IMG/VR virus record: IMGVR_UViG_3300045988_089750 | DNA length: 50,355 nt | Reading direction: 5' to 3' (one strand) | From: a virus | Shown here: positions 1 through 50,355 of the stretch, one piece after another | Layout of the letters: every line of letters begins with the position of its first letter | Position numbering within the stretch: position 1 is the first letter of the stretch | The notes under the pieces: generated by a model | Database searches by the model: none | The model's input: the letters and a program-made list of their open reading frames with translations, nothing else | Told to the model about the DNA's origin: nothing | Made by a program: the position numbers and the translations under genes

Positions 1-99
1 CAATCAATAGCGTAAAATCCCGAATATTCGGCTACTTATGAAAATGTGACAACAGTTGATTATATTTGAACATCTTGGGCTTAGAGCCGTACGCACCGC
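1..99. repeat. Terminal direct repeat, left copy (identical to 50257..50355)
   Basis: Exact 99-bp identity read directly from the sequence. The window begins and ends exactly at the repeat. Confidence 0.95.
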
Positions 100-134
100 G
101 TATAACACTTATAATAAGGAAGTTTTATAAAAAG

Positions 135-177
135 CACCCGGAAAAGTACCCGTTATTCACTTTTCCGGGTGTTTTTT
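135..177. terminator. Bidirectional rho-independent terminator
   Basis: 12-bp stem CACCCGGAAAAG (135..146) / CTTTTCCGGGTG (160..171). It is followed by TTTTTT on the plus strand and preceded by an A-run, which is a T-run on the minus strand. It lies after the last minus-strand late gene and, across the circle junction, after the integrase. Confidence 0.75.
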
Positions 178-204
178 GTCTGTTTTGCTGCCGGAACTCT
201 CGGC

Positions 205-909
205 TTACCTTCTATTTTTAACAATTTTATAGCGAATGTAAAAGCCCGCCGCAAGAACCGCCGCTAACCCTATCCCGCTAAGTACCCAAAGAAACGGGTT
301 CGTTTTCGGGTACTTTTCTTCTTCGGTCTGCGCGGTTTCCTTTGTTTCCGCTTCCGCCGTCGTCTTCTGCGTTTCGGTAACTTCCGTTTCCGTAGCGGTA
401 GTAACGTTTGTTTCTGTCTTTTTTTGCTTATCGCCGTTTATAACGATGCGTCCGGTAGTCAGCGACTTTACGTTAGGCGGTTTCTTCAATCCTTCAATAG
501 CCGGGAACAAATCCGTATTATGCCGCAGGGGGGTATCTGATTGCCCTTCTGCCGTTTCGCTGGCTTTCCGGGTTGGCTCTCCGTTTGCCATTTCCAATGC
601 CTTACGCATGTCTTCATTAAACGCGCTGTCGGCTTTTTGAAACTGTTCTGCAAAGCGGTTCGGCTTTTGTCCTTCCGGGTAATACTCAACTTTTGTAAAC
701 TCTATAACTATGTTTTGCTTCTCGTTGCTTCCGGTAGTAGCCGTAGTGTTGGTGGTTGTCCGGTCTTCCGTTCTCCGGCTTCCTTCCGTAGTTGCTGTTA
801 GCTGGCTTTCCGCCGCCAGCTTTCCCTTACGGGTACTTCGGGTACTTGCGCACCCGAAAACCAACAGAAGCAAGAATAGGGAAAGCATGGCTAAAACAAA
901 TCTTCTCAT
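205..909 (-). CDS. Putative unimolecular spanin-like lysis lipoprotein
   Basis: N-terminal signal with lipobox (LLVFGC), a Thr/Glu-rich middle and a C-terminal TM helix ([20 protein letters not shown]). It sits directly downstream of the endolysin and overlaps it by 4 nt. Confidence 0.5.
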
Positions 910-1481
910 ACGTCTGTGAAATTTAGAACTTTGTCCTTCCCCTTCTTGTTAAGGGTAAGGCTTCCGTAGTTTATACAATTAAGCCGGGATAACCACCCTT
1001 TCTTGAAAACCATCTGCGAAGGGTCGCGCTTTATAATTCCTTCAATAAAGGAAATACGGGCGCGTTTTATGTCTGCAAACAGTTCGCGGGCGTTCCTTCC
1101 GTTCATCGCGGCTAAGGTCTTTTCGCCTACTATGCCGTCCACGCTTACCCCTAAAATTCGCTGTACCCCGGTAATGCCGTTCTTTCCCGAAGCCCAAACC
1201 CAATCCACTACCAAGTTGGCGACGGACTGGCTTTTTATCCGGTCTGCCTTCCATCTGTCCCAATAGTGCGGCTTCATCACGCGACTAACCGCGTCTTCTT
1301 CGGTTATCAAACGCAAATCTTCCACATCTATATCGCCGTCACCGTCTTTGTCGTACCCTACGGCTTTCCAAGTGGCGATAGTTACCCCTTTGTTAGTTGC
1401 TCCGCCTTTGTCTGCCGGGTGGTTGGTAAATCCACCTTCCCAACTTAAAATAAAGGGGGATAATATTTCAATCCGTGCCAT
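906..1481 (-). CDS. Endolysin, GH108-type lysozyme with C-terminal PG_binding_3-like domain
   Basis: N-terminal [21 protein letters not shown] is the GH108 signature. The C-terminal part ([17 protein letters not shown]) resembles a peptidoglycan-binding domain. Confidence 0.85.
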
Positions 1482-1938
1482 TTTCTGAATGTTTATTCGT
1501 TATCAACTCTACAATTTTTTCCGCGTCCTTTGCGCTTGTCGCCTGCACAATCTGCCGTATTATGTCCGGTACTTCCGCCGCGTTTACTTTGATTTTTTGC
1601 AGCTTCTCGCGTACGGAAATAAATTCTATCAATACCGCGCTGATAGTATAGACAACGGTAGCAAATGGAGCGACGTACCACGTGAACAATCCGGCTAAAA
1701 AGTCAAACATGAGGGCGAATACCATAACCCGTATGTAGTCCCCGATTTTGTTGAACGTCCGGCGGTATTTCCTGCTTCGCAGTCCTTCCCCTGCCGCCTT
1801 CGCCGCCTTGCGCCCGTAGTACATATCTATGAAAGTAGCCATCGCCAAGAATACCCAGCAAATCAGCACAATGGCTACACGTACCGCCACGTAAACCGTC
1901 AAACCGTGCCAGTCTTCTTGCTGTATCAATTCCAACAT
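1468..1938 (-). CDS. Holin (multi-TM, phage_holin_4-like)
   Basis: Three to four hydrophobic helices with a charged loop ([20 protein letters not shown]) and a hydrophilic C-terminus. It lies immediately upstream of the endolysin. Confidence 0.65.
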
Positions 1939-1939
1939 A

Positions 1940-2311
1940 TTAGTAACCTTCCGTTAATAAATCGTTCTTTACCATAGTTTTGATAGCAATAACCCTGCTA
2001 AGGTGTGCTTTATAGTCCGCTACTGCTTTCGCTTTGCGGTCTTCGTCCGTTTCTATACCCAACTGTGCGGCGTAATAGTCGTTAATCAAAGAAAATTCTT
2101 CGGTTTCGTCTATTTCGCTACGGATAACCGCACGTGTAAGGTTTTCGTAGTCCGGCTTCTGCCAAACCTGTACCGTATCGTAGTTGTAAACGGTCTTTTC
2201 GCCCGTTTCCGGGTCTTCTACCTTTTCTTCCACTATGTTGTAGTTATAGTGGTAAGAACCATTACCCAACGGTAAAATAATCGCGGGTCTAACGTCTGAA
2301 CTTGATTTCAT
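1940..2311 (-). CDS. Hypothetical protein
   Basis: ORF packed between the RT and the holin. No recognisable motif. Confidence 0.5.
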   Translation of the reverse strand: MKSSSDVRPAIILPLGNGSYHYNYNIVEEKVEDPETGEKTVYNYDTVQVWQKPDYENLTRAVIRSEIDETEEFSLINDYYAAQLGIETDEDRKAKAVADYKAHLSRVIAIKTMVKNDLLTEGY

Positions 2312-3323
2312 AAGGTGTAATTTTGTTTAACTTGTTAATTAAATATTCGCTGTCGCTGTATTTAGCCCAACCCCACCACGCGGCTAACGTCTGCTTAAAT
2401 TCATCCTCACTTAACGGTTTCTTCCGTTTCCGTAATTTAGCTATCTTACGGCAAAGGTTCTGTTTGATACGCTTCCTAAGCCGTGTTTCGTTCAAATAGA
2501 ATACATAGCCCAAGAAATCAATACCACGCCCGAAGCTGTCGCGGTGGTCGCGTGCCACCGGAAAGACTTGTTTGTTCTGTTTGATTTCCAGCTTTACGTT
2601 AGCCGCCAAATAGCTTTCAAACTCTGCCAGCAAAGCGTGAAGCGTCTTTTTGTCGCTATGTAATACTACAATGTCGTCGGCGTATCTGAAATAGTACCTT
2701 ACCCGCTTTACTTCCTTTACCCAATGGTCGAAGTAGGTAAGTACAAGATTTGCTAAATATTGGCTAAGGTAGTTGCCAATCGGTAAGCCTTCCGCACTGT
2801 CTATAATTTCGTCCAAAAGGTTGAGTAGCCGTGTGTCCTTAATCTTCCGGCGAACAATGGATTTTAGTACGGTGTGGTCTATGGAAGGGTAAAATTTGCG
2901 TATGTCTATTTTCAAGCAATACGCGCAGCCTGCCTTATCTCTGTCGATAACGTGCCTTAACTTATTTGCCGCCGCTTGTATGCCACGCCCTTTGATGCAG
3001 CTATAAGTGTCCGCCGTGAAAATAGACACCCATATAGGCTCTAAAATGTTCATTACGGCGTGATGTACAATCCGGTCGGGAAAGTATGGCAAACGGAAAA
3101 TCTCGCGTTCTTTAGGCTCGTATATCGTAAAGGTACTATATTCCGAAGTTCTGTAAGTTCCTGCTTTCAGTGCTTCGTGCAAAGACAAAAGGTTGGCTTC
3201 CTTGTTGCGGTCGTGTAACTTTACGCCGTAGGAATGTAGTTTGCCCTTGCGGGCGCGTTCGTCCGCAAGGTGCAAATTATCCAAACTTATTATTTTGTCG
3301 TAAAGGTTGCCTAACCTTTTCAT
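2289..3323 (-). CDS. DGR reverse transcriptase
   Basis: RT motifs are present, including IGNYLSQ (2760..2780; the (I/L)GxxxSQ signature of DGR RTs) and YADD (2673..2684). The gene is adjacent to a TR that has adenine-specific VR mismatches. Confidence 0.93.
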   Translation of the reverse strand: MKRLGNLYDKIISLDNLHLADERARKGKLHSYGVKLHDRNKEANLLSLHEALKAGTYRTSEYSTFTIYEPKEREIFRLPYFPDRIVHHAVMNILEPIWVSIFTADTYSCIKGRGIQAAANKLRHVIDRDKAGCAYCLKIDIRKFYPSIDHTVLKSIVRRKIKDTRLLNLLDEIIDSAEGLPIGNYLSQYLANLVLTYFDHWVKEVKRVRYYFRYADDIVVLHSDKKTLHALLAEFESYLAANVKLEIKQNKQVFPVARDHRDSFGRGIDFLGYVFYLNETRLRKRIKQNLCRKIAKLRKRKKPLSEDEFKQTLAAWWGWAKYSDSEYLINKLNKITPYEIKFRR

Positions 3324-3440
3324 AGTAATTTCTTTGCTGATTAAATGGTGTTCTTCGGTTTCCCTACCAAACCCCGTTAATGGTTAATATTTTCCGCCTT
3401 CCGGCGCGGTCTTTGTCCTTATTAGCTTTACAAAAAAATC

Positions 3441-3553
3441 AGTATAGCTGAGAGCCGATATTCGCATTCGTATTCGTAGCCGTGTTATTCGTATTCGCGT
3501 ACGAAAGCCCGGCATTCGCGCTGTTATTCGCATTACCGCCGAACAAGACACCC
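3441..3553 (-). repeat. DGR template repeat (TR)
   Basis: Non-coding 113-bp segment between the accessory ORF and the RT. In the VR frame it reads GVLFGGNANNSANAGLSYANTNNTATNTNANIGSQLY, which is AAY-rich. It aligns without gaps to VR1, VR2 and VR3, and every mismatch is at a TR adenine. Confidence 0.92.
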
Positions 3554-3580
3554 GAAGGGCAAACAACCGTGAAAATCTTC

Positions 3581-3925
3581 CTACTCAAAATAATAGCGCG
3601 TTCCCGAAGCCCGCATAGTTACCTTTCGCGGGAAGGCGTTACGCTTCTTTATTTCCTGCAAAATGTATTTTATTTCGCTGGAATTTGTGAAGAACTTCTT
3701 TGCTTCGCTTTCGGGGTCGTCCTTCTTGAACTTTATTTTCACGAGGAAACGGTTCGCACCGAATTTCGTTTTCACGTCTTCGATAAAATCAATTAACCAA
3801 AACTGCAAATTGATTAGTTTCTGCTGGGTGGTTTCCGGGCAGTTGAAATGTTTGTTCGCTTCGTCCGGCTGGATGTTCAAGAACGAAAGGCTACCGTCAT
3901 CTGTGCTATTATTGTTTGAAGTCAT
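3581..3925 (-). CDS. Hypothetical protein in the DGR accessory (avd) position
   Basis: 114-aa ORF between the target gene and the TR, where Avd normally sits. I do not recognise an Avd-like four-helix-bundle sequence, so this call rests on position only. Confidence 0.45.
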   Translation of the reverse strand: MTSNNNSTDDGSLSFLNIQPDEANKHFNCPETTQQKLINLQFWLIDFIEDVKTKFGANRFLVKIKFKKDDPESEAKKFFTNSSEIKYILQEIKKRNAFPRKVTMRASGTRYYFE

Positions 3926-3968
3926 TTTCTTGTATTTTTAATTATTAAACATTTCGTTTCGTAACGTA

Positions 3969-5303
3969 TTACGCGGCGGGGATAAAGCAAAGCCGAGAGC
4001 CGAGATGCGCAGACGTAATCGCAGCCGTGTAATTCGCATACGCGCACGAAAGCCCGGCATACGCGCCGTCATTCGCACTACCGCCGAACAAGAAACCCCT
4101 TTGCGCTACGCCACTGGCTGGTATGTTGGTATAGAAGTAGTCGGCAAAGTAGGTAGTAGAACCTGCGCCCACTTCCGTAGGCATATTTTCCCCGTATTCG
4201 CCTATCATCATGCGCTTAACATAACCTTCCTTGCGTGGAAGTTCGCCACGTTTTACGTAATTGTCATAGTTTGTATCTTGGTAGTTCGCCGGGTTATCGC
4301 AAGTATAGAAAGAACTGATGCCGCCGTCCGCGTCTGATTCAATGGCGCATTTGCATCCGTCCGTCCAACTCCAAACATGCCCGAACGGGTTTTCTATTCC
4401 TCGGTATGAAGGTACTTTTACTTTGGTAACTACGCCCGTGTCGTATTCGTCCGGCATGGTGTATTCTACCACACCCGAAGCGTTACCCAATGAATTGGTA
4501 GTACCGCATGGCACAAACGGATAGTAGCTGTTGAAGGTGTTCCACTTTGTACTGTTAAGCGTCGTAACGCCTGCGCCTAACCCGCCTTGCTTGTACCCTT
4601 CGCTCGTAGGTTGCGCGTTAAAATCAAGCTGGCAGTTAAGGTTAGCGTATTCAATCACGTAAAGCCAATAGGTCGCGTTTTGTGCCGCGTATAAATCGCA
4701 GTTCCATCCTGCGCTGTTCAATCCGGCTGCACCTCTGTTACGTGCGTATTTTCGGAAGTTGGTAAGGCTCGTTTGTGTAGCTGGACGACCTAAGAGGGTT
4801 CTATAAGTTCCGTCCCATGCCGTATTATTGTTTCCGCCCCGGAAAGCAGCCGTAGTATTTACCACACTGGCAAGTTTGGGCGTAGCTGATAAAGTTCTGT
4901 CTATCGTGGCTTCGTATGCGCTCCGGTACATCTTCGGCACTTCGATAAAGCCCGGTAGTTGGTATTGTGATATAAGGCAGGTAAACGTAGTACCGTCAAA
5001 TTCAAACTTACGGTAGTGCTTCGGTATTTCTACCATTACCATGCCGGAAGCTCCGGTAAGGTCTGCCGCTGCCCCGGTGTCCGTCTTCGTACTGTCGGTT
5101 TGATGAAGGTAGGTAACAACCTGCCCGGCATCGTTAAGCAAACAACGGCGCATAAGGGATTGAACCGGGAGCGAAACATGTAGTTCCGATCTTCCTACGC
5201 GTTCTAACGCGGTATCTGCCACGTTTATATTAATCTTTACGCCGTAATAGTAATCATAAGGAAACGCGGGCTTTGTGTTGCCCGCTGCAATAATTAAACC
5301 CAT
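3969..5303 (-). CDS. DGR variable (target) protein with C-type-lectin/FGE-like C-terminal domain; probable receptor-binding tail protein
   Basis: The C-terminus contains NPFGHVWSWTDG ... FLFGGSANDGAYAGLSCAYANYTAAITSAHLGSRLCF and carries VR1. The start is placed at ATG 5303 (MGLIIAAG) to avoid a 70-nt overlap with the upstream gene. The ORF track's alternative start is 5384. Confidence 0.85.
   Translation of the reverse strand: MGLIIAAGNTKPAFPYDYYYGVKININVADTALERVGRSELHVSLPVQSLMRRCLLNDAGQVVTYLHQTDSTKTDTGAAADLTGASGMVMVEIPKHYRKFEFDGTTFTCLISQYQLPGFIEVPKMYRSAYEATIDRTLSATPKLASVVNTTAAFRGGNNNTAWDGTYRTLLGRPATQTSLTNFRKYARNRGAAGLNSAGWNCDLYAAQNATYWLYVIEYANLNCQLDFNAQPTSEGYKQGGLGAGVTTLNSTKWNTFNSYYPFVPCGTTNSLGNASGVVEYTMPDEYDTGVVTKVKVPSYRGIENPFGHVWSWTDGCKCAIESDADGGISSFYTCDNPANYQDTNYDNYVKRGELPRKEGYVKRMMIGEYGENMPTEVGAGSTTYFADYFYTNIPASGVAQRGFLFGGSANDGAYAGLSCAYANYTAAITSAHLGSRLCFIPAA
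3986..4098 (-). repeat. DGR variable repeat VR1 (full length)
   Basis: Gap-free alignment to TR at offset +545. There are 17 mismatches, all at TR adenines, plus one non-A mismatch at the distal boundary (TR 3549). Confidence 0.92.
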
Positions 5304-5314
5304 AGTTATAATTT

Positions 5315-5575
5315 TTAATAGCCCCAAATCAGGGCGGTTGCTGAACTCGTTTCTTTTATCTCTCTGATAATTTCGGGGTTCCATCCCGTTTCAAAGCGCG
5401 TGCTTATAAATTCGCCTTCGGGCATTCCCCAAAGGTTTACTTCCAATACTATCGCCGCTTCGCCATCGTTTTTTATGCAAAAAGGCGTGTCCATTCGGAA
5501 GTTGCCACCGGAAAAATCCACGTTCCCGGCTACCGAAATTTGCGCGCTCACTAAATCGCCGTTTCTATTTTCCAT
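5315..5575 (-). CDS. Hypothetical protein
   Basis: 86-aa ORF between the tail fibre gene and the DGR target. No motif recognised. Confidence 0.5.
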   Translation of the reverse strand: MENRNGDLVSAQISVAGNVDFSGGNFRMDTPFCIKNDGEAAIVLEVNLWGMPEGEFISTRFETGWNPEIIREIKETSSATALIWGY

Positions 5576-5613
5576 ACACTTAATTTTAAGTCGTTACAAA
5601 AATACTTTCTTAT

Positions 5614-5630
5614 CGTATTAGTTTAATACG
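5614..5630. promoter_or_regulatory. 17-bp palindrome site 1 (CGTATTA-GTT-TAATACG, perfect)
   Basis: Intergenic, 9 bp upstream of a minus-strand TATTTTTG -7 box (5597..5604) and 39 bp upstream of ATG 5575. Confidence 0.6.
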
Positions 5631-5723
5631 TCGTGAAATACTCGTGAAGTGTTTGTTTAGCCGAAGCCGTGAAATTCGGCGTTACAACACTTCTATTTAA
5701 TGCCTTGCGCCGTGATGCATGGC

Positions 5724-8700
5724 TTATTCTCTTATGTTCAATAAATAGGCGTAATATCCGCTGCTTCCGTCCCAAACTAAAAGAAACTCGCGTATGTCGC
5801 CCGCCGCCATGTTCCACTTTCCGGTTTCGTTTCCTGCGTTGTTGTTCATACGGTACGGGTAGTAGTTGCTATCCATAGCGTTGCCGCCGGAACTGTTCTT
5901 TACGAATGTATTACGCCCGCAAACATACCCGGTCTGCGTGCTCGTTCTATCACAAATAATAGTAATCCTTACGGCAAAGGCTGTATAATTACTAATGCCT
6001 AACACCGTACAAATGGAGTCGCGGCGAGGTAGCCCTATGCCGCTATTACTGTAAATGAAGCGCGGCATTAACTTGAATAGCGTAGGCTTGGTAGCGTCGC
6101 CCGGTGTAAGGCAGGTATTTACGGAAGGCAAAAGTTTTGATATACCGTAATCCGCTACGTAGCTGTCGCAAACTATCGCGCCTTTGCTCACTATACCCAA
6201 ATTAACCAGCGCGCCGGACGCTTCAATAAGTAGCCCGTAGTTAGTTCCATAGCTGTTTGGTGTCTTGTTGGTAAAACGTCCAACGCCGACCAACCCGGTA
6301 GAAGCTGGTAATACGTTCGTTCCAATGGAAGCCCAGCGGTAAGAGTCCGAGAACTTTATAAAACTGCTAAGCAATGCTAAACCGCTTCCGCTTGTGTCGC
6401 CGGATGAAGCCGCTACACCTATTCGTCCGCTTGCTATCGCAAAGCCGCCAATACTTCCGGCGTTTGCGTTGATTGTTCCCGTTATAGTTCCTTTCGTAGC
6501 TACAAAGCTACCGTCTTGCAGTACGCGGAAAGGTGCGGTAGCCCGGTTTCCCTTGCTTGCTCCAGCCCAAAACCTTACGCTTGTGTCGGCTGTGCCTTCC
6601 CCTGTTATTCCTGCTTTTATACTCGCGTCGCTACCTGCAAGCTGAACCGTTCCGGCTGTTACTATGCCACCGTCTATCGTGGTTTGGGTGTTATCGTAAT
6701 AAACGGCTTCCACCCAATCGTTAGCGACGTAAGAACCGGAAGTACGTTTAGTTATGCAACGTTTTAGTATTCCGTCTGTTTTTCCACCCGTCAGCCAAAG
6801 GTCGCCTATGTCATACGGTGGTTTTGGCTGGGTTACAAATACCTGCCTTTTCCCGTCCGCTGTGTCCTGTGCCTTGCTTGCTGCCGTGTATGCGTCTATC
6901 GCCTTTTGGTCTTCTATCGTAGTCCATGAATATGTAGAACCGGAAACGGTATAGCGTTTCAACAACTTTGTTGATGAACTGTACCACATATCGCCTACGT
7001 GCGCCTTCTTTAGTGCCGTAGTCGTCCAATTAGCCGCCGGGTCGGAAGATTGGAACCAGCTTTCTATCTTGCCGTCTATCTGTGTTGTAAGGTCGTTTAC
7101 GGTTGGCGTGAAGTTGTTGTTTATAAAGTTGGTTAGCCCGGTGTCGTCCGTATATTTGGAAGCCTTTACCCAATCTACGGAATTATAAGAACCGGAAGTG
7201 CGGGCGGTCTTGCATCGCATGATGTCGCCCGTACTGCCTTGTACCCATAAATCGCCCACGTCGTAAGGCGTTGTAGGTTGTGCCACGAAAATACGCCGTT
7301 TTGTCCCGGCAAGTTTTAACGCGTCGTTAGCAAGTGCCAACGCTTGCGCTACTTCGCTGTCTTGTAGTTCCTGCCAACTGTAAGTAGAACCGTTTTTTAC
7401 GAAACGGAAAACTTTACCCGTTGAAGTGTTATAGAAAAGGTCGCCTAAATGTTCATCTTTCAGCGCGGTTGTGTTCCAATCCTTCGCGGGCGCGTTTGTC
7501 AGCGTCGGGTCGTATGTTTCAAAGAACTGCTCTATTTGCCCGTCTAATTGCGCTTGTATTTCGTTCAGAATACCAGGCAGGGTATTATTTATGTAGTTCT
7601 TTGTTTCGTTCGCTATCTGGTCGAGGTCTGAAACGTTCTTTGTCGTTCCGTCGCTGCTTACAAAGTGAATAACGCCGCCTATTTCGTCGTTGTCGAGGTC
7701 GAAGTAGCATTTACCGCCACCGCTGCTCTCTATCCTTCCGGTACGGATGAAACGCCCGTTTATGGTACTGCTCCCGTAAGTCAATGAAACAAGCCTACCG
7801 GGGTTCTTCCCGTTCGTATCTGTAACAACCGAATTAAGAACCCCTACAAGGAAATTGTAATAGCCCGCTTCCGCTTCTACCGTCTTAGCCGTAGCGGATA
7901 GTATAATAGTTCCACTATCCCCGTTTTTAGGACATTTTGCGTAGATGTAATACGCCGTAGCGGATGTTAGGTTAGTAAATGTTGCCGAAGAAAGCCCCCA
8001 CAACTTCAATGCGTCCGGTTCTATCGCGTAATGAACCAATGTACCGGAAGAAACGTAAAGGCTATTAGGGTTGCCGCCATAGTTCGGCTGGAACGTAATG
8101 TTTTGCAGTGTGAACTGTGTGCTTTTAGCCCCAACGCTTAACATCTGCGTTTCAATGGAAAGCGGCTTTATCTTCTCGCTGTAATAGTCGCCTTCGGGGT
8201 CGAATACCATGTTTAGAAGTTCCTGCGTAGCCAGCCAACGGCGGCGCGCCCTTGCGGGGTCTGCCAGCTTGTTTATGGTAATAACTTCGTTCAAGTCCTC
8301 TATTTCGTTTAGAACGCGTACGGTAGTGCTTTTCGTTACGGTGTCACTTAACGTTATGTCGTAGCTATGCCGTTTTAGCAGATCGCGCTCTATGCGAGTA
8401 ATCCTTACCGCCTTATTTACGCCTATCTGTTCGTCCTCAATCGGTATGAAATCGCCTACGTGCAGTATTTCGGTTTCCACTTCTTTACCCCAAAGCGAAA
8501 TAAAGAAGCCTTCGGTTAGTGCAAGTTTGTAACTTACTTGCGGCTGTGTCATGGTTTCAAAATCCTTTGTCCCGGCTTCCTTCAAATCCTTTTCGGCTTC
8601 CGTTATGTATTCCTGCGGTAACTGAATATCTAAAATGCTGTATTTGTCGCCTACGCTTATCTGAAACGCGCCGGAAGTTTCGGAAGGGAATACCGTACCG

Positions 8701-9749
8701 TTTTCGTCTTGGAACTTGTTTATTACAAACTTATGCGTTCCATGCTCGTAGCTGTGCAGGTCAAACTCGTAGCCTGCAAGTTGCCCGCTTTCAAACTTAA
8801 TCTTCGCGTTTGTTCCTTCTATCAAATATTTTGTCGTTTTCCCGTCCGCTTCTTTCGCGTTAAGGTCAAACATCGTATTGTCTATGAAGGTAATCTTATC
8901 CGTACCCAATGCCGTAACCGTGCCTATACGTCCCGGTTTGATGTTGGTATAGTTCTTCTCGTTTTCCTTTATCCCGTAGGCGGCTATTGATTCCGCATCT
9001 TCCAAATAGGAAGTAAGGCGCGTAGTTCCGGGAAGGCATAGCTTTGTATGCCCGTAGTTCTTGCCTAAATTCTCCGTTCCGCCGTAAATGAAAAGGCGGT
9101 TTGTTATTCCGGCATTGTTCACGTTGGCGCGGCTAAGTTGGTACAGACCACGCCCGCGTCCGTACTTCAACGTGAAAGTATGCGTTATTCCCGCTTTAGC
9201 TTTTATATTTAACGTGTTGGTCTTCCCGTCGCTGGTTATCTCAAATTCTACGCCGTAGTTGGTACAGTGTTCCTGCAATGCCGCCAGACAATTCTTTTCG
9301 GTGGCTGTAAAGTTTGTGTACTTCGTATCTTTGGGATAGCTCCCCAGCTTCCAAAGTCCCGGATATACGCGGCTTATGTTATACATCAATACGTCCAAAT
9401 GCCCGCCCAAATCCGAGTAGAACGTATCGCCGTAGCAATCTTCGGGCAAATGATACTGAACGTCTATAAGGTCGTATTGCGCCCCTTCTAAGGTCAGTTC
9501 GTAGGTATAGTTCCTTTCGCCGTTCTTGGTTATTTGCGGGAGCTGGTTAAGTTTGTACTTCTTACCGTATATCAGCGTGGTATCGCCTATCATCAAATCC
9601 AAAGGCGTAGCGGTGGTTATGGTAACGCTTACCACGTCCTCGGAAAGCAAGGCGATTTTTTGTGTCGCCTTGCTTACTGCGCTTATATTCTTCTTACTGA
9701 ATAACGGTGTTCTGCTTCCGTCGGCATGATTGATAATTATTTGCGTCAT
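5724..9749 (-). CDS. Large tail fibre / tail-associated (Tal-like) host-specificity protein
   Basis: 1341 aa, located directly after the Dit-like gene. The N-terminus resembles siphovirus tail-tip proteins. It contains an internal tandem duplication of about 150 aa and a Gly/Ser-rich distal region. Confidence 0.75.
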   Translation of the reverse strand: MTQIIINHADGSRTPLFSKKNISAVSKATQKIALLSEDVVSVTITTATPLDLMIGDTTLIYGKKYKLNQLPQITKNGERNYTYELTLEGAQYDLIDVQYHLPEDCYGDTFYSDLGGHLDVLMYNISRVYPGLWKLGSYPKDTKYTNFTATEKNCLAALQEHCTNYGVEFEITSDGKTNTLNIKAKAGITHTFTLKYGRGRGLYQLSRANVNNAGITNRLFIYGGTENLGKNYGHTKLCLPGTTRLTSYLEDAESIAAYGIKENEKNYTNIKPGRIGTVTALGTDKITFIDNTMFDLNAKEADGKTTKYLIEGTNAKIKFESGQLAGYEFDLHSYEHGTHKFVINKFQDENGTVFPSETSGAFQISVGDKYSILDIQLPQEYITEAEKDLKEAGTKDFETMTQPQVSYKLALTEGFFISLWGKEVETEILHVGDFIPIEDEQIGVNKAVRITRIERDLLKRHSYDITLSDTVTKSTTVRVLNEIEDLNEVITINKLADPARARRRWLATQELLNMVFDPEGDYYSEKIKPLSIETQMLSVGAKSTQFTLQNITFQPNYGGNPNSLYVSSGTLVHYAIEPDALKLWGLSSATFTNLTSATAYYIYAKCPKNGDSGTIILSATAKTVEAEAGYYNFLVGVLNSVVTDTNGKNPGRLVSLTYGSSTINGRFIRTGRIESSGGGKCYFDLDNDEIGGVIHFVSSDGTTKNVSDLDQIANETKNYINNTLPGILNEIQAQLDGQIEQFFETYDPTLTNAPAKDWNTTALKDEHLGDLFYNTSTGKVFRFVKNGSTYSWQELQDSEVAQALALANDALKLAGTKRRIFVAQPTTPYDVGDLWVQGSTGDIMRCKTARTSGSYNSVDWVKASKYTDDTGLTNFINNNFTPTVNDLTTQIDGKIESWFQSSDPAANWTTTALKKAHVGDMWYSSSTKLLKRYTVSGSTYSWTTIEDQKAIDAYTAASKAQDTADGKRQVFVTQPKPPYDIGDLWLTGGKTDGILKRCITKRTSGSYVANDWVEAVYYDNTQTTIDGGIVTAGTVQLAGSDASIKAGITGEGTADTSVRFWAGASKGNRATAPFRVLQDGSFVATKGTITGTINANAGSIGGFAIASGRIGVAASSGDTSGSGLALLSSFIKFSDSYRWASIGTNVLPASTGLVGVGRFTNKTPNSYGTNYGLLIEASGALVNLGIVSKGAIVCDSYVADYGISKLLPSVNTCLTPGDATKPTLFKLMPRFIYSNSGIGLPRRDSICTVLGISNYTAFAVRITIICDRTSTQTGYVCGRNTFVKNSSGGNAMDSNYYPYRMNNNAGNETGKWNMAAGDIREFLLVWDGSSGYYAYLLNIRE

Positions 9750-9758
9750 AGTGGAAAA

Positions 9759-10976
9759 TTAAAGTTTCTGCCATACTACAATACCGTTAGTTTCAAAGTC
9801 TGTTATGTCTTCAATTACCCCGGCTACAATAATGTAATAAATTCCGTTATCCGTATAGGTGTGGCTAATAGCGTTCTTTCCGGTACAATCCCCGTAAACG
9901 TCGGTATCTACCGTACCGTCACCCCAATAAATATTAATCATTTTATCGGATTTGAACGCCACGCTTACCTTAGCCGAACCGCTGTTTAACCGCTGGTGTC
10001 TTACGACGCGCTTAACCGGGTCGGGTTCTTTCAGCTTCAGGGAGAAAGTACCTATCATTTTATCATCGTGCCAACGTTTGGAGGGGGCTACCCCGTCTTC
10101 GCAATAAACCTCGTAAACAAGTGGTTTAGTTGGGTGTATGGAAATCATAAGCCGCTGCGTGCCGTCCTGCCGGAAACGGTCGTACAAGGTATTAACCCGT
10201 TTAACGAAATCCATCTTACCGGAAGCCTTTAGCCAACAATTAAGCGTTATTTCGCGTTCTTGGTATCGCTTTTCGCTAAGGTCTATAACTTTCCCGTGAT
10301 AGTCCGCCCAATCAACGGAAGCCGGGGTTTTCAGTTTGGGAAGGTCAAGAACGCCCGTAGAACTTTCTACGCGTATTCCGAAATCGCGGAAGTTTTTACC
10401 GTCCAAATAATATTCAAGCTGCGCAACGGAGTTAAGTTCTTCGCCTATTTCCGCGTCGCTCAACACGACGTTGTACACTTTCACGCTGTCTAAATCGGCG
10501 TAACCGTAACCAATGCCGTAAATATCTTGTATTAACGCTATCCCGGTAAGCGTGGAAGGCAATACGATCGTTTCTATTAACTGTGTGTCTAAATATACCA
10601 AAACTCGGTTGCCGGACTTCTTTATAGCGAAGAAGCCCCAGCTATCCGGTTCTACGTCTATCCAAAAGGCGCGGTAGCCCTCCACTTGGTCGGTGTTACA
10701 GAACAATCCTATTCTTTTGCCCGTGTAGCCGTCCGGGTATTTATTGGCTTTTACCCATGCCAATATGGTAAAACTGCCGGATAAGGGCACAACGTTATAG
10801 TTTACGTCTGCATATCCTTCGCCGTCAAAGTTTATGCAGTTTCCCTGCTTGCCTGCTACAAAACTGCAATCTACTACGGTCGCGTCGTGGCGGTTCTGTG
10901 CAAAGTCGTATGCAACGGTAGAACCGTTCGCTTCGTCGAAAGGTAAGTCTAAAATTAAATTCTGTTCTAATGCCAT
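9759..10976 (-). CDS. Distal tail protein (Dit-like) with N-terminal LamG/concanavalin-like and C-terminal PKD-like modules
   Basis: The N-terminal pattern (GNCINFDGEGYADV ... SFTILAWVKA) is typical of Laminin_G_3. The central part resembles siphovirus tail family proteins. The C-terminal IYWGDGTVDTDVYGD...ISHTYTDNGIYYIIV is PKD-like. Confidence 0.65.
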   Translation of the reverse strand: MALEQNLILDLPFDEANGSTVAYDFAQNRHDATVVDCSFVAGKQGNCINFDGEGYADVNYNVVPLSGSFTILAWVKANKYPDGYTGKRIGLFCNTDQVEGYRAFWIDVEPDSWGFFAIKKSGNRVLVYLDTQLIETIVLPSTLTGIALIQDIYGIGYGYADLDSVKVYNVVLSDAEIGEELNSVAQLEYYLDGKNFRDFGIRVESSTGVLDLPKLKTPASVDWADYHGKVIDLSEKRYQEREITLNCWLKASGKMDFVKRVNTLYDRFRQDGTQRLMISIHPTKPLVYEVYCEDGVAPSKRWHDDKMIGTFSLKLKEPDPVKRVVRHQRLNSGSAKVSVAFKSDKMINIYWGDGTVDTDVYGDCTGKNAISHTYTDNGIYYIIVAGVIEDITDFETNGIVVWQKL

Positions 10977-10981
10977 AGCTG

Positions 10982-11485
10982 CTAACGTTTATCAATTACT
11001 TTTATATTCGCGTTGCCGGAAGCCCGGTTAATGCACTCCCCGCCGTGTTGGAAGACAGTAACCTTTGCCGCCCCGCTTGCTGTTATCTCCACCTTTGCCC
11101 GGTCGGTTATGTCAATGCAGACAAAGGCGTTATCTTCAACCTCTACAACCAACTTAGTATCATCTCGCGCCCATACTTGCGCCGCGCAGAACCCCGAAAA
11201 GCGGGCTTTGCCTTTCGATGTTCCGAAAGCTACGATACGGCGCATTTCTGTAACGCTGAAAGGTTCGTCAATGAACACGCCGTAATGTTCATGCAAGCCT
11301 TTGAACTCCGCACGCAGTTCCGCACTGGGAAAATCGTTGTCAAAAACGAAATCAAGCCCTTTCACAAAAAGTGTAAGAAGCCTTTCTTTTGATGTCGCCC
11401 GAAGAATGAAGCTGTACCATTCCGAGCAAATGCCCTTAGCCTGCGCTTCGGCGGCTAAAGCCCTTTTCAATTCTTCAAAACTCAT
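10982..11485 (-). CDS. Hypothetical tail-module protein
   Basis: 167-aa ORF between the tape measure gene and the Dit-like gene. No motif recognised. Confidence 0.5.
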   Translation of the reverse strand: MSFEELKRALAAEAQAKGICSEWYSFILRATSKERLLTLFVKGLDFVFDNDFPSAELRAEFKGLHEHYGVFIDEPFSVTEMRRIVAFGTSKGKARFSGFCAAQVWARDDTKLVVEVEDNAFVCIDITDRAKVEITASGAAKVTVFQHGGECINRASGNANIKVIDKR

Positions 11486-11494
11486 ATTCCGTCG

Positions 11495-14400
11495 TTAATC
11501 GGTTATGCCCTGCGAACGTAAATCATCCGTAGGGGTATTGGTAATCTTGTTTATTATGGTAAGCAGCCGCCCGCTTATCACGCCTAACGTGGTGTCCATG
11601 TTCGCAAGGTGTGTAAGCTGCTGCCGTAAAAGTTGGAGCGATGTTACTTGGTTTACTCGTACCGCGTTTGTTTGTCCTGCCAAAAGGTCTATACTTTCTT
11701 GGCTTGCGCCTTTTATCGCGCCGCTTAACGTACTGGGGTCGTCTTCGTCCAACTGTTCAAATAGGTCTTTGTACATATCCATAGCGGCGGCAAAGTTCGC
11801 CCCGGCTGCTTGTATGGCTTGTTTGAAACGCGCCTGCTCCGTTTCCGTCAATCCGTTAAAAGAGCCGTTCCCTTCTTCATCAAACCCCATATCCTTTTGA
11901 AGCTGCTTTATAGCCTTCTGTAAGGGTTGTTCCAAGAACTGCAATTTTAGGGCGTTTACGACGGCGTTTTTTATCACGTCGTTTGCTACTTCCCCGAATG
12001 CCTTAGCCGCGTTTTCCCCACCTTCAAAGGCTTCTACCAGTGCATTAGCCAATTCGTCCGCCAATTCCGTAGCCGAAGTTTGCGTAATGCTTTCGGTAAT
12101 CTCTTTTATGAGGTCTTCTATCTGCCTTCCGGCTTCGGCGTATTGTTCCCTAAATTCGTCCACTCTGCCCCAATCGGTTTTCTTCTTGCTGATTTCATCG
12201 TTTATCATGCCTTGTATCTCGTTCTGCTGGGCACGCAGATTCTGTATCATGGCATTTTGGTTCTGATAAACGGTTTCGCCCAAAGCACTATCTACGGCGT
12301 GTTCCAATGCGTTATAGGCATAGCCTAACTTTGTTACGGCTTCTTGATGTTTCTTTATGGACTTCTCGGCTTTCCGGTCGCGGGTGTTGAACAGGTCGAA
12401 GGCGGAAGAAAGGAAGCCTACCGCCCCGGACACCATTTGTACCGGGTTCATGCTTGCGTAACCTGCGGCGAACTGTCCCGCGCCTTCAAGCATTCCGCCT
12501 ATGTCACCTAAAATAGCGTCCGTTTCTTCGTCCATTGAAACGCCCATTTTCTTTATTCCGCTTACAACGCTGTCAAATGCCCCGGAAACAAGGTCTATGC
12601 TGCTTCCTATGCTTTTAAAGGATTCTTTAAAAGCCGCTGAAACGCTTTTCGTCGTGCCTTCTTCTTTTGACAATGCGGCGTTAAGTACGGCTAACTGTTC
12701 TTCGCCTTCTACGGTCAGCTTTATTGTGGCTTTCTGTTTGTTGAGTTCGGCTATCTTCCGGCGTAGGTAATCAACATAGGAAGAACCTTCGCTAAGAAGT
12801 TCTGCGAACGCTTCTTTTGCCGCGCCAGCTAATATTTCGTCACCGCTATTTATGGTGTCTGTATAGGCTTGGTACTGCTTTTTTCTTTCTTCCAAACTCT
12901 TAACAAACGGGTCGTCGCTTTCTAATAGTTTGTCGGCTTTCATGGCGGCGCGCAGTTCCGCTAAGCTGTCCTTCAAGGCGAGGAAGGGGTTACGCTCGTG
13001 TAGTTCGTCCTTCGCCTTCTCCAACTGGTCGTTAATGGCTTTCAGGTCTGCCGGGTTGAACTGTGCGGAAAGCGATACCTTCTTGCTGTTTATGTCGGTA
13101 ATCAGCTTGTTTATCGTGTTGGTCGTAAGCGTGCTTAGGTCGCTGAAAAGCTGGTTCCAGCTTTCGGAAGCCATAAGGCGGGAAGCTGCAAGTTTGCTTA
13201 ACTCGGCTTGTTCTTTCGCGTTTATTTGCGCTATCATCGCTATATTTCCCTGCTTTTCGGCTTCAACACGTTGCGCCGCGTATGTCTTCATTATCTCGGT
13301 TTGTTGCTGCTGGTACGTCTTGTATTGCTGCAAAAGCTGGTCGTATTGCTCGTTTCCGGTCAGCTTTGAATACTCCGCCCGTTTCTTTTCCAATGCGGCT
13401 AAAGCGGCTTCGGCTACTTGTTTGTCCTTGCTGGTAGTGGCTTTGGCTAACTTATCCGTAATCGCTTGTTTCTTCCATGCGTAGCTTTCTTCAAAATCCA
13501 GCTTATCGGACAAATACCCGGCGTATTCCCTTAGCAACTGTTTGGTTTCTTCCTTAGCTTGTTTTACGGTGTCTTTTTTGGCGTCATCTATAATATCCTT
13601 CTTGGCGTTATCCACGTCGGAATTATCGCCGCTAAGTTCCTTCCTTCGTTGTTCCAGCAGGTCTAAACGTGCGCCTATTGTTTGACATGCCGCTAATTCT
13701 TCTTGCAGCTTTTTGTCAAAGTCCGAAATAACCGCTTCCTTCGTGGTCTTGGCTATTTCGTTGTTAAGCGTGCTAAGGTTCTTTAGGTCGGTTGTTGTTT
13801 TGGTTGCTTTCGCCTGAATATCCGCGCGTTTCTTTTCCAGATAATCGAGGTAGCTTGTACCTTCCTTCAACAATGTGGCGAACTCGGTATTTGCTGCCTT
13901 TCTCAACGTTTCGTCTTTGCTTGTGACCCATTTCAAATAATCCGCATACTTTTCTTTTCGCTTTGTCAGCATATCTAAATATGGGTCACTTTGCTTACTG
14001 CCGTTACCGGAAGAAAGGCTTATCCGGTTTACTTCCTTCTGCTGTGCTTCTATCTGTTTTTTCAAGCTGGCGCGTTCTTTGTCAGAACCTGCCTTCTTGT
14101 ATAGTTCCTGCAACCGCGCCAACTCCTTTTCGGCTGCTTCCACGCTTCCGGCTATAATTTGCCCGGCTTGGTTGCCTATCTGCGCTAATATCTGCTTTTC
14201 CTGCTGGGTAAAGTTTACTTGCAGGTTGATAAGTTTGTTATATTCGGCTTCGGCTTTTTCTAAGGTTTCTTCGGCTTCTTTCCATGTGTCGCTTTTCTCC
14301 AATACCGTACCTTTCCGTTTTACCCCGTACCCGTCCGTATATGTGCCTTTTTTAGAAACGTATGCTTTAGGGGTTGCATCCAGCTTGTTTTGCGCTTCTA

Positions 14401-15694
14401 TTACAGCCTTATACTTTTCTATCGCAAGTTCGCTTGTAGCGGCGGCTTTAGCCCGCAACATCATCGCTTCAACAAATTTGGAACTGTTACTAACTAATAA
14501 TTCTTCGGCTTCCTTCGCGTCACGGACTGAAAAGCCTAATTCTTTGAATTTGTCGGCATTGTTCTGTACCCATTTTTCGCGTTCTTTCAGTGATCCGCTA
14601 AGGCTAATCCATTCCGTTTGCAATGCCCGGTAAGCCGCTACGGGTTTCCCGGCTGCTTCCGATACCTTCTTGTTAAATTCTTCTTGCGCTTTCTTGGCTT
14701 CCGCCTGCTTGCTTTGAAGTTTGGAAAGTGCCGCTATAATTACGGTAATAGCGACGGAAAGCCCCAAAGTTAGCGTAGCCATCAACGCTTTTGCAGCAAT
14801 GGTTGAACCTCCTAAAGCTATGGTTAGCTTGTTGGTTGCCGCCGCTAACAGTTCCTTTGCTTTCGCTACGGTCGTAAGCATAAAGGCACTATCCTTGTTT
14901 ATAGTGTTCGCTACTTGCTGCAAACCTATCGTAATGCTCATAAGGCTTTGAACCTTTAGCATTACTTTCTGCAAATTTTCGTTTTCTCCGGCGAACAACA
15001 CTACCGCGCCTTGTGCCGCACTGAACGCGCCTACTACGCCGCTAAGCCCGGAAATCATACCCTGCAATCCCCGGTTGTCATGGGAGAATATACGCGCTTG
15101 TGTCGTAGCGTCGCCTATTGCGTCGGTAAGCCGTCCGGCTTCCTGCTGCAACTTCTTGAAGGCTTCCGTTCCACGCTGTCCGTTGGCTTCCAAAAGCGCA
15201 AGTTCTTCGCGAACGTTGCGTAGCTGGGTTCTTAATGAAATCTGCGTGCTCACGTTTTTCTCGGCTGTTTCCTTCTGCTTCTTCAAAGCCTTTTCTTCTT
15301 GTAGAAGCTGGTCGGCGGAAGCCTGCGCTTCGTTAATCAGTTTTTCGCGCAGAGTTATTTCCGATTGTATGTTTTTTGCGGCTTCTATGTAACGTCGGTA
15401 GTCCGCATCTCGCGCTTCGCTGAAAGCCTTTGCAGCTTCCGAACTTAGTCGTTTGTATTCTTCCTGCAACTTGGCTAATGAAGCCTTGTTCGTATCTACA
15501 ATCCGGTCAATGTCTGCAAAGCCTTTTTCAATAGCGGCGGCTGCGTTCTCAAAGGCTCTATCTATGCCCTTTCCGCCGGAAACTGCCGCCGTGCTAAAAT
15601 TCTGTATCGCCTTCTTGCTTTCGTTAAGTACCGATAACAACTTATCGTTGCTTCCCGAAATCTCAAAGGACAAACCGCCACCTTGTATGTTCAT
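11495..15694 (-). CDS. Tail tape measure protein
   Basis: 1399 aa, Ala/Lys/Glu/Gln-rich coiled-coil with a central hydrophobic segment. It has the canonical position after the tail chaperone. Confidence 0.9.
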   Translation of the reverse strand: MNIQGGGLSFEISGSNDKLLSVLNESKKAIQNFSTAAVSGGKGIDRAFENAAAAIEKGFADIDRIVDTNKASLAKLQEEYKRLSSEAAKAFSEARDADYRRYIEAAKNIQSEITLREKLINEAQASADQLLQEEKALKKQKETAEKNVSTQISLRTQLRNVREELALLEANGQRGTEAFKKLQQEAGRLTDAIGDATTQARIFSHDNRGLQGMISGLSGVVGAFSAAQGAVVLFAGENENLQKVMLKVQSLMSITIGLQQVANTINKDSAFMLTTVAKAKELLAAATNKLTIALGGSTIAAKALMATLTLGLSVAITVIIAALSKLQSKQAEAKKAQEEFNKKVSEAAGKPVAAYRALQTEWISLSGSLKEREKWVQNNADKFKELGFSVRDAKEAEELLVSNSSKFVEAMMLRAKAAATSELAIEKYKAVIEAQNKLDATPKAYVSKKGTYTDGYGVKRKGTVLEKSDTWKEAEETLEKAEAEYNKLINLQVNFTQQEKQILAQIGNQAGQIIAGSVEAAEKELARLQELYKKAGSDKERASLKKQIEAQQKEVNRISLSSGNGSKQSDPYLDMLTKRKEKYADYLKWVTSKDETLRKAANTEFATLLKEGTSYLDYLEKKRADIQAKATKTTTDLKNLSTLNNEIAKTTKEAVISDFDKKLQEELAACQTIGARLDLLEQRRKELSGDNSDVDNAKKDIIDDAKKDTVKQAKEETKQLLREYAGYLSDKLDFEESYAWKKQAITDKLAKATTSKDKQVAEAALAALEKKRAEYSKLTGNEQYDQLLQQYKTYQQQQTEIMKTYAAQRVEAEKQGNIAMIAQINAKEQAELSKLAASRLMASESWNQLFSDLSTLTTNTINKLITDINSKKVSLSAQFNPADLKAINDQLEKAKDELHERNPFLALKDSLAELRAAMKADKLLESDDPFVKSLEERKKQYQAYTDTINSGDEILAGAAKEAFAELLSEGSSYVDYLRRKIAELNKQKATIKLTVEGEEQLAVLNAALSKEEGTTKSVSAAFKESFKSIGSSIDLVSGAFDSVVSGIKKMGVSMDEETDAILGDIGGMLEGAGQFAAGYASMNPVQMVSGAVGFLSSAFDLFNTRDRKAEKSIKKHQEAVTKLGYAYNALEHAVDSALGETVYQNQNAMIQNLRAQQNEIQGMINDEISKKKTDWGRVDEFREQYAEAGRQIEDLIKEITESITQTSATELADELANALVEAFEGGENAAKAFGEVANDVIKNAVVNALKLQFLEQPLQKAIKQLQKDMGFDEEGNGSFNGLTETEQARFKQAIQAAGANFAAAMDMYKDLFEQLDEDDPSTLSGAIKGASQESIDLLAGQTNAVRVNQVTSLQLLRQQLTHLANMDTTLGVISGRLLTIINKITNTPTDDLRSQGITD

Positions 15695-15911
15695 TATCGG
15701 TTAAGTTTATTTATTAAGTCCAATACTTCGCCCGCGTTTTCTTCGGTAAGCACTACTTCCGTCGTTCCCGGTTTCGTGTCTTCTTCCTCTGCTCCCGGTG
15801 CATCTACTATCATTCTCTGAACCGTTCCCCACGAAATCCCGTGTAGAAGGTAATCCAACGTCCAGCCGAAGTGCGCGCAAACCGACCCCCGGCGACCGTG
15901 TGGGCTTTTTA
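15694..15911 (-). other. Putative -1 frameshift extension of the tail assembly chaperone (gpGT-like)
   Basis: The -1 frame relative to 15909..16481 is open from upstream of the stop (TAA 15909..15911) to a TAA overlapping the tape-measure ATG (TAATG at about 15692..15696). It reads ...TGLKSPHGRRGSVCAHFGWTLDYLLHGISWGTVQRMIVDAPGAEEEDTKPGTTEVVLTEENAGEVLDLINKLNR. Otherwise this 215-bp stretch would be a non-coding gap. Confidence 0.55.
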
Positions 15912-16481
15912 ACCCGGTTGCTCTATAAGTTGTGTCGGGTCGCTTGTGCGCGTTGCGCTCATCAATCTTATAGAGTTTATAAAATCCCCTAAATTGCTTA
16001 CGTTGGTAATCAATATCGCGAGCGTAAGAAGTTGGGAAGGCGTTACGGTATGAAGGAAAAGGGAAGTAAGCCGGGCTAAGCGGGTTTCATTGGGCTTGCG
16101 TACCAAATAGCCACCTTTGTCCGTTACGTCGTAATAGTCTTCGCCCAATACAGCAACCGCTACTACCTGCGCAAGTTTCCGGGCTTCCTGCGCTGCCATT
16201 TTCTTTGCGGTCTTGAAATAGTCTTCGTCGCTCAATTTGGTTTCGTCTATCGACATTTGCAGCCAAAGCGCGCTAAGTCGGTCAAGCGTTGCCAGCGTAG
16301 GCTCTTGAATCCGGAATACTTTCTTTTCGGTAATCTTTTCGCGTTTACGGAAGAAGCCCAATAAGCCGGGCTTCCGGCGGGTATAGGTTACTTCAACGTC
16401 AAACGTTATACCTTCGCCTATCATCTGCCTTAATTCGCTTTGTTCGCGTTCTAAGGCTTCTAACTTATCGTTGTAATCCAT
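15909..16481 (-). CDS. Tail assembly chaperone (gpG-like)
   Basis: Located between the major tail protein and the tape measure. The start is set at ATG 16481 (MDYNDKLE) because the ORF-track start at 16514 lies inside the upstream terminator hairpin. Confidence 0.6.
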   Translation of the reverse strand: MDYNDKLEALEREQSELRQMIGEGITFDVEVTYTRRKPGLLGFFRKREKITEKKVFRIQEPTLATLDRLSALWLQMSIDETKLSDEDYFKTAKKMAAQEARKLAQVVAVAVLGEDYYDVTDKGGYLVRKPNETRLARLTSLFLHTVTPSQLLTLAILITNVSNLGDFINSIRLMSATRTSDPTQLIEQPG

Positions 16482-16487
16482 TGTCTG

Positions 16488-16529
16488 AATAAATAAAAGA
16501 AGCCCCGAAAACAAAGTAAACGGGGCTTC
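16488..16529 (-). terminator. Rho-independent terminator after the major tail protein gene
   Basis: Stem GAAGCCCCG (16499..16507) / CGGGGCTTC (16521..16529), followed on the minus strand by TTTTATTT. Confidence 0.7.
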
Positions 16530-16561
16530 CGGTTAATGAAAATGATGTTATCAATCCGGTA

Positions 16562-17086
16562 TTAAGAAGAAACGGAAGCCGTAGAAGCTGAAACTTTGCC
16601 TACCGCCATTTTCTTCAATCCCGAAGTTGTGGGTTTCATCACAGTTCCCGTAACCTCGATAAGAAGCAAGCCCTTTTTACTGAACTCGCCATTAATTTTG
16701 GCTACAAGTTTCATGCGTGGAACTTGGAATTTCAAACCTTTCTTCGGAAGGATGATAATAGATTCCTCTACGGTATTTACTGCATCGGGATAACTCCAAA
16801 TGTCGGAAGCTATTTCGCCCCCGAAAAGCCGTTTTAGTACGGGGAGGTCGGGGTTCATGATTGAGAAGGTAAAGGTTATTTTGCCTTGCTTCTCTACGGT
16901 TTCTACCGGGTCGTCTTCTTCCTCTGCGTAGAACTCGGTTACTTCCGGGTCTTCCTGTGACATCTTGCAGGTATCTTCGTATGTAAGTCCGAATGCCGTA
17001 TAGCCAGTTTCGGTAAAGTTTAAAGCCGTAGGTTCTCCCACCTTACCTAAAATTTTGGAAAGACCCAATGTTACTAATGTTGCCAT
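16562..17086 (-). CDS. Major tail protein
   Basis: 174-aa ORF in the canonical position (neck genes, then MTP, chaperone, TMP). It is followed by its own terminator, which fits a highly expressed gene. Confidence 0.65.
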   Translation of the reverse strand: MATLVTLGLSKILGKVGEPTALNFTETGYTAFGLTYEDTCKMSQEDPEVTEFYAEEEDDPVETVEKQGKITFTFSIMNPDLPVLKRLFGGEIASDIWSYPDAVNTVEESIIILPKKGLKFQVPRMKLVAKINGEFSKKGLLLIEVTGTVMKPTTSGLKKMAVGKVSASTASVSS

Positions 17087-17098
17087 ACTGATAAAAAT

Positions 17099-17515
17099 TT
17101 AATGAATATTCCAACTTATTCTAATGTTCCGATAATGCTGGTTTACTTCAAGCTCTTTTATTACGATGTCGCTCTCTATCCAATATTCGAGGTCTGCAAT
17201 GTTCTGCGCGTCCAAATAAGCTACAAGCGCGTTGCCTATGGTTCGCAGGCGTTCCCGGTCGGCTTTGCGCTGCTCTTTGTCCTTAATCCGCAGCTTCAAA
17301 TCCTTCGCGTAAATATTCACGTTGGAAGTGCCCGTTTGCGGTTTGTCGTGCGTTACCGTAATGGTATTTATCACGATGTCCTCGGCTTCGCTGTCGTCCG
17401 GTCTTTCGCCTTGTGTGAAAACGCCGCCGTTTATAACAACTTTGCCGGAAGTGACCGCTTCCGAAACAATCTTAAAAAGAATGTCGTCTGTATCTATACT
17501 GCTGCAATATTTCAT
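17099..17515 (-). CDS. Putative tail completion/terminator protein
   Basis: Called from its position between the HK97 gp10-like gene and the major tail gene. No specific motif. Confidence 0.4.
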   Translation of the reverse strand: MKYCSSIDTDDILFKIVSEAVTSGKVVINGGVFTQGERPDDSEAEDIVINTITVTHDKPQTGTSNVNIYAKDLKLRIKDKEQRKADRERLRTIGNALVAYLDAQNIADLEYWIESDIVIKELEVNQHYRNIRISWNIH

Positions 17516-18012
17516 TTGAACGCGTCTTTAATGTTGGTAACTAAATCTGCAAGTTCCTTAGCTATGGCTTTTTCGGCTTGTTTCTCGGCGGAAGTAAGAA
17601 CATCGCGCCCCTTGCTTTCCACGTGAACGGCGTAGTTCATTCCGGCTACTACAACCAGCGTATAACCGTCGGTATAGTTTTCGCCGATCTGCTGGGCTAA
17701 ACGTTGTCCTTCGTGTACTCCGACGTGACCGCCCTTTACCGCTTCAAAGGCTATATTAACGGGCTTGCCGTCTTTGAAGACTACGTAGCCAATCGAAGAC
17801 CGTAAATTTCCGGTACGGTCTGTAAAACCGCGTTCCGGGGGTATGGTCTTCGCCATGCTTACGGCTTCTTCCCCTATACGGCAAAGGCTTTCTATTATCT
17901 GCCTTTCCACTTCAAGAAGGAAGGCTTTAAACATGCCGTCTATATCTCCCGTGAATTTCGCTTCTAAACCCATAACCTGCAATGCAAACGCCCTTTGTCG
18001 AATTTCAAGCAA
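17512..18012 (-). CDS. HK97 gp10-family head-tail joining protein
   Basis: DRTGNLRSSIGY resembles the TGNLRRSI motif of the HK97 gp10 family. It lies in the neck module. Confidence 0.6.
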   Translation of the reverse strand: MLEIRQRAFALQVMGLEAKFTGDIDGMFKAFLLEVERQIIESLCRIGEEAVSMAKTIPPERGFTDRTGNLRSSIGYVVFKDGKPVNIAFEAVKGGHVGVHEGQRLAQQIGENYTDGYTLVVVAGMNYAVHVESKGRDVLTSAEKQAEKAIAKELADLVTNIKDAFK

Positions 18013-18359
18013 ACGCCGGAAATCCTAATTATTCCCGAAATCTTAGCTTCTTCCATTGTTTCTTGGTTAAGCAACCGTGAAGGCTCTAACGGCTCATCCG
18101 CTACCGCTATTTCCATGCCTTCGGGTATGCGTTGCACGCCTTTAGGTATCTGTATTAGCGAAGCGAACGTAACAAACTTCCCGTTCGCGGCTTGTATCTG
18201 CGTACCCTTCCCGTTGGTTTCCTCGCGGCAAATGCTGTGTAGCGTCCATTCCGCGCCGAAAGCCTGCCAACTACCGTTAGCGTCCTGCACGGCTTCGCCG
18301 TTGCTTGTACGCTTGTATAGGTAATGCGGGTATTGTCTGCTTGCTACGTCCGTTACCAT
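17964..18359 (-). CDS. Putative head closure / head-tail adaptor protein
   Basis: Called from its position in the neck module. It overlaps both neighbouring genes. Confidence 0.4.
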   Translation of the reverse strand: MVTDVASRQYPHYLYKRTSNGEAVQDANGSWQAFGAEWTLHSICREETNGKGTQIQAANGKFVTFASLIQIPKGVQRIPEGMEIAVADEPLEPSRLLNQETMEEAKISGIIRISGVCLKFDKGRLHCRLWV

Positions 18360-18664
18360 CTGTTACTTCTGTTTCTGACCTTCGGCGTAGTAACTGGGGG
18401 TATGCCCAATTCGCCGCAAGTCTGGTTATACCAAAACTTTATAGCTTCCCAGTTCCAACTTACGGAATATCCCCCTTCTCCGACGTTGGCAAGTGGTATG
18501 ATAGTCCCAAATTCGGCGCAAAGCGCACGTTTGGCGGTTACTACATCTACCTCTTCTTCCGGGTCTTGGATTGTATTCTGCTGGTTGACTAAAATCAGTT
18601 CCACGTCCGCGCTTTCGATGTCGAAACGCGCCGTAGTCCGGGTAAACCATTCTTTGTATGTCAT
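18353..18664 (-). CDS. Putative head-tail connector (gp6-like)
   Basis: 103-aa ORF directly after the capsid gene. Positional call. Confidence 0.45.
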   Translation of the reverse strand: MTYKEWFTRTTARFDIESADVELILVNQQNTIQDPEEEVDVVTAKRALCAEFGTIIPLANVGEGGYSVSWNWEAIKFWYNQTCGELGIPPVTTPKVRNRSNRW

Positions 18665-18678
18665 AAGCTAAGTTATTA

Positions 18679-18704
18679 ACCGGAAAGACCGTTAAGCCTT
18701 TCCG
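18679..18704 (-). terminator. Hairpin after the major capsid gene (weak terminator/attenuator)
   Basis: Stem CCGGAAAG (18679..18686) / CTTTCCGG (18697..18704). Only a weak T-tract follows on the minus strand. Confidence 0.4.
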
Positions 18705-18711
18705 GTGTCGG

Positions 18712-19815
18712 TTAGTGATTCCATGTGTTGCTGTCGGTAGCCATCAACCAAGAACGGGAAGAAGAAAGCCACGCTGGGAAAGCGTTTGCGATACCCATAG
18801 TAACCTCTTCCAAAGGTTCTTCGTTAGCGAACTTCTTTATAAGGGTGTGACCGTTCAAAGCCTTAATCGCTACTGAACCTTTTACGTTCATGTCTGCGGG
18901 CTTCTTCCAGTAGGTTTGTCCCAATACTTTGCTTTCCGTGAACAGTACCACGTTCTCGGTAAACGGGTTTCCGGTGTATCTGTCACCGTTGGGAAGTTCT
19001 ACGGTAATATCTTGGTCAATCACAACAAGCTGCAAGCCCTTCAAGTAGGGAAGCGTTTTCATTGCGCTGTTTACTTGTTCAAGGCTTGGCGTTTGCTGGA
19101 GGTTCAAGGCATTCACGGCGAAGGAAGCGCAGATTTTCTGTACTTCTGCGGTTTCCGCGAAAGTCGCAAACGTGTCAAGGGACATAAACGCGAATTTCAA
19201 AGATACGCCCTCTTTCTTCGCTGCCTTTACAACGTTCTTGAAATCCTTAGAGATAGGTTTTGCGGAAGCGGAAGTAGCCCAAGAAGCCGAGCCGGTTTGG
19301 AAGCCTAACTTTCTTTCGGCTGGGATTTGGTAATCTACATCGTATTCGCTGATTACTGAACCGTTGTTTTCGTTGGTAAGCGTAATCTTACCTAAAGAGA
19401 TTTCCTGCAAAGCCATCCATTCCAAACGGGCGGCTACCGCCGTCCAGCAGAAATTAGTGTCTTCTGCCCATGCTTCAACCAACGCGCGAAGGTCGGGGTT
19501 CTGCGAAGTCATGGCTAACATTACTTCGTAGTCCGTAAGTTCGTCTTCGTTCTTGGTGCGCTTTACGGCAATCTTCGGGATGTCCCCTTGTAAACGTGCA
19601 ATCGCATCGCGGGTCTTTTTGTCAATGGTCGCCCCGCGTGCCACCAAGTCGGCGGCTATTTTAAGCCCTACCTGCGCTTCCAAAGCCTTCCATGTCAAGG
19701 TATAGGTTTCCTTCAACGGGAAAAGCGTAGGATAGTAGTAGGGCTTCAAATCGTAAGTATTAATCACGGCTTGCATGTCTTTCTCTACAAGACCGCGCAT
19801 TAAAGTCTTAATCAT
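18712..19815 (-). CDS. Major capsid protein (lambda gpE-like family)
   Basis: 367 aa. The gene order scaffold, decoration, capsid matches lambda Nu3/C-D-E, and the sequence resembles Phage_cap_E-type proteins. Confidence 0.8.
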   Translation of the reverse strand: MIKTLMRGLVEKDMQAVINTYDLKPYYYPTLFPLKETYTLTWKALEAQVGLKIAADLVARGATIDKKTRDAIARLQGDIPKIAVKRTKNEDELTDYEVMLAMTSQNPDLRALVEAWAEDTNFCWTAVAARLEWMALQEISLGKITLTNENNGSVISEYDVDYQIPAERKLGFQTGSASWATSASAKPISKDFKNVVKAAKKEGVSLKFAFMSLDTFATFAETAEVQKICASFAVNALNLQQTPSLEQVNSAMKTLPYLKGLQLVVIDQDITVELPNGDRYTGNPFTENVVLFTESKVLGQTYWKKPADMNVKGSVAIKALNGHTLIKKFANEEPLEEVTMGIANAFPAWLSSSRSWLMATDSNTWNH

Positions 19816-19829
19816 AACTTAGAGCCCAA

Positions 19830-20417
19830 TTAAATTAAACTGATACCGGGTAAAGCGGCTTTAATGTCGTCGCTTACTGCCGGGATAACACTCTCTTTGA
19901 ACTGCCCGATAGTAACCGCTGTTACAAAGTGGTTGTTAAGGGCTTCCACGTCGTAGCTGTCGCCCGTCATGGCTTTAGGCACGTACTTGAACGCGCTTGT
20001 AGTGTCCGCGCTTTCAGCGGCGGCAAGTACAAGGGCTGCGCCTGCTGTGGCGGCTTCTCCTAAAGTAGTGCCTACGTTGATGGTGTCGTAAAGCGTTTCC
20101 GACGTGTTGATAGATGTAATCTTGTAAGCCTTTGCGCCTACCTTCAACATGATAAAATCGCCTACTTTGAAATGATGTCCTTTTGCCACCTTGTAGGCTT
20201 TTGTAGTGGCGGTAGCGTCTTCGGTAAGCCTTGCGGTCTTTACGACGTGGTAAAGCCCGGCAGCGTCTTTGCCGCCTAATACCGTCCCTTCCTGCAAGAT
20301 ACCGCCCGCAACCAATTCGGAAGAGCAAACGGTAACGCCGTTAGGAATGTCCGCCAACGCGTGCGTACAAGCGTGTACTACACGTTTGTCCTGCTTTCTG
20401 TCTATCTTCAATCCCAT
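19830..20417 (-). CDS. Putative head decoration protein
   Basis: Ala/Thr/Gly-rich 195-aa ORF between the scaffold and capsid genes. Confidence 0.5.
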   Translation of the reverse strand: MGLKIDRKQDKRVVHACTHALADIPNGVTVCSSELVAGGILQEGTVLGGKDAAGLYHVVKTARLTEDATATTKAYKVAKGHHFKVGDFIMLKVGAKAYKITSINTSETLYDTINVGTTLGEAATAGAALVLAAAESADTTSAFKYVPKAMTGDSYDVEALNNHFVTAVTIGQFKESVIPAVSDDIKAALPGISLI

Positions 20418-20437
20418 TGTAAAGAATGAATTTACGG

Positions 20438-21148
20438 TTAAACTTCTTTGCCCGTTAAGGCTGTCTTACTCTCGGTCTGCGCTTTGATGTAGTCTGCTAC
20501 GCCACTGCTTACGCCTTCTTTGTTCACGGCTCCAAAAATCGGCTTATCGTGTCCTTGCAGTCCTGCGTCTGCGCGTTCTTGCGCTAAGGCTGCGATGTCG
20601 CCTTTCGCTTCGGTCAAGTAGCTGTTGAAATCTTCGTCGCTCGCAAAGGTGTTAGCCCGGTCGAAGTTCTTTAACATCACGTCGCGGGTCTTTCCCTCAA
20701 TCTTCGCGTTGTCCAATTCCGCTACAAATAGTTCACGTCGCGAAGCAGCCGCCTTATTTGCGTTAATCTCGGTAATGCTACTTTGCACGCCCGAAAGTTT
20801 TTCATCAATAAGTTTGCTGATCGCGTCAAGCGTTATCGCTCCGCCTGCTGGTGGCGTGGGTGGTGTCGGCGGTGTTTGCTTTCCCTTTTCCACTAAATCG
20901 TACTTTTCTTTCAGTCCGTTTTCGTAGGTTTGGTTCGCTTTGCTTATTTCCGCGTCTGCGACCTTACGCCAATCTGTTACGTACTGGCTAACTTTGTCGG
21001 CGGTAAGTTTATCTACAACTCCGTTAGCTTCTTCTATGGTAGCGACTTGTAAGCCGATAGCGGCTGCCAAATGCTGTAACCCATCTTTGCGCACGCCTTG
21101 GAACTTTGCCACAAGTAGTGCTAAGATTTGTTCTTGTAATTCGTTCAT
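20438..21148 (-). CDS. Scaffolding protein
   Basis: Helical, charged, with a PPTPPTPP linker. It lies immediately upstream of the decoration and capsid genes. Confidence 0.65.
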   Translation of the reverse strand: MNELQEQILALLVAKFQGVRKDGLQHLAAAIGLQVATIEEANGVVDKLTADKVSQYVTDWRKVADAEISKANQTYENGLKEKYDLVEKGKQTPPTPPTPPAGGAITLDAISKLIDEKLSGVQSSITEINANKAAASRRELFVAELDNAKIEGKTRDVMLKNFDRANTFASDEDFNSYLTEAKGDIAALAQERADAGLQGHDKPIFGAVNKEGVSSGVADYIKAQTESKTALTGKEV

Positions 21149-21170
21149 AAACTATTTTGTTAAACCGAAG

Positions 21171-21178
21171 CAAAGGTA
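21171..21178 (-). promoter_or_regulatory. Bacteroides-type -7 box TACCTTTG upstream of the scaffold/capsid operon
   Basis: The reverse complement of CAAAGGTA matches TAnnTTTG, 23 bp upstream of ATG 21148. There is no TTTG -33 element. The 17-bp palindrome 21180..21196 occupies the spacer. Confidence 0.5.
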
Positions 21179-21179
21179 G

Positions 21180-21196
21180 CGTATTAAGGTAATACG
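21180..21196. promoter_or_regulatory. 17-bp palindrome site 2 (CGTATTA-AGG-TAATACG, perfect)
   Basis: Directly abuts the TACCTTTG -7 box of the scaffold/capsid operon. Confidence 0.6.
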
Positions 21197-21389
21197 GATT
21201 TAAAAAATAGGAAGCAAACACTTCACCGAAACTTCCAATTTTGAAAAAGAGTAGGCGGTAAGAAATAGGCGTATAAAACCACTGCATTGCCTGTTCATTT
21301 GCCCGACATTGAAATTAATTAGCTTCTGCGTGTGTTTAGTAGTCGGTAATATGGACGCGCTTTAAATCGCTTCATTTCCCCTTTGCGTT

Positions 21390-21552
21390 TTTCTCTCGCG
21401 CACACCATTAAGAAGAAGAGAAAGATAATTATTAAATCATATCATTACATATCATATCAATGTTGTTTTCGGTTGTTTTCGCTTGTTTTTTCAACCCTTC
21501 GGTTGTTTCGGTTGAAAAATCAACCACCCGGTTGTTTTCGGTTGTTTTGGCT
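21390..21552. repeat. Origin-like iteron + AT-rich element, copy A (intergenic)
   Basis: About 90 percent identical to 37699..37873, with an exact 85-bp core (21441..21525 = 37763..37847). It has about six GTTGTTTT(C/G)G units, an inverted repeat GGTTGAAAAATCAACC and an AT-rich ATCATATCA tract. Confidence 0.85.
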
Positions 21553-21568
21553 AATTGTATGTTTTTTG

Positions 21569-21599
21569 TTTGCACTGTGCTAATTATTTGATACCTTTG
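21569..21599 (+). promoter_or_regulatory. Bacteroides sigma-A type promoter (TTTG-N19-TACCTTTG)
   Basis: TTTG at 21569..21572 and TACCTTTG at 21592..21599. It points into the plus-strand accessory island. Confidence 0.6.
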
Positions 21600-21871
21600 C
21601 GCTTGTTATCGGGGAGAAATCCGGTAATGAATGGAAAGCGTTAGGTCTTTATATTTGAAAATCGCCAAATTAACAAATAACGAAAAGAGCCTTTTAACGC
21701 GCTGGTGTCGTATATCCATGCTTGATATATCGGCTAAGCGCGGCTATACGGTTTATTTTCGTTGGGCGTTTGGCGATGCCTCAAATATGTAAACCTATAT
21801 AGTCCGCGCTTTCTTTATGTAGTAAAGTGTAATATCTGCTTCGGGCGGTGGGTGCAAAGTTAGCAAATAAA

Positions 21872-22321
21872 ATGAAGAAGTTATTACTTTCCTTCCTGCT
21901 CCTTCCGGGTTTGTTACTTTCCGGTTGCTCAACCTCAAATAATGAACCCGAAGAAGAACCAAACTACCTTTCTACAACCGTCCGGGCTTCTGCCTTTTTT
22001 AGTGAAGTTGGGAGTATTGAACAACTGAATAGCGTTTATGTTGGGCGTACGTATTCTGTGAATTTTGCGCCGTTCTGTTTGTCTGACACTGAATTAATGA
22101 AAATTATAAACGGTTCTGTTGAAAAAGTTACCTACTACTTAAACACACCCAACGTTGGAAATGAAGTAATCGGCGTTTCTACCACCCAGCCTTTTACTAT
22201 CTCGTATTCTCCTAAGAAATCCGGGCAATGTACGTTAAGTGTATCGTTTGACCTTTCAAGCAAAGACCATAACAAATGGGTTGAAGTCGAAAGTATTGTA
22301 GAAGTAATAGACGTGGAATAA
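21872..22321 (+). CDS. Lipoprotein (accessory island; possible surface-exposed/superinfection-exclusion candidate)
   Basis: Signal peptide MKKLLLSFLLLPGLLLSGC with a lipobox, followed by an acidic stretch (CSTSNNEPEEE). The start is placed at ATG 21872; the ORF track begins at a GTG at 21848. Confidence 0.7.
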   Translation: MKKLLLSFLLLPGLLLSGCSTSNNEPEEEPNYLSTTVRASAFFSEVGSIEQLNSVYVGRTYSVNFAPFCLSDTELMKIINGSVEKVTYYLNTPNVGNEVIGVSTTQPFTISYSPKKSGQCTLSVSFDLSSKDHNKWVEVESIVEVIDVE

Positions 22322-22572
22322 TGGAAGTAGAAACTATTTTGGGCTTTATTGCGCTTGCGTGCTTTGTACTGGCTCTTTTTATTGTTCTTGTGGCTCGTAT
22401 AGTAAGCGCAAGGCAGAACAGAGCTAAAAGGAAAGAAAAAGCCGAAGAACTAACCCGTATCTATGTTAATACTGCTATACAACGGTTGAAAGTTTCCGGG
22501 CTTGAACGCCGGACGCGTTGGCTTGATGAAGATAGTAGGTTGTCGGGAAAGAAGGAAGACGAATTAAAGTAA
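22321..22572 (+). CDS. Small single-pass membrane protein
   Basis: N-terminal TM helix (ILGFIALACFVLALFIVLVA) followed by a basic/acidic tail. The start codon immediately follows the upstream stop codon (TAA-ATG). Confidence 0.6.
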   Translation: MEVETILGFIALACFVLALFIVLVARIVSARQNRAKRKEKAEELTRIYVNTAIQRLKVSGLERRTRWLDEDSRLSGKKEDELK

Positions 22573-22576
22573 TACG
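22560..22576. promoter_or_regulatory. 17-bp palindrome site 3 (CGAATTA-AAG-TAATACG, 1 mismatch)
   Basis: Overlaps the stop codon of 22321..22572. Confidence 0.5.
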
Positions 22577-22719
22577 TTTTGAGCATTTTTCGCTATTGCT
22601 TTTTCCGGTTGGTAATGCTTGGTAACGTTTGGTTATGATTGTACCATTGGGGACGGTAACGCCTGCTATTGTATGGCTGCTATTGTCCCTTTTTTGTGTC
22701 CCAGCCTTTGGTCTTCAAT

Positions 22720-22751
22720 TTTGGTTATATCAAAACTAAGGTTTACTTTTG
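22720..22751 (+). promoter_or_regulatory. Bacteroides sigma-A type promoter (TTTG-N20-TACTTTTG)
   Basis: TTTG at 22720..22723 and TACTTTTG at 22744..22751, 23 bp upstream of ATG 22774. Confidence 0.65.
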
Positions 22752-22773
22752 TGTCTGATAAATAGTTGTTTGT

Positions 22774-22995
22774 ATGGAAGGAAAACAAATCACACAGGAA
22801 GAAGCCTTCTTTAGTGCCAAGGCTAATTTAGAACTTGCTATAACGGCGCAACTGAAAGAATTTGCCGTTAAGTTCTGTACGTCCGTAATCTTCAAAGGCT
22901 GCGTAGAGGTGCAACCGTATGTATCTGAAACGGGCGAAATTGTCGATACACGGATTTCCCATGTTGAAGTTGAAACTAAGTATAGTCAAGGATGA
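22774..22995 (+). CDS. Hypothetical protein (accessory island)
   Basis: 73-aa ORF, first gene of a tightly coupled four-gene plus-strand operon. Confidence 0.5.
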   Translation: MEGKQITQEEAFFSAKANLELAITAQLKEFAVKFCTSVIFKGCVEVQPYVSETGEIVDTRISHVEVETKYSQG

Positions 22996-23480
22996 AGCAT
23001 ATAATTACACCTACTGCAACTTCCAACGCTGAAAAGAAGCAATATTTAAACGCTAACGGCTGGTCTGAACGTTTGGTAGCCGATAATTGGATAAATAATG
23101 CAGATGCGGAAGCCGGGCACGTAAATATCGAATGGGGCGGGCTTCGTCTTGATGAAGCGTACAACCGTTGTCGTTGGCAAATATTTAAAGGCAATTTTCT
23201 GCGTGTAATTAAGAAGCAACCGCTTAACAGTATTTCTATGAACCCGCAGAACGGGGCTTTCTCTTTGGAATGGCTGGAAGGCGGTAAGGTTTACCGGGTA
23301 TCTGGTATTTTTGACGGTTATGGCTTTAGGGTAGGTATGGGATGGAAAGAAGAAGCCCCCGGCGTTAGTATCTCTTTGTCGAAGCCGGAGTATATTAAGG
23401 CGGTAATGTTTCAAAAACGCGAAATCAATACGCCGGAACAATTTGTAGAACTATTTTATAACTCTTTTAAAAGGTATTAA
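22992..23480 (+). CDS. Hypothetical protein (accessory island)
   Basis: 162-aa ORF with a 4-nt ATGA overlap with the upstream gene. No motif recognised. Confidence 0.55.
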   Translation: MKHIITPTATSNAEKKQYLNANGWSERLVADNWINNADAEAGHVNIEWGGLRLDEAYNRCRWQIFKGNFLRVIKKQPLNSISMNPQNGAFSLEWLEGGKVYRVSGIFDGYGFRVGMGWKEEAPGVSISLSKPEYIKAVMFQKREINTPEQFVELFYNSFKRY

Positions 23481-23487
23481 TTAAAAT

Positions 23488-23784
23488 ATGAACGTAGAAG
23501 AATTTGCTAACGGTTGTGTTAATGCTTTTAATGATATGGCTAAAGCCGCTTCCGAATTTGGGGAAGCATGTAGCATAGCTGCCGATTGTATGCAAAAGCA
23601 AGTAGTTTCCATTCAATTGGCTTATATAGAAAAACTGACAGATAAAGTTAATAAGGCTTGCTTTCTTACTCGCTGGTACTATACCCGTAAACTGTTTAAG
23701 GAAATAGGCAAACTTGATGAATTAGTTTCTTCCTTTTATCCGTCTGTTCCCGGAATGCCCCAACCATCCGAAGAACTGAATTAA
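23488..23784 (+). CDS. Hypothetical protein (accessory island)
   Basis: 98-aa helical ORF. No motif recognised. Confidence 0.5.
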   Translation: MNVEEFANGCVNAFNDMAKAASEFGEACSIAADCMQKQVVSIQLAYIEKLTDKVNKACFLTRWYYTRKLFKEIGKLDELVSSFYPSVPGMPQPSEELN

Positions 23785-23795
23785 AACACGTTGTT

Positions 23796-24077
23796 ATGAA
23801 AACAAAAGAACTAAAAAACAAAACCGTATTTGATTTTTCCAACTATCCGGCTATTATTGAAGAAATAACCGGGATAAGTATTAAAGATAGTAATCGCGTG
23901 GAATATTATAAAAAAACATGTCATCCGATAAATAAAGCGCGTGATATTGAATACCTTGCTTATAAAATTGGCGATAAGCAATTAGAAGTGGCGGCTTCTT
24001 CTTTTGCTGCCGAATTGGAAAGAGAACGGGATGAAGAAAACGGTAAGGCTATGAAGAAAGGCTATATTATAGACTAA
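23796..24077 (+). CDS. Hypothetical protein (accessory island)
   Basis: 93-aa ORF, last gene of the island, followed by a hairpin. Confidence 0.5.
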   Translation: MKTKELKNKTVFDFSNYPAIIEEITGISIKDSNRVEYYKKTCHPINKARDIEYLAYKIGDKQLEVAASSFAAELERERDEENGKAMKKGYIID

Positions 24078-24096
24078 GGGGTAATAAGCCCCTTAG
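24074..24096. terminator. Bidirectional hairpin between convergent genes
   Basis: Stem CTAAGGGG (24074..24081) / CCCCTTAG (24089..24096). It overlaps both stop codons. Confidence 0.5.
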
Positions 24097-26360
24097 TTCA
24101 TATATCCGTTTTGCTTTAGCCAATTTTCAAGCGTTGCCCGTCCGCAGCAACAGCTTTTTAAGATGTTGTTTAAGTCTGATTTGCTAACCTTCTTACCGTC
24201 TAAACGTTTTAACCCACCATCTAACAAACCTTGTTTCAATCCGGTTAATTGGTCGGAATAAACTTCGTTATATAGATTCCTTTTTACCGTAGCTAATACT
24301 TTATTAGCGTCAAGCCCGAAGTTACTTATAACCCAATCGTAATTATTAACCATTGTATTATATCCGGTAGAATTACGGTTGGTAATAAATTCGGGATAAG
24401 GTGTTTTGGGACATCCTAATTTCTTGTAAAACTCCGGTAGGGTCTTACGTGATACAAATTCGTTTGCCAATTCCATATAACGCCGTTGCGTATCGGTAAG
24501 GTACATATTTCCCGGTTTGTTCCTATTATGTGTAATCTCATGCCAAAATGTAGCCATAGCGTCTGCTTCTCCTTTTGTTATGTCTGCCGAATGCCTTGTA
24601 GCTATCTTGGCTAATGCAGATTTTACCCCGGCTAATCTATCCGGCGTTAATGATAAACGCCCGTCCATGTATGTAAAGCCATTTACGCCCGTTCTTTTCG
24701 TTGGGGACAGTCTTAAATCTCCGTTTTCAAACCATTTTTCGGTAAGCTCCTTGTTTATCTTTGCAAAGGTTTCATCTACTTGTGCATCCGATGTATAGGC
24801 GGTTCTTAATGCCGGATGCGGGTTATCTCCGCCTTTGGCTGCTTCCGCTTTAGCCTTCTGTAAATCTGTCTTAGCTTTGGATAATGCTTGTTGTAGCTTT
24901 GGGATGCAATCGCCGTAATAGTTAGAAGTATGTATTTCGTTGGCGTTCATAATACTTGTGTACTCTTTTTGCAGGTCAGCAAAGCCTTTCATGTCTTTTT
25001 CTATAAAGTCCCGTAGGTCGCTTATCGCCATAAGCCATTCCCGTTTTCGTTGAAGTAGTACGTTATCTACTTTGTCTATTTCCCCGGTCAGTGCGGTTCT
25101 GTTACCGGAATTGCGTAAAGTGTCTAAAGCTGAAACATCCAAACCGAAGGAATACGCCCAACGCTTGTAATAAGCTATATCGCTGTCAAACTCCGTACAT
25201 GGTTCTACGGTATTCATTGCTTTACTTGCTATCCCAGTTTTCAACCCGCCGCTAATCTTTCCGCCGTTGAAGTTATCGCGAATATAATAAGGCATAGATT
25301 TCCAGCCCTTCGCACGTTCTTCAATGCTACTGATGTAATCCCGAAAGGCTTTAGGTACGTCCTTAACTGTCCGTCGTGAAGGAAGGCTTTTATACTGTGC
25401 GCCCTTAACAATCGCTTTTAGCCTATTAGCCCGGTTCTTGTTGTATTCGTCGTAATCCGCCATGATGGGAACGGCGAAACAGCGGCATTGTGGATGCCAC
25501 CCTACAAATTTGAATGTTTTCGGGTAATCCCCTGCCAACGTGTCGCAAATATCCACGAACGGAACAGGTTCGCCTTTTGAGTTCTTTATAGTGTGGTTGT
25601 TGCTAAGCATTACGCGAATGCCTACAACAAAATCAAGCTGTTGCCATCGTAAGTATTCGCTTTCCCGGTACGCCATGTTTATTTCGGTGCGTGTCAATCG
25701 CTGGGCGTTCTTTGCTGAAGAACGGTAAACACCTTGTCCGGGGTGGTACATCTTTGCCGCCTTACTTAGTCGCAGGTTGCCACCTTTATCGCGTACTCGC
25801 CTATAAAGTCGGTCGGGTTCATTCAAGTATTGTCGCAAATCACGGCTTAATTGCTGTGCGCTTTTTCCTTCCCCTAATCCTACGTCTATGCCCAATTCCA
25901 TAGCGTCTTTTAATTCTTCGGCATACTTCCAAACCCTTTGGCTAAGGTTCAAACCGTTTTCTTTACGTTTCTGAAATGCACTAAGGGCTTCAAGGTTACG
26001 CGCTTGGTAACGTTCGGCTTCTTCTTTGGTTAGTTTGGAAGTCCGAAGTATGGAAGCTAAAAAAGCGTCGTTCTTCTGACATGCTGCCAGCCATTCGGAG
26101 CGTTGCCCGGAAGTAACTACGGCTTCAATCTTTCCGGCAAGTCGGGTAACAATGCCGCGCGCCTGCTTCTTGGCTTTCGGGAAGTCGTCAAAGTTAAACG
26201 TTCCACCAGCCGGAAGGTTAATCTTTCCCGCAAGGCTGGCAAATTCATCCGCCGCCGTTTGGTATAGCTTGGCTACTTGCTTTGCGTAGCGTTCGGTTCT
26301 TGTGTAGTGTTTCGCGTCAAATCCACGAAGCTGTATTATAAGCTGGTTTTCTTTTGCCAT
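24093..26360 (-). CDS. Head morphogenesis protein (SPP1 gp7 / Mu F family) with long C-terminal extension carrying an HExxH motif
   Basis: The MuF-like core ends with ...FKFVGWHPQCRCFAVPI near aa 300. About 450 further residues follow, including WHEITHNRN (HEITH = 24528..24542). Confidence 0.8.
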   Translation of the reverse strand: MAKENQLIIQLRGFDAKHYTRTERYAKQVAKLYQTAADEFASLAGKINLPAGGTFNFDDFPKAKKQARGIVTRLAGKIEAVVTSGQRSEWLAACQKNDAFLASILRTSKLTKEEAERYQARNLEALSAFQKRKENGLNLSQRVWKYAEELKDAMELGIDVGLGEGKSAQQLSRDLRQYLNEPDRLYRRVRDKGGNLRLSKAAKMYHPGQGVYRSSAKNAQRLTRTEINMAYRESEYLRWQQLDFVVGIRVMLSNNHTIKNSKGEPVPFVDICDTLAGDYPKTFKFVGWHPQCRCFAVPIMADYDEYNKNRANRLKAIVKGAQYKSLPSRRTVKDVPKAFRDYISSIEERAKGWKSMPYYIRDNFNGGKISGGLKTGIASKAMNTVEPCTEFDSDIAYYKRWAYSFGLDVSALDTLRNSGNRTALTGEIDKVDNVLLQRKREWLMAISDLRDFIEKDMKGFADLQKEYTSIMNANEIHTSNYYGDCIPKLQQALSKAKTDLQKAKAEAAKGGDNPHPALRTAYTSDAQVDETFAKINKELTEKWFENGDLRLSPTKRTGVNGFTYMDGRLSLTPDRLAGVKSALAKIATRHSADITKGEADAMATFWHEITHNRNKPGNMYLTDTQRRYMELANEFVSRKTLPEFYKKLGCPKTPYPEFITNRNSTGYNTMVNNYDWVISNFGLDANKVLATVKRNLYNEVYSDQLTGLKQGLLDGGLKRLDGKKVSKSDLNNILKSCCCGRATLENWLKQNGYMN

Positions 26361-26456
26361 AGTTATTTTCTTGAAAAATCGCGTTTAAGCGCGTTTCTTT
26401 CCTTTTGCGTTAGTTTGTATGTCCGAAAGGTAGAAACGCGCACAAATCAAAGAAAA

Positions 26457-26473
26457 CGTATTATTTTAATACG
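26457..26473. promoter_or_regulatory. 17-bp palindrome site 4 (CGTATTA-TTT-TAATACG, perfect)
   Basis: 9 bp downstream of the portal stop. On the minus strand it is followed by TTTTCTTTG. Confidence 0.6.
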
Positions 26474-26482
26474 TAGTTAAAG

Positions 26483-27967
26483 CTAAAGAGTCGGTTCGTT
26501 CTGATAATAGCTATTTTCCCGGTCTTCTTCGTTAATTATAGCCTTTTCTTCTTCGTCCACGTTATCCGCCCATCCCAAACGCTGAATAGTGGCGCGTCGG
26601 CTTGCAATCTGTTTGTTTCCGTTTGCTGATGTAAGAATGTTTATCTTACTAAGTTCGTCTTCGATGATGTAAGGTACTATTTCGGGTTCTATTATTAAAT
26701 TGTCGCAAGCCTTAGACCATTCCAAATGCGCTTGTTTGAAAAAGGCTTTTAGTACGTTTACCCTTCGCTGCAAATAGTCTGAAAATATTTCGCTTTTATC
26801 CTGCACCTTTAAATGTGCGTCCATGAAAAGGAGTTGTAAGGCTACGCCGGAAATAGCACCTATTCCTTTGACAGTATCAAACGAAATGTCGGGCGTTTGC
26901 GTAATGGTGTAAATCATGCGCAGGAGTGTTTCTATTTCCAGCTTAACACTTTCGGGCGCGTTTTGCCATGCCAAATATTGCGCGGTAGCCCCGTTTTCCC
27001 CTTCAATGATAGCCCCGGCTTCCCCTTTCCGGGCAAATCCTATAACCTTTCCTTGTACGAAAATCTTAGGGCTGGCGTGGTAGTCGTTCGTGTCGGCGAA
27101 GTTGGAAAGCAACTTTTCCAATCGGTCTATAAGGCTTTGAACGTCTTCCCATTCTACTTGTGGCTGGCAGGCATAAATAACGGGTATCTTTCCTATTGTT
27201 AATTCTTTCGGGAAGCCTTCTACCAGAGTCCAATTTTTACCCGCTACTTCCCCGTCCAAACCGTCGCAACACCATAAATAGTGTTTGTCTTTCGTATAGG
27301 TTTCAAAGTAGGTACGTGTAATCATATCCCGGTCTTTGCGCGTAAATTGGCGACTAAACGCAACCATATCGCGCGTGTCGTCAAAGTAGGGGTAAAGCCT
27401 ATCGCCAAACATCGAGCTGAATATGGCTACCTTAAATTTTTTCGTAGTTTTGAAGCCGTAGATTTCGTGTTCAGGCACTTCTACCGGATACCAAAGTTCG
27501 GCTACTTCTGTCGTGCTGTAAAGGCTTCGCGCTATCCGTCTGTTAAGTGTCTTTTCCTTAACGTCGTGGAAGGCTCGGTTTATAGCTTTCAAAAGAGCTT
27601 TTTCGTCTTCCCCTTCCGGGTTACTTCCATAAGTAACCGGGTTTCCGAACGTAAAAGCTACGGCGCGTTTTACTATCAACTTTTGAATAGCCAATGCTAT
27701 ACGCGCTACGGGTTCTATTCTAAACCCTTGTTCCGTAGTCTGTTCTACGTTCGGGTTCACGTTTTTGACTTCGCCGTATTCGTCGCTGTCCTTATCAATT
27801 ACTACAAGTTTGTCCGGTCGCTTTTGCGCGTCATTTATATCGTGCTGCTTCGGGTCGTACTGCGCGACGTGTTCCTTTGTGTTCGGTTCCACACTCAAAC
27901 GTCCGTTTCTCAATTCACTAACGACTTTGCTAATGTCTTCGCTTTGTAATAGTTCTTCTATTGTCAT
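26483..27967 (-). CDS. Portal protein (SPP1 gp6-like)
   Basis: 494 aa between the large terminase and the MuF gene, the canonical order. Size and composition are typical. Confidence 0.8.
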   Translation of the reverse strand: MTIEELLQSEDISKVVSELRNGRLSVEPNTKEHVAQYDPKQHDINDAQKRPDKLVVIDKDSDEYGEVKNVNPNVEQTTEQGFRIEPVARIALAIQKLIVKRAVAFTFGNPVTYGSNPEGEDEKALLKAINRAFHDVKEKTLNRRIARSLYSTTEVAELWYPVEVPEHEIYGFKTTKKFKVAIFSSMFGDRLYPYFDDTRDMVAFSRQFTRKDRDMITRTYFETYTKDKHYLWCCDGLDGEVAGKNWTLVEGFPKELTIGKIPVIYACQPQVEWEDVQSLIDRLEKLLSNFADTNDYHASPKIFVQGKVIGFARKGEAGAIIEGENGATAQYLAWQNAPESVKLEIETLLRMIYTITQTPDISFDTVKGIGAISGVALQLLFMDAHLKVQDKSEIFSDYLQRRVNVLKAFFKQAHLEWSKACDNLIIEPEIVPYIIEDELSKINILTSANGNKQIASRRATIQRLGWADNVDEEEKAIINEEDRENSYYQNEPTL

Positions 27968-27984
27968 AGCTGTAAATATTTAAG

Positions 27985-29448
27985 TTATCGAAATATTCTA
28001 TTAAGTTTTTGGGGTTGGCTTCCGCGTTTCTCTATCGTTCCCGTCAATGCGTCCGGCGCGTCGTCGTGTGCGTTCTTTCCGGTCTTCTTGTATTGTGTTA
28101 TCGCTTTATAGAACTGTGGGAAAAGATGTTCCCAACCTTTCGGGAAGTAAGTAAGGTTCTGCACTTCTGCCGAGTGGTTGAATATGCGCACTTCCTTGTT
28201 TTCTGATTGGTGGAACCACGTAAAGGAAGTTTCCCGGTTGCCTAATATGCGGCATTGCGCTTCAACGTTCCGGGAGAAGCCGCGCCCGCCATTGTTGCTT
28301 TCTATTATGGCTTCTTCTACCTTATACTTGGTAAGCCTGCGCGCTGTTTCCGGTTCGGTTGTTTCCATTGCTGCCTGTGTGTAGTACACGTCAATAATGA
28401 AGTTTCCTATTTCCGTTTCAAGGTAGATAATACAGCAAAGAAAGTCCGCGCCCGTATCTGCCGTATCTATGTAGGCTTTGACCTTTCGCTTCCGGGTAAC
28501 GGGCTGTACCTCGTAGGTCTTAAATTCGCGTTCGTACATAAGCCCGGTTAATGGTGTCGGGTTCTGCATGTACTGGGTATCAAAAACGTAAACGTTCTTC
28601 TCACGAAGGTTATATAGTTCTTGTAGCGTATGTTTGAACTCCCATAACGCGTGTTCTTTTCCGTCTTCGCCCGTTTCTATCACCGGAAGGCTTAATACCG
28701 TCCATTCGTCCGGTTCAAGGCGTTGCAAATAGCCGCAAAGGTCGTCTTCATCCAACCTTTGCATAATAATTATTATCGGGGTCTTGCGGCTGTTTACGCG
28801 GTTTCGTATCGTTGTTTCAAACTTGTTGTTTACTTTCTCGCGGACTTGTGCGCTACGTGCGTCGTCCGGCTTTATGGGGTCGTCTATAATAATTGCGCCG
28901 CCGAAGCCGTCAGCGTTCAACCCATCAAGTTCTTCAACTTCTTTTGCCAATTCGTCGTTTTCTTCTTCATCAACCAACCCCGCGCCGAAGCCCGTAACCT
29001 GCCCAGCGGAAGAAACGGCATACAAGCCGCCGCCCTCGGTCGTGTACCACTTCTTTGTATTGGTGGAAGTCGGTATAGTAGCCGGGAAAATGCGTCTGTA
29101 TTCCGGTTCGTTTATAATGTCCTGCACGCCGCGCGAATTGTCGCGGGCTAAGTCGTCGGAATAGGAAAGATGAATAAACTTAGCCTTCGGGTTTATAGCC
29201 AACCCTTCCGCTATGAAGTTCTTAACCGCTAATTCAGTCTTTCCGTATCGCGGTGCAATGTTTATGATAAGGCGCGTAATTTCCCCACAAAGCACTTTAT
29301 CAAGCGCGGCAGCTATTTCCCTATGATGTTTGCCTATAACAAACTTTCGCTTCTGCCTAATCTTGAAGAAGTACCGCGTAAAGTTTAACGTTCCCTGCAA
29401 AACAAAGGTACGTATTACGTCTATATCCCTTATCCCTTTAGCACTCAC
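27985..29448 (-). CDS. terL: Terminase large subunit
   Basis: Walker A-like NIAPRYGKTE and a Walker B-like IIIDDP are present. The C-terminal nuclease end has HDDAPDALTG. Confidence 0.9.
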   Translation of the reverse strand: MSAKGIRDIDVIRTFVLQGTLNFTRYFFKIRQKRKFVIGKHHREIAAALDKVLCGEITRLIINIAPRYGKTELAVKNFIAEGLAINPKAKFIHLSYSDDLARDNSRGVQDIINEPEYRRIFPATIPTSTNTKKWYTTEGGGLYAVSSAGQVTGFGAGLVDEEENDELAKEVEELDGLNADGFGGAIIIDDPIKPDDARSAQVREKVNNKFETTIRNRVNSRKTPIIIIMQRLDEDDLCGYLQRLEPDEWTVLSLPVIETGEDGKEHALWEFKHTLQELYNLREKNVYVFDTQYMQNPTPLTGLMYEREFKTYEVQPVTRKRKVKAYIDTADTGADFLCCIIYLETEIGNFIIDVYYTQAAMETTEPETARRLTKYKVEEAIIESNNGGRGFSRNVEAQCRILGNRETSFTWFHQSENKEVRIFNHSAEVQNLTYFPKGWEHLFPQFYKAITQYKKTGKNAHDDAPDALTGTIEKRGSQPQKLNRIFR

Positions 29449-29995
29449 TATCCAACTTTTTAAATAGTTCCTTAGCTTCTTCTTTCGTCAATGTACGGGC
29501 GGGCGGTATAAGGTCTTTGCCGTCCTTCCCGGTAACTTCCGCGTTTTGTCGGTTGCGCCAGCGTTCCGGTTCTGCGTTGGTAAGCGTGAATATTATCGCC
29601 GCTGTGTCCGGCTGGAAATGCTTATCTACTGTTTTTTGCTCCTTTATACGCGGTATTTCCTTCCCGTTTACATCGAACTTTCCGCTTCCTACGGTTACTA
29701 TGTGCTTTTCCTGCACCGTATAGCCTTGTATCTTTTTTAAAAGGCTTCGTTTTGCTTCTGTGGCAAAGAAGGCTAAACGTTTATCTTCTGCCTTTTCTAA
29801 TGCTTCGCAAAACTCGCTTTTATCATTCTTCCAACGGTAGAAGGTCGCTTCGTCAATGCCAACGGCGCGGCAAAGTTCCGGTACGCTGTAAGTGTCCTTT
29901 GCTACAAGTTCACAAATACGCTCTACTATTTTGGGCGTGTATTTGGTCTTTCTGCCTTTCTTTGCCGTATTATTATTACCTTCTTTAGATTTCAT
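29438..29995 (-). CDS. terS: Terminase small subunit
   Basis: N-terminal HTH (VPELCRAVGIDEATFYRWKND). It lies immediately upstream of terL and overlaps it. Confidence 0.75.
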   Translation of the reverse strand: MKSKEGNNNTAKKGRKTKYTPKIVERICELVAKDTYSVPELCRAVGIDEATFYRWKNDKSEFCEALEKAEDKRLAFFATEAKRSLLKKIQGYTVQEKHIVTVGSGKFDVNGKEIPRIKEQKTVDKHFQPDTAAIIFTLTNAEPERWRNRQNAEVTGKDGKDLIPPARTLTKEEAKELFKKLDSEC

Positions 29996-30006
29996 GGCTT
30001 ACGTTG

Positions 30007-31563
30007 TTATTGTGGTAATTCGTCGCTTATATGAAGTTCCCCGAAATCTTCTTTAATGTTTTTCGGGTCGCCTTTGTAGAATACTAATACATCATCATGC
30101 AGGTTGCTATTTTCCCGGCTCTTGTTGAATATTTCCAATGCTTTTTTAACCTGCAATTCTTCAAAACTATCTATTGTTTCTTCTACGCTGCCTTTACAGA
30201 AGACTAACACGTTTTGATGAACCTTTCCTACCTTGCGCGTACCGTTAAACTGCCGCCGCACCCTTATTGCAAGGCTGGTTATTTGGTTTACAAGGATAAG
30301 GGAATTGTAATAATGAAGACCGCACCCTGTAAACGCTTCTATTGTGTGGCTTACAAAGTTTCTGTAAATGCCCTTCTTATCCCGTATATCCCCGACGACA
30401 AAAACCGCGAAACGGTTATTCTTCAACCGGGAGCAGGATTGTTTTATAATACGTTTGTACGTTTCAATGAATTGCGCATAGTCCATGTTTGAAATATCGC
30501 GCGGATCATTGCTATATACTTCCAAATCCGCGTAGGGTGGGCAGGAGAAAATCATATCGAAATCGCCACTTATCCCATTCGTGCTAAGAACGTCTTCAAG
30601 CTGGGAACTATCGCCTACCGTCCATTGGGGAAAGAATGGGTAGCTTATGCCTAACACTTCTTCCGCGTTTGCTTTGTTGGCTTTAATTTGGGCTTCGCTT
30701 AAATCATTGCCGACGTAAGGCATGTTCAACTTTGCCGCTACTATACCGCGAACGCTGCCCCCAGCGAACGGGTCTAATATCCGCCCGCCTTCAATGTTGA
30801 ACCAACGGTAAGAAAGTTCGGTTAATACCGGGTCGAATATGCTTGTAGTAGTCATTGTTTTAAGCCCTAAACGCTCCATTTCCGCTATCACTTCTTCCGT
30901 CTGTGGTTCTCTGCCTAAAGTTTCGCGTAATGCGTTCTTGGTATCGTAAAATATTGGCGGTTGCGCTGTCTTTGCAAAAGTCAAATCTTCGCTTCTACCT
31001 TTGTCGCTTTTTATGCCTATTTCCAGCCATGCCCGGCGGCGTTCCTGCCATTCGGCGGTACGGGTATTCAATACAGAAAACGGCGGCAAAATAAAGTCGT
31101 CTTTAAGGCGTTTAAGTTGTTTTTCCGGATTTTCATCCCCTTCGCTGTCTTCCCCAAAATCTACCGGAACGCCCCATGCTTCGTTATCTATACCGAAGTC
31201 TTCTTTTGCCTTAGCTATGGCTTCTTCGTCCCAATCAAGATTAGCGGCGGCTGTCGCGTTGTCTGCTAACGCAAGTTCGCGCCCTTCCTTTGTATCTAAG
31301 TCTATATCGTTGCGCTTTACGGCTACAAGTTCGTTTCCGGTTGTTTCGACTATAATAACATCTTCCATGCCTGCACTTGCAAAGCCTTCGGTAGTCTTGT
31401 TTCCGGCTATAATCTTGTTGTTTTTGTCGAGCAGGATTGAACGCCCCGCGCCGAATGTGCGCAGGCTTTTTTCTATCATGCTTTGTCCGAACTGCGTACC
31501 TTTGTTGAAATTCAAGTCGTCCGGTATAAGGTCTTCTATTTTTGTCTTTTTAATCTTTGCCAT
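30007..31563 (-). CDS. ParB-like nuclease domain / DNA methyltransferase fusion
   Basis: N-terminal ParB-type region (IEDLIPDDLNFNKG ... AGNKTTEG). The C-terminal methyltransferase has motif I (ILDPFAGGSVRG) and motif IV (SCPPY). Confidence 0.8.
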   Translation of the reverse strand: MAKIKKTKIEDLIPDDLNFNKGTQFGQSMIEKSLRTFGAGRSILLDKNNKIIAGNKTTEGFASAGMEDVIIVETTGNELVAVKRNDIDLDTKEGRELALADNATAAANLDWDEEAIAKAKEDFGIDNEAWGVPVDFGEDSEGDENPEKQLKRLKDDFILPPFSVLNTRTAEWQERRRAWLEIGIKSDKGRSEDLTFAKTAQPPIFYDTKNALRETLGREPQTEEVIAEMERLGLKTMTTTSIFDPVLTELSYRWFNIEGGRILDPFAGGSVRGIVAAKLNMPYVGNDLSEAQIKANKANAEEVLGISYPFFPQWTVGDSSQLEDVLSTNGISGDFDMIFSCPPYADLEVYSNDPRDISNMDYAQFIETYKRIIKQSCSRLKNNRFAVFVVGDIRDKKGIYRNFVSHTIEAFTGCGLHYYNSLILVNQITSLAIRVRRQFNGTRKVGKVHQNVLVFCKGSVEETIDSFEELQVKKALEIFNKSRENSNLHDDVLVFYKGDPKNIKEDFGELHISDELPQ

Positions 31564-31577
31564 ATTAAATCGTTTTT

Positions 31578-31605
31578 AATAAAAAAGGGCGTGGTCTTTT
31601 ACGCC
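31578..31605 (-). terminator. Rho-independent terminator
   Basis: On the minus strand: GGCGT-aaaagacc-ACGCC followed by CTTTTTTATT. Confidence 0.6.
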
Positions 31606-31740
31606 GCGCCCCGCTTCGGCTCTTAGCCGTTGCTATCAGCTATATGATGCTTTTGTAAAGCCTGAATAAACAAACCAACAACGGCGGTAACGCGACCCGA
31701 CGAACAATCCCCGTTATTGCCCTCGTTTTGGTTTTGCTGC

Positions 31741-31781
31741 AAAAATAAAAGGTTTAGCGTATTAAAGTGATACGCTAAACC
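31741..31781 (-). terminator. Rho-independent terminator at the end of the early operon (contains palindrome site 31758..31774)
   Basis: 11-bp stem GGTTTAGCGTA (31751..31761) / TACGCTAAACC (31771..31781), followed on the minus strand by TTTTATTTTT. Confidence 0.7.
31758..31774. promoter_or_regulatory. 17-bp palindrome site 5 (CGTATTA-AAG-TGATACG)
   Basis: Forms the core of the terminator hairpin 31751..31781. Identical to site 8. Confidence 0.55.
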
Positions 31782-31811
31782 CTAAAATACTTCGCCAAAA
31801 CTTCACGCTCC

Positions 31812-32228
31812 CTACTTTTTCGGGAATAAGTAACTTATTACTTCTTTTCTGAAATCATCGAAAGAACGGCAAATAACATACTTGTTTCCGGCGGCTTCCG
31901 CTGCCTTCTGCCATTGCTTTTGTGTTTCGCGCTGTGTACTGCCCTTTTCTTCGGTCTTGAACTCAATACAAAGGGAAGCAAAGCCGCCCGAAGGTTTTAA
32001 CAGTATCATGTCGGCTACCCCGGCAGTAACACCTTCGCCCTTCAATATCCCGGCTTCCCGTTTGTTCCGCGCTCCGCCGTTGGGTACTGCAAAAAGTAGT
32101 AATCCAATTTCCGGGAACTGCAAACGGAACCATTTAACGCAACTTTGTTGTATTTGGCTTTCTATATGCCTTGACTTTTTCCGGGTAATAGTCTTGTTGG
32201 CTATCGTCTTCATTTCCTCAAATGTCAT
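31812..32228 (-). CDS. VRR-NUC domain nuclease
   Basis: ESQIQQSCVKWFRLQFP...LFAVPNGG...GVADMILL...IEFKTEEKGSTQRETQKQW matches the VRR-NUC pattern. The start is set at ATG 32228 (MTFEEMK); the ORF track extends to 32321. Confidence 0.75.
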   Translation of the reverse strand: MTFEEMKTIANKTITRKKSRHIESQIQQSCVKWFRLQFPEIGLLLFAVPNGGARNKREAGILKGEGVTAGVADMILLKPSGGFASLCIEFKTEEKGSTQRETQKQWQKAAEAAGNKYVICRSFDDFRKEVISYLFPKK

Positions 32229-32574
32229 TTCCCGCCGCTTTTTTGTTAGCCTTTTCCGCTGCTTTTCGGGCGCGTTCCCGCTGGTTAAGGAAAACAACCC
32301 GTCGGGCGGCTTCAAAAACAATGTTTGCCACTACATCGCGTTGCCCGCGTGGTAGTCGGCTTTCCTTGTTGGTTATCTTCGGGAACTCCGAAAGGATGAA
32401 GGAAAGCGAAAGGTTGCCTTCTTCCATCAACCGGATAACCGGGGAAGATTTTAACTGTGCCCCGACTATCTGTACATTTCTGCGGGCTTCTCTTGTTTCT
32501 GTTATAATGTTTTCTACCTGCGTATTGAACTTCTTATCTTCCAATATACGCGCGTCAATCTCCACATTAACCAT
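32218..32574 (-). CDS. Hypothetical protein
   Basis: 118-aa ORF in the early operon. Confidence 0.5.
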   Translation of the reverse strand: MVNVEIDARILEDKKFNTQVENIITETREARRNVQIVGAQLKSSPVIRLMEEGNLSLSFILSEFPKITNKESRLPRGQRDVVANIVFEAARRVVFLNQRERARKAAEKANKKAAGNDI

Positions 32575-32578
32575 AATG

Positions 32579-32755
32579 CTAATTTTTATTTTTACGTTTT
32601 ACATCAATCCAAGCCGTCACTATTGCGCTGGCAAAATTTACTATGCTGACTACTACAAGTATTCTTGTAAGCCAATCTATTTTTGCTTCGTGAGCCAACA
32701 AGCAAGCAATAAGCGAAAGCCAAAATGTTATTTCCTCAAATTGGTAACTTTTCAT
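32579..32755 (-). CDS. Small membrane protein (58 aa, below ORF-track cutoff)
   Basis: Hand-translated as MKSYQFEEITFWLSLIACLLAHEAKIDWLTRILVVVSIVNFASAIVTAWIDVKRKNKN, with two hydrophobic helices. It fills an otherwise empty gap in the operon. Confidence 0.4.
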   Translation of the reverse strand: MKSYQFEEITFWLSLIACLLAHEAKIDWLTRILVVVSIVNFASAIVTAWIDVKRKNKN

Positions 32756-32845
32756 CGAATAGCCTTTAATCGTTACTACTACGGTTTAATAAATCTTCGT
32801 CAAAAGCCCCAAAAAGCGAAGTTTGCCGGGCTTTTTCATTCTCGC

Positions 32846-32995
32846 TTAGAGTTGTTTTACCCGCTTTATTTCCGTGTCTATTTCAGCTTCTAATTGCTTC
32901 GAACTACTTAGCGCGGAAGGTGCGCGGAAACGGAAGTATTCTTTTTGTGCCTTCCGCATCTCTACAACTTTGTCGTAAAACTCCTTAGGGGGCAT
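32846..32995 (-). CDS. Small hypothetical protein (49 aa, below ORF-track cutoff)
   Basis: Hand-translated as MPPKEFYDKVVEMRKAQKEYFRFRAPSALSSSKQLEAEIDTEIKRVKQL. Its ATG (32995) lies 2 nt downstream of the upstream stop codon (TGA-at-ATG). Confidence 0.4.
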   Translation of the reverse strand: MPPKEFYDKVVEMRKAQKEYFRFRAPSALSSSKQLEAEIDTEIKRVKQL

Positions 32996-32997
32996 AT

Positions 32998-33204
32998 TCA
33001 TTGAATTTGTTTGTAACTAAATGTAGGCAATTTAAGACGTTTACATTCTTTTATGTAATTTCTATCTATTGTAATAATATCATGCAAAATTATTTTCTTT
33101 AGTGCTTTCTTTTCCTTTCTTGGAAGCCTTATTAGCTTTTTATATCCGTAAACACTACCTACAATATTCCACATTCTGTAATTTACATTAAATTCCTCGT
33201 TCAT
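32998..33204 (-). CDS. Hypothetical protein
   Basis: 68-aa ORF in the early operon. Confidence 0.45.
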   Translation of the reverse strand: MNEEFNVNYRMWNIVGSVYGYKKLIRLPRKEKKALKKIILHDIITIDRNYIKECKRLKLPTFSYKQIQ

Positions 33205-33213
33205 AATTGTTTA

Positions 33214-33483
33214 TTATTTCTGATTATAACTATGCTGTGAAAATAAATTTTGTTGTATTCCCTTCTTCGCGGTTCTTGCGTAAATTGTGCATTTGTCCCG
33301 ATAGGCGCAAGTCCCTAACTTGGCTTCGTTAAATCGTTGCTCCCAAAGTTCCTCATAGGCTTCCGTTCCCGGTTCTGCTTCTGTGTTTAGGAAGGCTAAC
33401 AACTTCATGCAGAAAAAGCCGCGTTCTTTGGTCTTTTCGCCGTATATCTCTACCAAACCGTTACCGTTTACTTTCATTTCCAT
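33214..33483 (-). CDS. Hypothetical protein
   Basis: 89-aa ORF in the early operon. Confidence 0.5.
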   Translation of the reverse strand: MEMKVNGNGLVEIYGEKTKERGFFCMKLLAFLNTEAEPGTEAYEELWEQRFNEAKLGTCAYRDKCTIYARTAKKGIQQNLFSQHSYNQK

Positions 33484-33986
33484 GCTATTTTTTGTTCCAC
33501 CTTTGTTCTTAATCTCGCTTCTGCATCGGCTACGTTCTTTCTCGCACGCTCCAGCTTTTTCCGAACTTTAACTAACTGCATATCGTTGGCTTCGTCAAAG
33601 AACAAATTACTTTTGTTTGCTTCTATATAGTCTTTTATCCTATTTTCTTGCAAGGTTATTCGCCCCTTCAATGTGGTTAGTCTTGATAAATCGGAATTAA
33701 AGCCGTATGTTTCTCCGCTTGTTTTATCGTAAAAAGACAATGTTTCATATATATGCGCTCGCGGGTCTGCACATGTTAATTTAGCTATGCGCCAATTTAC
33801 AACCCACCGCCACCGCTGTAAAATTTCGCGGGGTAGGTCGTAACGGTGTAATACAACTTCTTCGCCGTTTACTTTCTTGCAAATGCAAATCACGCAATAC
33901 ACCCTTACGCCTAATTCCCGTTCTGCCTTTGCGTATGCTTTTACAATTTCTTCCCAACTTTCGCCGATACCTTTTTCTTGTGCCAT
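33474..33986 (-). CDS. Hypothetical protein
   Basis: 170-aa ORF in the early operon. Confidence 0.55.
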   Translation of the reverse strand: MAQEKGIGESWEEIVKAYAKAERELGVRVYCVICICKKVNGEEVVLHRYDLPREILQRWRWVVNWRIAKLTCADPRAHIYETLSFYDKTSGETYGFNSDLSRLTTLKGRITLQENRIKDYIEANKSNLFFDEANDMQLVKVRKKLERARKNVADAEARLRTKVEQKIAWK

Positions 33987-33989
33987 AAG

Positions 33990-34442
33990 CTAATATCTGA
34001 ACGTTGTAAATTGAATAATAGCAAAGGTTAGCGCGTTTTCCTGCGCTTTATCGAATACCGGAATAAACCATGCTGCAAATTCCGAAGGTGTCAGCCCATC
34101 GTTACGCGCCAAATCTTTCAACTTAACCGGATGTCCTTCAACTTCTGCGACGAAGTTTAAGCCGTTCCTTCGTAATATCAAAGGTTGAACCGTACACATG
34201 TTAGCTGGAACTTCTAAAATACCTTCCTGCGAGCTTCTATACGGTTTATCTGCCCATTGGCGTAGGCATAACGTACCGTTTTTTTCTTGCAAGGCAGCTA
34301 TTTTATTCTTCCAATACTCGTAATTGCATCGGCATGTGTGCCGCTTTTGACCGTTAAGAACCTTTGCCTTAAAATCGGTTGCTTCGCCTGCCCGGAAATG
34401 TGCCGGGAAGAACTTCTTACTTAATAATACTACTGCTTTCAT
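33990..34442 (-). CDS. Hypothetical protein
   Basis: 150-aa ORF. A weak resemblance to ASCH-like beta-barrel proteins cannot be confirmed. Confidence 0.5.
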   Translation of the reverse strand: MKAVVLLSKKFFPAHFRAGEATDFKAKVLNGQKRHTCRCNYEYWKNKIAALQEKNGTLCLRQWADKPYRSSQEGILEVPANMCTVQPLILRRNGLNFVAEVEGHPVKLKDLARNDGLTPSEFAAWFIPVFDKAQENALTFAIIQFTTFRY

Positions 34443-34704
34443 TATCGGTCTGTTGGGTTGCGTCGGGCTGTATGAATAAATCCGACTTGTTTATAGTTAT
34501 AAAAATGGGTTGCAACGGTTGGTTGAAGGTTAGAAGGCTTACCCATAATTCGCCCGTTTCGGCTATTTTTTTTCGTTCCGCTTCGTCTAATTCAAAACAG
34601 AAAATAGCCTGCCCTTCTTTCGTCTTATGTGCTGGTAATGGCTTGTATTCGGGTTGTCCCTCACCGTAAACTACGTTTGCTTCTTGAAATTTTTTTGGTT
34701 TCAT
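34417..34704 (-). CDS. Hypothetical protein
   Basis: 95-aa ORF in the early operon. Confidence 0.5.
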   Translation of the reverse strand: MKPKKFQEANVVYGEGQPEYKPLPAHKTKEGQAIFCFELDEAERKKIAETGELWVSLLTFNQPLQPIFITINKSDLFIQPDATQQTDNESSSIIK

Positions 34705-34736
34705 TGTCTTACTACTTTTAAAGTTTGTATAGTTCT

Positions 34737-35090
34737 TTATTTTTCTTGTTTTTCAGAATGGGTTGATATATATTTCTGTTCTGTTTTCATCAATATATCA
34801 ACCAAATTATGTTCTTCAAGAAAATGCGCCTTATCTTCATCTGTAGAGCATGAATGGAACTGACTTAAATAACCTTGTGTCGTCGCTTTTAAAATAGTCT
34901 GTAAATCATTGTTTTCCCAACAATATGGGCAAACGTAGAACACCCCGTATTTATCGGTAATGTCTATATGTTCATGACCGCAAACCGACCAAGGCAAATT
35001 ACAAATCCCGCAACAACTTTCAGAACGGTAAATTTGCTTATAGGCTGAAACGACAAAAGGCAATCTTTTTATTTCTTCTTTTCTATTCAT
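34737..35090 (-). CDS. Cys-rich (zinc-finger-like) hypothetical protein
   Basis: CCGICNLPWSVCGHEH ... CPYCW cysteine/histidine clusters. Confidence 0.5.
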   Translation of the reverse strand: MNRKEEIKRLPFVVSAYKQIYRSESCCGICNLPWSVCGHEHIDITDKYGVFYVCPYCWENNDLQTILKATTQGYLSQFHSCSTDEDKAHFLEEHNLVDILMKTEQKYISTHSEKQEK

Positions 35091-35111
35091 TTTTCTGTTA
35101 GCTGAATGTTT

Positions 35112-35540
35112 TTAAAAAGGAAGATCATCTTTTTCGTTTTCTGGTGGAAACGGCGACGCACTTCCCGCCGGGGTATAGGTTGGCGGCGTGCTGGTAGTAG
35201 CCGGCTGTTGCTGCTCGTTTTGTGTTTCCTGCTTACTGCCTAATAGTTGAAGTTCACGCACAAGGCAATTAACGCCCGCTTGTACTCCGTTCCCGGAATT
35301 GAATGTTTTAACGGAAAGGCTACCGCGTACATATACCTGCGTACCTTTCTTCAAATAAGTTACTACGGAACTTTCACCGGGTTTCAAGCAGCTAACCCAC
35401 GTTGTACGGCTGTGCTGGTTGCCCTGCCCGTCTTTATAGCGTTCTGTACTCGCAACGTTGAAAGCAATAAACTTTTGCCCGTTGAACTCTTTAATTTCTG
35501 CATCGTTGCCGATGTTTCCTATTACTGTTACTGCTAACAT
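35112..35540 (-). CDS. ssb: Single-stranded DNA-binding protein
   Basis: OB-fold N-terminus (VTVIGNIGNDAEIK...TTWVSC), a Gln/Pro-rich linker and the canonical acidic tip DDLPF. Confidence 0.9.
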   Translation of the reverse strand: MLAVTVIGNIGNDAEIKEFNGQKFIAFNVASTERYKDGQGNQHSRTTWVSCLKPGESSVVTYLKKGTQVYVRGSLSVKTFNSGNGVQAGVNCLVRELQLLGSKQETQNEQQQPATTSTPPTYTPAGSASPFPPENEKDDLPF

Positions 35541-35755
35541 AAATGTTTAATTTTATGGTTAATATATTCTTTCCATTCCGGGGTTATAACGTCCATCACG
35601 TCTTTACCCGGATTCCTTTCTTTCCAAATTCGCGCTTCCCTTACCATTTCGTCCGCCACTTCGGTAGGGGTTCTTAGCCCGGTTACGTCCATCAAAAAGG
35701 TACAATCCGGTATAGGTACTATTTCTTTTATGAAATCAAATGTCAGTTGCTCCAT
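35534..35755 (-). CDS. Hypothetical protein
   Basis: 73-aa ORF in the early operon. Confidence 0.5.
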   Translation of the reverse strand: MEQLTFDFIKEIVPIPDCTFLMDVTGLRTPTEVADEMVREARIWKERNPGKDVMDVITPEWKEYINHKIKHLC

Positions 35756-35766
35756 GCTGTCTTTGC

Positions 35767-36021
35767 TTATCCTATTGCGCTATGATAGGCTACGTGTATC
35801 ACGTCGTACTGCTTTCCTACTATCGCAAATTGAAAATTACTATCTGCGTTCGGTTGAACGTTGGGAATGCTTATAAATTCGTAAGTGTACCCTTCAACGG
35901 TATAGGCTGCTATTTCCCGGTTGCTTTTGGCGAAGGATGTTAAGCTGCTTACCAATAGCTTATAATAGTCTTCTCCGAAAGCCTTTATTAGCTTGCTCTT
36001 ATTTCTTAATGCAAATCTCAT
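35767..36021 (-). CDS. Hypothetical protein
   Basis: 84-aa ORF in the early operon. Confidence 0.5.
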   Translation of the reverse strand: MRFALRNKSKLIKAFGEDYYKLLVSSLTSFAKSNREIAAYTVEGYTYEFISIPNVQPNADSNFQFAIVGKQYDVIHVAYHSAIG

Positions 36022-36031
36022 AGCGAAAAAC

Positions 36032-36048
36032 CGTCTTATTTTAATACG
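36032..36048. promoter_or_regulatory. 17-bp palindrome site 6 (CGTCTTA-TTT-TAATACG, 1 mismatch)
   Basis: Overlaps the stop of 36036..36644, 10 bp upstream of ATG 36021. Confidence 0.5.
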
Positions 36049-36644
36049 TCTTTTGGAACACTTAACTTTTTACTCAATAGGGTAGCAACCTTTTCGGCTG
36101 CTGCGCGAAACTCCTTGTTATACTTGTATTCGCTATCGTACCGCCGAAGGTAATAACATATCGTACTTTGGTCGTGTAAGGTTTCTTCTGCTATATGCTG
36201 GGTATTCTCTCCGCGTTTTTTACAATGATGCGCGTAAATCATCCGGGCGTAAACGTGCCAGCGGTTACGGCTGTCTTCTGAAATGGAAGCGAAGCTAACC
36301 CCCATAGCGGTAAGTATAGCCGTTTTTATATCCCGGTGTTTGGGTGGTTTCTCGTAGTTTATAATCAGTCCCAAACCTTCGGCTATGTATAGTTCCAGCC
36401 CTGCGCCCGTGCTGCGTTCCCAATTAGAAAGCATATAAATTGCGTCGCAATCGAGCAGAAGGCGAATATCTACTTTCATTTGTTCCTGCCAGCGCGAACC
36501 CGGCTTTAATTCATACCGCAATGGGTTTACAACCTCGTAACCCTTTGCTCTTAGTTCCGCTTCCGCTTTGCTGAACTTTTCCGCGTATTCGGCTACCGGA
36601 AGTCCGGTTATTTGCCCGCTTATATACACTTTGTGCTTCTTCAT
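36036..36644 (-). CDS. DUF4406 (nucleoside 2-deoxyribosyltransferase-like) domain fused to a DnaA domain-IV-like HTH
   Basis: The N-terminal KVYISGQITGLP...DAIYMLSNWERSTGAGLE resembles DUF4406. The C-terminal VYARMIYAHHCKKRGENTQHIAEETLHDQSTICYYLRRY resembles the DnaA C-terminal DNA-binding pattern. Confidence 0.5.
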   Translation of the reverse strand: MKKHKVYISGQITGLPVAEYAEKFSKAEAELRAKGYEVVNPLRYELKPGSRWQEQMKVDIRLLLDCDAIYMLSNWERSTGAGLELYIAEGLGLIINYEKPPKHRDIKTAILTAMGVSFASISEDSRNRWHVYARMIYAHHCKKRGENTQHIAEETLHDQSTICYYLRRYDSEYKYNKEFRAAAEKVATLLSKKLSVPKDVLK

Positions 36645-36747
36645 GTCTTTTAATCGTTTTTTTGCCCGTTAAGGCGTTATTGTATTGTTTTCCTTACATC
36701 TTACCGTCTGAAATACGATAGTTGAATATTGGGGTTCATTTGTACGT

Positions 36748-37464
36748 CTATCGCGGCGTTAGCTTTGTTAGTCTTGGTCGGTAACTTGAATTATCAAAGC
36801 CTATAAGGTCGAACATCTCTACAAATCGGTCGGCTACACGAACCCCGTAACGCTTGGCTATATCTTCGTCGCCTTCCAAGTTTGAGGTTATAATCGTAAA
36901 TAGCTGGCGGTCGTAACGATGGTATAGCAAATCTACCAACGGGCTAACCTCGTTTCCCCAAACCTTTAGGCTTGCTGGTTCTGTCCCTACGTCATCAATG
37001 CAAAGAAGCTCGGTATTCTTCAAATCCGCTAAAAGTTCCTGCTTTTCGCCTTTTGCAGCTTCTGTAAGTGCGGAAGCTGGAATAAAGGAAACTCCTTTAC
37101 GCTCAAATGATATATCGCTGTGGTAAATCGTGTTTATTAGCTGGGAAATTGCACGCGCTAATGTTGTCTTTCCGCATCCGGGTGTTCCGTATATGAATAA
37201 CCCCGGTTTCATGCTTTCGCCAACGAGCCAACGCGCCGCCATTGTAAGATGCTGCCTTGTCGCTTCGTCTTCTTGGTAAGAATAGCCCCGGTTTTCAACT
37301 TGGAAACGGTAACATTCGCGTAGCATGGCGGGCACGTCCTGCGTATAACGGTCAATCTTAAAGCGTGCTACGGCGGGGCTTCTTTTGCGTAGCAGGTTCG
37401 CAAATGCCACTATATCTATCCGTTGTATCGGTTGCTCCTGCTTTTTGTTCTCTGTTGTTCCCAT
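36748..37464 (-). CDS. DnaC/IstB-like AAA+ helicase loader
   Basis: Walker A GTPGCGKTT and Walker B LLCIDDVG. The start is uncertain: ATG 37464 overlaps the upstream gene by 107 nt, and the alternative is ATG 37326. Confidence 0.75.
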   Translation of the reverse strand: MGTTENKKQEQPIQRIDIVAFANLLRKRSPAVARFKIDRYTQDVPAMLRECYRFQVENRGYSYQEDEATRQHLTMAARWLVGESMKPGLFIYGTPGCGKTTLARAISQLINTIYHSDISFERKGVSFIPASALTEAAKGEKQELLADLKNTELLCIDDVGTEPASLKVWGNEVSPLVDLLYHRYDRQLFTIITSNLEGDEDIAKRYGVRVADRFVEMFDLIGFDNSSYRPRLTKLTPR

Positions 37465-38218
37465 TGTCTTTCCTTATTTTAATTCTTAGATGATTAATCA
37501 AATGCCGCGCCCATTCGGTATAATTTATGTGGGTATCTCCGGTTAGTTCCCATTCGTCTATAACTTCTTCGGCTTCCTTGCGCAATCGTTCGGGAGTGAC
37601 ATAAAGCTGCATACAAATGGTTTCTATCTGCGCCCTTTTGTTTTCGCTGAAAAATTCGGTTAGAAACTTACGGTTTTCGGTTTCCTTTCCGTTTGTACTT
37701 TCTCTCTCGCGCGCACCATCAAGAAGAACAGGAGAATGAGAATTATTATTAATCATATCAACATCATTACATATCATATCAATGTTGTTTTCGGTTGTTT
37801 TCGCTTGTTTTTTCAACCCTTCGGTTGTTTCGGTTGAAAAATCAACCGCCCGGTTGTTTGGGTTGTTTTGGCTTGTTTCCTCGGTTTCCGTATTCTTTTT
37901 CTTCTTTCGTGCGTTCTGATTACCTTTAGGCGCGCCCCCTAATTTGCCGTTAGCTTTATTCAACTGCACTGTTTCCGCATAACGCTTGTTATCAGATTCA
38001 AGACGTTTTCGGATGGGTGCAAATGCTATCCTAACGGTTTTGTTCGCCGTCATTGCTTCCAAATCTTCCGCAGCCTTCGTCCGTATAGCTTCGTTTTCGC
38101 TCTCTAATTGGTTATAGGCTCTAATTGCGCGGAATAACATAGCCGTTTCTTCGTCGTCAAGTTCATCAAGCACTGAAAGCAAATCCATATATAATACGAA
38201 TGAATTTTTATCGCCCAT
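37358..38218 (-). CDS. Replisome organizer / replication initiator-like protein (contains the iteron array)
   Basis: The N-terminal FVLYMDLLSVLDELDDEETAMLFRAIRAY resembles phage replisome-organizer N-terminal domains. It lies upstream of the helicase loader. The low-complexity linker (about aa 116-173) is encoded by the iteron element. Confidence 0.6.
   Translation of the reverse strand: MGDKNSFVLYMDLLSVLDELDDEETAMLFRAIRAYNQLESENEAIRTKAAEDLEAMTANKTVRIAFAPIRKRLESDNKRYAETVQLNKANGKLGGAPKGNQNARKKKKNTETEETSQNNPNNRAVDFSTETTEGLKKQAKTTENNIDMICNDVDMINNNSHSPVLLDGARERESTNGKETENRKFLTEFFSENKRAQIETICMQLYVTPERLRKEAEEVIDEWELTGDTHINYTEWARHLINHLRIKIRKDNGNNREQKAGATDTTDRYSGICEPATQKKPRRSTL
37699..37873. repeat. 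Origin-like iteron + AT-rich element, copy B (inside the replisome-organizer gene)
   Basis: Same GTTGTTTT(C/G)G iterons, GGTTGAAAAATCAACC inverted repeat and ATCATATCA AT-rich tract as 21390..21552. Confidence 0.85.
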
Positions 38219-38263
38219 GATAGGTATATTTTAGGGACACGCCCGAAGGCGCGCCCCGGTTAG

Positions 38264-39112
38264 TTAATAACTTTCTTCTTGTTCTTTGTATGCCAAACAA
38301 AAGGCTTTTTCTACAATCGCGTTGCAAGCGAAAGGCGAAGCAGCAAGTATGGAAATATCCACTACCTTAGATTCTTCGTTTTCCTTTTCTATACGCTCTT
38401 TTATCTTGCTGTTTATCCATGCGGTAATGACTACCTTAGCCGTATCTACGTCGCGCGTCTTTACAACAAAATCGTAGTTCTGCTTATTCGGTTCTTCTTC
38501 GGCTTCCGATTGTATTGCTACGTCGGCTTCAACCTTATAATACTTCGTATCGTTGCGCTGTTCTTCCCCGTCGTTACTTTCTTCGCCTTCCTCGTTTGCG
38601 CCTTCCTGCGCTTCCACGTGTTTCCGCAGGCGGTCGTTAAGGATTATAACCCTATCCATTAACTTTATGCCAACAATGTCGAACGGTTGGGTAAAATTCA
38701 ACTCTATATAGTCGGTCGCAACCTCATAGGCTTTGACTATGTTTTGCGCCTGCAATATGAAGTTATGCCGTTTGCAGCCAATGGTAGCGGAAATCTTGAA
38801 CGGGTAAAGGCTGGTTCGCTTGTTTTCGTAAGCGAGCCTTCGCTGGTTACTTACTTCTACTTCCTTTACGTCTTTGCTTTGCAAGTAGAAATTTATTTCG
38901 GTCGCCAAATCGTTATCTATATACTTCCCGCGCTCAAACAAAATTTCGTTGCGTTCAATGGTTACAACTTCGCCCGTTTCGTCGTCCACAAAATCCTCGT
39001 TCCATGTACGCAAAACGTTTGCTGCCAAGTATTTTCCTATTATCCGGCGTATATCCGAAGTCTTGAAGCGTACTTCGTCTTTTCGGGTCTGTATTTTTTC
39101 GTTCTGCTTCAT
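38264..39112 (-). CDS. Hypothetical protein
   Basis: 282-aa ORF with an acidic central region. No motif recognised. Confidence 0.55.
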   Translation of the reverse strand: MKQNEKIQTRKDEVRFKTSDIRRIIGKYLAANVLRTWNEDFVDDETGEVVTIERNEILFERGKYIDNDLATEINFYLQSKDVKEVEVSNQRRLAYENKRTSLYPFKISATIGCKRHNFILQAQNIVKAYEVATDYIELNFTQPFDIVGIKLMDRVIILNDRLRKHVEAQEGANEEGEESNDGEEQRNDTKYYKVEADVAIQSEAEEEPNKQNYDFVVKTRDVDTAKVVITAWINSKIKERIEKENEESKVVDISILAASPFACNAIVEKAFCLAYKEQEESY

Positions 39113-39381
39113 AGCTTATCCGCGTTAAAGTCTTTTGACGGTTTGAAAACAACAACCTTGCGGGCTGGAACTAATATGGTTTCGCCCGTATTTATGTTCC
39201 GGGCTGGTTTCGCCTTGCGTTGCTTCGTTTGAAAAGTACCGAAGCCGCGAATAGTTACCGTATCGCCGCCCGTCACTTCGTCCCGAATAACATCAAATGT
39301 ACGTTCTAATACTTCCTTTACTTGATAGCTGTTTAATCCGGTCTGTTCCGCTACCGAGTTCACTAATTCCTGTTTTGTCAT
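39109..39381 (-). CDS. HU/IHF-family DNA-binding protein
   Basis: MTKQELVNSVAEQTGL...VTIRGFGTFQTKQRKAKPARNINTGETILVPARKVVVFKPSK is the classic HU-fold pattern. Confidence 0.9.
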   Translation of the reverse strand: MTKQELVNSVAEQTGLNSYQVKEVLERTFDVIRDEVTGGDTVTIRGFGTFQTKQRKAKPARNINTGETILVPARKVVVFKPSKDFNADKL

Positions 39382-39926
39382 AGCTTCTCAATTAAAATTT
39401 GTTCGTATAAGTCTGTAAATTGGTTGCCCGCATACCGTGCCAAACGTGAAGCGTAGAAGCAAAGCCGAGAGCCGAGATGCGCATACGAATCCGAAGCCGC
39501 GTCACTCGTACCCGCGCACGAAAGCCCGGCAGAACCTTTGCCTTTCGCGTTTTCTTGTATATAGAAGTAAGGGTAGTATTTGTATTGGTCGGTATTGTTC
39601 CAATCCGGTTTCCAGCCTTCGTTAAGTGCTGCGGTAATAGTTTCCAATTTGCGGCGTGCTATTTCGTCCGATCTGAAGCCTTGCGCCTTCGCATTTTGTT
39701 CGTTTATCGGTTCTACGCCTAATACCTTACATGCGTCTTCGTAGGTCTTTACCCGGTCGGTTATTTCCTCGTAGTCTTCTTCCTTGTAGAAGTAATCGAA
39801 AATACTACCGTTCCCTTCGTCTTCGGTAAGTTTCTTTACGGTGTCTTGCGCTTCTTCTACGTTGTCGTATCTGCCTTGTAAATTCTCGTTCCCGTTCTCT
39901 TTTCTGTATAAACAAATCTTTTTCAT
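39378..39926 (-). CDS. Remote DGR target candidate 2 (small early-region protein with embedded VR2)
   Basis: 182 aa with no signal peptide. It contains GSAGLSCAGTSDAASDSYAHLGSRLCF, encoded by VR2, and is a paralog of 41946..42683. Confidence 0.8.
   Translation of the reverse strand: MKKICLYRKENGNENLQGRYDNVEEAQDTVKKLTEDEGNGSIFDYFYKEEDYEEITDRVKTYEDACKVLGVEPINEQNAKAQGFRSDEIARRKLETITAALNEGWKPDWNNTDQYKYYPYFYIQENAKGKGSAGLSCAGTSDAASDSYAHLGSRLCFYASRLARYAGNQFTDLYEQILIEKL
39458..39533 (-). repeat. DGR variable repeat VR2 (remote, truncated)
   Basis: Gap-free alignment to TR 3441..3514 at offset +36017. There are 15 mismatches, all at TR adenines. Homology ends just past the A-free block CGAAAGCCCGGCA. 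Confidence 0.85.
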
Positions 39927-39944
39927 GTCACTAAAATTTAAATA

Positions 39945-40340
39945 TTAAAATAATGTTCCCTGCTTGGGCTTGTGCGCGTCTTCGTAAAGTATGCGCCTTT
40001 GCCTTGCGATACTCAACCGTACTGCTTTTATAGCTTCTTCACGTCCTTTCAGGCTTTCTTCGTATTCCAAAAGGTCGCTTTCGGTCGTAGCTAAGAAATA
40101 GCCTTCGGAAGTTGCTATAAGTCCCGGTAGAAGGTCGTTTGTACGAATGTGGTTTATTATCTTCCTTAGCCGTGCCGCGTCTATCTTGTAGCTGTCACGT
40201 AACCGGGAAATAATATACTTATTCGTTACCGCGTTGGCTTTGCCTATCTTGGTTTTCAAGCCTTCAAGAATAATCGGAAGTATTACTTTCCTTTCGTATT
40301 CTGTCAGCGGTTGCGTTTCTTCTGAAAACCCTTTAATCAT
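39945..40340 (-). CDS. Hypothetical protein (possible winged-helix)
   Basis: 131-aa ORF in the early operon. Confidence 0.5.
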   Translation of the reverse strand: MIKGFSEETQPLTEYERKVILPIILEGLKTKIGKANAVTNKYIISRLRDSYKIDAARLRKIINHIRTNDLLPGLIATSEGYFLATTESDLLEYEESLKGREEAIKAVRLSIARQRRILYEDAHKPKQGTLF

Positions 40341-40351
40341 AGTGCTTGCAA

Positions 40352-41104
40352 TTAAAAAGGTGTTTTGTTGAAACTAATCCGTAGTCCGGGTTTTGCGACG
40401 TGTACCGTTTTTCCGGTGGCTTTTGCTATTCCGTCCCGGAAGGCTACCGCGTCGCCGTTCCCTTCGCTTATATGTATCAATACTATGTTATTAACCCGTG
40501 TTAGGTCGTTAGCCTTCAACGCGTCCAAACAAGTATAGTAGCTTAAATGGCTTCTCCGTACTCGTTCTTTCAATACTTCCGGTATATAACCTTCTGTTAC
40601 ATTGCGTTCCAATATGTCCGGGTCGTAGTTGCATTCAATTAATATATTGTTCAACCCGGCAAATGTGCAAGGCAAATAGAAAGTATCGGTAGCAAACAAT
40701 ACGCCGCCCGTTTCTTCATGCCAGACGTAGAAGCCCAACGGTTCGCGGCTGTCGTGCTTCGTGGGAAAGGGAATGATAGTAAAACCGCCCAACCGTAAAT
40801 GCTGGTAACTTCCGTTTTCCATCCTTATGTGGGTCGGTCGCCAGCAAGAATTAATCTTAGCGGCTTCTATCGTGCCTTTGGAAGCGTAAACCGGAACAAC
40901 GTAGTTTAAAACCTCATTAATACGCCCGGCATGGTCGCCATGTTCATGGGTAATGAGGCAGCCTACTATTTTCTTTACGTTGTTGCCCAACGCTGCTAAT
41001 ACCTTCTTGAATGGTATTCCAGCTTCAAGTAGAAGGGCTTCGCCCGCGTTTTGCAAAACGTAGGCGTTACCCTCTGAACTTGAACCTAATACGGTTAATT
41101 CCAT
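40352..41104 (-). CDS. MBL-fold metallo-hydrolase
   Basis: HxHxDH motif (ITHEHGDHAG) in the typical N-terminal context. Confidence 0.8.
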   Translation of the reverse strand: MELTVLGSSSEGNAYVLQNAGEALLLEAGIPFKKVLAALGNNVKKIVGCLITHEHGDHAGRINEVLNYVVPVYASKGTIEAAKINSCWRPTHIRMENGSYQHLRLGGFTIIPFPTKHDSREPLGFYVWHEETGGVLFATDTFYLPCTFAGLNNILIECNYDPDILERNVTEGYIPEVLKERVRRSHLSYYTCLDALKANDLTRVNNIVLIHISEGNGDAVAFRDGIAKATGKTVHVAKPGLRISFNKTPF

Positions 41105-41106
41105 AT

Positions 41107-41934
41107 TTAGAACAATGGTTTAGCGTTATTACTTCCTCGACCTTCCCGTGCTTGCGGCGGGTTAGCTGGCTCGCTTTGCGCCGTTTGTCCCTGCTGGGCT
41201 TGTATGGGTTGCCCGTCGATAACTCCAATAGTAGGCGCGGCATTCGCTTCTTCTTTTATTTCTTCGGCTACCGCATCCACTATCGGTACGCTGCTTTGTT
41301 CGTCTGCATCGCCGAAGTCGCACCCCGTAATGTACTCGTATAGGGCTTTCTTAGCCTTTCTTTCGGCTTTTCCGCGCAGTTGGTCGTGGCTGCTGTAATC
41401 ATCCTTCTTTACGGTTGCAATAATGCTAAAGCCGTTTTTTTCTCCGTTATACTCATAGTTTATTTTGCAAGGTATTTCGGCAAAGTTCTGCGTTTGCCCC
41501 TTGTCGTATGAGGTATCAATGAAGTATTTTACGCCCAGCTTGCGAAGAAGCGAAGTATAACCTTCCTTAGTGGGGTACATCCTTTCGGCTATTATATTGA
41601 ACTGGTTTCCGGTCGGAAGCAAGCCGATAGTAACCGCGTCTATGATGCAATCGCGCACTATGTCACGGGTGTAAAGAGGAAGCGGGGCGCGCCCGCCGCT
41701 TCTTGCACGCCCGTTTCGGTCTGTAAGAAATCCTATTTTCGTGTTCATCAAAGGCATGAAAACCTTATCCATTACTTCATCGGTCATGGCTTCGCGAAGA
41801 AGTGCTATTACGTTTACGGCTGTAAATGCCGCACCGAAGTTGCTTACTATCTGCAAAGCCGAAGCGTCCTTGCAGGCTAATTCAAACTTTTCTTTTGCTG
41901 CCAATACGGTAGCGGGTAAAGTGTTGGTGTTCAT
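41107..41934 (-). CDS. Putative single-strand annealing recombinase (RecT/Red-beta-like)
   Basis: Called from its context between the SMC-like ATPase and the MBL nuclease-fold gene, plus a loose resemblance (LPTGNQFNIIAERMYPTKEGYTSLLRK) to RecT-type cores. Not verified. Confidence 0.4.
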   Translation of the reverse strand: MNTNTLPATVLAAKEKFELACKDASALQIVSNFGAAFTAVNVIALLREAMTDEVMDKVFMPLMNTKIGFLTDRNGRARSGGRAPLPLYTRDIVRDCIIDAVTIGLLPTGNQFNIIAERMYPTKEGYTSLLRKLGVKYFIDTSYDKGQTQNFAEIPCKINYEYNGEKNGFSIIATVKKDDYSSHDQLRGKAERKAKKALYEYITGCDFGDADEQSSVPIVDAVAEEIKEEANAAPTIGVIDGQPIQAQQGQTAQSEPANPPQAREGRGSNNAKPLF

Positions 41935-41945
41935 ACTATCGTTAG

Positions 41946-42683
41946 TTAATTGTTGTTCATTATGTCCTTTAAAAAGTCGTCTATTCCGCCGCCTTTAATC
42001 ATCTTTTCAAAAGCTATTTCGCGGGTTGCTCGTTCTACTATCGGCGCGGACTGCTTTCCGGTAAGAAGTTCTTTCAAGCCCTTTATTATGGCTCCATAAT
42101 TTCCGCAAAAACCTACCATTACTCCGGTACTTCCTTCGCCATTTTTATCCTTTGTATCAGTGTCGCAACCTACTACGATAAGACCGCGTGAACTGCTTCC
42201 GTTACAGAATGGTACTAAATGCTTTTGCATTACTTCTGTGGTGGTCTTCAAAAAGTCGCTTTGGGGTTCTTCTTGGCTGCTTTCCGCTTGTTGTGTTTCT
42301 CCGTTTCCCGAAGCAAAGCAATAATAGTCACGGTACAAGTCCGCAAAGTGTTCGGCTGCGTATTTCGCGAGCGCGGACGTGGGAAAGCAAAGCCGAGAGC
42401 CGAAATGCGCATGCGTACCCGTAGCCGCGTAAGACGTATTCGCGCACGAAAGCCCGGCATTTACATAGCGGAATAGCGGGTAATACTTCCATTCGTTTTT
42501 GTCGTCCCAATTCGGTTTCCAGCCGTTATTAAGCGCACGGGTTATTACTGTCAGCTTGTGGTAGGCTAACATACTTCTTTGGTCTTCCTTCGGGAAAATG
42601 TTAAATACTTCTTCGTTAATCGGTTGAATGTTCAAAACTCTACAAGCGTCCTCGTAAGACACGATTTTCTTTTCTGTATTCAT
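41946..42683 (-). CDS. Remote DGR target candidate 3 (early-region protein with embedded VR3)
   Basis: 245 aa with no signal peptide. It contains NAGLSCANTSYAATGTHAHFGSRLCF, encoded by VR3. Its N-terminal half is paralogous to 39378..39926. Confidence 0.8.
   Translation of the reverse strand: MNTEKKIVSYEDACRVLNIQPINEEVFNIFPKEDQRSMLAYHKLTVITRALNNGWKPNWDDKNEWKYYPLFRYVNAGLSCANTSYAATGTHAHFGSRLCFPTSALAKYAAEHFADLYRDYYCFASGNGETQQAESSQEEPQSDFLKTTTEVMQKHLVPFCNGSSSRGLIVVGCDTDTKDKNGEGSTGVMVGFCGNYGAIIKGLKELLTGKQSAPIVERATREIAFEKMIKGGGIDDFLKDIMNNN
42386..42461 (-). repeat. DGR variable repeat VR3 (remote, truncated)
   Basis: Gap-free alignment to TR 3441..3516 at offset +38945. There are 13 mismatches, all at TR adenines. 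Confidence 0.85.
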
Positions 42684-42717
42684 AAATTTATTTATTAAAA
42701 TGGTTAATAATGTTCTG

Positions 42718-44769
42718 TTATTCTACTTTGAAGTCATCGGTAGTTACTACCAACTTTACAAGCTGGCTAACAACCGGGATAAACTTGTTAATACTTTCTG
42801 CGTTATCCACGAAAATAGGCGCACTAACGTTATGGAACGTGCAAAGGGTATTTATTATGTCAAGCCCGGCATTAACTTTCCCGGCTTGGTTCTTATCCGC
42901 GTATTTTACCCCGTCAATAAGGCAAATGCAATCCGGTTCTTTTTCGCCGTTTACAAGCGTCTTGTACATCTTGAACTGAACCCGGCTAAACAATCCGTTT
43001 ACGCGGCGTTCCACTTCCGTCATACGGGCTTTTATCAAGTCGGCTATTACTATTTCGCAGCCTTGTATTTCGGCGCGTTCCTGCGCCAGTTTTGCGGCTT
43101 CCCCGTTTAGTTCAGCTATGCGCTTTTCGTTGGCTTCTATAATTGCGCGAAGGTTTAGCTTACGTTTTACTTCATCAAGCCGGGCAGTAAGGTTGGCTTT
43201 CCGTTGGCGTATCTCTGTTCTGTTTGCCGTGTCTTCCGCGTTGAAGATTGGAAGTTGTTCGGAAAGTTCCTTTATTTCTTTTTCAAGCGCGACCCATTCC
43301 GGCAGGTCTTCTCCGTTAATATCCGGTTCGGTATTTACGCGGGGATTGTCGTTCAAAACCTTTTGCAACGCTTCACGATCTTCTTTCGCCTTTGTTACGG
43401 CGGTAGTATGGCTGGTTTCCAATTCGGCTAACGCTTTATCTATCCGGCTGGCTTCTTCTTCCTGCGATGCTATCATTTCGTTTAACCGCTGACCGTCCGT
43501 GTTAATTTTGTTAAGGCGTTCTTCCCGGTCTGCGTAGAATTTTTCGCGGGCGGCTTCCCGGTCGGTGTTGTACTTAGCTAATGCTACCGGGTCGGCGCAA
43601 GCGTGCTTGAACAACGGGCAAACAAGGCTTTCCGTAGCGGTAAATTCTTCGGCGTTTACTTTGTACCATCTTTTGCGTAGTTCGTTCTGCATTTGCTTGT
43701 AGCCTTCTATCGTGCTTTGCGTCCGTTTCTTCTCGTTCGTCAAACGGTCGTATTCGCTACGGTAACGGCTGGCTTCGCTGCGTTCGTCGTTTATAACCTG
43801 CTGTAACTTGCGGTCGGCATTATTGTAGGTTTCGTTCTTTTTGAACGCTTCGTTCCTTGCCGTTTCCTTTGCCTTAAATACTAAAGCGTGCTGGCTGCTA
43901 CGTTTGTCATTTATGGCGGTTTGTACCTTAGCGGCAGCTTCATAGGCGATACGGTTGGCTTCCGCTGCTGATGCGGCGGCTTCGTCTATGTCGTTCAATT
44001 CTTTTGTAAGCTGTTCCTTCTCGGTATTAAGGGCGGCATAATCCGGTGTCAGCGGGGTAGCGCGCGTTATTTCGTCAATACGTGTAGGTATCTTTTCCAG
44101 TTCCTTCGTTATCTTCTCCTTTTGCGCTGAAATCTCGCGTTTATAGTCTTCTACGGTTTTCCCGCTAAGCTGTTCTATCAAAGTGGCAAAGGCTGTATTG
44201 CCCTTCGCTATGTCTTCGTAGCTTACTCCCCCGGCAATCTGCAAAAGCATTTCACGTTGTGCCGTCCAATGAAGGGAAAGGAAATAGTAGGGGTTGGTAA
44301 TCATCTTGAAAACGGCTTCGGGTATAATCGCGTTTATACGTTCGTCGTATTCGCTTTTTGTTTTTAATGGGACTCCGTTATAGAAGTAGTCGGTATGGTG
44401 TCCCTTTAACTTCCTTTCCGTCTTTCCCTTCTCTGTTTTCCATTCTTCAACCAATACGCGGCGAAGTTCTACGGTTTCAACGCTTCCCGTTTCGGTATCT
44501 ATTATTTCTAACGTTCCGGCTACTTCGTGTTCAAGGTCGGGAATAAAATTGCCTTCCGCGTCGTTGGTCTTAATTCCGAATTTGCTATCTACATTCCCTT
44601 CGCTGTCTTTGCCCCAAAGAAGCCATGTAAAAGCGTCCATAATGGTAGTTTTTCCCGTACCGTTCCGTCCGCTGATGGTTGTAACTGTGTCGTTAAAGTC
44701 TATAACGACGTTACGCAAGCCTTTGAAATTAGCAAGGCTTAAACGTTTGATGATTGCTTTTTTGCTCAT
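42718..44769 (-). CDS. SMC/SbcC/RecF-like AAA ATPase with long coiled coil
   Basis: N-terminal Walker A (ISGRNGTGKTTIMDA), about 450 aa of coiled coil, and a C-terminal Walker B-like PIFVDNAESI. The start is set at ATG 44769 (MSKKAII), directly after the upstream stop. Confidence 0.8.
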   Translation of the reverse strand: MSKKAIIKRLSLANFKGLRNVVIDFNDTVTTISGRNGTGKTTIMDAFTWLLWGKDSEGNVDSKFGIKTNDAEGNFIPDLEHEVAGTLEIIDTETGSVETVELRRVLVEEWKTEKGKTERKLKGHHTDYFYNGVPLKTKSEYDERINAIIPEAVFKMITNPYYFLSLHWTAQREMLLQIAGGVSYEDIAKGNTAFATLIEQLSGKTVEDYKREISAQKEKITKELEKIPTRIDEITRATPLTPDYAALNTEKEQLTKELNDIDEAAASAAEANRIAYEAAAKVQTAINDKRSSQHALVFKAKETARNEAFKKNETYNNADRKLQQVINDERSEASRYRSEYDRLTNEKKRTQSTIEGYKQMQNELRKRWYKVNAEEFTATESLVCPLFKHACADPVALAKYNTDREAAREKFYADREERLNKINTDGQRLNEMIASQEEEASRIDKALAELETSHTTAVTKAKEDREALQKVLNDNPRVNTEPDINGEDLPEWVALEKEIKELSEQLPIFNAEDTANRTEIRQRKANLTARLDEVKRKLNLRAIIEANEKRIAELNGEAAKLAQERAEIQGCEIVIADLIKARMTEVERRVNGLFSRVQFKMYKTLVNGEKEPDCICLIDGVKYADKNQAGKVNAGLDIINTLCTFHNVSAPIFVDNAESINKFIPVVSQLVKLVVTTDDFKVE

Positions 44770-44770
44770 A

Positions 44771-45451
44771 TTACTGATATTTTTGAAGTGAATAAAATCC
44801 CGCGTCAAGACTTACGGTTATTTTCTCTAATTTCTTCTTTTGGGCTGCATAGGAGCGCGCTATGCTGTTCATGTAGCCCGTAAGGTTTACTATGTAGGTG
44901 CGCTTCTCTATGATGCAGTTTAGGGCTACGTCTAAGACGGCTTCCCAAACTTCCCGTACGCGTTCCGGCTGTACCGCTATTCTGTGCCGGATGATGTATT
45001 CCGTAACTTTTGCTTTACGGCTTTCAATCTCGGTTATTACCATTGAAAAATCCCCCGTTCGGTATGCCTGCAACACAATCGCGCAAAATTGGATGGCATT
45101 CAAATATTCTTCTTGTATGTTGGAAACGCTTTTTTTCTTTCTCAAACGTTCCCTAATCCGTTCTTGGAATGTATTACGGTCTATTAGTTCTATCTGCCCG
45201 CTGGCTGTTTCAACTATACAGTATTTTCGGCTAATCTCGCGCGGGTCTATGTTCTTTTCCGCCGAATAGAGGAAACGTTTAAGGCTTCCGGTGTATTTTT
45301 CCCCGTTATCCGCCTTTAATATCAATGCGTTATTGCATGGTTTCAATATACGCGGTTCTACTCCCCGGCAGTAGCTTCGTATCTGCCTGCTTTCCCTATT
45401 TATTTCGTATTTAGAAAAGCCGGGAATGTTAATCCAAATATTATTAATCAT
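44771..45451 (-). CDS. NUMOD4-motif DNA-binding protein
   Basis: The N-terminal WINIPGFSKYEINRESRQIRS resembles the NUMOD4 motif. The rest is unassigned. Confidence 0.45.
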   Translation of the reverse strand: MINNIWINIPGFSKYEINRESRQIRSYCRGVEPRILKPCNNALILKADNGEKYTGSLKRFLYSAEKNIDPREISRKYCIVETASGQIELIDRNTFQERIRERLRKKKSVSNIQEEYLNAIQFCAIVLQAYRTGDFSMVITEIESRKAKVTEYIIRHRIAVQPERVREVWEAVLDVALNCIIEKRTYIVNLTGYMNSIARSYAAQKKKLEKITVSLDAGFYSLQKYQ

Positions 45452-45470
45452 ATAGCTGTGTTTTAAAAAG

Positions 45471-45755
45471 TTATTTCTTTTTGTTGTCCGCTGCCAGCTT
45501 TAACGCTAAATCAGCGTCAATAATCAGTAGCGCGCCTACTTGCGTTATCGCTTCATCAATCCGTCCGGAAGCCTTCAACCGCGCTGCTGTTGTCTTGGAA
45601 CAACCCAACAGCATTGCAAGCCCTTTCAAGCCGTACACGTAACGCTTTGCCGATTTGGGCTTTTCCGGTTTCTGTGCTGAAACTTCCATACGTTCGCCTA
45701 TCGCGTCCAGAAATTCGCCGAGCGTAAGGTCTATAATTCTTTTCTTAGCATCCAT
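45471..45755 (-). CDS. Helix-turn-helix DNA-binding protein (excisionase/MerR-like)
   Basis: YVYGLKGLAMLLGCSKTTAARLKASGRIDEAITQVG is a typical HTH segment of Bacteroidales mobile-element DNA-binding proteins. Confidence 0.55.
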   Translation of the reverse strand: MDAKKRIIDLTLGEFLDAIGERMEVSAQKPEKPKSAKRYVYGLKGLAMLLGCSKTTAARLKASGRIDEAITQVGALLIIDADLALKLAADNKKK

Positions 45756-45758
45756 AGT

Positions 45759-45980
45759 CTAACTGTTTTCGTCGTCTTTAATGTCCGGCACTGTCTTTGC
45801 CGCTACCTTTATCGAAAGGGCGAAATTCGCGACTACAAGGAATACCGCCCATATAGGCGCGGTTTCGGTGTCAATGCTTAGAAGAATAAAGGAAACGGCG
45901 ACCCAAGCAAGGGTAAGCCAGTTATACCACTTTAGCGGCTTCGTAAATTCAATGCCGAGGGCTTTAAAAATCTTAGTCAT
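45759..45980 (-). CDS. Small membrane protein
   Basis: Two hydrophobic helices (WLTLAWVAVSFILL; IWAVFLVVANFAL). The start is set at ATG 45980; the ORF track extends to 46043 and overlaps the upstream gene. Confidence 0.5.
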   Translation of the reverse strand: MTKIFKALGIEFTKPLKWYNWLTLAWVAVSFILLSIDTETAPIWAVFLVVANFALSIKVAAKTVPDIKDDENS

Positions 45981-46383
45981 AACTGCAAACTTCAAAAGGG
46001 TTATAATCGTTTTCGCCTTTGCGTCTTCCCGTCGTTTTGGCAATCCGTGTTATCTGCGCGTGTCTTCCTACTCTGAAAAAATCGCCGTTTCCGGTAAGTT
46101 CCTTCGGGAGTATAATTAGAAGAAGGGCTACCGCTACGAATGTACGTTTCAACGGGTCAAGGCTTACCGGAACATTATGTTTTGTGCAGAACCACCAAAC
46201 GCAAAGTTCCGTAGCCTTCTGTATGCCTACTTTCGCGTAGATGTTCCGGGCTGTGTTCTCTACTGTGCGGGTCGAAATAAACAGCATGTCCGCTACTTCT
46301 TTCTTGGAAGCTCCCCAGGCCAGCAAGTGCGCTACCTCGGTTTCCCGTCTGCTTAGTTCTACCTTTAACCTCATACGTCCCAA
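45973..46383 (-). CDS. LuxR/GerE-type HTH regulator with C-terminal hydrophobic segment
   Basis: LSRRETEVAHLLAWGASKKEVADMLFISTRTVENTARNIYAKVG matches the LuxR-type HTH pattern. Confidence 0.7.
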   Translation of the reverse strand: MGRMRLKVELSRRETEVAHLLAWGASKKEVADMLFISTRTVENTARNIYAKVGIQKATELCVWWFCTKHNVPVSLDPLKRTFVAVALLLIILPKELTGNGDFFRVGRHAQITRIAKTTGRRKGENDYNPFEVCSYD

Positions 46384-46610
46384 ATATTGGCTGTTATACC
46401 GTATTTGTTGAATACGCCTTCTACGGCTTTAGCCTGCGTTACTTTAGGCTCTATCTTTCCGTCCCGGTATGCGTAGAAGCTATTCCGGTTATTTATGCCC
46501 AAAGCAGCTTTTATTTCCGTTACCGCTATTTTGTAATCGCCTACTCGTAATTGGTTCAACCCGCTAAGGAAGCCCCTGCTTTTTTTCTTATTTTCTGTTG
46601 TTACTACCAT
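46371..46610 (-). CDS. Hypothetical small protein (possible Cro-like regulator)
   Basis: 79-aa ORF early in the leftward operon. The HTH assignment is tentative. Confidence 0.45.
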   Translation of the reverse strand: MVVTTENKKKSRGFLSGLNQLRVGDYKIAVTEIKAALGINNRNSFYAYRDGKIEPKVTQAKAVEGVFNKYGITANIWDV

Positions 46611-46763
46611 AATTGTAAAATTTAAAATTCATAGTGCGCGGGGGAAGGTTCGCCCTTCGTACGCCCGTAGCGTCCCGCGCGCGGTCTGTTTCCGCAGTCA
46701 TCGGTTTATAGCCTTTACAAAGGGGATTCCTTTTCCGCTGGCTTATATATAGTTTCTCTGATT

Positions 46764-46780
46764 TGTATTAAAGTAATACG
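46764..46780. promoter_or_regulatory. 17-bp palindrome site 7 (TGTATTA-AAG-TAATACG, 1 mismatch)
   Basis: Immediately downstream of the stop of 46781..47344. Confidence 0.5.
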
Positions 46781-47344
46781 CTATTCGGAAGAAGAAGCGT
46801 TACCTATCTGTTTGTAGTAGCAGGTATCTTCCATGCTGTCCATGTAGTTAAGCATGCGCAAAAGCCTTTGCAGGTCTTCTGGGCTTAATTCCCGTTCTTC
46901 TTCGTTGTTGTCGTCGCTATGCTTGCCGAATATCCTATGCTTTTGTATGTACGCTTCCGTAAACTCCTTTTGCATCCGCTTCATGTCCTTTGTAAGCTGT
47001 TTGTAGTGCCAATCGTACAAAGCCTGCAATTCTACGTACTGCATTTTGGTTAATTCAACGGTAACGTATCTTCGGTGCTGGTGGTAGCTCATCCGTTTTT
47101 CGTTTGTAACGTTGAAATAGCACTGGGTAAACAAAGTAAATCCGTACCCGTTTTCCTTTACGTTGAAGGTGTACTGCTGTTTTTCTTCCTGTGCTTCTAT
47201 TATTTCTTCCAACGAAACGCCGTATTTAGCTAATAGTTGGTCTAACAAACGCTTTGCGTTCAGTGCTTCGCCTTTCTCGCCGCGTTCCGCAAGGGCTTGT
47301 AGTTTCTGAACCTTGCTTCTAATGCTTTCAAAATCTTTCTTCAT
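46781..47344 (-). CDS. DUF2786-like hypothetical protein
   Basis: The N-terminal IRSKVQKLQALAERGEKGEALNAKRLLDQLLAKYG resembles the DUF2786 pattern. Confidence 0.5.
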   Translation of the reverse strand: MKKDFESIRSKVQKLQALAERGEKGEALNAKRLLDQLLAKYGVSLEEIIEAQEEKQQYTFNVKENGYGFTLFTQCYFNVTNEKRMSYHQHRRYVTVELTKMQYVELQALYDWHYKQLTKDMKRMQKEFTEAYIQKHRIFGKHSDDNNEEERELSPEDLQRLLRMLNYMDSMEDTCYYKQIGNASSSE

Positions 47345-47360
47345 ATAGCTGAATGTTATG

Positions 47361-47585
47361 TTATTTTACATAGAAAGTGACGCGAAGTCCGCGACGCAGG
47401 CAGCACTTAACTTTATCTAATCCTGCTTTTAAAGCACGTGTTACAAACTTATCGGCTAAAGTTTCGCCAATCAATTTCAGAAGTCCGCTAACGCCTACCA
47501 GTTTGTTAATGCGGTTGCCTTCGTTGTCTATTCCGCTTACTTTAATGCGGAAGTTCTTGTTAATGAATTTACTTGTATGTATCAT
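47361..47585 (-). CDS. Hypothetical protein (first gene of the leftward early operon)
   Basis: 74-aa ORF downstream of the consensus leftward promoter. Confidence 0.5.
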   Translation of the reverse strand: MIHTSKFINKNFRIKVSGIDNEGNRINKLVGVSGLLKLIGETLADKFVTRALKAGLDKVKCCLRRGLRVTFYVK

Positions 47586-47625
47586 ATAGCTTTTATAAAT
47601 TTCTGTAAATTAGCGTGTTTTTGTC

Positions 47626-47657
47626 ATTGCTAAGTGTTCGCTTTTTGCTTACCTTTG
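47626..47657 (+). promoter_or_regulatory. Rightward promoter candidate (ATTG-N20-TACCTTTG) for the repressor-like gene
   Basis: TACCTTTG at 47650..47657 matches TAnnTTTG. The -33 element matches 3 of 4 positions. Confidence 0.5.
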
Positions 47658-47679
47658 CAACTGAACAACTAACACAATG

Positions 47680-47711
47680 CAAATGTATAGTAAAAGCATA
47701 CAATATGCAAA
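47680..47711 (-). promoter_or_regulatory. Leftward early promoter (TTTG-N20-TACATTTG, consensus)
   Basis: On the minus strand, TTTG is at 47711..47708 and TACATTTG at 47687..47680. Confidence 0.65.
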
Positions 47712-47766
47712 CTAAAAGTGTTCATATTTTTAGCTGAAAGCCGATTTTTAACTTTTAGAAACAGTT

Positions 47767-48198
47767 ATGTTTATGGAAACAAGTGTAAAAGAGCGACTTA
47801 AACAATTTATAGATACGCTAAATATTAGCGAAAGGGAATTTTGTAGGCGCATTGGCGTGTCTTCCTCTTATGTTATGTCTATAAAAAAGTCTATTCAACC
47901 AGATAAAATGCAAGCTATTAGCATACATTTTCCGGAGCTTAATCCGCTTTGGCTTTTGCTGGGTCAAGGGGAAATGTTGTTGTCTGACGGAAAGAAGGAA
48001 GGCGAACAACGGCAAAATACGGGCGGGTTGCCTTCTTCCGAACTGTTGGCTAAGTTGCTGGAAGAAGCCAATAACGAAAAGGCGCGTTTACTTTCAATTA
48101 TAGAAAGCCAGCAGCGTACAATAGAAAGCCTTACGGAATTAAACAAAAAAGCCAATGCCCAGACGGTGGAACGTGCTGGATGTGCAAATGCCGTTTAG
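47767..48198 (+). CDS. CI-like repressor (XRE-type HTH)
   Basis: KERLKQFIDTLNISEREFCRRIGVSSSYVMSIKK is an HTH segment, and the NPLWLLLGQGEM motif is typical of Bacteroidales phage repressors. The gene is divergent from the early operon. Confidence 0.7.
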   Translation: MFMETSVKERLKQFIDTLNISEREFCRRIGVSSSYVMSIKKSIQPDKMQAISIHFPELNPLWLLLGQGEMLLSDGKKEGEQRQNTGGLPSSELLAKLLEEANNEKARLLSIIESQQRTIESLTELNKKANAQTVERAGCANAV

Positions 48199-48290
48199 TA
48201 TTTGGTCGTAAAGTTCCGAAATTCTAAAAAGGCTTCCATAACATAGTATCACACGCACGTACTTATATTATAATAATATCATACAATCAC

Positions 48291-48307
48291 CGTATTAAAG
48301 TGATACG
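48291..48307. promoter_or_regulatory. 17-bp palindrome site 8 (CGTATTA-AAG-TGATACG)
   Basis: Intergenic between the repressor gene and 48424..48609. Confidence 0.55.
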
Positions 48308-48423
48308 AAAATAAGGCTGTTTTAAGCCCATTTTCGCGTTATTTTATTTTCGCCTTACAACTATACCATTTTGGAACGAAACGCGCTTAAATTGAAAAAT
48401 CAACAAAAATAACTATTAGCTAT

Positions 48424-48609
48424 ATGGTAGAAGTAAATGTAGATAAGTTTTATAGTAATCGGGCTTTGTACCCGTTTATTCCAGCAGTCGTGTTTGACGC
48501 GTTGGAAGCTGCCTATTTGTCCGGGAATGAATGTACCCGAATACCGGAAGGGGAATATAATAAAATGATGTCTGACCTTAAACGTGCGAATTTATGCCCC
48601 GTACAATAG
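48424..48609 (+). CDS. Hypothetical protein
   Basis: 61-aa ORF between the repressor and the integrase region. Confidence 0.4.
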   Translation: MVEVNVDKFYSNRALYPFIPAVVFDALEAAYLSGNECTRIPEGEYNKMMSDLKRANLCPVQ

Positions 48610-48896
48610 CTAAACCTTCGCCTATAAGCGATGGGATAAACCGTCGTTTCTTTGAAGCTATTGAAGCGATTGTTAGTTTGGGTAAGGTTAGCGCGTTGGA
48701 GGCGTTTTGCACGCTTTACGATTTGAGTGCGCCACGTTATAGGGAAATGCGGCTTACTTATGGTGTTTCTCCGAAGCCCGGCTACCAATCACGCTACAAG
48801 AATATAGAAGTAGAAGCGATTTATTCGCTGGTCGTTAATTATCCTATTTCCTCACGCTGGCTTATAACCGGGCGCGGTAAAATGCTTATCGAATAA
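48594..48896 (+). CDS. HTH-like DNA-binding protein adjacent to integrase (possible excision/regulatory factor)
   Basis: INRRFFEAIEAI...SRWLITGRGKM resembles the same repressor-like family. Its stop overlaps the integrase ATG (TAATG). Confidence 0.5.
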   Translation: MPRTIAKPSPISDGINRRFFEAIEAIVSLGKVSALEAFCTLYDLSAPRYREMRLTYGVSPKPGYQSRYKNIEVEAIYSLVVNYPISSRWLITGRGKMLIE

Positions 48897-50203
48897 TGAA
48901 GTTTTCTATTAAGTACCAATTATCGCCGCGAACGGAAGGGGATAGGCTTACGGAAAACGTGCCTATACGCTTACGGGTGTCTTTTGCTGGTATTCGTGTA
49001 GATTTACGTTCCGGCTATGTAATAGACGCGGAAAAGTGGGATAATAATAACGCCTGCGTGAAAGTCGGCGCAAAGAATAGTTTCAACCAAACGGCAGGCG
49101 AAATAAATCGCGCTCTAACAAACCTTTCTTCTATTGTTGAAGAAGTCCTAACCCGGTTTGAACTTGACAACCGCAGAACGCCAACTGCGAAAGAATTTAA
49201 GGCAGCTTTTGATGAAGCAACCGGAAGGAAGAAGAAGGACGTTACGCCGGACTTCTTCACGGTCTTCGACAAATTTGTAGTAGAAGCTGGTACGGCTAAT
49301 AGCTGGGTTCCGGCTACTTATACGAAGTTTAGCAGTTTGCGTAAGCATCTATACGCATATATGCCACAGCAAATACTAAATCTACTAACAAAGGAAAACC
49401 TACAAGGCTTTGTTAAATACCTGCAAGATGCGGGGCAAATGAATACGACCGTAAGCAAGTATATGAGTTATGTACGTTGGTTTCTCCGTTGGGCTTGTAA
49501 TAACGGCTACTATAATGGGCTTTTGCATGAACAATATAAACCGCGTTTCAAGGGGATAGACTGCAAAGAAGTTATCTTCCTTTCATGGGAAGAACTGCAA
49601 CACTTTCTAAACTATCAATTCCCGGAAAACCGCAGTTCTTTGTCGTGCGTACGTGATGTGTTTTGCTTTTGCTGCTTTACTGGGTTGCGCTATTCCGATG
49701 TAGCCCGGCTACGTCCCTGCGATGTCAAACGGACAACAAACAAACCTTTTATATCCATCGTTACTCTGAAAACCGAAGACCGTTTGCATATAGAACTGAA
49801 CAAATACGCGCTTCAAATACTTGACAAATACAAAAACATCAAATTCCCCAAAGGGTTAGCCCTTCCGGTTATCAGCAATGCGAAAATGAACGAATACCTT
49901 AAAGAAGCTGCCGAAATAGCTGGAATAAAAGAACCCGTTAGAATAGTGTTTTTCAAAGGAAACAAACGTTATGAAAATGTATTGCCGAAGTGCGAACTTC
50001 TTACTACTCATAGCGGAAGAAAAACGTTTATCTGCAACGCTATAAGGCTGGGTATTCCAACTAACGTTATTATGGAATGGACGGGACATAGTGATTACAA
50101 AGCAATGAAGCCGTATATAAAAATAGTAGATGCGGTTAAAGAGGAAAACATGTCTAAATTTGACACCTTTTCCGAAGAAGAAAAGGGCAATAGTAAAAAA
50201 TAG
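48896..50203 (+). CDS. int: Tyrosine recombinase / phage integrase
   Basis: Bacteroidales-type integrase with an N-terminal arm-binding region. The catalytic region includes GLRYSD, HSGRKTF and GHSDYKAMKPYIK (R...HxxR...H...Y). Confidence 0.9.
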   Translation: MKFSIKYQLSPRTEGDRLTENVPIRLRVSFAGIRVDLRSGYVIDAEKWDNNNACVKVGAKNSFNQTAGEINRALTNLSSIVEEVLTRFELDNRRTPTAKEFKAAFDEATGRKKKDVTPDFFTVFDKFVVEAGTANSWVPATYTKFSSLRKHLYAYMPQQILNLLTKENLQGFVKYLQDAGQMNTTVSKYMSYVRWFLRWACNNGYYNGLLHEQYKPRFKGIDCKEVIFLSWEELQHFLNYQFPENRSSLSCVRDVFCFCCFTGLRYSDVARLRPCDVKRTTNKPFISIVTLKTEDRLHIELNKYALQILDKYKNIKFPKGLALPVISNAKMNEYLKEAAEIAGIKEPVRIVFFKGNKRYENVLPKCELLTTHSGRKTFICNAIRLGIPTNVIMEWTGHSDYKAMKPYIKIVDAVKEENMSKFDTFSEEEKGNSKK

Positions 50204-50256
50204 AAAACCCGAAAAAGTACCCGAAAATGGCTTTACTATTTGGGTACGGTCGTACC

Positions 50257-50355
50257 CAATCAATAGCGTAAAATCCCGAATATTCGGCTACTTATGAAAA
50301 TGTGACAACAGTTGATTATATTTGAACATCTTGGGCTTAGAGCCGTACGCACCGC
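50257..50355. repeat. Terminal direct repeat, right copy (identical to 1..99)
   Basis: Exact 99-bp identity with the window start. Confidence 0.95.

What the first reader, a model, noticed from the sequence alone, without database searches (positions are those of the whole stretch)
39458..39533. Remote truncated variable repeat (VR2) 36 kb from the TR, inside a small early-region protein
Bases 39458..39531 align gap-free to TR 3441..3514. There are 15 mismatches, all at TR adenines, and none at the other aligned positions. The substitution pattern differs from VR1 and VR3 at most variable sites. That fits independent mutagenic homing events better than a simple gene duplication. The VR encodes ...AGLSCAGTSDAASDSYAHLGSRLCF in the middle of ORF 39378..39926, not at its C-terminus. 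The host gene sits between an HU gene and replication/recombination genes, not among structural genes.
Basis: seen in the sequence. Interest (0 to 1): 0.9.

Follow-up and report, generated by a model that had tools for sequence, protein, structure and literature searches.

The report
Active remote DGR target, early gene
A Bacteroides prophage uses one reverse-transcriptase "mutator" cassette to rewrite its tail-fibre tip and also a short loop in two small, non-structural early proteins far away in the genome; this is real and clearly active, but the same kind of remote target, in the same protein family, has already been reported in other Bacteroides phages.

Summary
Window 39458-39531 aligns without gaps to the template repeat (TR) at 3441-3514. 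There are 15 mismatches, all at TR adenines on the coding (minus) strand, and 0 of 53 non-adenine positions differ (P about 3e-11).

The repeat is not a fossil. In 8 near-identical genomes, 17 of 23 TR-adenine sites vary, against 2 of 53 non-A sites and 4 of 473 sites in the rest of the gene. At least 119 protein variants differ only at codons 137-151. Its 90%-identity cluster holds 11,299 distinct sequences, against about 450-650 for neighbouring genes. In diverged relatives, the remote repeats carry the non-A changes of their own TR.

VR2 (ORF 39378-39926) and VR3 (ORF 41946-42683) lie in paralogous, soluble, signal-less proteins of an uncharacterised roughly 120-aa family (phrog_11581). They sit in the recombination/replication module of a temperate Bacteroides phage.

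The concept is already published: Quimbyvirus (Benler 2021) and four gut prophages (Dahlman 2025). LoVEphage's remote target belongs to the same family.

The new parts are modest: two paralogous remote targets, a 5'-truncated VR, and no detectable C-type lectin scaffold. The protein's function is still unknown.

The parts
39458..39531 (-). VR2: a 74-nt variable repeat homologous to the 3' two-thirds of the TR. The part that actually varies is 39476-39517 (18 mutable adenine sites in 12 codons, residues 137-151).
39457..39475 (-). IMH-like 3' boundary element, TCGGCTCTCGGCTTTGCTT. It is identical at all three VRs and differs from the TR end (TCGGCTCTCAGCTATACTG). The three TR-adenine sites inside it never vary.
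   Evidence: Its role in directing homing is inferred by analogy with BPP-1.
39518..39530 (-). Adenine-free 13-nt block GCCGGGCTTTCGT at the 5' edge of VR2. It is identical in TR, VR1, VR2 and VR3 and is the inferred 5' homology anchor for cDNA integration into the truncated VRs.
   Evidence: for the sequence; the role is inferred
39378..39926 (-). VR2 host gene, 182 aa. It is acidic (pI 4.9) with no signal peptide or TM segment. It belongs to phrog_11581, with an N-terminal beta-beta-alpha-beta domain (residues 1-51) followed by the roughly 120-aa VR-bearing domain. Its stop codon overlaps the start of the HU gene.
3441..3548 (-). Template repeat (TR), 108 nt, containing 30 adenines. VR2 and VR3 use only the 3441-3514/3516 part.
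2289..3323 (-). DGR reverse transcriptase, 344 aa. It matches RVT_1 and phrog_1423 and contains the motif IGNYLSQ.
3581..3925 (-). Small basic ORF (114 aa, pI 9.2, phrog_19665) at the position where Avd usually lies, between VR1 and the TR. It has no detectable similarity to Avd.
3986..4093 (-). VR1: the full-length 108-nt variable repeat at the C-terminus of tail protein ORF 3969-5384 (phrog_5302). It has 17 mismatches to the TR, all at adenines.
42386..42461 (-). VR3: the second remote truncated VR, in ORF 41946-42683 (245 aa), a paralog of the VR2 protein. It has 13 mismatches to the TR, all at adenines. Among 9 genomes, 19 of 23 A sites vary and 0 of 53 non-A sites vary.
39109..39381 (-). 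Context: HU-family DNA-binding protein immediately downstream of the VR2 gene, in the same operon.
40352..41104 (-). Context: MBL-fold hydrolase lying between the VR3 and VR2 genes (phrog_392). Its Anti-Pycsar Apyc1 match is below threshold.
42718..44808 (-). Context: SbcC/SMC-like ATPase upstream of the VR3 gene, part of the recombination module.

Best explanation
VR2 is an actively diversified, remote target of the phage's single diversity-generating retroelement (DGR).

Shown:
- One TR lies next to a DGR-type RT.
- Three VRs differ from the TR only at adenines.
- The TR is invariant while all three VRs vary among near-identical genomes.
- The remote VRs follow the non-A changes of their own TR in diverged lineages.

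Inferred, by analogy with Bordetella phage BPP-1:
- TR RNA is reverse-transcribed with adenine-specific misincorporation.
- The diffusible cDNA replaces any site that carries the 19-nt IMH-like end TCGGCTCTCGGCTTTGCTT.
- For VR2 and VR3, which lack the first 32 nt of TR homology, the 5' crossover falls in the adenine-free block GCCGGGCTTTCGT.

Result: 12 codons (137-151) can be rewritten into up to about 4.7e10 stop-free variants. These sit in a loop of a small, acidic, signal-less protein that is co-transcribed with HU and with recombination and replication genes.

Function, inferred at roughly 0.35: an intracellular, early-expressed variable binding protein used in phage-host or phage-phage conflict, such as counter-defence or host takeover. 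It is probably not a virion receptor-binding protein.
For: A-only mismatches: VR2 15/15 (17/17 over 76 nt), VR3 13/13, VR1 17/17, with 0 non-A mismatches. P = 3e-11 to 3e-12.

Copy number: exactly four copies in the window, and the IMH-like 19-mer occurs only at the three VRs.

Population data:
- In 8 near-identical genomes, 17/23 A sites vary, against 2/53 non-A sites and 4/473 sites in the rest of the gene.
- For VR3, 19/23 A sites vary, 0/53 non-A sites vary, and 41/662 sites vary in the rest of the gene.
- 119 variants of 182 aa have their entropy confined to codons 137-151.
- The 90% clusters hold 11,299 (VR2 protein) and 14,478 (VR3 protein) distinct sequences, against 449-652 for the single-protein clusters of three neighbouring genes and 476 for the RT.

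TR behaviour: the TR is identical in relatives whose VRs differ. In contigs 093846 and 000650, the non-A changes of the TR are mirrored in VR1, VR2 and VR3.

Paralogs: the flanks of the two host genes are only 57% identical at nucleotide level, yet all 53 non-A VR positions are identical.

RT: RVT_1 and phrog_1423 matches, with motif IGNYLSQ.

Codon design: AAY/ACG/TAC/ATC codons cannot mutate to stop codons.

Protein: no signal peptide or TM segment, pI 4.9. Early-module neighbours.

Precedent: the same family is the remote DGR target in LoVEphage, as described for Quimbyvirus (PMC8008677).
Against: - No experiment and no read-level data were available. Variation is seen between assemblies, not shown within one population over time.
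- No Avd homolog was detected.
- No conserved hairpin was found downstream of the VRs.
- The roles of the IMH-like element and the 5' anchor are assigned by analogy only.
- Nothing tested here addresses the protein's function. Its neighbours are recombination and replication genes rather than recognised anti-defence genes, and the Apyc1-like match of the adjacent hydrolase is below threshold.
- A virion-associated role cannot be excluded.
Confidence: 0.9

Rival explanations
1. VR2 is a fossil: a dead copy left by duplication of a VR-containing segment and no longer rewritten by the DGR.
For: VR2 is truncated to 74 of 108 nt and lies far from the cassette. A DGR-less crAss-like phage carries what looks like such a relic pair.
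Against: 17/23 A sites vary among near-identical genomes, with almost no other variation. The cluster holds 11,299 distinct sequences. All 53 non-A positions are identical to the TR although the paralog flanks are only 57% identical. The VRs follow TR changes in diverged lineages.
Confidence: 0.01
2. The variation at VR2 comes from gene conversion or recombination among the three VR copies, or from mis-assembly of repeats, and not from retrohoming.
For: Three similar repeats in one genome could recombine or confuse assemblers. Two IMG/VR contigs are broken or duplicated exactly at VR2 (L011, L016).
Against: Conversion among three copies cannot produce four alleles at a site, or hundreds of haplotypes restricted to TR-adenine positions. 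VR1, VR2 and VR3 within one genome differ at 10-11 of 18 sites. The flanks assemble cleanly in the other 10 IMG/VR contigs aligned.
Confidence: 0.02
3. Homing into VR2 and VR3 is real but collateral. Any sequence carrying the IMH-like end is rewritten, and diversifying these small proteins brings no selective benefit.
For: The codon design of the TR is dictated by the tail target. No function is known for the family. Its scaffold shows no homology to the tail C-type lectin domain outside the VR-coded stretch.
Against: The arrangement is conserved across lineages with RT identity down to about 79% and recurs in unrelated LoVEphage/Quimby-type phages. A separate 162-aa subfamily is hypervariable at the same patch. 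All VRs are in frame, and the ORFs are intact in every variant seen. The scaffold residues flanking the VR are near-invariant across a family of about 5,000 representatives.
Confidence: 0.1
4. The VR2 protein is a virion or adsorption component, for example a tail accessory, decoration or second receptor-binding module, that simply happens to be encoded outside the structural module.
For: It shares the TR-coded ligand-binding peptide with the tail protein. Its weak phrog_5302 'tail' match covers only that peptide. Two-target phage DGRs with both targets structural are known (tentaclins, PMC10743442).
Against: It sits in an operon with HU, recombination and replication genes. It is small and has no tail-attachment domain. 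Outside the shared VR-coded stretch it matches no structural-protein family in PHROGs, PDB or BFVD.
Confidence: 0.12

Closest known systems
Quimbyvirus / LoVEphage DGR with a second, distal non-structural target (Benler et al. 2021, PMC8008677; Dahlman et al. 2025, PMC12629997)
   Same: A Bacteroides temperate phage in which one TR serves a tail-protein VR next to the RT and also a VR in a small protein far from the cassette. The LoVEphage remote target (QVQ57199.1) is a homolog of the VR2 protein (34% identity, phrog_11581). It carries a 113-nt VR that matches that phage's TR and tail VR.
   Different: This is a different phage lineage: about 50 kb, with no nucleotide match in GenBank phages. 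It has two paralogous remote targets rather than one. Its remote VRs are 5'-truncated (74 of 108 nt), whereas the LoVEphage VR is full length. Its neighbours are HU, recombination and replication genes rather than methyltransferases and a tRNA ligase. Its RT is a single intact ORF, not a frameshifted one.
Bordetella phage BPP-1 DGR (Mtd, TR/VR, IMH, Avd, bRT)
   Same: Adenine-specific TR-to-VR information transfer. The TR is invariant. The 3' end of the VR differs from the TR end in an IMH/IMH*-like way. The RT carries the [LIV]GxxxSQ-type motif.
   Different: BPP-1 has a single VR at the C-terminus of a tail-fibre C-type lectin domain next to the cassette. Here two extra targets lie 11-14 kb away (33-36 kb in prophage order), no Avd homolog is detectable, and no conserved downstream hairpin is found.
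Two-target phage DGRs with tentaclins (PMC10743442)
   Same: One TR serves two different target genes in gut phages, and the second VR is shorter than the first.
   Different: Both tentaclin-system targets lie within the cassette and are predicted receptor-binding proteins with C-type lectin domains. Here the extra targets are remote, small and non-structural, with no detectable C-type lectin scaffold.
Multi-target bacterial DGRs with remote VRs (Treponema denticola, Legionella, cyanobacteria; Wu et al. 2018, PMC5758913)
   Same: One TR and RT act in trans on several paralogous targets scattered in the genome.
   Different: Those are cellular elements that diversify surface or secreted lipoproteins. 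Here the element is a phage, and the extra targets lack export signals.

Membership tests
Diversity-generating retroelement (DGR) | TR/VR pair whose differences are confined to TR adenines | tested here: met
   VR2 15/15 (17/17 over 76 nt), VR3 13/13 and VR1 17/17 mismatches at adenines, with 0 at other bases. P about 1e-11.
Diversity-generating retroelement (DGR) | Reverse transcriptase adjacent to the TR, with the DGR-type motif [LIV]GxxxSQ | tested here: met
   ORF 2289-3323 starts 118 nt downstream of the TR. It matches RVT_1 (E = 1e-19) and phrog_1423 (E = 1e-127). The sequence contains IGNYLSQ. That this motif defines DGR RTs comes from my own knowledge of the family.
Diversity-generating retroelement (DGR) | The TR stays constant while the VR varies in related genomes (unidirectional transfer) | tested here: met
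   The TR is identical in L052 and L055 while their VR1, VR2 and VR3 differ. Non-A TR changes in L074 and L086 are mirrored in their VRs. A-site-only variation is seen.
Diversity-generating retroelement (DGR) | IMH at the VR 3' end, distinct from IMH* at the TR | tested here: inconclusive
   The sequence pattern fits: a 19-mer is identical at the three VRs, absent from the TR, and fixed among relatives. Its function in homing cannot be tested here.
Diversity-generating retroelement (DGR) | Avd accessory protein | tested here: not met
   The 114-aa basic ORF at the usual Avd position has no Pfam match and no PDB sequence match to Avd. It belongs to phrog_19665, of unknown function. Avd is not universal in DGRs.
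Diversity-generating retroelement (DGR) | Hairpin or cruciform downstream of the VR (BPP-1-type target recognition) | tested here: inconclusive
   DNA folding of the 70 nt downstream of each VR shows no shared stem-loop.
Diversity-generating retroelement (DGR) | VR displayed on a C-type lectin fold | tested here: inconclusive
   For the VR2 domain:
- No Pfam hit.
- No PDB sequence hit.
- Two AlphaFold models (pLDDT 79-80, with the VR loop below 50) give no Foldseek PDB match with E < 1.
- hhalign against the tail-target scaffold aligns only the 28 VR-coded columns.
The low-confidence VR region prevents a firm negative.
Quimby/LoVEphage-type remote DGR target family (phrog_11581) | Homology of the target protein | tested here: met
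   phrog_11581 matches at E = 2e-37 (VR2 protein) and 8.5e-37 (VR3 protein). tblastn to the LoVEphage protein gives 34% identity over 68% of the query. That protein carries a VR.
Quimby/LoVEphage-type remote DGR target family (phrog_11581) | [quoted passage not shown] | tested here: met
   The distance is 36.0 kb in the window and 14.2 kb across the circular junction. The neighbours are early genes.
Quimby/LoVEphage-type remote DGR target family (phrog_11581) | Neighbourhood of counter-defence genes (methyltransferases, tRNA ligase) | tested here: not met
   The neighbours here are HU, an MBL hydrolase, an SbcC-like ATPase, a primosomal-like protein and a DnaC-like loader. The only counter-defence hint is an Apyc1 match below threshold (25 bits against a cut-off of 50).

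The most novel reading that the evidence does not exclude
The roughly 120-aa family (phrog_11581; about 5,000 representatives at 50% identity; no Pfam, PDB or fold match) may be a previously undefined, mostly helical, non-C-type-lectin scaffold. Phage DGRs would use it to evolve an intracellular, early-expressed binding protein: in effect a programmable counter-defence or host-takeover factor that is co-diversified with the tail fibre. On this reading it recurs in several unrelated Bacteroidota phage lineages and survives as a relic where the DGR has been lost.
Probability: 0.25. Interest if true: 0.8.

Novelty: new member of a known kind. Interest (0 to 1): 0.5.

Why it matters
Nearly all characterised phage DGR targets are receptor-binding tail proteins. 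Here a DGR keeps rewriting small cytoplasmic early proteins, at a scale of more than 10,000 distinct sequences in public data. That suggests phages also use targeted hypermutation inside the cell, plausibly against variable host defences or competitors.

This locus offers:
- a compact, well-delimited example with two paralogous remote targets and one tail target sharing one TR;
- clear boundaries (an IMH-like 19-mer and a 13-nt adenine-free 5' anchor) for testing how cDNA finds remote, truncated targets;
- a large uncharacterised protein family whose ligand is unknown.

It does not establish a new principle, because remote non-structural targets in Bacteroides phages are already published.

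Tried and rejected
- Near-identical DNA search in GenBank phages (window 38000-44000 and 1-25000): no match. Relatives came from IMG/VR instead.
- Pfam on the VR2 and VR3 proteins and on 72 family members: nothing above noise.
- PDB profile search: nothing.
- Two AlphaFold models searched with Foldseek against PDB: no hit with E < 1. BFVD returned only uncharacterised phage proteins, plus a weak DUF7336-like match for the N-terminal 50 aa.
- hhalign of the family against the tail-target C-terminal scaffold, to test for a shared C-type lectin fold: only the VR-coded 28 columns align.
- Search for a conserved hairpin downstream of the VRs: none shared.
- Avd search for the 114-aa ORF: negative.
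- Test of whether crAss-like cr109_1 has an active DGR on its family member: no RT or TR, only a 58-nt stretch at 74% identity shared with its Mtd-like tail gene. I therefore dropped the claim that the family is DGR-targeted in crAss-like phages.
- Fossil copy, gene conversion and assembly artefact were considered and rejected (see the rival explanations).

Full report
**1. The observation**

The window is a complete phage genome with identical 99-nt ends (1-99 = 50257-50355). Most genes are on the minus strand.

Read on the minus strand, TR 3441-3548 has three partners:
- VR1 at 3986-4093: 108 nt, 17 mismatches.
- VR2 at 39458-39531/33: 74-76 nt, 15-17 mismatches.
- VR3 at 42386-42461: 76 nt, 13 mismatches.

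Every mismatch is at a TR adenine, and no non-adenine position differs: 0 of 53 for VR2 and VR3, and 0 of 78 for VR1. The chance that all VR2 mismatches fall on adenines is 3e-11 for 74 nt and 2.6e-12 for 76 nt. A pattern with N at each adenine finds exactly these four copies, and none in shuffled sequence.

**2. The cassette**

On the minus strand the order is:
- Tail protein ORF 3969-5384 (phrog_5302), with VR1 at its C-terminus.
- A 114-aa basic ORF at 3581-3925 (phrog_19665, not Avd-like).
- The TR.
- The RT at 2289-3323 (RVT_1, phrog_1423, motif IGNYLSQ).

These assignments rest.

**3. Is VR2 alive?**

IMG/VR holds many relatives. I compared the window with seven genomes whose VR2 gene is otherwise nearly identical.
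- 17 of the 23 TR-adenine sites are polymorphic, often with three or four alleles.
- 2 of 53 non-A sites vary, both as singletons.
- 4 of the 473 positions in the rest of the gene vary.

The varying span is 39476-39517.

A protein search returned 119 distinct 182-aa variants at 93-96% identity. Their entropy is confined to codons 137-151, and mean entropy elsewhere is 0.016 bits.

Cluster sizes give an independent control. The 90%-identity clusters of the VR2 and VR3 proteins hold 11,299 and 14,478 distinct sequences. The single-protein clusters of three neighbouring genes hold 449-652, and the RT cluster holds 476. Exact copies of the RT and hydrolase sequences occur on 1,000 or more contigs, whereas the window's exact VR2 sequence occurs on 4.

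VR3 behaves the same way: 19 of 23 A sites vary and 0 of 53 non-A sites vary, even though 41 of 662 other positions in that gene vary.

**4. TR-to-VR directionality**

Two relatives (L052, L055) have a TR identical to the window's, while their VR1, VR2 and VR3 all differ. In two diverged lineages (contigs 093846 and 000650, RT 80% and 79% identical), the TR carries non-A changes: GGG>GGT, ACG>ATG and TCTC>TCCC in the first, and TTTCG>TTGCG and ACGGCTACG>ACCCCCTCG in the second. The same changes appear in those genomes' VR1, VR2 and VR3. Only continued copying from the TR into the remote sites explains this.

**5. Boundaries**

The last three TR-adenine sites (39460, 39462, 39466) are fixed as G, T, G in every VR of every relative. 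The 19-mer TCGGCTCTCGGCTTTGCTT is identical at the three VRs and absent from the TR, which ends TCGGCTCTCAGCTATACTG. This is the pattern expected of an IMH/IMH* pair. Its function is inferred, not tested.

VR2 and VR3 both lose TR homology at the same point, just upstream of the adenine-free block GCCGGGCTTTCGT. I take that block to be the 5' crossover anchor.

No conserved hairpin follows the VRs.

**6. Duplication and homing**

The two host proteins are paralogs with 45% aa identity, sharing the motifs YEDAC..L, ALN.GWKP.W, KYYP.F and LA.YA..F.DLY. Outside the VR their DNA is 57% identical. Inside it, all 53 non-A positions are identical, and all 12 differences are at adenine sites. Within the window, the three VRs differ from one another at 10-11 of the 18 mutable sites.

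So an old gene duplication was followed by independent, continuing rewriting of each copy.

**7. Coding consequences**

The TR codons are TAC, six AAY codons, four ACG codons and ATC. None of them can mutate to a stop codon. The 18 adenines allow 6.9e10 DNA variants and 4.7e10 protein variants. In the window's VR2, 12 of the 18 sites are mutated.

**8. What is the protein?**

The VR2 protein is 182 aa, has pI 4.9, and has no hydrophobic segment, so it carries no signal peptide or TM helix. Its stop codon overlaps the start of an HU gene.

Upstream lie phrog_2113, an MBL-fold hydrolase, a 275-aa protein of unknown function, the VR3 paralog and an SbcC-like ATPase. Downstream lie phrog_35807, a primosomal-like/DUF6291 protein, a DnaC-like loader and an SSB. 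The phage is integrated in B. thetaiotaomicron GCA_024793505.1 with the same gene order, and it has an integrase.

Both proteins belong to phrog_11581, of unknown function. A profile search finds 5,031 representatives at 50% identity with E <= 1e-3, and 3,410 with E <= 1e-10. The listed hits are small proteins of 116-353 aa, and some contain two tandem domains.

Attempts to assign a fold or family gave:
- No Pfam match.
- No PDB sequence match.
- AlphaFold models with pLDDT 79-80, confident helices and a VR loop below 50.
- No Foldseek PDB match with E < 1.
- Only uncharacterised phage proteins in BFVD.
- Only the 28 VR-coded columns aligned by hhalign against the C-terminal scaffold of the tail targets.

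A C-type lectin fold is therefore not confirmed. It is also not excluded, because the VR region is poorly modelled.

**9. Comparison with what is known**

Benler et al. 2021 (PMC8008677) described a Quimbyvirus DGR with a second VR in a non-structural gene, distal from the structural module, near methyltransferases and a tRNA ligase. Dahlman et al. [quoted passage not shown]

LoVEphage has that same neighbourhood. Its gene 33613-34197 is homologous to the VR2 protein. It contains a 113-nt VR that matches LoVEphage's TR and tail VR. The protein family is therefore already a known, though unnamed, remote DGR target.

A separate 162-aa subfamily, found on contigs of about 51 kb, is hypervariable at the same patch.

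In the crAss-like phage cr109_1, a family member shares only a decayed 58-nt stretch with the Mtd-like tail gene, and the genome has no RT or TR. The family therefore also exists without an active DGR.

**10. Verdict**

This is an active, trans-acting DGR target and a new member of a published kind.

The incremental points are:
- two paralogous remote targets;
- 5'-truncated VRs with a defined anchor;
- placement in the recombination/replication module;
- a large target family with no detectable C-type lectin scaffold.

The function of the protein remains unknown. My best guess is an intracellular variable binder used in phage-host conflict, at roughly 0.35.

Noticed in passing
window 1-99 and 50257-50355: The two ends of the window are identical 99-nt direct repeats. 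The window is therefore a circular or terminally redundant complete genome of 50,256 bp.
   Followed up: partly
window 21371-21537 and 37682-37859: A segment of about 170 nt is duplicated (97 nt at 99% identity plus 64 nt at 73%) and is rich in CGGTTGTTT iteron-like repeats. One copy lies in a divergent intergenic region. The other lies inside the replication-initiator-like ORF 37358-38218. These are candidate replication origins or regulatory sites.
   Followed up: no
window 40352-41104 (minus strand): The MBL-fold hydrolase between the two remote target genes has a Pfam match to Anti-Pycsar Apyc1 that is below threshold (25 bits against a cut-off of 50). The same family is listed in the precomputed hits for the prophage copy (L134).
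   Followed up: no
window 41946-42320 (minus strand; residues about 125-245 of the VR3 protein): The VR3 paralog has a C-terminal extension of about 120 aa that the VR2 protein and most family members lack. No family match was found for it.
   Followed up: no
window 39774-39926 (minus strand; residues 1-51 of the VR2 protein): This N-terminal beta-beta-alpha-beta domain is confidently modelled. It resembles small DUF7336-type phage proteins in BFVD (TM about 0.7-0.8, but E = 0.06-0.4). It is present only in the close lineage; other family members have different N-termini.
   Followed up: partly
L136 (crAss-like cr109_1, NC_055892.1) 1871-2278 and 46909-46966: Family member gp03 shares a 58-nt stretch at 74% identity with the 3' end of the Mtd-like tail gene gp68. 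The genome has no RT and no TR, and the differences are not adenine-specific. This looks like the relic of a lost DGR.
   Followed up: partly
L011 1783-2267 and L016 6001-6599: These IMG/VR assemblies are broken at VR2. L011 has an N and a deletion there, and L016 has a 53-nt duplication containing an N. These are typical assembly failures at a hypervariable site.
   Followed up: no
L056 about 3308-3380 (contig IMGVR_UViG_3300029560_000286): This relative's TR lacks 6 nt (GCGAAT) that are present in its own VR1 and VR2, and its VRs are only lightly mutated. This is either an assembly collapse of the ACGAAT repeats or a recent TR deletion.
   Followed up: partly
proteins P0121, P0123, P0125, P0126: Some family members carry two tandem copies of the roughly 120-aa domain, each with its own VR-like patch.
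   Followed up: no
window 3581-3925 (minus strand): The ORF at the Avd position is basic (pI 9.2) and conserved (phrog_19665), but shows no similarity to Avd. It may be a different DGR accessory protein.
   Followed up: partly

What the first reader, a model, noticed from the sequence alone, without database searches (positions are those of the whole stretch)
42386..42461. Second remote truncated variable repeat (VR3) in a paralogous early-region protein
Bases 42386..42461 align gap-free to TR 3441..3516. There are 13 mismatches, all at TR adenines. The encoded peptide is NAGLSCANTSYAATGTHAHFGSRLCF, within ORF 41946..42683, which lies between the SMC-like ATPase and the RecT-like gene. With VR1 and VR2, that makes 45 of 45 TR/VR differences adenine-specific. 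One RT/TR therefore appears to serve three targets in two functionally different genome regions.
Basis: seen in the sequence. Interest (0 to 1): 0.9.

Follow-up and report, generated by a model that had tools for sequence, protein, structure and literature searches.

The report
Third, distant target of phage retroelement
A temperate Bacteroides phage uses one mutagenic reverse-transcriptase cassette to keep rewriting a tail protein and also a 26-residue loop in two small early-gene proteins 11-14 kb away; this third site is real and active in nature, but phages that do this, with the same protein family, have already been described.

Summary
Window 42386..42461 matches the template repeat (TR) 3441..3516 without gaps. 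All 13 mismatches are at TR adenines on the coding (-) strand.

VR3 is an active target of a diversity-generating retroelement (DGR), not a relic.
- In more than 100 orthologues and 19 related DNA loci, variation sits almost only at TR-adenine positions. Eighteen A sites carry 3-4 alleles.
- 34 gene pairs are identical over the 662 nt outside VR3 but differ by a median of 12 nt inside it.
- In related phage species the gene flanks are only 60-91% identical, yet all 53 non-A bases of VR3 still equal this TR.
- The ORF is intact in 20 of 20 loci.

"Truncated" is misleading. T2 and T3 belong to phrog_11581. In 54 other phage contigs, 1-3 genes of this family lie directly beside a related RT and TR, with a median VR of 75 nt. 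The tail protein's VR1 is the extended one.

LoVEphage, which Dahlman 2025 cites to Benler 2021, the paper that described Quimbyvirus, has its distal VR in a homologue of T3. Non-adjacent phage DGR targets have been reported since 2017. This is therefore a new member of a known kind.

The function of T3 is unknown, and its predicted fold matches no solved C-type lectin.

The parts
2289..3323 (-). DGR reverse transcriptase (344 aa)
   Evidence: Pfam RVT_1 at 1.1e-19 and phrog_1423 at 1.6e-127. It is 52-65% identical to RTs that sit next to TR/VR pairs in 64 IMG/VR loci.
3441..3548 (-). Template repeat (TR). All 108 nt are used by VR1; only the 3' 76 nt (3441..3516) are used by VR2 and VR3.
   Evidence: The TR is 100% identical in four related contigs while VR1 varies. 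Its 3' end lies 118 nt upstream of the RT start; the median in family cassettes is 105 nt.
3581..3925 (-). Accessory ORF between target 1 and the TR (114 aa, phrog_19665). It is not recognisable as Avd.
   Evidence: no Pfam or NCBIfam hit.
3969..5384 (-). Target 1 (T1), a tail protein of 471 aa, with VR1 at 3986..4093 at its C-terminus
   Evidence: phrog_5302 tail protein at 1e-132. 17 of 17 mismatches are at TR adenines. VR1 varies among relatives.
39378..39926 (-). Target 2 (T2), a 182-aa early protein of family phrog_11581, with VR2 at 39458..39533
   Evidence: 80 orthologues vary only at TR-adenine codons.
41946..42683 (-). Target 3 (T3), 245 aa: an N-terminal phrog_11581 domain (aa 5-121) plus an extra C-terminal domain (aa ~140-245)
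   Evidence: The ORF is intact in 20 of 20 loci, with 27 synonymous and 20 non-synonymous variable columns outside the VR.
42446..42461 (-). 5' homology block of VR3 (AATGCCGGGCTTTCGT), the likely zone of 5' cDNA crossover
   Evidence: Invariant in the 20 DNA sequences compared. Only 4 of 107 orthologues vary at N75.
42404..42445 (-). Hypervariable core of VR3 (gene nt 239-280)
   Evidence: All 18 TR-adenine sites here carry 2-4 alleles among 20 sequences (16 of them 3-4). The non-A sites are invariant apart from singletons. Entropy is about 3 bits at the AAY codons.
42386..42403 (-). 3' invariant block of VR3 (TCGGCTCTCGGCTTTGCT). It is IMH-like and differs from the TR at three adenines (G, T, G).
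   Evidence: The same three differences occur in VR1, VR2 and VR3 and in all relatives. One of them, CTA to CTT, is synonymous, so selection on the protein cannot explain it.
42718..44808 (-). Context: SbcC/SMC-like ATPase directly upstream of T3 in the same-strand early gene block
   Evidence: phrog_77 at 3.6e-63; Pfam AAA_23 and SMC_N.
40352..41104 (-). Context: metallo-beta-lactamase-fold hydrolase between T3 and T2, with a weak Apyc1-like hit
   Evidence: phrog_392 at 2.5e-73. Pfam Lactamase_B, and PF23023 at 1.5e-5, which is below its cut-off.

Best explanation
VR3 is a genuine, currently active variable repeat of the phage's single DGR.

Mechanism (inferred from the BPP-1 model): the RT (2289..3323) copies TR RNA (3441..3548) into cDNA and misincorporates opposite adenines. 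The cDNA then replaces the homologous stretch of three genes in trans: the tail protein T1 next to the cassette, and the paralogous early proteins T2 and T3, which lie 14 and 11 kb away on the circular 50.3-kb genome.

Shown at VR3: information transfer covers gene nt 239-280, and only rarely nt 290. The 3' 18-nt block carries three fixed VR-versus-TR differences, as an IMH/IMH* pair would. The 5' end has only a 14-16-nt GC-rich homology block.

T2 and T3 belong to a large family of small phage proteins (phrog_11581). In many other phages these proteins are the targets that sit directly beside a related RT, with a VR of about 75 nt. This phage therefore pairs a tail-fibre target, which has a 32-nt longer VR, with two classical family targets placed in its replication and recombination module.

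Inferred with low certainty: T3 is a cytoplasmic early protein whose hypervariable 26-residue loop binds a variable host or competitor factor, so it acts in phage-host conflict rather than adsorption.
For: The sequence match and its base specificity are.

Population evidence at VR3:
- Among 107 orthologues, mean column entropy is 1.05 bits in aa 75-100 and 0.086 elsewhere. The variable columns are exactly the TR codons that contain A.
- In 20 DNA sequences, 18 of the 23 TR-A sites carry 2-4 alleles (16 of them 3-4), while non-A sites are invariant.
- 34 gene pairs with no differences in 662 flanking nt differ by a median of 12 nt in the 76-nt VR.
- Two clusters alone hold 14,478 and 5,589 distinct T3 sequences.
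- The TR is identical in four relatives.
- VR1, VR2 and VR3 of one genome differ from each other at 12 of 23 A sites, so they diversify independently.

Concerted evolution with the TR: in related species whose T3 is 76% or 57% identical in protein, with gene flanks 60-91% identical in DNA, all 53 non-A bases of VR3 equal this TR.

Design and integrity of the gene: no TR codon can become a stop codon by A substitution, and all three VRs share one reading frame. The ORF is intact in 20 of 20 loci, and synonymous changes outnumber non-synonymous ones outside the VR.

Family evidence: in 54 of 58 IMG/VR loci, 101 of 109 loops of family genes match a TR upstream of a related RT with A-only mismatches. 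Control scans using C, G or T as the wildcard gave 0, 4 and 0 hits. The distal VR of LoVEphage lies in a T3 homologue.

Action in trans is established for BPP-1 (cited in PMC5758913).
Against: - No read-level data were available. Heterogeneity within one population, and dependence on this RT, are therefore inferred and not shown.
- No Avd-like accessory protein is recognisable.
- No convincing hairpin or cruciform lies downstream of any of the VRs.
- The functional part is weak. There is no domain hit and no structural neighbour. A role in the virion cannot be excluded.
Confidence: 0.9

Rival explanations
1. Only VR1 is a direct DGR target. VR3 (and VR2) obtain their A-site variation second-hand, by homologous recombination or gene conversion with VR1.
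For: The three VRs share 53 identical non-A bases and the same 3' block, which would be enough homology for conversion.
Against: Within a genome, VR1, VR2 and VR3 are as different from one another as unrelated alleles: 12 of 23 A sites in the window, and 12-15 differences in two other contigs. In 54 other phages the same protein family is the only, cassette-adjacent DGR target, so the family is directly competent for homing. Each VR keeps its own IMH-like end.
Confidence: 0.04
2. VR3 is diversified, but only as a tolerated off-target of a tail-fibre DGR. The T3 loop has no function that benefits from variation.
For: No function is known for T3. The VR loop is modelled with low confidence.
Against: The arrangement of two paralogues is syntenic in species with only 57% T3 identity. 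The ORF is always intact. Identical TR codons show different residue spectra at different positions: ACG at aa 83 gives T 87, A 15, but at aa 86 gives A 82, S 12, T 12; Ser is rare at aa 80. That indicates selection on the loop. A whole RT lineage has these proteins as its main targets.
Confidence: 0.05
3. The match is a chance or low-complexity similarity, or a decayed relic of an old duplication that is no longer rewritten.
For: None beyond the short length of 76 nt.
Against: P is about 1.8e-7 for the base specificity alone. There are only three such diagonals in 50 kb. The site is hypervariable between otherwise identical genes. The non-A skeleton is perfectly conserved across diverged species.
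Confidence: 0.01

Closest known systems
LoVEphage DGR, a Bacteroides/Phocaeicola temperate phage (Dahlman 2025, PMC12629997, cites it to Benler 2021, PMC8008677, the paper that describes Quimbyvirus, which I take to be the same phage)
   Same: One RT/TR serves a tail-module target next to the cassette and a distal target among non-structural, counter-defence-type genes. I verified in OY725593.1 that TR 41084-41196 matches VR1 in the tail protein and a distal VR inside CDS 57015-57599. That CDS is a phrog_11581-family homologue of T3 with 31.8% identity.
   Different: LoVEphage is a 71-kb phage with no nucleotide similarity to this one. In the LoVEphage record, ORFs overlap downstream of the annotated RT, and Benler 2021 reports frameshifted RT ORFs for Quimbyvirus; here the RT is a single ORF. 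LoVEphage has one distal target whose VR spans the full 113 nt, whereas this phage has two distal paralogues that use only the 3' 76 nt of the TR. T3 also carries an extra C-terminal domain.
Non-adjacent targets of phage-associated DGRs (Wu et al. 2018, PMC5758913), the Toutatisvirus remote VR 17.5 kb away (bioRxiv 10.1101/2024.10.15.618418), and phages with two targets including tentaclins (PMC10743442)
   Same: A single TR serves more than one gene in the same prophage, one beside the cassette and one kilobases away. The VR can lie near the N-terminus of a two-domain protein.
   Different: Those second targets are DUF6273/C-lectin receptor-binding-type proteins of Firmicutes phages. Here the remote targets are small early-region proteins with no lectin signature, and there are two of them.
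Bordetella phage BPP-1 DGR (Mtd / TR / Brt / Avd)
   Same: Adenine-specific TR-to-VR transfer. Boundary effects occur at both ends. The VR and TR differ at their 3' ends (IMH versus IMH*). The machinery can act in trans. TR codons of the AAY type cannot become stop codons.
   Different: BPP-1 has one target beside the cassette, a C-type-lectin fold, an Avd protein and a downstream GC-rich hairpin. None of the last three could be recognised here.
Cassette-adjacent DGRs of IMG/VR phages with 1-3 tandem phrog_11581 genes
   Same: Same target family. The VR length is the same (median 75 nt against 76 nt). The RT lineage is the same (52-65% identity). The spacing from TR to RT is similar (median 105 nt against 118 nt).
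   Different: In those phages the family genes sit immediately upstream of the TR and RT. In L139 they lie between a primase and the head genes, and no tail target lies within 10 kb. Here the family genes are 11-14 kb away and a tail protein occupies the position beside the cassette.

Membership tests
Diversity-generating retroelement (DGR) target / variable repeat | A TR/VR pair whose differences are confined to TR adenines | tested here: met
   13 of 13 mismatches are at TR adenines. Of the two wildcards tested, only the TR-adenine one (+ strand T) finds the three VRs.
Diversity-generating retroelement (DGR) target / variable repeat | A DGR-type reverse transcriptase with the TR immediately upstream | tested here: met
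   RVT_1 and phrog_1423. The TR ends 118 nt before the RT start. The RT is 52-65% identical to RTs of 54 verified TR/VR cassettes.
Diversity-generating retroelement (DGR) target / variable repeat | The VR lies in frame inside an ORF, and the TR codons cannot yield stop codons on A substitution | tested here: met
   The ORF is intact in 20 of 20 relatives.
Diversity-generating retroelement (DGR) target / variable repeat | Ongoing adenine-directed diversification in populations while the TR stays constant | tested here: met
   This evidence is between samples. Within-sample and RT-dependent evidence could not be obtained with these tools.
Diversity-generating retroelement (DGR) target / variable repeat | An IMH at the VR 3' end that differs from IMH* in the TR and marks the transfer boundary | tested here: met
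   Three fixed differences (G, T, G) occur in all VRs of all relatives, and one of them is synonymous. Their role in function was not tested.
Diversity-generating retroelement (DGR) target / variable repeat | An Avd-type accessory protein | tested here: not met
   ORF 3581..3925 and the ORFs downstream of the RT have no Avd, Pfam or NCBIfam hit. Dahlman 2025 Table S3 also lists 'NA' for Avd in several Bacteroides DGR phages.
Diversity-generating retroelement (DGR) target / variable repeat | A hairpin or cruciform downstream of the VR (BPP-1 type) | tested here: not met
   The regions downstream of the VRs fold no better than shuffled sequence, with z from -0.4 to +0.4.
C-type-lectin-fold DGR variable proteins (Mtd / TvpA / FGE type) | The VR is displayed on a C-lectin fold recognisable by structure or profile | tested here: inconclusive
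phrog_11581 (small phage proteins of unknown function) | A significant match to the family profile over the conserved domain of about 115 aa | tested here: met
   T3 scores 8.5e-37 and T2 2e-37. T3 has 2,136 matches at E <= 0.001 among the 50%-identity cluster representatives, mostly over its aa 5-121. The motifs ALNEGWKPDW, KYYPWF and GSRLCFKS..LA.YAG.QF are present.

The most novel reading that the evidence does not exclude
The phrog_11581 domain is a DGR scaffold that has not been recognised as such and is neither C-type lectin nor Ig-like. A whole lineage of phage DGRs exists mainly to diversify these small, cytoplasmic, early-expressed proteins, which act as hypervariable binders of host defence or competitor factors. 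In this phage the tail-fibre target is the secondary acquisition: it shares with the family only the 27-residue VR module, which may have been transplanted by retrohoming.
Probability: 0.2. Interest if true: 0.75.

Novelty: new member of a known kind. Interest (0 to 1): 0.4.

Why it matters
The result confirms that a gut-phage DGR diversifies non-structural early proteins as intensively as its tail fibre. Public data hold tens of thousands of distinct T3 alleles. The target family is large (2,136 matches at E <= 0.001 among 50%-identity cluster representatives), absent from Pfam and NCBIfam, and repeatedly coupled to DGRs.

That makes T2 and T3 a tractable entry point to an open question: what phage DGRs do beyond host-range switching. 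A cultured lysogen appears to exist, because an orthologue of T2 lies in a B. thetaiotaomicron chromosome.

The locus also offers a natural test of the minimal requirements for homing: 14-16 nt of 5' homology, an 18-nt 3' block, no recognisable Avd and no hairpin.

The basic phenomenon, one TR serving adjacent and distal targets in a phage, is already published.

Tried and rejected
- Megablast of 29 kb of the window against 50,697 phage records found no match. The phage is not a deposited one. The nearest RTs are from crAss-like phages, at under 58% identity.
- Pfam, NCBIfam and PDB-sequence searches of T1, T2, T3, the accessory ORF and the alleged RecT gave nothing usable.
- AF2 on the single T3 sequence was useless, with pLDDT 41.
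- Foldseek against the PDB gave no hit. Against BFVD it returned only uncharacterised gut-phage proteins.
- A search for inverted repeats or hairpins downstream of the VRs was not significant.
- Rfam and tRNA scans of the window found nothing.
- Tentaclins were considered and rejected, because they have a different domain (DUF6273), different size and different hosts.
- I tested whether the recurrent 12.5-kb Logan contigs break at VRs. They do not: they run from the integrase end to about window position 37.8 kb.
- Alignment A3 was too diverse for a locus search, and the contig carrying P0259 was too short.
- A first crude fixed-window TR scan gave no clean hits. It was replaced by a scan for runs with mismatches at A only, with base controls.

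Full report
**1. Observation**

The stretch 42386..42461 aligns without gaps to 3441..3516. 63 of 76 bases are identical, and all 13 mismatches are at + strand T, which is adenine on the coding (-) strand. TR adenines occupy 23 of the 76 positions, so the base specificity alone has P = 1.8e-7.

I scanned the whole window with TR adenines as wildcards. Besides the TR itself, only three diagonals appeared:
- VR1, 3986..4093
- VR2, 39458..39533
- VR3, 42386..42461

The other wildcard tested (+ strand A) and the opposite strand gave nothing. Mismatch counts are 17 of 17 for VR1, 15-17 of 15-17 for VR2 and 13 of 13 for VR3.

**2. The system**

All parts are on the - strand and form a DGR:
- T1, a tail protein (phrog_5302), with VR1 at its C-terminus.
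- A 114-aa accessory ORF that is not recognisable as Avd.
- The TR, 3441..3548.
- A 118-nt spacer.
- The RT, 2289..3323 (RVT_1, phrog_1423).

Holin and endolysin genes follow. Tail, tape-measure and head genes lie upstream, and an integrase is at 48896..50203. The window carries a 99-nt terminal direct repeat, so it is a circular 50,256-bp genome. VR3 is therefore about 11.2 kb from the TR, and VR2 about 14.3 kb.

An orthologue of T2 is encoded in a 6.17-Mb Bacteroides thetaiotaomicron chromosome. MAG contigs of about 50 kb carry the same phage. It is a temperate Bacteroides phage with no nucleotide match in the phage collection.

**3. Is VR3 alive?**

Protein level:
- More than 100 orthologues, 92-96% identical, were recovered.
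- Column entropy is about 3 bits at exactly the TR AAY codons (aa 82, 84, 85, 89, 91, 93). It is intermediate at the TAC, ACG and ATC codons and about zero elsewhere.
- Mean entropy is 1.05 bits inside the VR and 0.086 outside it.
- Two 90% clusters alone hold 14,478 and 5,589 distinct sequences.

DNA level (19 related loci plus the window):
- 18 of the 23 TR-adenine positions carry 2-4 alleles, 16 of them 3-4. Non-adenine positions are invariant apart from singletons.
- Outside the VR there are only biallelic lineage SNPs.
- 34 pairs of genes are identical over all 662 flanking nt yet differ by a median of 12 nt in the 76-nt VR.
- The TR is 100% identical in four relatives, while their VR1 copies differ at A sites.
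- Within one genome the three VRs differ from one another at about 12 of 23 A sites. This argues against second-hand gene conversion.

The strongest evidence comes from two related phage species with the same synteny (SMC-like ATPase, T3, 275-aa ORF, MBL hydrolase, 131-aa ORF, T2, HU). Their T3 is only 76% and 57% identical in protein, and the gene flanks are 60-91% identical in DNA. All 53 non-adenine bases of VR3 are nevertheless identical to this window's TR, and 52 of 53 in VR2. That is the signature of continual overwriting from a conserved template.

The ORF is not a pseudogene:
- It is intact in 20 of 20 loci, and synonymous variable columns outnumber non-synonymous ones, 27 to 20, outside the VR.
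- No TR codon can become a stop codon by adenine substitution.
- Identical TR codons show different residue spectra at different positions. ACG gives mostly T at aa 83 but mostly A at aa 86. This indicates selection on the loop.

**4. Boundaries and mechanism**

Variation spans gene nt 239-280 (window 42404..42445). The last three TR adenines are G, T and G in VR1, VR2, VR3 and every relative. One of these changes, CTA to CTT, is synonymous for Leu, so its fixation cannot be selection on the protein. The 3' 18 nt therefore behave as an IMH that is not overwritten. The first of the three (CAG to CGG, Q97R) is occasionally reset: 2 Q and 1 L among 104 proteins, and 1 CCG among the DNA loci. This places the crossover interval there.

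At the 5' end the homology with the TR is only 14-16 nt (AATGCCGGGCTTTCGT). The first two adenines almost never vary. These boundary effects match those described for BPP-1 and for Bacteroides DGRs (bioRxiv 10.1101/2024.11.15.621889). Action in trans is established for BPP-1 (cited in PMC5758913).

No significant hairpin follows any VR. No Avd is recognisable. Both are departures from the BPP-1 paradigm, although neither was tested functionally.

**5. What the target is**

T2 and T3 are paralogues with 48% identity over 120 aa. Both belong to phrog_11581, a family of unknown function. The shared domain, T3 aa 5-121, has 2,136 matches at E <= 0.001 among the 50%-identity cluster representatives. 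Its conserved motifs are ALNEGWKPDW, KYYPWF, a variable loop, and GSRLCFKS.ELA.YAG.QF. Pfam and NCBIfam have no model for it.

I searched IMG/VR with a family alignment and obtained 80 loci:
- 64 of them encode an RT that is 52-65% identical to this one, placed 0.4-1.1 kb downstream of 1-3 tandem family genes.
- In 54 of the 58 testable loci, 101 of 109 family loops match a TR just upstream of the RT. The matches run 45-89 nt (median 75) and have mismatches at adenines only (median 15).
- The same scan with C, G or T as the wildcard gave 0, 4 and 0 hits.
- Some loci also carry extra copies kilobases away (L117, L129).

The family is therefore a widespread DGR target that normally sits beside the cassette, and 76 nt is its normal VR length. 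VR3 is not a truncated copy; the tail protein's VR1 is extended by 32 nt at its 5' end.

In L139 the cassette sits between a primase and the head protease. In LoVEphage the homologue sits among methyltransferases. Here it lies between an SbcC-like ATPase and an MBL-fold hydrolase. In all three phages the location is non-structural. T2 and T3 have no evident signal peptide, judged by inspecting.

Profile-profile comparison shows that the family and the T1-type tail domain are related only over the 27-residue VR segment, with probability 95.9%. An AF2 model built on the family alignment has pLDDT 80.9. It predicts a helical N-domain with the VR on a low-confidence loop, and a separate alpha/beta C-domain. 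Foldseek finds no neighbour in the PDB (best E 2.1) and only uncharacterised gut-phage proteins in BFVD. Membership of the C-type-lectin class is therefore not shown.

**6. Comparison with what is known**

- Non-adjacent targets within prophages were catalogued in 2017-2018 (PMC5758913).
- Quimbyvirus was reported to have a second, distal, non-structural DGR target (PMC8008677).
- Four Bacteroidota prophage species with a distal second VR were reported in 2025 (PMC12629997).
- Toutatisvirus has a VR 17.5 kb from its TR (bioRxiv 10.1101/2024.10.15.618418).

I verified in LoVEphage record OY725593.1 that its TR matches both the tail protein and a distal VR lying inside the T3 homologue. Dahlman 2025 cites LoVEphage to Benler 2021, the paper that describes Quimbyvirus. 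The same protein family is thus already a published distal target, although it has been described only as lectin-containing or unknown.

What is particular here:
- There are two distal paralogues as well as the tail target.
- The distal VRs use only the 3' 76 nt of the TR.
- T3 has an extra C-terminal domain.
- The population evidence is very deep.

**7. Verdict**

It is a new member of a known kind, of moderate interest. The family-level finding, an RT lineage whose main targets are small early proteins with no recognisable lectin fold, is the part most worth following up.

Noticed in passing
window 1..99 and 50257..50355: The two ends share an exact 99-nt direct repeat. The window is therefore a circularly assembled genome of 50,256 bp, and distances should be measured around the circle.
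   Followed up: yes
L104-L183 (IMG/VR loci), e.g. L139:10010-12089: Many phages carry a compact cassette of 1-3 tandem phrog_11581 genes, then a TR, then an RT. 101 of 109 loops are A-only matches to the TR. Copies per locus: 1 in 14 loci, 2 in 33 and 3 in 7. L117/L121/L125 and L129 also have extra copies 4-9 kb away.
   Followed up: partly
window 40352..41104 (-): A metallo-beta-lactamase-fold hydrolase lies between T3 and T2. It has a sub-threshold match to the anti-Pycsar Apyc1 family (PF23023, 1.5e-5, 25 bits against a cut-off of 50). It is syntenic in the related species and could be a counter-defence gene.
   Followed up: no
It is conserved next to T3 in the related species.
   Followed up: partly
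L102 (Logan contig, 12,566 bp), corresponding to about window 37.8 kb to 50.3 kb: Dozens of independent assemblies give contigs of nearly the same length (about 12.53-12.59 kb). They run from the integrase end to inside the DUF6291/primosomal gene. This suggests a recurrent mosaic or assembly break point at about 37.8 kb, not at a VR.
   Followed up: partly
window 3384..3566 (-): The 60-aa ORF in the ORF list overlaps the TR in another frame. It is most likely an artefact of the repeat and not a gene.
   Followed up: no
window 30007..31563 (-): A 518-aa protein combines a ParB-like nuclease N-terminus with a DNA methyltransferase domain (phrog_498, phrog_620). It could be an anti-restriction function and is conserved in relatives (PF01555 in L184 and L186).
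   Followed up: no
window 42394 (gene nt 290, codon 97 of T3): The first IMH-like adenine difference (CAG in the TR, CGG in the VR) is occasionally reset. Among the orthologues, 2 have Q and 1 has L; one DNA locus has CCG. This marks the 3' crossover interval.
   Followed up: partly
window 36036..36644 (-): An unusual fusion of a DUF4406 / nucleoside 2-deoxyribosyltransferase-like domain with a DnaA C-terminal helix-turn-helix.
   Followed up: no
P0091, P0094-P0102 (T3 orthologues of 233 aa): A subset of orthologues is called 12 residues shorter at one end (94% coverage). This probably reflects an alternative start codon call and was not examined.
   Followed up: no
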